A stretch of 20,000 bases of DNA, taken from an uncultured virus (IMG/VR IMGVR_UViG_3300001592_001590) (taxonomy: Duplodnaviria; Heunggongvirae; Uroviricota; Caudoviricetes). Under the pieces are notes generated by a model. It had not been told where the DNA came from, ran no database searches, and saw only the letters and a program-made list of their open reading frames with translations. The stretch is taken from the IMG/VR virus record IMGVR_UViG_3300001592_001590; one strand, given 5' to 3'. How positions within the stretch are numbered: the stretch's first letter is position 1; each line of letters begins with the position of its first letter. The translations under genes were made by a program, and so were the position numbers. Below, one piece after another: positions 1-20,000 of the stretch.

Positions 1-215
1 TCCCGGGCATGGGCCCTTTCGCCACTGTTCAGCTGTTGGTCCCAACCCGATTCCTCGAGTTGGCACTTCCAGCTGTTCCAGTCCGCAAACCCTTGCATCC
101 GGGCCAGTGTGTCGAGAGCTTGGCCGTGGCACAGCGTGAGACTTTGAGTCGTCAGCGCTTTTTCAAGGCTGCGGGCCAGCTTGGTTGCTTGGCGGGTATT
201 GAATGCAAAAAACAT
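1..215 (-). CDS. Glyoxalase-superfamily-like small domain protein (partial, runs off left edge)
   Basis: Not in ORF track. Minus strand reads MFFAFNTRQATKLARSLEKALTTQSLTLCHGQALDTLARMQGFADWNSW..., with AAGGA upstream of ATG 215. The H.QALD.LAR..GF.DWN pattern is typical of this plasmid/phage domain. Confidence 0.65.
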   Translation of the reverse strand, partial: MFFAFNTRQATKLARSLEKALTTQSLTLCHGQALDTLARMQGFADWNSWKCQLEESGWDQQLNSGERAHAR

Positions 216-464
216 AGCTGATTCCTTCATGGTGTTCGCACGGGGCGAAACACGTTCAGTTCGTGTGAGTTGCCTGCGTTACTCGGTTCGCCTCGTGCAA
301 AGACAAGGGTTTCAGCCGAGAGGGTTTCCTAAATTGCTGCTTAATTCACCATCGTGCAAAGCACGGCAGGCGGCAGGCGGCAGCGCAGCGCCTTGGCAAT
401 AGGTGTAGCGAACGCGCCCGGGCGCGGCGCAGCGGGGGAGCACAGGCGATGCGATGCTGGAAAT

Positions 465-493
465 AAAAAACCGCTGCCTAAAAAGACAGCGGT
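465..493 (-). terminator. Intrinsic terminator
   Basis: Minus strand ACCGCTGTCT-loop-AGGCAGCGGT followed by a T run, just downstream of the stop at 510. Confidence 0.75.
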
Positions 494-509
494 AATCAAA
501 GGGTGGGCG

Positions 510-888
510 TTATTCGGCGCTCAGCGCGCACGTCACTTGCAAAAGCACGTCGCCGGCAAGCTCACAGTCGAAATCAGCGATACAGGCGCCCACGGGGCGG
601 AACTCACAATGTTGCAGCGCCACCTCGAAGTCAAACGCCGTGGCCTGGATGTGGCCAACGATGGCGGATTGACCGCGGGTGACCGTCGTCCAGGGGAACC
701 CGGACCGTGAAGGTCACCGGTCCGTCGTCGCTGTTCAGGTACGGGGCGCAGTATTCCTTCGTCAGCTTGCGAGGAATGCAGTAGGGGATGTGCTCGCGGC
801 CTTCGTAGCGGCAGATGTAGCGGCGGTCGCCTTTGAGCGACTGCAGGGTAAAGAAGCCGATGTCGTTGGGCGGCAGGTAGGGTGTCAT
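510..888 (-). CDS. Hypothetical protein (~125 aa, one apparent +1 frameshift near 684)
   Basis: MTPYLPPNDIGFFTL...VRVPLDD continues, after removing one base, as VTRGQSAIVGHIQATAFDFEVALQHCEF...LSAE-TAA (510-512), immediately followed by a terminator. Confidence 0.55.
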
Positions 889-992
889 CTTGTGGCCTTG
901 TGGAAAAAATGGTTCTCTCCTGTGTAGGCACACTCGCTCGTTGCCCCGGGATGGAGCGCAGCCCTTTGGCATGCCTGTCGTGCAGACAGTCC

Positions 993-1024
993 AAAAGAAA
1001 AGGTCGCTCACAAGAGCGACCTTT
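993..1024 (-). terminator. Intrinsic terminator
   Basis: Perfect 11-bp stem AAAGGTCGCTC/GAGCGACCTTT (999-1024) with a T-rich tail on the minus strand, after the 1047 stop. Confidence 0.8.
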
Positions 1025-1046
1025 GAATGAGATGTGAGAATCTCTT

Positions 1047-1352
1047 TTAGCGACGGCCCAAGGAAGGGATGCCACCAGAAAAAACGCGAACAGTGCGTGC
1101 GAAACGCGCTGCGTGCTCCTTCAGGTCTTTCACGTCCTCCCGGGCGAGGATGCGATTGACCAGACGCTCTTTTTCTTCGAAAGGAACCGAGTCAAAGCGG
1201 GAACGTTGACGGGCATGCTGTCGACGAACAGCGGCTTTCTCGATGCGCGCGATAGCTGCCTGAGCGTTGCGCTGGAGTTGAGCTTGACGCTCGCTCTCCA
1301 GGTAAGCTTCGTATTCGGCAGGGTTGCGAAAAACACGGATGAAGTCGCTCAT
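1047..1352 (-). CDS. Hypothetical protein, 101 aa, charged/helical
   Basis: ATG start, protein-like composition, followed by a terminator. Confidence 0.7.
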   Translation of the reverse strand: MSDFIRVFRNPAEYEAYLESERQAQLQRNAQAAIARIEKAAVRRQHARQRSRFDSVPFEEKERLVNRILAREDVKDLKEHAARFARTVRVFSGGIPSLGRR

Positions 1353-1444
1353 GATGACCTATCTAAAGAAGTTAAACCTTCTCCGTGTAGGCACCAAGAT
1401 ATAAAAGAGGGCCTGTCCGTCCGGCTATCGCGACCCCGTAACAG

Positions 1445-1474
1445 AAAAAAAACCGCAAGTTTTGAGACTTGCGG
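1445..1474 (-). terminator. Intrinsic terminator ending the 4469->1485 gene run
   Basis: CCGCAAGT/ACTTGCGG stem followed by T8 on the minus strand, 10 nt after the 1485 stop. Confidence 0.8.
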
Positions 1475-1484
1475 AGGGGTTCAA

Positions 1485-1928
1485 TCACAGTAGGTGGATG
1501 AGCCTTTTGTAGTGAGCCCATTGCAGCCCGTCCTCAAAGTGCGTGAGCACCAGGTGAGGCTGCTGAGGCGCCAAATAGTCGTCGTGGTCGTCCACGATGG
1601 CGTACTTCTCGACGTTGCCATGGCGCTCCAGCCAGGCAAGCACTTCGTGACCGCGGCTGTGGTCAGCCAGCGTGGGGGTGACGTCCAGGATGTCCAGCTC
1701 GAGCATCTCCTGAAGCTCTTGCCGGGTATGGCGTTCCCGCCAGCTGCTGCAAATCACCACCCGGGCCCCGGTCTCGAAACACAGCTTGCGCACCAGCCCG
1801 AGGGCAACAGCGTCAAGCTTGCTTGGGTCCGTGGGGTGTTGGGGGTCGACCGGGCCACCCTGGGCCACACAACTGCGGGTGCTCAGGAGCACCCCGTCGA
1901 TGTCCAGAAACAGAACTTTGATGCCCAT
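1485..1928 (-). CDS. HAD domain protein, Swiss Army Knife RNA-repair-like family (HAD_SAK_2)
   Basis: VLFLDIDGVL motif I, VVICSSWR, RGHEVLAWL and YAIVDD motifs. Confidence 0.85.
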   Translation of the reverse strand: MGIKVLFLDIDGVLLSTRSCVAQGGPVDPQHPTDPSKLDAVALGLVRKLCFETGARVVICSSWRERHTRQELQEMLELDILDVTPTLADHSRGHEVLAWLERHGNVEKYAIVDDHDDYLAPQQPHLVLTHFEDGLQWAHYKRLIHLL

Positions 1929-1936
1929 GCTGGGGC

Positions 1937-2305
1937 TCAGCTCTCGTACGGCTCGTCGGTTCGCAGCGCGTCAAGGTAGTCGTCCTGCGCGCGTTGGCCT
2001 TCGTTGCACGCAACAACGTAGCGGCTGCGCGCCTCATCGAGAATCGCTTTGCGCTTCTCATCGAGCAGATTGAAGGGAAACACCTGGGCGGGCTCCAGCC
2101 ACTGCGTGCCGGCCACGGTCAAGAGATAGCCTCGCGCATCGGCCTGGGCGGCCTGGAGGTTGGAGTGCACTTCAGACATCGACTCGTAGAAGTTGATGTT
2201 GTAGTACCAGAAGGGGTTCGGGCTGCGCACGTCCACGCAGTCAATGCCTCGTTCAGAGGCCTCAACAGTGAAGCCGGCTTGTCGCAGTTGTTCGATGGTT
2301 CTCAT
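1937..2305 (-). CDS. Hypothetical protein, 122 aa
   Basis: ATG 2305 (MRTIEQL...) preceded by AAGGA; stop 8 nt before the next gene in the run. Confidence 0.7.
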   Translation of the reverse strand: MRTIEQLRQAGFTVEASERGIDCVDVRSPNPFWYYNINFYESMSEVHSNLQAAQADARGYLLTVAGTQWLEPAQVFPFNLLDEKRKAILDEARSRYVVACNEGQRAQDDYLDALRTDEPYES

Positions 2306-2359
2306 GGGTTCCTTGATGGTTGATGTGCCTGTCAACGTCTAGGAACCGGCGCCCGCGCG

Positions 2360-3103
2360 CTATTTGAGCAAAAGCACGGTGCCGGAGAGGCTCACCGCGA
2401 CTTCCGTCTCCCCCGCCTCGGTGGGTAAAGGGGGCGCTCCCGCGACCATGGCCATGGACTTGACTGCCATAGGCAGACCCACCCGCGGACTCGCGTTCTC
2501 CTGCAGCTGCACGGACTGAACTTCTGCGCGGGAGTAGCCTAGGGCACGCGCCATCGCGTTGGCTTTGGTGCGGAAGTCGCTGCCCAGCCGGGTGCGCAGC
2601 GACTCTTGCACTTCGCGTCGCTTCTGTGGGGACAAAATGAACTCAAGGGACACCAGCTCAAAGCGGTTGGCCAGTTGCCCGGAGGTGGTCGACACCTTCT
2701 CGAACGAGGCCCCCTGAAGCACAATCTCTGCACGCACTTTCCAGCCCTGGGGGCGGCCCTTCTCGTCGTAGACCACATTGGTGCTCAAAGCCCCCGCGGA
2801 GGGCTCCAGTCCTGCTCCGGCCGCCTTGGCGGCCTGAAGCCCCTCTTGCGTGAGGGTCAGGGTTTGTCGGTTCAGCGCCCCCAGGTCTTTGCCCGAGCGC
2901 TCCACCGCCATGACCACCCGCATCGTGTCCGGGCGGACCGCTTCACGCACTTGTGCGTCCAGGGTCAGGGTCGGCGCGGGTGCATCGGATGCCGCAGCGG
3001 GGGCGCTGGCTTGCACCGCTTGAGCGCTCAGCGAGCAGCTCAGCGCCAGCGTGGCCACGAGCAGGGAGAGGGAAGAGGGCAGGGATTTCAGAGTGGCAGG
3101 CAT
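2360..3103 (-). CDS. SIMPL (DUF541) domain periplasmic protein
   Basis: Signal peptide (LLVATLALSCSLSAQA), then TLTLDAQVREAVRPD, FRTKANAMARALGY and EAGETEVAVSLSGTV, characteristic of SIMPL. Start chosen at MPATLKS. Confidence 0.85.
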   Translation of the reverse strand: MPATLKSLPSSLSLLVATLALSCSLSAQAVQASAPAAASDAPAPTLTLDAQVREAVRPDTMRVVMAVERSGKDLGALNRQTLTLTQEGLQAAKAAGAGLEPSAGALSTNVVYDEKGRPQGWKVRAEIVLQGASFEKVSTTSGQLANRFELVSLEFILSPQKRREVQESLRTRLGSDFRTKANAMARALGYSRAEVQSVQLQENASPRVGLPMAVKSMAMVAGAPPLPTEAGETEVAVSLSGTVLLLK

Positions 3104-3176
3104 AACGGGAAAAGGAGGGAGGTCTGGAGTGCGGGGAATGGCAGGGAACGGCAGGGAAACGGGTTCGTGAAGAACG

Positions 3177-3794
3177 TCAGGCCGGCGCATTGCCCGAGAG
3201 CCACCATTGCGCAAAGTCGCGCAGGTCGGTATGGATGGAGTCCGCCAACACCATTTCGGGGCCTTGGTTGGGCGAGCCCTCGGATTCACGCGTCACCAAG
3301 GCCACGTGCGTTCCCGCGCGAGGCACGCCTCGCAGGTAGGGCAAGAAGTCATCAACGAAGGCCACGGGGTTGAGCAGACTCAGGGCGTGCGCCTTGGGGC
3401 TGGGACCGGCATGCCCGCTGGCGCCGGGGGTGGCAATCACTTGTTCGACCGGAAAGCCGTGGCCAAGCAAATTGGCCCATCTGTCTTGCTCATGCTCCTG
3501 CGGCAAGGCGCTCACGACCACCAGGCGAAAGCCTGCCGCATGCAGTTGCATGCAAGCGTCCACCGCGCCGTCGATGGCAGGAATGGACGACCAAAATTCG
3601 CTGTCAAACTGGGCGCGGAACTGCGCCAACGCTTCACCGTCCAGCCAGGGCACACCCCAGCGGTCTTTGGCCCAATAAGCGTTGGGGTTAACCAGGTCCG
3701 GGTGCTCCCCAAACGCTCGCTGCCAAGCGCGGGCGTAGGCAAGGTTGTAGTCCAGCAACACGCCATCGGCGTCGAGAGCAATGGTTTTCTTCAT
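3177..3794 (-). CDS. HAD-superfamily hydrolase (5'-nucleotidase-like)
   Basis: IALDADGVLLD motif I, VVVSA motif II, K in GPSPK, FVDD motif IV. Confidence 0.85.
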   Translation of the reverse strand: MKKTIALDADGVLLDYNLAYARAWQRAFGEHPDLVNPNAYWAKDRWGVPWLDGEALAQFRAQFDSEFWSSIPAIDGAVDACMQLHAAGFRLVVVSALPQEHEQDRWANLLGHGFPVEQVIATPGASGHAGPSPKAHALSLLNPVAFVDDFLPYLRGVPRAGTHVALVTRESEGSPNQGPEMVLADSIHTDLRDFAQWWLSGNAPA

Positions 3795-3815
3795 GCCAAG
3801 GTGTAGCGCTTGTGG

Positions 3816-4469
3816 TTATCGCGCACGAAGCCGACCGTCGGCGTCGTACTTGGGGGTGAACTTAAACCCGTAGTCCTTGACCGAACGTGGGTAGGGCGTC
3901 CCCGTGGGACCCTGGCCTCGGTACGTGCCGATGCGAGGAGCCTTTTCCAGGCAGGCCTCGTAGCGGGGGTCCGCCTTGGCGCAGAGCACGCGCACGACGA
4001 TGTTGCCTTCCCCCGTTTGGGAAAAATTTTCCATGGTGCGCCAAGTGCCGGTTTGCCGCACTTCAATCACGTCCCCGCTTTTGAGCGCAGGCAGGTGGTC
4101 GGGAATGAGCGCCCCGGTTTGGAACAGGTACGAGCCCTCTTTCCAGACCCAGTTGCCCTGGCTGTGGTGCAGGTTCACCCGGGCCACCCGGTACAGGTAC
4201 TCTGGGGTGCCCTCCACAATGCCGTTGACGTAGAGAACATTTCGGCTCACCCTGTTGTAGCGGCCTGCGAAGTCCTCATCGAAGGCAATCATGGCGGCCA
4301 GGTGTCGCTCGCGCATGTCCGCCGGCAGGTCCTGCCCCATGTTGGCCACCGCATTGCCCACGTGGAGCATGGGAGACGCTCCGCACCCCGCCAGCGCGCC
4401 CGCCGCGCAGACGCCAGCCCACAGCGCCAGCTGGCGCAGGCCTCCCGATATGCCTCTAAAATTACGCAT
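3816..4469 (-). CDS. Putative lipoprotein of unknown function
   Basis: AAGGA RBS, N-terminal hydrophobic stretch ending in lipobox LAG-C. Confidence 0.75.
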   Translation of the reverse strand: MRNFRGISGGLRQLALWAGVCAAGALAGCGASPMLHVGNAVANMGQDLPADMRERHLAAMIAFDEDFAGRYNRVSRNVLYVNGIVEGTPEYLYRVARVNLHHSQGNWVWKEGSYLFQTGALIPDHLPALKSGDVIEVRQTGTWRTMENFSQTGEGNIVVRVLCAKADPRYEACLEKAPRIGTYRGQGPTGTPYPRSVKDYGFKFTPKYDADGRLRAR

Positions 4470-4563
4470 CTTATTTCCTTTTAACTAGAACATTTTAGCA
4501 TAGTGCAGGCCCGACGTCGAGAGGCTATACGCTTTAGGGCAACTTTTGGTAAGGGAAATTTAG

Positions 4564-5190
4564 ATGAAAGACTTAGGCTCCGCGAAGAATCGGCGCATCG
4601 TCGAGGTGTGTCGGGCTCGCCTGGCGCGCCTTCCCGTGGCAGGGCACAGCGCCTTGCGCTTTGACCCCTGGGTAGAGGGCTATCGCAACTACGTGTTTGG
4701 GGCTCGAGCCGGGCCCACGGTGTCGGTGACCTCGCTGTTTCACGAGCTGGCGCACGCCGCTCAGTTCGGGGCAGAAAAATTCCGCTACCGGGCGACAGAC
4801 CACGGGTTTCAGTTCAAGGTGCCGCGAAGGTTCATCTTCGACCGGTATTGCGATGAACCCCGCACGGGCCAAGCCACGCACCGTGAGCTTCAAACCTTTG
4901 CCTACCAGCTGCACTTGCTGCGCTTGGCTGGGCACAAGGTCGCCGATGAGCACTACATCCCGTATTGCGCCCGCCTGATGCGGTTCATGCACGACTGGTG
5001 CTTCATTCCCGGAAAAAGCGATGAAGCACGCGCGCGGTACTGCGCGCAAGTCATCGAGCGGGAATTCCACAGAGTGAGCGCCATGGAAGTCAGTGACCGG
5101 CTCGAAGGCTGGCTGGACGCCACCACCCGGCGCATGCGTCGAACCAAGACACCTCTGCAATCCCTGGGCGGCTACCTCGTTCAGGCCTGA
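4564..5190 (+). CDS. HExxH-motif protein (putative metal-dependent enzyme)
   Basis: LFHELAH motif plus a downstream Glu (HRELQ); AAGGG upstream; terminator downstream. Confidence 0.65.
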   Translation: MKDLGSAKNRRIVEVCRARLARLPVAGHSALRFDPWVEGYRNYVFGARAGPTVSVTSLFHELAHAAQFGAEKFRYRATDHGFQFKVPRRFIFDRYCDEPRTGQATHRELQTFAYQLHLLRLAGHKVADEHYIPYCARLMRFMHDWCFIPGKSDEARARYCAQVIEREFHRVSAMEVSDRLEGWLDATTRRMRRTKTPLQSLGGYLVQA

Positions 5191-5199
5191 TTTTGCAAC

Positions 5200-5225
5200 C
5201 CGCGCTCATTCGAGCGCGGTTTTTT
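5200..5225 (+). terminator. Intrinsic terminator
   Basis: CCGCGCTC-ATTC-GAGCGCGG followed by T6. Confidence 0.8.
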
Positions 5226-5284
5226 GTTCCCTGCGTTTTCGCTACACGGGGCATTGCAACGTTTGCCTTTAAGGACATCTCCCT

Positions 5285-5626
5285 ATGAACAAAAAAGAAC
5301 TTCTTCAACGCATTTTCCCTCAGGCCAGCGCAACCGTTCACGGGCGCGACGCCAGCGAAGTCAACGGGCTGCCCAAGGACACCGTGCCGCAGAACTGTGA
5401 CATCCTGGTCCGCGCGATTAACCGATGGGACGCTCAGCGCAAGCAAGAGCACTATCTGGTGCGTATCGACGGCGTGATGCTGTACCTTCGCGTGTGCACC
5501 GCCATGGCCGGCTCGGGCTACGACGAATACGCCGCCATTTTGCGGGTGTGCGGTCCCGAGGACAATCAGGCCGAGTTCGAGTCGCGCGTGCGTAGCTCCA
5601 TCGAGTCTATTTGCCGCGAGCGCTGA
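5285..5626 (+). CDS. Hypothetical protein, 113 aa
   Basis: TAAGGA RBS, ATG start, GC3-rich codons. Confidence 0.75.
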   Translation: MNKKELLQRIFPQASATVHGRDASEVNGLPKDTVPQNCDILVRAINRWDAQRKQEHYLVRIDGVMLYLRVCTAMAGSGYDEYAAILRVCGPEDNQAEFESRVRSSIESICRER

Positions 5627-5768
5627 GCCAGGCCCCAGACCCTCTTTCTTCATTCACCGGGACCGCTCATGCGGTCCCTTTCATTTGCATGCAGGTGGCG
5701 TCAAAAAGCCCCTCGTGGCGGGCCAGGAGGGGCTAGGAGAGGCCGGGAGGCCAGGGAGGTGGCCCGCT

Positions 5769-7377
5769 TCAGTTGGGGCTGCTCGGAGGCTTGGGGGTCG
5801 CGTCGCGAATCAAGGAACCTGCATTGTCCCGCACGAATTCCACCCGGTTTTGCTCGGTGTACTGGTCCACCCGAGGAATCATGCCGTTGGCGCTGGTACA
5901 CGATGCGAGCTTGGACTCTGGGCCGCAGTCCCCCATCACCGTTTCGCTGAAGCTGCTGAGCACCTTGTCGTTGCCCGGTGAGGCGGTGTGGAAGTCTCCC
6001 AAGGTGCGGGGGCTTTACCTGGGTCGTTTCAGCTTCTTGTTGTACTTGTCCAGGTCCTCCGGCTTGTAGATGCCCTTGTTGACCCGAACGTGACCCAACA
6101 GCACGGCAGGGCTGGCCGTAATCACCGAGCCCAGGTTGGCGCCGCCAATGACTGCCATGCTCAACCCCACATAGGCCGCTTCCACGGCCAAGGCGGACGT
6201 CAGCGAGGAGAACCCAGTCACCAGCCCCTGGTTGACCAAGAAAGTTCCGAAGGTACCCATCGTGGCACCCGTTGATGCCCCTGCGGTTGCACCCGTGCCC
6301 AGGCTCAGGCCCGAGATACCCGCTGCGGACAAGATGCCCGCCAAGGCGAAGCTGCCCAGCACACCCAGGATGAGCGCCCCCAGGAAGCTCAACCCGCTCT
6401 TCTTTTGGTAGTCGATTTCCCACTTGTCTTCGTGGTCGCTCAACGTGCCACCGTCAAACTCCTCAAAAGCTACCCCTGAGACAGCCGTCTCAAACCGTTG
6501 GCAATCGTCCCTGTCCGGGTCCGGCGCGCAAATGGCGGTGTACGTGTTCGAGGTCGAGCGCGACAGCACGTCCAAGGGCTGTGCGATGAACCACTTGGAT
6601 TTGGCATGGGCATACACCCAAGTCTCGATTTTCTTCTTGAACAAGCTGCTGGACTTCTTGGTGCGTTGCGACAAGCGGGTGTCCGCAACCGACACCAGAC
6701 CCAGAGGTGCCCCCGCCAAGCGCATGGCGTGCCCGATGGCCACCTGAGCGGCAGGCATGCTGATGTTCTTGAAGATGTCCGTTCCCGGCTCCAAGAAGCT
6801 CTGAAACGGGTTCACGCCGGCGGTCATGCCCGTTTTGTAGGAGTCTGGGTGGATATAGCTGCGGTTGGCCTTCCAGTGGTCCCCATGCGCGGGAGAGAAC
6901 ACCGCATGGTACAGCCCGGTTGTGCTTCCTTGGGCCGTGCGGCCCTTTTCCAGTTTGAACACGTCAATGCGCAAGGTGGCGTCCACGGGGTTGTAGCGGG
7001 CAAACACGTACGGCACGTTGGCGGGGAACAGGGTGTTTGCATTGGCCACGTCAGAGGCGCTCATGCCCAGGGCCAAGGCCGTGCGGTTGGCCAGCGAGAC
7101 GGCCTCGCTGCCGCCTTGGATGGCCGATGTGCCGGGGGTGGCCACTGTGGGCATGTCGGCTACCCGCTGCCACTGCAGCTTTGGATAGACCACCGGCACG
7201 CCACCGATTCGCACAGCGGCGCATCGGGCGTCAGTGCCTGAGTCCGCTGCGGCCGCGCTGCACGGGAAAGACTGGGCGTGGGCCAGGGAGGGCAGGGTGC
7301 TTGTGAGCACCAGGCTGACACTTACGACGGCGCTCAGCGCCCGCTTGACAGCGGCAGAAAACGAAATTGCGAATCAT
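5769..7377 (-). CDS. Large exported/membrane protein of unknown function (~530 aa, interrupted by probable sequencing indels)
   Basis: ORFs 6015..7310 and 5769..6002 are in the same frame. Removing one base from each of three short runs in CTGAAACGACCCAGGTAAAGC restores L-N-D-Q-V-S. ATG 7377 is one base out of frame with a signal peptide (...KRALSAVVSVSLVLTSTLPSLAHA). Long Gly/Ala-rich hydrophobic segment near the C-terminus. Confidence 0.7.
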
Positions 7378-7468
7378 TGGAGAGTCCCAGGTAGTCGGGT
7401 ATCCGCCGTATAGCGCCCGGGGCTATATGCGGGTGCTACACGCACTAAACCGCACTGAGGCTTGTTCC

Positions 7469-9497
7469 ATGTTCAAACTTTTCTCGACCCTCCTGGTCTG
7501 CCTGGTGGCAGTGGGCGCGCACGCACACGACCACCAGTCTCCCGTTCGCGTGACGCGCTCCAAGCAGCAAGGACGTGGCCTATGTCAGCCAGGAAGTCCT
7601 GCTGGCGGGCAGCTCCGCCACGTCAGTGTCGGTCGCGCCCCTGACGACCTCCAACTCGGGTTTTGGGCTCAGCCGCCTGTCCACCAAGTTCCCGGGCGCG
7701 CCGTTTGGCGCCATGCCTGTCATGTCCATCCCCAATCCGACCACGCAAACCGTGGCCCTGGAAGAAGCCGCGCGATGGGTCAAGGACGACTTGCCCGGGT
7801 TCCGTTCCCGCTATGGCGCTTGGCTCAAGCAAAAGGGCCTGTCCATGGGGTTTTTCAACTACACCCAGGAAATCACGGTCACCACGACCGTAGGCCCGAA
7901 GAAAAAGGCGGTGGCGTTTAACGCTACTTTTGACCTCAATGGCCGCCCCACCTATGGCAATGCCAAGATTGTGGACCCCGACCCGACCATCGTGGAGGCC
8001 ATGTACATTCCCCTGGCCACCGCCTCGGGCCTGCCCACGACCTGGAAGTATCCGGATGCGGGCAATATCAAGTGGCGCTTGCTCAATAAGAAGTACGAGC
8101 CATTGACCGGCTGGTTCACCGAGCCCACAGGGGGGGCCTTTGACACCCCAGAGGCCGACTCCACCTCTGACCAGGCGGTCAAGTGCCTGATGGACCTGCG
8201 CCACCCCGGTTGCTCGGGCCCGGTGGACATCCGCGCCCTCATGGACCGCGCCGGCGCCTCGTTTGCCATCGTCAACTACATCCGCAGCCTTACGCCCGTG
8301 TACGAAGAAGACGGCACGGACGAGCAGACCCCCAAGGCGGCCATCTCCGTGGACGAGCGCACCTGGAACTGCACCACGTACACCAACAAAGGCGCCTTTG
8401 GCTTTGTGCTCACGCTGATGGCGGACCAGTACCTGGCCGAGCCTTCCACGGAGCTCGTGAAGTTCCAGCTCTTGCAACAGTACGGGGGCAAAGGCGTGTC
8501 TCCCACCGAGCCCTATGAGAAATCCGTGCCCATCGCCACCCTGGCGGGCAAGCACCCGGANTCGGTCATCATCAGCCCCATGCCCGAGGACAACGCCNNG
8601 TGGCCCCGCTCGGACGCCAAGTTGATGAAGAACGTCATCTACGTGGCGCCCGTTATTGCCGTAGGCGGCAGCGGCGAAATCGGGGACGCTACTTTCTCCG
8701 GAGACATGACCGTGCGTCCGATTCCAGGCTCCGGCACCGACAAGGAATACTACATCGGCACCGTGGGGGACAACTACTGGGGCACAGGGCAATACGACCG
8801 CACGGTGAGCTTCAACCTGACCAGTCCCGAAACGTCCGAGATGTTCAGCATCGTCCAGACGGGCTTTGACGACCACATGCTGGTGGCGGTGAACGGCACC
8901 ACCGTGTACATCGGCGCGAACGGCGGCAACATGCTGGAGCTGGTGAACGGAACCCAAGAGCAGTCTTGTGTGCCCAATTCCGGCAGCTTTCTCTGCCAGT
9001 CCGCTTCGTCCACGTTCGTGACGCAGCCTACGACCCGCGAAGACGGAGACTGGTGCCCCGCAGGCACCCTCCTGAGCTCCGGGCCGCAAGGTGGTGGCTG
9101 CTACGCCACTACACAGCGCGCCTACAAATACTGCCAAGATAACACTTGGGGCGCCGACGGAGGCGGCGGCACCAGCTACACCTGTACCCAAGGTTGTGCC
9201 GCATCCATGGTGCAACATCTGTCCACTGGGGTGGGGTTTGGTCCGGGCTGCCTGCCCTTGGAGCGCGGCACGAGCTGGAACTTTCCGACCTCCATCGACT
9301 TGAAGCCCTACCTCAAGTCCGGGCCCAACGAAATCTTCATGCGCACCATCGTGGGCGGCGAAGGCGAAGGCTGGATTCGCGTGCGCACGCGCAGCTGCGG
9401 CTCCTCTTTGAACCTGGGCACCACCGCGCCTCCGCCGCCTCCTGGCACGGGCGAGGCTGGGGTGACGGACCGAATCAACGACGAGTCCAAGAACTGA
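7469..9497 (+). CDS. Secreted protein with C-terminal TraN-tip-like beta-sandwich domain (~675 aa, indels at 7518-7572)
   Basis: Signal peptide MFKLFSTLLVCLVAVGAHA at 7469 joins the 640-aa ORF through frameshifts. IGTVGDNYW, FDDHMLVAVNG, ERGTSWN, IDLKPYLK and VGGEGEGWIR resemble motifs I recall from IncC/SXT-type TraN. Confidence 0.6.
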
Positions 9498-9539
9498 GTC
9501 CGTGCCCGCGCCCTGCGGCACCGTGCAACGACCCTTCAG

Positions 9540-9564
9540 CGGCGCCCCGAGTGGGCGCCGTTTT
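9540..9564 (+). terminator. Intrinsic terminator
   Basis: CGGCGCCC-CGAGT-GGGCGCCG-TTTT after the 9497 stop. Confidence 0.75.
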
Positions 9565-9656
9565 CGTTCGTGCAGCTTGGACTGTGGCAGAGCGTTCCTG
9601 CCTAAATAGAGATTTTCAGGTGGTTGCTAAACAAAGAACAACCCATAGGACACATC

Positions 9657-10043
9657 ATGACCGCATCCAAGACCGCATCCGCCAAGAAGCCCGCTGCCAA
9701 AAAAGCGACCGCCCCCAAGGCTGCCGCAAAGAAGACCGGGGCCAAGAAGTCGGCTGCCAAAAAGACCGTGCGCCCGAAGGCTCCCGCCAAATCGGCGGCA
9801 GCCAGTTCGCCCACCGTGTTTTTGCACAAAGAAGCCTACAAGGCGTGCATGGACGGTCTCCTGGCACAAGGCCTGGACCGTGAAGACGCCATCGAGACGC
9901 TGAAGGTCGGCATCCGCCAAGCCAACGGCCGTCCTGTTCCCCCGGAGCTCCTGCGCTCCAACGGCGCCCCCGCGAAACAAGGCCAGGCCGACGTTGAACC
10001 GGTTCAAGCCGAACTGCCTGAGGCAGAGCTGGCCGAAGCTTGA
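9657..10043 (+). CDS. Histone H1-like Lys/Ala-rich protein, 128 aa
   Basis: AGGA RBS; N-terminal AKK repeats (SAKKPAAKKATAPKAAAKKTGAKKSAAKK), short helical middle, acidic tail. Confidence 0.7.
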   Translation: MTASKTASAKKPAAKKATAPKAAAKKTGAKKSAAKKTVRPKAPAKSAAASSPTVFLHKEAYKACMDGLLAQGLDREDAIETLKVGIRQANGRPVPPELLRSNGAPAKQGQADVEPVQAELPEAELAEA

Positions 10044-10048
10044 TTTTC

Positions 10049-10084
10049 AAAGACCGCGCAGCGTACCTGCGTGGTCTTTTGTTT
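10049..10084 (+). terminator. Intrinsic terminator
   Basis: AAAGACCGCGCAG-CGTAC-CTGCGTGGTCTTT followed by a T-rich tail. Confidence 0.8.
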
Positions 10085-10192
10085 GGTACGTCCTAAACGG
10101 GCAAGGCGCTCGCTCTAAACCCGTCTTGTTAAAGATGCCGGTTTGATTTAAACTGATTTGCGATACGGCAAGTCCTATTTAACCACCAAACC

Positions 10193-10738
10193 ATGCTCGA
10201 GTTTTTGCAGCAATCCAAACCTACCGCGGGCCCCGCGCTGGAAGAGCTTTCGCACACCGCTGCCATGCCTTGGCTGGTCACAAAAGTTAGCGAACCCGCT
10301 GACTACAGCGACATTCTGGAGTCGGACATCTGCCTGGTCTCCCTGGAGGACTGCACAACCGACACGTGGGGCTGCCTGGAGACTTGCCAGCTGTTTGAGC
10401 CCCAAGAGGTGCGCCGGATTCAAGACGACCTTACTTACGACGAATCCCATGTCTGCTTCTACCCTGTGGCGCTGCTCAGCCACGAGCAACCCTTGCAACT
10501 GGTGTTGGCCACAAGCAGTTCTGCGGCAGAACGCAGCCAGCTGGACGAGAAAACGCTGACGGAGCTGGCCGAGGGTCGGCTGCGCGTCTCCTCTCAAGCC
10601 CGAAAGGCCATGGGAGACGGGTATACCTCGTTTCTCACCGCTGAGCGAGGGGTCAGCCTGTTGGCCTTGATGGAAATCGCCTTGTCCGACCACGTGCGCC
10701 TGCTGGGCTGGGGCTGGACGTGGCATCGCAAAGCCTGA
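10193..10738 (+). CDS. Hypothetical acidic protein, 181 aa
   Basis: ATG start, coding-like codon usage, no recognised motif. Confidence 0.7.
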   Translation: MLEFLQQSKPTAGPALEELSHTAAMPWLVTKVSEPADYSDILESDICLVSLEDCTTDTWGCLETCQLFEPQEVRRIQDDLTYDESHVCFYPVALLSHEQPLQLVLATSSSAAERSQLDEKTLTELAEGRLRVSSQARKAMGDGYTSFLTAERGVSLLALMEIALSDHVRLLGWGWTWHRKA

Positions 10739-10888
10739 GGGGAACGGGAGCGCCTGGACCCCAGGCTAAACCAACCGGCTACAAGTTAAGCCTCAAGACC
10801 ATTTTCAATTTTTCAAGAGTTATCCCATGCCGAGCCGGCGAGCTGATTTTTCCCTACCCATCGGTGGCGCTGACTGTTCGGAGTTGAC

Positions 10889-11854
10889 GTGTTTCACAAG
10901 ATTAAGCAACGCTGGAGTGAACTGATGCTGGACCTCTCCGACCGCCATACGCCGCGGACCTTCGAGGCCCCGGCGGACCTTAGCGCCCCGTCCGTGGGCG
11001 ATGACATTCCTGTGCCTGGAAACCTGTACCGCCACTACAAGGGCGGGCTGTACCAAGTGCAAGGCCTGTGCACTATTGAAGCCTCGCAAGAGCAGGGTGT
11101 GCTTTACCAGGCGCTGGACCCCAACGCCCGTCAAGACGTGTGGATGCGTCCGCTGAGCGATTTCAGCGGCCCTACGCGAGTGGGTGGCATGCCTCGTTTT
11201 TCCAGCCTTCGCCATTCCACGCTGGAACCCCTGCGCCACTACTTGGCCCAAGACGTCCTCAACGACAGCGCGCTGCAAAGCATTTTGTCGCGGTACGACG
11301 AACCCTGGCGGTTTTTCCACGCCCGTCGGCACATCCTGGACATGTTCGAAAAAGCCCAGGAGCTGGGCATGGAGCTGAGCGCCGAGCAGTCGCTGGCGAT
11401 TTTGTTCCACGACATTGTGTACGTGCCTGGCGCCCCTGAGGGCCAGAACGAGCGCCAGTCCATTCTGCTGATGCAGGCCTTCAAGGGCCAAGTCCAGCGT
11501 GCGGAGACCGACTGGGCGCTGGTGGCTCGCGTCATTGAAGACACCATCACCCTACACCGCCAACCCACCGAGGCCGAAGCAAAAGCGGTCCTGGACCTGG
11601 ACATCGCCAACCTGGGGGACGACCCGGTGCACTTTTGTGCGTCGGACGAGATGGTGTGGCTGGAGAACCGGCACTTGCTGGAAGCCGCTGACGCTCGCAA
11701 GGACTTCGACACCCGTCGCCTGCGCTTTTTGCTGGCGCTGGCCAACCGCGGGCCGCTGTACCACACCAGTGCTCCCGCGCTGGAAGAATCCGCTCGCACC
11801 AATCTGGAAGGCCTGCGTCAGGCTTGGGTCCAGAAGTACGGGCCNACCCGATGA
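10889..11854 (+). CDS. DUF1653 domain fused to HD-superfamily phosphohydrolase-like domain
   Basis: LYRHYKGGLYQV...VLYQAL...VWMRPLSDF (DUF1653); RYDEPWRFFH...HI, AILFHDIVY, NERQS and LDLDIANLG (HD family). GGAG before GTG. Confidence 0.8.
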   Translation: MFHKIKQRWSELMLDLSDRHTPRTFEAPADLSAPSVGDDIPVPGNLYRHYKGGLYQVQGLCTIEASQEQGVLYQALDPNARQDVWMRPLSDFSGPTRVGGMPRFSSLRHSTLEPLRHYLAQDVLNDSALQSILSRYDEPWRFFHARRHILDMFEKAQELGMELSAEQSLAILFHDIVYVPGAPEGQNERQSILLMQAFKGQVQRAETDWALVARVIEDTITLHRQPTEAEAKAVLDLDIANLGDDPVHFCASDEMVWLENRHLLEAADARKDFDTRRLRFLLALANRGPLYHTSAPALEESARTNLEGLRQAWVQKYGXTR

Positions 11855-12474
11855 GGCTGCTCTGCGGCGTGGACGAGGCCGGCAGAGGCCCCCTGGGCCG
11901 GCCCCGTGGTCGCAGCTGCAGTCGTGTTTCAAGGCACACCACCGGCGGGCCTGGCGGACTCCAAAGCCCTGAGCGAGCGCAAACGCGAAGCCTTGTTTCG
12001 AGAGCTCACTGAGGGCCCCCACTTCTATGCGGTGGGCTTTGCCTCCGCGCAAGAAATTGACCAAGTCAACAGTCCTGCAAGCGACCTTCCTGGCGATGCA
12101 GCGGGCGGTAGCGGGCCTGCCCTGTGACCCCGCTTTGCTGGACGTCTCGGGTGGATGGCAACCGCAAGCCCCGATTCGCTCAGGTGGATGACGCGCAGGT
12201 TCAAACCCTCGTCAAGGGGGATGCCTTGATGGCGGAAATCTCGGCCGCCTCGGTTTTGGCCAAGGTGACCCGCGACCGTTGGATGCGCGAGCTGGACGTC
12301 CGATGCCCCGGCTATGACTTTGCCAAGCACAGTGGCTATGGCGTACCCGCACACCAGGCCAAGCTTTACGAGCTCGGGCCTTGCGAGGAGCACCGCCGCA
12401 CCTTTGCGCCGGTCAAGAAGTGTGTGCAGGAGCTTTCCCTGCGAGCTGCTCCGCAGCCGCTCTCCCCTGGTTGA
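11851..12474 (+). CDS. rnhB: Ribonuclease HII (three apparent +1 indels near 11895, 12071, 12146)
   Basis: GVDEAGRGPL/AGPVVAAAV, LADSKALSE, EIDQVN/VLQATFLAMQRAV, VDGN, VKGDA...ISAASVLAKVTRD, HSGYG, EHRRTFAPV. ATGA overlap with the upstream stop. Confidence 0.93.
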
Positions 12475-12487
12475 GCAGCCCTGTCGC

Positions 12488-12526
12488 CCATGCAGAAAGC
12501 CGGCACGAAGCCGGCTTTCTGCATGG
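12488..12526. terminator. Long hairpin between convergent genes (probable bidirectional terminator)
   Basis: Perfect 17-bp inverted repeat CCATGCAGAAAGCCGGC/GCCGGCTTTCTGCATGG with a 5-nt loop. Confidence 0.7.
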
Positions 12527-12557
12527 TAGCCAACCCCGCCACACGGGCGGGTGTGGG

Positions 12558-13434
12558 TTACTCGAGCACTTCCTCAGCGTGGGCGCTCAGACCGAGCTGC
12601 TGATAGATGGCCTTGGCCAAGTCCGTTGTAGCCGAAGAACGACACGCAGTCTTCGACACGGCCCAGCACCACCACTTCAGCCAGGTTCCGCTCGTTGAGC
12701 CACACCGACAAGCCTTCCTTGATGGCGACAGCCTTGCCCGAGGGCGTGACAAACACGCTGTACAGGTGTTGCCGACCTTGGCGCATGGTGCTTTGAGCGT
12801 GAGCTGCCAGCTTGCCCTTGAACCGCAGGTCGGCCTGGTCGTTGCGGTGGATGCGGAACCAGCGGTATTCGGCGTCCGCTGCGTCAACTTCGGCGGCTGC
12901 AGCGCCCTGCGCATCGGCTTGAGCGGGTGCGCTCGAGTCAGCGGCGGTGACGGCTTCGCCTTCGTCGGGCGCGCTGGCCTGGGCACCCGTTTGCACGGAG
13001 CTGTCGGCGTCCAGCTTGAGGTTCTTGAGGCCTTCGGCGCCCAGGGTCTTCTTCAGGTAGCTCATGACCTTGGCATGCAGGTCGGCGAACGCGCCGTCAA
13101 AGCGGGCGGCCATCAGCTTGGCGCCTTCAAAGGTGTGCTCTTGCGCTTTGCCGTCTGCCGTTTCCAGCTTCACGGAAACCTTCACACCGTCCTTGGCGTC
13201 CACGCGGGCGGGGACATGCAGACGGTAGGTGTTGCCGTTTTCGCTGACAGTCATTTGCAGACCGTCTTCTTTGGATTGACCGGCGGACCAACGGGTCAGA
13301 ACCGAGGTCTTGCCCAGAGTGAGCCCCATCTGAAGAGGCTGCCGCCCCGCGGCGTGGGCATTGAGGGAGTCGGTGAACTCGTGTTGAGCCTTCAACATGA
13401 GTTGTGCGAGATGGGTGAGGAGAGATTGAGACAT
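12558..13434 (-). CDS. Hypothetical two-domain protein (apparent +1 indel near 12623)
   Basis: AAAGGA RBS before MSQSLLTHL. The C-terminal domain (DLRFKGKL...VFVTPSGK...W.NE...FFGYN) continues as DLAKAIYQQLG...EEVLE in the adjacent frame, resembling a small phage/plasmid family. Confidence 0.7.
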
Positions 13435-13518
13435 GGCTATTCCTTTCAGGAATGAACGGGCAACCCTGGCCAGCACAGGAGCGCTCCACCGGAGTGCTAA
13501 CACCTGTAGTCAGTCCTT

Positions 13519-14118
13519 TTAAACCTGAGGGGGTGCGGTCTTCGCGTCGCCCGAGGGTGCCTGTCTTGGCCACCAGCAACGCAGCACTCGCAAGTCTCGG
13601 ACGTCGCGCCACTGGGCGGGGTAGCCCTGAGCACCCTCGGGCACCCGGGTGAACCCCGCCAACAGCTGAGGCACTCCCTCGGGGCTGTAGACCATCTTCA
13701 TGCCATACGCCACCGGCACCTTGCCCAGCCCCAAAGAGGCTGACATCTTGACCACCCGCTTTTCGCGCACGGTGAACCAACGCACCTGCCAAGCCAAGGG
13801 CACCCCCTTGTCCACGAAATGCGCTTCGAGCCAAACTGGGTTGATTTCTTCCACCCGGGTAGAGCCCAGTACGCTCGGGGCCACCATACCCTGAGGCGCA
13901 AAAACGCCTTGCTCGCTCAAGTCCAGCCGAAGGGCCGCAAGGGAGGGCGCCTCCATTCTCAAAGACTTTAGGTCGGAGGTATGTTGCAAGTCGATATGCG
14001 CACACAAATGGCAAAACGGCTCTGGCGCGGCGAGCTTAAGGTGCCGCCCCCACAAAGGAAAGAGGCTCTTTAAAATCTCTGCGCTTTGAGATTGAGAGGG
14101 GCGAGGGTTGGCCGGCAT
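13519..14118 (-). CDS. Hypothetical protein, 199 aa
   Basis: AGGAG RBS, ATG start, no recognised motif. Confidence 0.65.
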   Translation of the reverse strand: MPANPRPSQSQSAEILKSLFPLWGRHLKLAAPEPFCHLCAHIDLQHTSDLKSLRMEAPSLAALRLDLSEQGVFAPQGMVAPSVLGSTRVEEINPVWLEAHFVDKGVPLAWQVRWFTVREKRVVKMSASLGLGKVPVAYGMKMVYSPEGVPQLLAGFTRVPEGAQGYPAQWRDVRDLRVLRCWWPRQAPSGDAKTAPPQV

Positions 14119-14239
14119 CAGAACTCCTGCTAAGATGTGTGTTCTTAATAGAAAGCCGGTTTAGCATTTCGGGTTCTAATGAATACAGAGGGTCTAAATT
14201 GGCAGACTAGACGTAAGAACTTACCTTTCAGTAATCTAC

Positions 14240-14611
14240 ATGCCCTCCTCATTCGCACTCACCGGCCTGGATGAAACCCTGAGCCAACTATTGCGGGACA
14301 CGCAGACTGACGCGCTGGCATGCATTCATCGGGTGCAGCTATCGGTTGCCGAAGCACTGCAGCGCCAAGGGCAGGGTGAACGCCTGTCCCGATTGAGCCA
14401 TGCCGACATCGTGGAGTCCCTCCTCGTGAAGGCCTCTCGCGTCATCGCCCAAGACCCCACCTATGGTCAGCTGGCCCACAAACCCCTGAAGGAGAGCTTT
14501 CTCGAGGCACATCTTCGCGTGGCCCTGCTGGGATGGCTTGAAAGCCATGTGCAAGGTGCGTCTGAGCTCAAGGCATTGCAGGGCGCTCGCCGCGTGCTCT
14601 ACCAGCTTTGA
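14240..14611 (+). CDS. Hypothetical helical protein, 123 aa
   Basis: ATG after an AT-rich divergent intergenic region; coding-like composition. Confidence 0.65.
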   Translation: MPSSFALTGLDETLSQLLRDTQTDALACIHRVQLSVAEALQRQGQGERLSRLSHADIVESLLVKASRVIAQDPTYGQLAHKPLKESFLEAHLRVALLGWLESHVQGASELKALQGARRVLYQL

Positions 14612-14673
14612 CGTCCCCCTCGTCCCCGCGGACGGGGTGGTACGGAGCAGGGCGGACTTGCGCCGCCGTCTGT

Positions 14674-15279
14674 TCAAAACTCGAAGCTCTCGCCCACCAC
14701 AGGGTCGCTCAGGACGATGCGGCCCCGGCTGTCTTGCATCCAGTTGGTGGGCTGCACCAGGTCCAAGTGGTAGCCCGTCTCGCGCACGAATTTCTCCAGG
14801 CGGGTCAGAGCCCTGATAAGCTGAGGCTCCTGTGGCAAGTGTAGCCGGCACTGGCGCTTGAGCGCGGCCAACAATCGACGACAATACACCACCTTGTCGG
14901 GCTCATTGGGCACACTTTGGCGTGCTTGGCGATAGCACCTTAAAACCTGCGCCGCCTTGCGGGGCTCCAGCGGGGTGAGCCACTCCATTTCCAGCGCCCA
15001 CGCGGTTTTTCGACCTGAACGGGGCGTATCGACGCGAACCCGTCGGGTGCGAAACGTTCGAGGCAAGCCCGGGCAGGGGGCTGTCTTGAGTTGCTGGAAC
15101 AGCTTGGCCGTGGCGGGGTCCACGGTGAGCTTGGTTGCGTCACCTCCAGTGGATTTCCACACCCAGGCGTACGAGCCCTTGCCCACGGGGCGTGCGCCCC
15201 GCAGGGAGGCCTGAAGCCACAGGGGCGGGTCCAGGACCATCAGGGTCTGTCCTTTGCTTTGAGGGGCGCGCAGTTCCAT
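14674..15279 (-). CDS. Minimal protein-kinase-like protein (T7 gp0.7-like motifs)
   Basis: GKGSYAWVW glycine loop, ATKLT lysine, LEMEWL hinge, LDLVQPTNWM catalytic loop, IVLSDPV metal-binding motif. Confidence 0.65.
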   Translation of the reverse strand: MELRAPQSKGQTLMVLDPPLWLQASLRGARPVGKGSYAWVWKSTGGDATKLTVDPATAKLFQQLKTAPCPGLPRTFRTRRVRVDTPRSGRKTAWALEMEWLTPLEPRKAAQVLRCYRQARQSVPNEPDKVVYCRRLLAALKRQCRLHLPQEPQLIRALTRLEKFVRETGYHLDLVQPTNWMQDSRGRIVLSDPVVGESFEF

Positions 15280-15286
15280 CCCCCGT

Positions 15287-16834
15287 TTAGGAGACGGGTC
15301 TTAGCCCGGACCCGCAGCCTTGCCTCGAGGCAAGAAGGGCGCCCCTCAGAACAGCTGAGCCTGCTTTTGCTGTCGCAGCAAGGTTTCCCGCTGCCTCCAA
15401 AACGCCCGATTCGGGGGCTGCCTTGCCCTCCCGCAGCGCGAGTATCCGCTCCCGTGCTGCTTCTTGAGCAGCTATCAAGGAAACCAGGGGGTTCGGATAG
15501 GCGCCAGCACGCTGCGCTGCGGGCAGCTTCCAGGGCTCCTGGACAAAGGGTAGCGGCACTTGAGCCAATTCGGGTACCCACCTGCGGATGAACTCGCCAC
15601 GCGGGTCATGGTCCTGGGCCTGTTTGGTCGCGTTGTAGGTGAGCGGTCCGCTCAGGCGGGAAGTCCCCGCGTGAATTTGGAGCTGGTTCCAGTGGATTCC
15701 CGGCTCATAGTCCAAAAACTCCCGGGCCAGGTGCAGGCCCACTTCCGTCCAAGGCAACCACAGGTCGTTCACCGCAAAGGACGTGACCGTGCCGCGCAGT
15801 CGCATGTTCAGCCAGCCCGTTTGAGCCAGCATCCGCATTCCCGCATCGACCATCGGAAAACCGGTTCTGCCTTTCTTCCAGGCGTCCAGCCAGGCGGGGA
15901 TGCACTCTGCCTCTCGAACACCCTTGAACGCAGTCAGGTCGTCGACCGACTCAGACTCAACCTGCACCTCGAAGCTCTGCAGATAGGCGCTGCGCCAATA
16001 GAGCCGCTCCATGAAAAACTGTGCCGCGTCGTTCAACAAGGGGGAGTCCTCACTGGTCTGTAGCACGCCGCGCAAGTGCAGTATGACCTCCTGGTCCGAC
16101 AGCACACCGTGGCTGAGGTAAGGGGACAAGCGGGAACAGCCGCGCTCTGCCGTCAAGGGACTGGAAATCCGGGAGCGGTAAGCCAAAAGCTGTTCTGGCT
16201 GAAAGAAGGCCTCCAGCGCTTCAAGCGCCGCCTCTCGTCCACCTCTTTGCCGCAGGGGCTTGTCTTCGCCTGGGTGCCGGGGCGAGGGTCGTTGGCAGGC
16301 TTCTTCGAACAAGGCGGGGATAAGAGAGCTTGCGCAGGGCAGGGAGGCCGGAGGCACAAAGCTTGGGCGCTCAAGGCAGACTTGAACATGCCCTGCAAAA
16401 TCAAACGGCTCGCGTTTTCGGGCACTGCCTCGGCGAACCCCATTTTGGGGAACCTCAGTCCAGGGCACCTGGTTGCGCCGCGCCCACTGGGCAACCGCCA
16501 GGTCTCGCCGAAATTGCAGCATGCCGGTGGTTTCCTGGTAGGACCACAGGTGGGTGAGCCCATGCGCCTGGTGCAGGGCGTCCAGCGCCTCTTGCGCCTC
16601 CATGGTCAGCTCCAGCAAACGCGTTCCCCGCAGGGCCAGTTCCCCGCGCAGGCTGTCAAGGCATTCTTGGGCGAACGCCACATGTTGCGCACTGGTATCG
16701 GCGGCGCTAAGCCAAGACGGCTCGTGCACGTACAGAAACACCAGCGGGCCGTGGGATTCAACCGCGGCCAGTGCCTGGCGCAGAGGCTCATGGCTGTAAA
16801 TGCGCAGGTCTCGTTTGAACCAGATTGCTTGCAT
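15287..16834 (-). CDS. DNA photolyase/cryptochrome family FAD-binding protein
   Basis: IWFKRDLR, SRLSPYLSHGVLS, RLYWR, AWKKGRTGFPMVDAGMR.L..TGWLN.R.R, FLDYEPGIHW, QAQDHDPRGEFIRRWVPEL. The true end may be TGA at 15346 (...KQAQLF) if there is a +1 indel near 15406. Confidence 0.92.
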   Translation of the reverse strand: MQAIWFKRDLRIYSHEPLRQALAAVESHGPLVFLYVHEPSWLSAADTSAQHVAFAQECLDSLRGELALRGTRLLELTMEAQEALDALHQAHGLTHLWSYQETTGMLQFRRDLAVAQWARRNQVPWTEVPQNGVRRGSARKREPFDFAGHVQVCLERPSFVPPASLPCASSLIPALFEEACQRPSPRHPGEDKPLRQRGGREAALEALEAFFQPEQLLAYRSRISSPLTAERGCSRLSPYLSHGVLSDQEVILHLRGVLQTSEDSPLLNDAAQFFMERLYWRSAYLQSFEVQVESESVDDLTAFKGVREAECIPAWLDAWKKGRTGFPMVDAGMRMLAQTGWLNMRLRGTVTSFAVNDLWLPWTEVGLHLAREFLDYEPGIHWNQLQIHAGTSRLSGPLTYNATKQAQDHDPRGEFIRRWVPELAQVPLPFVQEPWKLPAAQRAGAYPNPLVSLIAAQEAARERILALREGKAAPESGVLEAAGNLAATAKAGSAVLRGALLASRQGCGSGLRPVS

Positions 16835-16899
16835 GTTCCGTATAGGCCCGGCGCTATACCCCTCAGAGCTCAAACAATGCAAACAGGAAGGAAATCGAC

Positions 16900-17415
16900 A
16901 TGAGAATCAACGACAACATGGTGTTGTTTTGGGGGCGCAAAGACATCTACTCTAACTGGCACCCCAGTCCCTTTGTACTGAAGGGCCAGCGCTACGCCCA
17001 CGTGGAGCAGTACATGATGGCCGCCAAGGCTCGGCTGTTTGGGGACACCGCGACCGAAGCCAAGATTCTGGCCACAACGGACCCCAAGCACATCAAGGCG
17101 CTGGGCCGCGAAGTTCGTGGCTACGTTGACGCCGTCTGGCGGGAGCACCGCTTGACGGTGGTCATCGAAGCGTGCGTGGCCAAGTTCTCCCAAAACGAGA
17201 AACTGGGCGCCATGCTATTGGCCACGGGTCAGCGCACTTTGGTGGAAGCCAGCCCCGTGGACCGGGTCTGGGGCATCGGGCTGGCGGAGGACGACCCCTG
17301 CGCACTGGACCCCGCCACATGGCGAGGAGAGAACCTTTTGGGCATCGCGTTGATGCATGCCCGGGACCACCTGGCCAAACAAGCCACACAGGGCACCACC
17401 GCCGAACTGTTTTAA
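16900..17415 (+). CDS. ybiA: NADAR (YbiA/DUF1768) family N-glycosidase
   Basis: YSNWHPSPF, EQYMMAAKA.LFGD, KALGREV, KFSQN, LVEASPVDRVWGIG, GENLLG; AGGAAGGA RBS. Confidence 0.93.
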   Translation: MRINDNMVLFWGRKDIYSNWHPSPFVLKGQRYAHVEQYMMAAKARLFGDTATEAKILATTDPKHIKALGREVRGYVDAVWREHRLTVVIEACVAKFSQNEKLGAMLLATGQRTLVEASPVDRVWGIGLAEDDPCALDPATWRGENLLGIALMHARDHLAKQATQGTTAELF

Positions 17416-17476
17416 CCCGTCATTCAACCTGGGCAGCGTCCGCGCTGTCCAGGTTTTTGTTTGCTCTCGCGCGGGC

Positions 17477-17516
17477 AAAGAGAAAGCCCCGCACGTTCAG
17501 GGAACGGGCAGGGCTT
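17477..17516 (-). terminator. Probable terminator for the 17556 gene
   Basis: Imperfect GC-rich stem AAGCCCTGC...GCGGGGCTT followed by TCTCTTT on the minus strand. Confidence 0.55.
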
Positions 17517-17555
17517 GAATTGGAATCATCGGTCAAGAGTGACCGGTGGCCGGCT

Positions 17556-18245
17556 TCAGGCTTTCGGCTCGGAGACGGTTTCGATGTCCTTGACCACGTA
17601 GCCGAGCCATCCCCACATCCACTCGTCGATGTCGGTCAGCTCGCACGCAGCAAGCATGGCCATCAGCGCAAAGCGTTCTGCGGGTTCACGCTTTTCGGCG
17701 CGGCCTCGTTTGTCGGTAGGGTCCTTGCTCAGCTGGCCCTCAAGGCTGGCGACCACCACGTCTTGGAGCCCCTTGGCCAGGACGCGTCGCGTCGGAGGAG
17801 CTTCATTGGCAAACTCGCTCGTCAAGTAGGCCTGGACCGCGTCCCACAAAGCCACTCGGTCGGCACTGTGCATCTGATGCAGGGCGTTCCAGGTGATGAT
17901 GCTTTGTTTGCTGTCCGCCAGCTTGCGAAGAGCGGTGTGCATGCATTCGCCCAGGCTTTCCAGCGCGTGCGGCTCCAGAGCTACAGGCACGTTGCCCTTG
18001 GAGTCCAGCCAAGCCCTCAGAGGAGGAAACTCAGGCCATTGCTCCTTGAGCAGGACGGCCAGCATTCGTTCTACCGTCAGGGTCACGCTCGCATGGAAGT
18101 GTCGAGACAGCACCTGGTCGTCTTTGTGCACTTGCATCAGCAAAGTAGGGGACTCTCGCTTGGAGGTTTCGCTCCAAGCATGTTTCGAAGGGGTCACCGA
18201 CCATGCGATGTTGTGCGTGCTCAGTGCTTGCAGCAGTGTGTTCAT
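17556..18245 (-). CDS. Hypothetical protein, 229 aa
   Basis: AAAGG RBS, ATG start, no recognised motif. Confidence 0.75.
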   Translation of the reverse strand: MNTLLQALSTHNIAWSVTPSKHAWSETSKRESPTLLMQVHKDDQVLSRHFHASVTLTVERMLAVLLKEQWPEFPPLRAWLDSKGNVPVALEPHALESLGECMHTALRKLADSKQSIITWNALHQMHSADRVALWDAVQAYLTSEFANEAPPTRRVLAKGLQDVVVASLEGQLSKDPTDKRGRAEKREPAERFALMAMLAACELTDIDEWMWGWLGYVVKDIETVSEPKA

Positions 18246-18314
18246 GGATACCTTTTTGTGGAGTTCAATTGCGCGCGATGGCGTGCTCGGTGAGCTTGGC
18301 CATTCGGCGACACA

Positions 18315-19092
18315 TCACTTTTTGGCTTCTTTGACGGGCAGGGGCAACTTGTCCAGGTCCGCAAGGTCACGGATGAAGACGTTCAAGTCTTGCAAGGTGC
18401 ACACCCCTTCTCGGCTGTAGTGGTTAGTGGTCGATACGACCTGCGCCGAGGGGAAATGCTGTGCGACCAGGGCCATCAGCAGTGCGCGGTTGGCATCGCT
18501 GTCGACCAAGGAGAGGTCTCGCTCCCCGGGCAGCTCGGTCAGCTCAAACCCGCGGTCTCGGAGGCTTTTGAGCCAATCTTCGTAGGTCACCTTGTCGGAG
18601 ACAGGGGACCGGGAGAGCAAACGTGGCCCAGCGCCAAACAGCATGCACGAGAACTGGACTTCCAGCGACCCGTACTGCGAGAAGCTCATCTTGCCGATGT
18701 GCCCAAATCCATGTTGGTCCCACCAGAGGTTGAGCTTTTCGCCCAGCACCGTCAGGTGAGCCTGCGTCTGGTGCGCGGAGCCCGTAAGCCCCAGCTGTTG
18801 CTCCAATTCGCGGACTTTCATGTTGGCCGCACAAAGGTCCGCATAGCGGGCTTCGCGGGCACTGGCGCTGTCCAGCTCGATGTCGAGCAGCGCGCACAGT
18901 TGCGTCAGGCGGGACTCTTTGAGGGACAGGACGTTGTAGGCCAACTCCAAATCTACCTCGGCTTTCGCCTTGATGCGCTCGGCAAGAAAGGCCATCGCGG
19001 TCAGCTCCTCGCGGAGCTCCTGGGACGCCACGGCGCGTTCGTCGTCGGTCAGTGTTTTGGTTTTTCCTGTCGTATTCTTGAGAGGGTCTCAT
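18315..19092 (-). CDS. Hypothetical protein with N-terminal coiled coil (apparent +1 indel near 19063)
   Basis: MRPSQEYDRK at 19092 joins TKTLTDDERAVASQELREEL of the 238-aa ORF if one A of an A5 run is removed. Confidence 0.7.
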
Positions 19093-19173
19093 TCAAAATC
19101 CTAAAAAGGTGGTCCTGTCTTCTATAGCCAAACAAGGATTTACAGCTTGGATTCGCTAAAATAGTTCTGGAGG

Positions 19174-19245
19174 CGGACATTAAAGTTGAGGACTGGGCTT
19201 CCCTCTAGAGAGTCACCTTCCCGAGGGGCACCCGGACATTAAAGT
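19174..19245 (+). repeat. 13-bp direct repeat CGGACATTAAAGT x2 (putative TnsB binding sites)
   Basis: Exact copies at 19174-19186 and 19233-19245, each followed 5 nt later by ACTG. Confidence 0.85.
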
Positions 19246-19544
19246 CCAGAACTGACCTGAGTAATGAATCCACGCATATCCTGCAAGACTTCAAGCGCTT
19301 GCTCAAATGCGCCTCTGCGCGTCCATGTGCGATGCGCGGTTGCTGCGTTTCGCCAGTCCCCCACCTTGTAGGTGCTCTTGCGCCAAGTCTCCCCCGTGGC
19401 GAGCTTACGCAGTACACCGTCGAGGAGGCTGCGCTGGCAGAGCTCATAGGAGTAGGCCCGTTTGCGGGCTCCCGCTAGGAGGGGGCCAATTGCTGACCAC
19501 TCGTCGTCGGTCAGCTCCAAGGTGCCGTCAACATGAGACGGCAC
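19239..19544 (-). CDS. DUF4096 (IS5-type transposase N-terminal HTH)-like domain, probably the C-terminus of the upstream ORF
   Basis: LTDDEWSAIGPLL...RSLLDGVL....TGETW...GDW.......W...GAFEQAL pattern. No RBS; in frame with the upstream ORF across one TAG. Confidence 0.65.
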   Translation of the reverse strand: MPSHVDGTLELTDDEWSAIGPLLAGARKRAYSYELCQRSLLDGVLRKLATGETWRKSTYKVGDWRNAATAHRTWTRRGAFEQALEVLQDMRGFITQVSSGL

Positions 19545-19550
19545 TGGCGT

Positions 19551-20000
19551 CTAAACTCTTTTGTTGAGATTTCTTCCTTTCGCCCAATCGCGGTCGAGGA
19601 ACGCAATCCGATGCTCGTGACCGACTACGGGTAGGTCGGGGTGTTCAGAGGGGGTAATCGAGAGAATTCGAGCCTCAGTCACCAGTACGGCGTTCGGCCC
19701 TTGAACCCCCGCAAGAACGACTTCGGCGTTGCAGTTGGCAAGGTCGAGGTCGAGGTGCCCCGCCATCGCATGGCGATGAACGCTGTCAGCCATTCTGCGG
19801 GCTGTAGGGTGGGAGGCCATCCAACGCAGTGGCCCGTGCCAACTACTGTGAGTTTCTTGCACAGAGGAAGTGGCCCACTTGGCGTCAACGACGATGTCTG
19901 CTGTGCCATTGGAGTAATCGAGCCAAAGAGTGCGCTCCAGCGCGCTAGGGCCGAACATTTCATGAAGCAGCTTCGGGGTCGGCCTAAAAAGCGCGCGCAT
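19551..20000 (-). CDS. TnsE N-terminal-region-like protein (partial, start outside window)
   Basis: RALF...SALERTL, LRWMASHPTARRMADSVHRH and VLVTE are collinear with the remembered Tn7 TnsE segments RSLF...TALQQEF, LVWLFSDQDVMDSYESIFRH and YLVEE. Transcribed toward the transposon end. Confidence 0.5.
   Translation of the reverse strand: MRALFRPTPKLLHEMFGPSALERTLWLDYSNGTADIVVDAKWATSSVQETHSSWHGPLRWMASHPTARRMADSVHRHAMAGHLDLDLANCNAEVVLAGVQGPNAVLVTEARILSITPSEHPDLPVVGHEHRIAFLDRDWAKGRNLNKRV

Follow-up and report, generated by a model that had tools for sequence, protein, structure and literature searches.

A probable Tn7-family left end beside a TnsE-like gene in a megaplasmid-like backbone

Introduction

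The transposon Tn7 (tnsABCDE) reaches its targets by two pathways: the TnsD pathway leads to attTn7 at glmS, and the TnsE pathway leads to conjugating plasmids. Its ends are asymmetric, with spaced sites on the left and packed sites on the right. A TG terminus combined with multiple sites is a generic feature of the MuA/TniA/TnsB group. Research treats Tn7-like elements as programmable machines for DNA insertion, whose destination is set by their target selectors.

Several features of this family bear directly on the locus described here. According to the sections of PMC9881144 used in this study, asymmetric TnsB sites control orientation, TGT/ACA termini are not universal in the Tn7-like family, and the att-spacer of a cyanobacterial type I-B CRISPR-associated Tn7-like transposon targets comEC. 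A conserved motif in TnsE's N-terminal domain binds the processivity factor/beta clamp, as stated in excerpts of PMC4678854 and PMC5371812. In the part of Faure et al. (PMC10293859) that we draw on, the N-terminal region of TnsE is described as PriB-like, and the remote TnsE genes of Tn6022-type elements are placed close to the left end and well away from the core genes. Tn7-like ends, TnsE genes at left ends and the targeting of competence genes are already known.

We analysed a 20,000-nucleotide stretch of DNA, which is called the window throughout. An initial annotation had proposed a Tn7-like transposon end close to its right border. Here we compare this end with its relatives and with the described systems.

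Results

Terminus and TnsB-type sites

The features of the putative left end are as follows, with their basis in brackets.

19163..19167, no strand: predicted 5-bp target duplication AGTTC outside the terminus (fit to a run X6 contig only)
19168..19175, plus strand: 8-bp left-end terminus TGGAGGCG, read inward (break of homology to contig L001, identity to Tn7)
19176..19195, plus strand: predicted TnsB-type site 1; 22-nt copy at 19174-19195 (repeat search, site scan)
19235..19254, plus strand: predicted TnsB-type site 2; 22-nt copy at 19233-19254 (repeat search, site scan)
19239..20000, minus strand: 3' two thirds of gene X, which runs off the window (TnsE-like N-domain and DUF4096/IS5-type HTH)
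19551..19553, minus strand: in-frame TAG splitting gene X (alignment to L001)

Read directly, the junction has the order ...AATAGTTC, then TGGAGGCG, GACATTAAAGTTGAGGACTG and, further in, GACATTAAAGTCCAGAACTG. The longer left flank before the terminus is ...GCTAAAATAGTTC; 39 nt lie between GACATTAAAGTTGAGGACTG and GACATTAAAGTCCAGAACTG, and ACCTGAG stands after GACATTAAAGTCCAGAACTG. The repeat search revealed one repeat family, consisting of two direct 22-nt copies which are 19/22 identical and start 59 nt apart. The exact 12-mer GGACATTAAAGT occurs twice on the plus strand and has no other exact copy in the window; at up to 2 mismatches there are 4 matches, 0.57 being expected. When the window was shuffled 200 times with a first-order Markov model, one shuffle gave any 22-mer pair of at least 19/22 identity at 22-100 nt spacing. 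The real window contains three such pairs, the other two of which are located near 8850 and 9650, both within ORFs. Two 22-bp TnsB-like sites 59 bp apart behind an 8-bp terminus, as described in the initial annotation, are confirmed by the repeat search and by the shuffles.

The 31 nt from 19168 are identical to the left-end terminus of E. coli Tn7 at 23 positions, for which comparison the Tn7 termini were taken from the primer parts printed in PMC1475584. On both strands of the window this is the best place for the Tn7 left-end 31-mer, the runner-up reaching 18/31. With the Tn7 right end the sequence from 19168 onward shares 20/30 positions. Of 20 positions, site 1 shares 15 with the first site of the Tn7 left end, and site 2 shares 16 with the first site of the Tn7 right end. 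Site 2 comes close to a palindrome (GGACATTAAAGTCC) and has a minus-strand match as well.

Gene X, the first gene inside the end, is encoded on the minus strand and reads toward the terminus, so that the adjacent gene indeed points toward the end as had been noted. An inverted repeat, AGTTCTGGA/TCCAGAACT, was rejected as a chance match: half of its left arm is flank, and the flank of L001 differs. No Rfam family was found anywhere in the window.

Boundary of the element and decay of the window copy

A site-pattern scan of metagenome contigs gave three loci, L001 to L003. L002 and L003 are chance single sites in unrelated contexts and were dropped. The site pattern was found neither in genome contigs nor in viral contigs, and blastn of 17500-20000 against plasmids and phages gave no match.

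L001 aligns to window positions 19167-20000 with 84.8% identity over 879 columns. The match stops at 19167/19168. Both sequences read TGGAGGCGGACATTAAAG... inward, and left of the terminus they are unrelated; beyond the position equivalent to 19167/19168, L001 runs on into comEC. As homology ends exactly at 19167/19168 and L001 enters comEC there, we take this position to be a true mobile-element boundary.

L001, the closest relative, contains three sites, the third of them 45 nt after the second. In the window this third site has been removed by a deletion:

19247..19254, no strand: breakpoint at which 45 bp, including the third site, are missing in comparison with L001; placement ambiguous within the repeated AGAACTG (alignment)

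The deletion joins the 3' part of site 2 to the sequence that follows site 3 in L001. It is because of this deletion, seen in the alignment, that no convincing third site could be named in the initial annotation, which was correct on this point.

Contigs of four public runs (X5, X6, X7 and X15) were compared with the window over 17000-20000; neither run shares under 0.5 nor uncovered parts of contigs entered the evidence. In run X7 a 345-bp contig contains the three-site end with 25 additional letters that belong to this form, and 29 letters of comEC-like flank stand before it. A second contig of this run (1510 bp) passes from the backbone (17868-19173) into the element; in it another 59 bp are deleted, from 19173 to 19233, and one site is left. 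Copies borne by comEC and by the plasmid are present in the same sample. The proposed boundary is real, as seen from the homology to L001 with its different flank and from the same end beside a comEC-like flank in run X7.

A 201-bp contig of run X6 matches the backbone at every position up to 19169 (...AGTTCTG), after which 119 unrelated letters follow. It is a candidate for the unoccupied site, which it fits to within 2 nt. The two letters TG that it shares with the terminus could be due to chance.

A further contig of run X6 (257 bp) spans 19141-19397, with merely 27 letters left of the junction and hence below the 31-letter rule, and run X5 contributed two identical pieces. The junction is present in samples of three different studies (X5 pieces, X6 and X7). 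Run X15 (organism A) and one X6 contig carry a backbone variant diverging at about 19132-19141, 26 nt before the terminus, which indicates that the insertion site lies in a variable spot.

In L001 gene X is one ORF of 352-363 aa, and the window ORF 19239-19544 corresponds to its C-terminus. At the TAG codon L001 has TCG; runs X6 and X7 read G at 19552, and run X5 reads T like the window. With a TAG inside it, gene X cannot act now. The window copy is probably decaying, as suggested by the nonsense codon and the loss of site 3, with site 2 also gone in one other sample, and it is probably no longer mobile on its own.

Such decay could also mean that the locus is a relic, that is, a solo left end and a broken gene X left by deletion or recombination, maybe without any TnsE-type arrival. 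The nonsense codon, the loss of site 3 in the window and the further site loss in the run X7 contig all agree with this, and the window ends at 20000, 833 bp inside the element, so that the stretch could be a fragment. Moreover, full-length gene X was found on none of 72,556 PLSDB plasmids, and there is accordingly no sign that the family is frequent on plasmids. However, the outer boundary is exact to the base in comparison with L001 and to 2 nt in comparison with the X6 contig, and the junction occurs in samples of three studies. A base-exact boundary fits a transposition junction and not a random recombination break. A relic of that kind is therefore doubtful in our view, and we prefer an insertion by transposition that has decayed afterwards.

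The backbone that received the insertion

Outside the terminus two features have to be considered.

1..19167, no strand: backbone that received the insertion, megaplasmid-like (Variovorax synteny, plasmid relatives)
18315..19031, minus strand, the same as gene X: first backbone gene outside the element, hypothetical, 238 aa (no Pfam family)

The insertion is located 137 nt upstream of the GTG of the 238-aa gene. By tblastn, relatives of the 238-aa protein were found on 185 plasmid records. Of the plasmid records, 28, including 20 conjugative ones, contain relatives of a 640-aa ORF, which has no match in phage records. A 229-aa backbone ORF gave no plasmid match. Viral contigs contain no relative of three backbone proteins, nor of gene X. 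PHROG families of unknown function are matched by 9 of 26 ORFs.

A counterpart is Variovorax sp. SRS16 plasmid 2 (801 kb), on which a 26-kb stretch is matched by five of the 21 window ORFs with amino-acid identities of 39-62%. Four of these five ORFs are collinear and in the same orientation, and a T4SS coupling-protein gene adjoins. The similarities support a plasmid-like backbone related to the megaplasmids of Comamonadaceae. A chromosomal island or an ICE would be the alternative; it is in line with the modest ORF identities (just 39-62%) and with the finding that the window contains no replication or transfer gene.

As the flank is not comEC and the backbone is syntenic with a Variovorax megaplasmid, the insertion is considered a non-att insertion. 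The same had been suggested from the flanking gene before, and the comparison agrees: the relatives lie in comEC, and the flank in the window is an intergenic site of a megaplasmid-like backbone.

Relatives in Burkholderiales and their comEC site

In species genomes an alignment-based scan placed homologues of gene X at five loci among 29 pattern hits. These loci are from Curvibacter, Rhodoferax, Ideonella and two Derxia (Burkholderiales), and the identity to X is 28-36%. In all five genomes a TnsA_N match lies 5.4-11.2 kb upstream of X on the same strand, and ORF and Pfam annotation gave the gene order tnsA-tnsB-tnsC-tniQ followed by X (5/5). The tnsC gene is represented by an AAA_22/TniB match and tniQ by TniQ plus part of TnsD. 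X stands directly after tniQ in two of the five loci and after defence cargo in three, where the cargo consists of a Gabija-like pair, of genes for a Dam methylase and a HerA-like ATPase, or of QueC/deoxyribosyltransferase genes. The window covers 833 bp of the element, and the core tns genes are known from the relatives; the link of the window copy to tnsABC rests on relatives whose X is 28-36% identical.

The TnsB proteins of the relatives match the solved E. coli Tn7 TnsB at E 7.6e-84, and their TnsC proteins the solved TnsC at E 1.4e-69. Their TniQ proteins (380-409 aa) match the solved TnsD at E 6e-23, covering residues 1-278 of TnsD only. Matches of the Tn6677 proteins to TnsB, TnsC and TniQ of the relatives are far weaker, which assigns the family to the prototypic Tn7 branch. 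The Tn7-like identity claimed for the end is thus upheld by 23/31 identity to the Tn7 left end and by tnsA-tnsB-tnsC-tniQ in 5/5 genomes of relatives.

The left ends of the relatives were located by a mismatch-tolerant scan with the window's site on the expected strand. An 8-bp TGG terminus precedes the first site in 6/6 relatives (L001, L004, L005, L006, G004 and G005). Together with the window, TGG is found at 7/7 left ends, and CCA at 3/3 right ends (G002, G004 and G005). Sites lie at +9, +67/68 and +112/113 in L001, L004, L005 and G005 and at +9/+77/+122 in L006; G004 has sites at +9 and +113 and a weak middle site. The right ends of G002, G005 and G004 carry the ...CCA terminus and begin with two abutting sites. 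They lie 14-30 kb beyond tnsA. A 10-mer inverted-repeat search of the sequence upstream of tnsA against that downstream of X revealed no ends, and a motif scan of the 12 kb upstream of tnsA revealed no right ends.

That the window holds a left end is borne out by these arrays, since the +9/+68/+113 spacing marks the same end in the relatives and abutting sites are found at the opposite end. TGG in place of TGT, already remarked upon, turned out to be a trait of the family at all seven left ends examined. As TGT/ACA termini are not universal, TGG is a variable feature and does not disqualify the end.

The left flank motif of comEC, ...GGCGA(C/G)CAG...GCCAT(C/T)..., is found in L001, L004, L005, L006, G004 and G005, with junctions within 6 bp. 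In 5/5 genomes comEC is split, its DUF4131 part being apart from its Competence part. The distance between the halves is 33, 42 and 51 kb in the three genomes that have both on one contig; in the other two they are on separate contigs. Directly beside the right end stands the Competence part, which is the conserved 3' part of comEC, and the left end adjoins the 5' part. Judged from these junctions, the relatives home to one comEC site and inactivate comEC.

Flank repeats in the relatives with both ends are ACGG (4 bp, G004), CGG (3 bp, G005) or none (G002). These relatives are old insertions in a dead gene, in which decay of a 5-bp duplication is possible.

In Derxia gummosa the site motifs are found solely at the two borders of the 33-kb element. 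Its right arm encodes HAD_SAK_2, a second Gabija-like pair, two radical-SAM genes, a LexA-like gene and a DUF6471 gene divergent from tnsA. From the 33/42/51-kb gaps within comEC and the content of the arms it follows that the elements are defence islands of 33-51 kb, in which the tns operon is centrally placed.

Gene X and its relation to TnsE

Homologues of gene X number 58 in a large protein collection, and all of them are unnamed or called 'transposase' or 'hypothetical'. DUF4096 is present in 16/16 members, and it is recognized at E 1e-11 in the end-adjacent ORF 19239-19544 (minus strand). Pfam and NCBIfam detect solely this C-terminal DUF4096/IS5-type DNA-binding domain.

The remaining part of X resembles TnsE. 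In hhalign, X matched a single TnsE from an IncF-plasmid Tn7-like element at E 1.2e-4 (probability 56%) and an alignment of 15 TnsE at E 1.4e-4 (probability 53%), in which residues 78-213 of X correspond to residues 110-260 of TnsE. As controls, both families were compared with TniQ, which gave E 0.21 and 0.58. An HMM of X scored 15/15 TnsE at 9.2-25.4 bits, against maxima of 3.7 among 750 shuffled and -0.4 among reversed sequences; an HMM of TnsE placed 15 of 21 X proteins above the best of 1050 shuffled sequences. In the alignment, the block best conserved in X, VPALALMRALFRP, falls opposite the one best conserved in TnsE, LPKFELARKLFFH. This shared block is presumably the clamp motif. The C-domain of TnsE (PF18623) was found in 0/16 members of X at E up to 10; it is carried by 85 of the 90 TnsE homologues listed. 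By these profile comparisons the N-terminal part of X is a predicted remote homologue of TnsE, in which an IS5-type HTH replaces the TnsE C-domain.

Structural searches were in part limited by the available chains. The AlphaFold model of X has a pLDDT of 78.8, and Foldseek against the PDB gave no match at E <=0.001. The PDB contains TnsE chains of the C-domain only; a fold match to the TnsE N-domain therefore could not appear. A PDB search with the sequence profile of X revealed no relevant match, the solved TnsE C-domain chains included, and the ESM Atlas no usable match. With VIA-align the top hit for residues 41-214 of X was PriB (4gs3_A, Z 4.6, rmsd 2.6, 74 aligned), which is below the meaningful level; the same applies to the many SSB/PriB rows at Z 3.1-3.5 and to DnaA domain IV at Z 4.0 for residues 259-344. 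The predicted complex of TniQ and X scored 0.01, which speaks neither for nor against binding.

X might instead be a regulator, or it might act as a partner of the short TniQ and recognise comEC, much as TnsF recognises comM in Tn6022; in either case the copy on the plasmid would be off-target or independent of TniQ. The HTH of X indeed looks sequence-specific (DUF4096, 16/16), TniQ is short with its 380-409 aa and covers TnsD 1-278 only, and X comes right after tniQ in two of the five relatives. However, the N-terminal part of X is homologous to TnsE and not to TnsF or TnsD, and its best-conserved block aligns with the best-conserved block of the TnsE N-domain. This N-terminal domain has a processivity-factor motif according to the excerpt of PMC4678854 cited above. 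A partner or regulator of TniQ therefore appears improbable, and we keep to X as a TnsE-type protein.

An IS5-family insertion sequence is suggested by the adjacent ORF, which matches DUF4096 and NCBIfam IS5_3, and an element of the Tn5053/Tn402 or Mu type by the TG termini with repeated subterminal sites, which are theirs as well. X covers, however, only positions 3-96 of the 258-position IS5_3 model, no DDE domain was found in it by Pfam or NCBIfam, and it is located within a Tn7-type end. TnsA is encoded by the relatives but not by Tn5053 or Mu, and the TnsB and TnsC of the relatives fit Tn7 far better than other solved homologues. Both identities are very unlikely, and the end is further treated as that of a Tn7-family element. 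That the repeats serve the regulation of the flanking gene, as operators or otherwise, is hardly conceivable: they lie upstream of gene 18315-19031 and site 2 is nearly palindromic, but the same terminus and sites stand beside comEC, with unrelated flanks, in L001 and run X7, homologous arrays of sites are found at the ends of six other elements, and the identity to Tn7 is 23/31.

Discussion

Taken together, the window in all likelihood contains the left arm of a Tn7-family element of the prototypic-Tn7 branch, which lies at a megaplasmid-like, non-comEC site, would have arrived there by a TnsE-type event and is probably a decaying copy.

In the mechanism that we propose, TnsB would bind the 22-bp sites and TniQ would recognise a conserved comEC segment beside the right end. 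The role of X would be that of TnsE: it would guide TnsABC to plasmid DNA that is replicating or conjugating and would have produced the present insertion. It would thus be a second, TnsE-type pathway, and not TnsD-type homing, that brought the window copy to the backbone. We infer plasmid targeting, backed by the TnsE-like nature of X. Transcripts of X may extend beyond the end into the flanking gene 18315-19031, which is on the same strand.

A more far-reaching proposal, which we hold to be possible at somewhat less than an even chance, is that X is a TnsE descendant which has kept its N-domain and has exchanged its C-domain for the DNA-binding domain of an IS5-family transposase. X would then represent a remodelled second pathway in a Tn7 lineage of Burkholderiales that homes to comEC and forms defence islands, and the window would be its natural product on a megaplasmid. 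If this is true and if the borrowed HTH is sequence-preferring, X would unite replication sensing and sequence reading in a hybrid selector. Such a hybrid would be unlike TnsD, TnsE, TnsF or Cas-guided selectors.

In the open papers that were searched, no protein-guided comEC-homing family was found, just the guide-RNA case. Likewise no Tn7 protein with DUF4096 was found there; survey supplements, e.g. those of PMC10293859, may contain X-like genes or genes for targeting comEC. As the layout with a TnsE gene at the left end is known and the present copy is degraded, the value of the locus lies in the family and not in this insertion. A protein-guided comEC home site in a lineage near prototypic Tn7 is testable now. 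A short TnsE relative with a swapped DNA-binding domain would be a natural separation of the two roles of the TnsE domains. The window itself documents a natural and rare case in which such an element lies at a non-att megaplasmid site, and competence genes appear as recurrent homes of carriers of defence genes.

Comparison with known systems

The tnsABCDE element of IncF plasmids (L024 and L025, enterobacterial) is likewise a TnsE-bearing Tn7-like element, found on conjugative plasmids, and it is the source of the TnsE that gave the first hhalign match to X. It differs by a full-length TnsE with PF18623 and by a TnsB which is 30% identical to the TnsB of the relatives.

With the type I-B element, as far as it is described in the cited sections of PMC9881144, the family shares the comEC home site and ends other than TGT/ACA. 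There a guide RNA is used, whereas the loci examined here have no cas genes and encode a TnsD-like TniQ; moreover, that element is from cyanobacteria and the present ones are from Betaproteobacteria.

Tn6022/AbaR elements are similar in that they insert into a competence gene and inactivate it. According to the cited part of PMC10293859 they have a divergent TnsE gene at the left end, away from the core genes, as in the window and in L001. The target differs, being comEC here and comM there (TnsF with TniQ), and the five relatives contain no TnsF-like gene. In Tn6022 tnsE is on the opposite strand, as stated in the same part of PMC10293859, whereas in the five relatives X and tnsABC-tniQ share one strand. 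X also has a different C-terminal domain.

In comparison with E. coli Tn7, the termini are TGG instead of TGT, and the att site of the family lies inside comEC, which is inactivated, instead of downstream of glmS. The tns operon lies in the interior, has a DUF6471 gene upstream of it and is flanked by defence cargo on either side. X has about 350 aa and an IS5-type HTH in the place of TnsE_C, and the three relatives with both ends lack a clean 5-bp duplication. In other respects the family follows Tn7 closely. Its 8-bp terminus is followed by 22-bp TnsB-type sites, the window being 23/31 identical at the terminus, and in the relatives the left-end sites are spaced and the right-end sites packed. 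The relatives encode homologues of TnsB, TnsC and TnsD, and the fifth gene, after tnsD, is TnsE-related. As for Tn7, two kinds of insertion sites are seen, a conserved gene and a plasmid-like non-att site.

Disruption of comEC in the host genomes

The comEC gene is interrupted by the comEC-homing Tn7-like family in all five of the Burkholderiales genomes examined (G001-G005, from Curvibacter, Rhodoferax, Ideonella and two Derxia), and these strains are therefore presumably not naturally transformable through ComEC. A Gabija-like pair, which consists of an OLD-type ATPase and a UvrD-like helicase, is a repeated cargo and was identified in three elements of the family:

L001 (metagenome contig closest to the element end of the window), 1553-4718, TOPRIM present
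L007 (locus of a relative), 6266-9587, TOPRIM present
L015 (locus of a relative), 2517-5643, no TOPRIM seen

Upstream region of tnsA and stray tns features

In two loci of relatives, the interval that separates tnsA from a small divergent gene contains palindromes of the TGTCAT(A/T)(A/T)ATGACA type; in Derxia this gene encodes a DUF6471 protein. The palindromes are probably operators controlling the tns operon.

L012, about 1040-1170, reverse strand, palindrome region
L010, about 1085-1140, reverse strand, palindrome region

A lone TnsB-type site (L008, 19775-19794) lies about 7 kb into the element of Derxia lacustris, distant from the true left end of that element, whose contig position is about 591,845 (L021). 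This site may be the remnant of an older end. The genome of Derxia gummosa contains a second TnsA_N match (L009, contig C5, 51941-52186), which is encoded on a separate contig and is not related to the comEC element of this species.

The backbone of the window

A backbone variant, present in a 34-kb contig of run X15 (organism A) and in one contig of run X6, diverges from the window at 19132-19141. The point of divergence is 26 nt ahead of the transposon terminus, and the insertion site is therefore located within a variable intergenic spot. Two further 22-mer pairs of at least 19/22 identity are probably coding repeats; they are listed here together with genes and ORFs of the backbone:

1485-1928, minus strand, HAD_SAK_2 gene
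8850-8960, 22-mer pair, spacing 54 nt, within a 640-aa ORF
9650-9760, 22-mer pair, spacing 60 nt, within a histone-H1-like ORF (9624-10043)
12124-12474, plus strand, ORF whose match to RNase HII is confined to the C-terminal half (positions 104-198 of the 199 in the Pfam model)
15287-16882, minus strand, photolyase gene
16900-17415, plus strand, NADAR gene

The RNase HII-matching ORF is either a truncated gene or has a miscalled start. A HAD_SAK_2 gene is likewise found in the Derxia gummosa element, there as cargo (L018, 2199-2741).

A Tn7-like element of an IncF plasmid

An E. coli IncF plasmid carries a tnsABCDE Tn7-like element (L024, 7175-14798), which is flanked by a RelE/ParE pair on one side and by hsp20-clpK heat-resistance genes on the other. 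Upstream of tnsA, the right end of this element has a tandem array of three CATCCGTATAAATAAAGT-type sites.

Follow-up and report, generated by a model that had tools for sequence, protein, structure and literature searches.

The right end of a 20,000-nucleotide stretch of uncultured virus DNA (IMG/VR IMGVR_UViG_3300001592_001590; the whole analysed stretch is hereafter called the window) carries two open reading frames (ORFs) divided by a stop codon and ending in a pair of direct repeats, and the question it raises is whether these are pieces of one gene and whether this gene helps a Tn7-like transposon to choose its target. The original prediction, made from the letters of the window, was that the ORFs form a new target selector in which a TnsE-like N-terminus is joined to a helix-turn-helix (HTH) domain of the IS5 type, and that this domain-swapped protein serves plasmid targeting. 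The TnsE protein of Tn7 guides insertions to DNA undergoing replication or conjugation, binds to 3'-recessed ends and has a beta-clamp motif of the PQLELARALFL type. Here, we compare the locus with database proteins, with homologous loci in genomes and metagenomes, and with known TnsE proteins.

The interrupted gene and its intact relatives

The ORF listing of the window places ORF A (20000..19551, 149 aa) and ORF B (19544..19239, 101 aa, GTG start) on the minus strand in a common frame, with only TAG (19553-19551), ACG and CCA between them, as had been predicted. The final TAA of ORF B (19241-19239) was likewise found to fall within a 22-nt direct repeat, in its second copy (19233-19254). The features of the locus are collected in Table 1.

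Table 1. Features at the right end of the window, with positions counted from its first letter.
Feature	Position	Strand	Remarks
TnsE-like gene, N-terminal-domain part	19551..20000	-	Family residues ~100-249 (of ~345 aa)
In-frame TAG nonsense codon	19551..19553	-	TCG (Ser) in intact relatives
Linker and C-terminal DUF4096 helix-turn-helix domain	19239..19550	-	PF13340 match; ORF B = 19544..19239
Outermost TnsB-type 22-nt site	19174..19195	+	CGGACATTAAAGTTGAGGACTG; predicted left end of transposon
Inner TnsB-type 22-nt site	19233..19254	+	CGGACATTAAAGTCCAGAACTG; overlaps stop codon of the gene
Terminal 8 nt of the element	19168..19175	+	TGGAGGCG; similarity to relatives ends here, with ~2 nt ambiguity
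Target DNA beside the insertion	18315..19167	-	238-aa gene (19031..18315) and upstream AT-rich spacer

A HMMER scan with ORF A, covering 1.84 billion representative proteins, returned 157 matches at E<=1e-3, of which 45 were at <=1e-10 and 3 at <=1e-30. With few exceptions the matched proteins are about 340-350 aa long and aligned to ORF A through their residues ~100-250. The closest database protein, P0001, has 345 aa in an uninterrupted reading frame, and its residues 100-249 correspond to residues 1-147 of ORF A with 68% identity (phmmer). Since the first Met of ORF A is internal in the homologs (...VPALALMRALF...), the ATG at 20000 is not a start and the N-terminus extends past the window by about 100 residues. 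In the source databases, the family proteins are named just 'transposase' or 'hypothetical protein'.

ORF B matched the Pfam family DUF4096 (PF13340; E 1.1e-11, 45.2 bits, cut-off 34.3), which confirms the C-terminal HTH domain that had been predicted. The NCBIfam search returned a partial IS5 match alone, to NF033580, scoring 45 bits where the cut-off is 110, over positions 4-83 of 258 only. ORF A matched nothing in Pfam or NCBIfam, nor any PDB chain sequence at E<=10. When 12 family members were scanned with Pfam, DUF4096 was found at residues ~260-340 in 11 of them, the twelfth (P0003) being a fragment of 248 aa whose sequence goes on in a different frame; in the window gene, translated with X at the stop, the domain occupies residues 163-234. 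A DDE catalytic domain was absent from all family members scanned with Pfam and NCBIfam.

Homologous loci came from scanning one genome per species with a pattern taken from a smaller alignment (A2), which yielded 13 loci, and from a metagenome scan that added two more (L022 and L023), giving 15 in total. The hosts of the former were Curvibacter, Derxia (two loci, L002 being in Derxia gummosa DSM 723), Rhodoferax (L004, in Rhodoferax sp. OV413), Hydrogenophaga, Advenella, Ideonella, Malikia, Castellaniella (two loci), two unclassified Proteobacteria metagenome-assembled genomes (MAGs) and one Rhizobium MAG. The family loci are mostly in Burkholderiales. The reading frame is uninterrupted in all 15 loci (333-374 aa), which bears out the expectation that intact fused homologs exist and means that the joining of ORF A to ORF B is not due to chance. 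A contig scan of genomes with ORF A alone returned no relatives, megablast of positions 17000-20000 gave no match among plasmids and phages, and an exact 51-mer from the window was absent from the viral contigs searched.

Over its visible part, the window gene is 86-89% identical to the proteins of L022 and L023 (86% for L022), and where the window reads GTT TAG ACG both of these relatives read GTT TCG ACG, a difference of a single C-to-A substitution in the coding strand. The window copy is a nonsense allele of one gene that has intact relatives, and not the read-through gene that had been envisaged; the ordinary Ser codon in close relatives also led us to reject TAG as a sense codon or a site of programmed read-through. 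Recoding is further disfavoured by TAG terminating one of the 18 likely window genes. The original prediction had singled out 19551-19553 for inspection, and in the assembly contigs that we compared there, TAG was kept in runs X1 (possibly the source of the window) and X6, while runs X5 and X7 have G at 19552 and thus TCG. A sequencing error was rejected on the agreement of the X1 and X6 assemblies, X1 being possibly the window's own source. The copy is decaying, and its nonsense codon is a genuine allele.

Similarity to TnsE and the transposon context of the family

For the comparison with TnsE by hhalign, the family was represented by a 114-member alignment and TnsE by several sets, among them seven mixed TnsE proteins (A4) from genomes matching PF18623 (8 of 401 sampled genomes) and 19 canonical-branch TnsE (A9), proteins named TnsE by NCBI included. 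The match to A4 reached a probability of 94.4% (E 8.6e-8, 142 columns; family residues 64-215 with TnsE residues 115-262) and that to A9 91.2% (E 9.9e-7, 139 columns; 80-218 with 88-243). Four Tn6022-like proteins gave 93.6% (E 2e-7, 140 columns; 66-215 with 114-259), three proteins with TnsE_C above the cut-off gave 68% (E 4.7e-5, 154 columns; 82-236 with 117-289) and L017 alone gave 80% (E 1.4e-5, 178 columns; 59-236 with 134-322). Profiles are needed for the match, as L014, a single canonical TnsE, gave 10% (E 3.1e-3, 104 columns; 73-186 with 83-198) and L016 alone no match. None of the controls, one reversal and 20 column shuffles, exceeded a score of 16.5, compared with 64.6 for the real alignment, and support for the predicted TnsE-like N-terminus comes from these figures together with the A4 and A9 matches.

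The register of the alignment agrees among the TnsE subsets and covers the region of the clamp motif, where the motifs of the family (VPALALMRALFRP) and of TnsE (IPQIEFARVLFF) line up column for column. Conserved residues coincide both within the motif (P95, R101, L103 and F104 of the family, in P0001 numbering, with P112, R118, L120 and F121 of TnsE) and further along (W162, A169, R170 and S175 with W177, A184, R185 and S190), W162 being invariant and A169 and S175 near-invariant in the family. For TnsE itself, the N-terminal domain is without a Pfam model. TnsE's duplex-DNA-binding C-terminal domain (TnsE_C, PF18623) was absent from the 12 family members and from the window gene translated with X, whereas TnsE proteins do match it under the same scan; in its expected place the family has only DUF4096, in line with the predicted swap. 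To judge from these alignments, the family's N-terminal domain is homologous to that of TnsE, and the window protein is best filed as a putative domain-swapped TnsE variant, a member by its N-terminal domain and context and not by its C-terminal domain. Both the profile similarity and the fusion in homologs, on which the original prediction depended, were thus found.

An AF2 model built on the family alignment (pLDDT 93.4, pTM 0.84) has a mixed beta/alpha N-terminal domain (residues 1 to ~245), a low-confidence linker and a four-helix C-terminal domain (263-345). A Foldseek search with this model against PDB and BFVD gave nothing at E<=1e-3, a search of the ESM Atlas gave no usable match and an exhaustive structural aligner returned weak rows only. 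A PriB-like N-terminal domain has been described for TnsE (PMC10293859), and the modelled family domain may contain a PriB/SSB-like OB fold that would match this description by Faure et al. 2023. The segment aligned with the clamp motif forms a helix in the confidently folded part of the model (residues 96-103) and not a flexible peptide, which makes clamp binding uncertain.

In 13 of the 15 loci, the family gene is preceded on its own strand by genes for TnsA, a Mu-type TnsB, TnsC (TniB/AAA_22) and TniQ plus TnsD (Pfam), as would be expected of a gene that follows tnsABC-tniQ/tnsD; for the remaining two (L012 and L023) just 3-5 kb of upstream DNA was available, which has no tns genes but is too short for a judgement. 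The family gene directly follows tniQ/tnsD in five loci, and in eight it is separated from it by cargo, including CBASS-like, OLD/UvrD and SMC-like genes. The closest relative with enough upstream DNA, L022, has the tns genes upstream. The window's own tns genes would belong to the region beyond base 20000, outside the window, and the tns context is taken from the relatives. One assembly contig that covers this end continues for ~13 kb past that base.

The transposon end, its alleles and its insertion site

The two 22-nt direct repeats downstream of the window gene are 86% alike and 59 nt apart, and they have in common the 13-mer CGGACATTAAAGT, which occurs twice in the window against 0.15 expected, a number reached in 2 of 200 shuffles. 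No third copy better than 14/22 was found in the window. A GACATTAAAGT core, with one mismatch allowed, is also present downstream of the family gene in L004, L005, L006, L009, L011, L012, L022 and L023, in two or three copies that are spaced and point inward, the outermost of which is preceded by an 8-nt terminus starting with TGG. This TGG is found in the window and in all six relatives compared, and none of them has the terminal TGT looked for in a Tn7-like left end; non-TGT ends have been reported for some Tn7-like elements (PMC9881144). In L001, L002, L003, L007, L008, L010 and L013, the repeats were absent from the few hundred bases (up to ~1 kb in L002) downstream of the gene. The left end of Tn7 has been described as an 8-bp end with three separated 22-bp sites (PMC9308760), and the layout in the window is alike, with an 8-nt terminus followed by spaced 22-nt sites.

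The DNA of the window is ~90% identical to that of the two metagenomic relatives L022 and L023 as far as (C)TGGAGGCG at 19168 and unrelated to it beyond that point. The relatives have three sites, 59 and 45 nt apart from start to start, and the window two: relative to them it has a 45-bp deletion at about 19247/19248 that fused the middle and inner sites, so that 19233-19254 is a hybrid of the two and one of the three left-end TnsB sites is lost. From these features, positions 19168-20000 are identified as the putative left end of a Tn7-like transposon that reaches rightward past the window.

Assemblies from other runs hold further forms of this end. In run X5, one contig departs from the window after 19169, representing the empty site, and another spans the junction; similarity to the empty-site contig also stops at the element terminus. 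In run X7, the same flank is joined to an end with a single site, through a 59-nt skip from 19173 to 19233, and there is an additional three-site copy with a comEC-type flank before 19167. Given the empty-site and occupied contigs and the differing end forms in X5 and X7, the insertion is polymorphic, and its left-end repeats are being lost by recombination.

With regard to the insertion site, an ORF with DUF4131, the N-terminal domain of ComEC-type proteins, adjoins the element in five relatives (L004, L005, L009, L022 and L023), whose flanks are also alike in sequence. The window flank differs from this DUF4131-gene flank, and the window insertion is accordingly placed, on sequence comparison, outside the putative comEC-like attachment gene used by the five relatives. 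The ORFs upstream of tnsA in L003, L004, L005 and L010 include no second half of a comEC gene, and its interruption by the element is accordingly only a possibility. A search for tRNA genes in the window and in L006, L011 and L012 found none.

The genes of the window flank were compared with plasmid records. The protein of 18315-19031 had tblastn matches on 186 of them, with a Burkholderia gladioli plasmid in the top row (43.9% over 96%) and 44.5% over 84% on a Variovorax plasmid of ~800 kb. The same Variovorax ~800-kb plasmids also gave the best match for the protein of 7575-9497 (38.9% over 95%; 33 plasmid records, 25 of them typed conjugative) and for that of 6015-7310 (42.7% over 97%; 6 plasmid records), and the homologs of these two proteins are adjacent and divergent on the Variovorax plasmids, as in the window. 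A homolog of the 7575-9497 protein occurs in just 17 of the 401 sampled Burkholderiales genomes. The protein of 17556-18245 had no match among the plasmid records, the window holds no plasmid hallmark gene, 8 kb of flank, compared with plasmids by distant blastn, yielded three short matches, and at blastn level the 401 Burkholderiales genomes gave only short local matches to the flank, without synteny. These matches, obtained against a plasmid-only comparison database, suggest that the window flank may belong to an accessory, possibly plasmid, replicon. A tblastn search of 72,556 plasmid records with the family protein returned two DUF4096-only matches and no full-length copy, and in this sense the family was not seen on catalogued plasmids.

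Proposed role, alternatives and comparison with known systems

We consider it reasonably probable that the right end of the window is the left end of a Tn7-like element, whose last gene couples a TnsE-type N-terminal domain to a DUF4096 HTH and acts as a second target selector, and that the window copy of this gene is broken. The TnsE-like domain would read a replication-associated structure, such as single-stranded DNA, a recessed end or the clamp, and would recruit TnsC; the HTH domain would hold the neighbouring duplex DNA, and the outcome would be insertions away from the TniQ/TnsD attachment site. For the family protein, selector activity, contact with the clamp or with TnsC and a preference for plasmids are what we infer. 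The domain-swapped architecture of the original prediction is supported by hhalign, PF13340 and synteny, and its plasmid targeting circumstantially, by one insertion outside the attachment site with an empty-site allele and by a flank whose best matches in the plasmid database are megaplasmid genes. A broader version of this reading seems possible to us, if somewhat short of probable: the family would be a third TnsE branch that kept the N-terminal domain and exchanged the duplex-binding C-terminal domain for an insertion-sequence HTH, thereby serving a plasmid-directed pathway of mainly Burkholderiales elements, several of which sit in a comEC-type gene, and the window would be one of its insertions outside the attachment site, in megaplasmid-like DNA and now decaying.

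It is unlikely, in our view, that the protein is instead a sequence-specific selector with targeting of the TnsD type, in which the DUF4096 HTH would read a defined DNA sequence, such as that of a second attachment site or the inverted repeat of IS5 type that is common on plasmids, and the TnsE-like domain would only recruit TnsC. DUF4096, according to its Pfam and NCBIfam matches, is the DNA-binding N-terminal domain of IS5-family transposases, and the modular make-up of three members (P0045, P0061 and P0101), which have two DUF4096 stretches or an extra HTH_3 domain, would also suit a protein that reads sequence. However, no common sequence was found at sites away from the attachment gene, the window's being the one such site clearly seen, and site-specific targeting is already provided for in these elements by a TniQ/TnsD that has a TnsD-type extension. 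Further, the conserved TnsE-type N-terminal domain, with its predicted SSB/PriB-like fold, favours recognition of structure.

We give little credence to the protein being an accessory regulator, that is, an end-binding, immunity or transcriptional factor such as an HTH repressor at the left end. The overlap of the gene with the left-end TnsB sites in the window lineage, the HTH domain at the end of the protein and the cargo that separates the gene from the tns operon in 8 of the 13 loci could all be read in this way, but the N-terminal domain is homologous to that of a known selector, the gene directly follows tniQ/tnsD, in the position of tnsE, in 5 of the 13, and tnsE of the Tn6022 type is described as often lying near the left end as well, far from the core genes (PMC10293859). 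That an IS5-family transposase remnant (ORF B) merely came to lie beside an unrelated ORF A with no joint function, as the match of ORF B alone to the IS5-family model and the stop codon between the ORFs might suggest, is refuted by the uninterrupted homologs, the fused protein being conserved in 15 of 15 loci and 157 database clusters, the DDE domain occurring in no member and the stop differing from Ser by one base, a change not present in two other metagenomes.

If the broader reading of a third TnsE branch is true, TnsE's N-terminal domain is a portable selector module, and a swap that leaves only this domain in place would reveal which half of TnsE is responsible for the selector and recruitment function. 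TnsE-type targeting would reach a further clade of Tn7-like elements, surveys based on PF18623 would undercount TnsE-type selectors, and mechanistic work would gain a compact selector of ~345 aa. It is the family that is of interest, the window copy itself being a dead allele. Full-text searches (DUF4096 with Tn7, PF13340 with TnsC) found no paper describing the family. In its accessible parts, Faure et al. 2023 reports two TnsE branches and TnsF (PMC10293859), and its supplementary locus list includes at least two loci with a gene 'operonized' with tniQ and labelled PF13340/DUF4096; judging from these labels, the family is present, unnamed, in the data of that study, and the accessible text does not discuss it. 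In the survey of Benler et al. 2021, tnsE was detected via PF18623, and the available text states that weakly conserved homologs or other plasmid selectors were possibly missed (PMC8649781). A 2024 review, in the part accessible, treats TnsE as the sole known non-TniQ selector family.

Among known systems, canonical TnsE (e.g. Psychrobacter P0190, named 'Tn7-like element transposition protein TnsE' by NCBI) has an N-terminal domain homologous to that of the family, with the P..L/I..R.LF motif and the W, AR and S positions, and belongs likewise to a tnsABC-tniQ/tnsD element, the family being at the tnsE position in five loci. The layout of N-terminal domain, linker and C-terminal DNA-binding domain is alike, but the family protein is shorter (~345 aa compared with ~520-540), its linker is much shorter and it ends in DUF4096 where canonical TnsE has TnsE_C (PF18623). 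The hosts of the family, unlike those of canonical TnsE, are mainly Burkholderiales, and the attachment gene in five family relatives is a DUF4131 (ComEC-type) gene and not glmS. The Tn6022-type TnsE, a remote branch described by Faure et al. 2023 that gave the best profile match to the family (93.6%), is ~560 aa long and keeps a weak TnsE_C match (22.9-27 bits), which the family lacks; its gene is described on the opposite strand, whereas the family gene and the tns genes share a strand.

IS5-family transposases match the C-terminal ~80 residues of the family, through PF13340 above its cut-off and positions 4-83 of NF033580. DUF4096 is N-terminal in these transposases and C-terminal in the family, which has no DDE domain and is below the NF033580 cut-off (45 bits compared with 110). 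With TniQ/TnsD and TnsF, the family shares a presumed role in transposon-encoded target choice and the modular use of borrowed DNA-binding domains; it differs from them in having neither a TniQ domain nor a tyrosine-recombinase-like domain, and its elements encode TniQ/TnsD as a separate gene.

Left ends and attachment site

The left ends of the elements differ in their number of TnsB sites, with three in relatives, two in the window, where a 45-bp deletion lies at 19233-19254, and a single one in a contig of metagenome run X7 that shares the window's flank and skips 59 nt, from 19173 to 19233 (runs X7 and X5 compared with 18800-20000). Recombination between the direct repeats is removing left-end TnsB sites stepwise. 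In five elements of the window element's clade, an ORF with DUF4131, the N-terminal domain of ComEC-type proteins, adjoins the left end, and the flanks of the five are alike, which suggests that a comEC-type gene is the attachment gene of the TniQ/TnsD pathway. The remaining half of this gene was not found at the tnsA side, among the ORFs upstream of tnsA in loci L003, L004, L005 and L010.

Left-flank ORFs and cargo regions of loci bearing the family gene
Feature	Location	Position
DUF4131 ORF	L004:17388-18311	left-end flank
DUF4131 ORF	L005:11904-12731	left-end flank
DUF4131 ORF	L009:20197-20967	left-end flank
DUF4131 ORF	L022:10837-11346	left-end flank
DUF4131 ORF	L023:6052-6870	left-end flank
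Cargo	L006:4939-9615	tniQ/tnsD to family gene
Cargo	L007:5370-9650	tniQ/tnsD to family gene
Cargo	L023:1553-4718	tniQ/tnsD to family gene
Cargo	L022:6350-9406	tniQ/tnsD to family gene
Cargo	L008:7060-9693	tniQ/tnsD to family gene

Flank of the window element

Three flank genes (window 6015-9497 and 18315-19031) all have close matches on the same ~800-kb Variovorax plasmids (NZ_LR594667.1 and relatives) in the plasmid database; for 6015-7310 and 7575-9497, a divergent pair in both settings, these plasmids are the best matches. The window may be part of a related megaplasmid. The flank also encodes a HAD_SAK_2 domain protein (1485-1928), a DUF1653-containing protein (10889-11854), a DNA photolyase (15287-16882) and a NADAR protein (16900-17415). 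Many other ORFs there have no family, and there are several matches to PHROG families of unknown function. An exact 14-nt direct repeat, TCGTCGTCGGTCAG, is present immediately upstream of the flanking gene's start (19039-19052) and within the DUF4096 coding part (19501-19514), probably by chance.

Variation in the family and its cargo

Database protein P0003 (248 aa), which comes from a different sample, shares 75% identity with residues 43-125 of ORF A, the first ORF of the window gene, and then continues in an alternative frame (MRSSTAIGRKEEISTKEF...) that is also open in the window (19511-19606, minus strand). This frame switch suggests a second broken, frameshifted copy of the family gene, located elsewhere. 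Longer members (P0045, P0061 and P0101; 433-490 aa) bear two DUF4096 stretches or an extra HTH_3 domain; the family's DNA-binding tail is variable. The genes between tniQ/tnsD and the family gene are mostly defence-type cargo, including large SMC/AAA_13 ATPases, a Gabija-like combination of OLD-family ATPase and UvrD helicase, and CBASS-like SAVED/SMODS/E1-E2.
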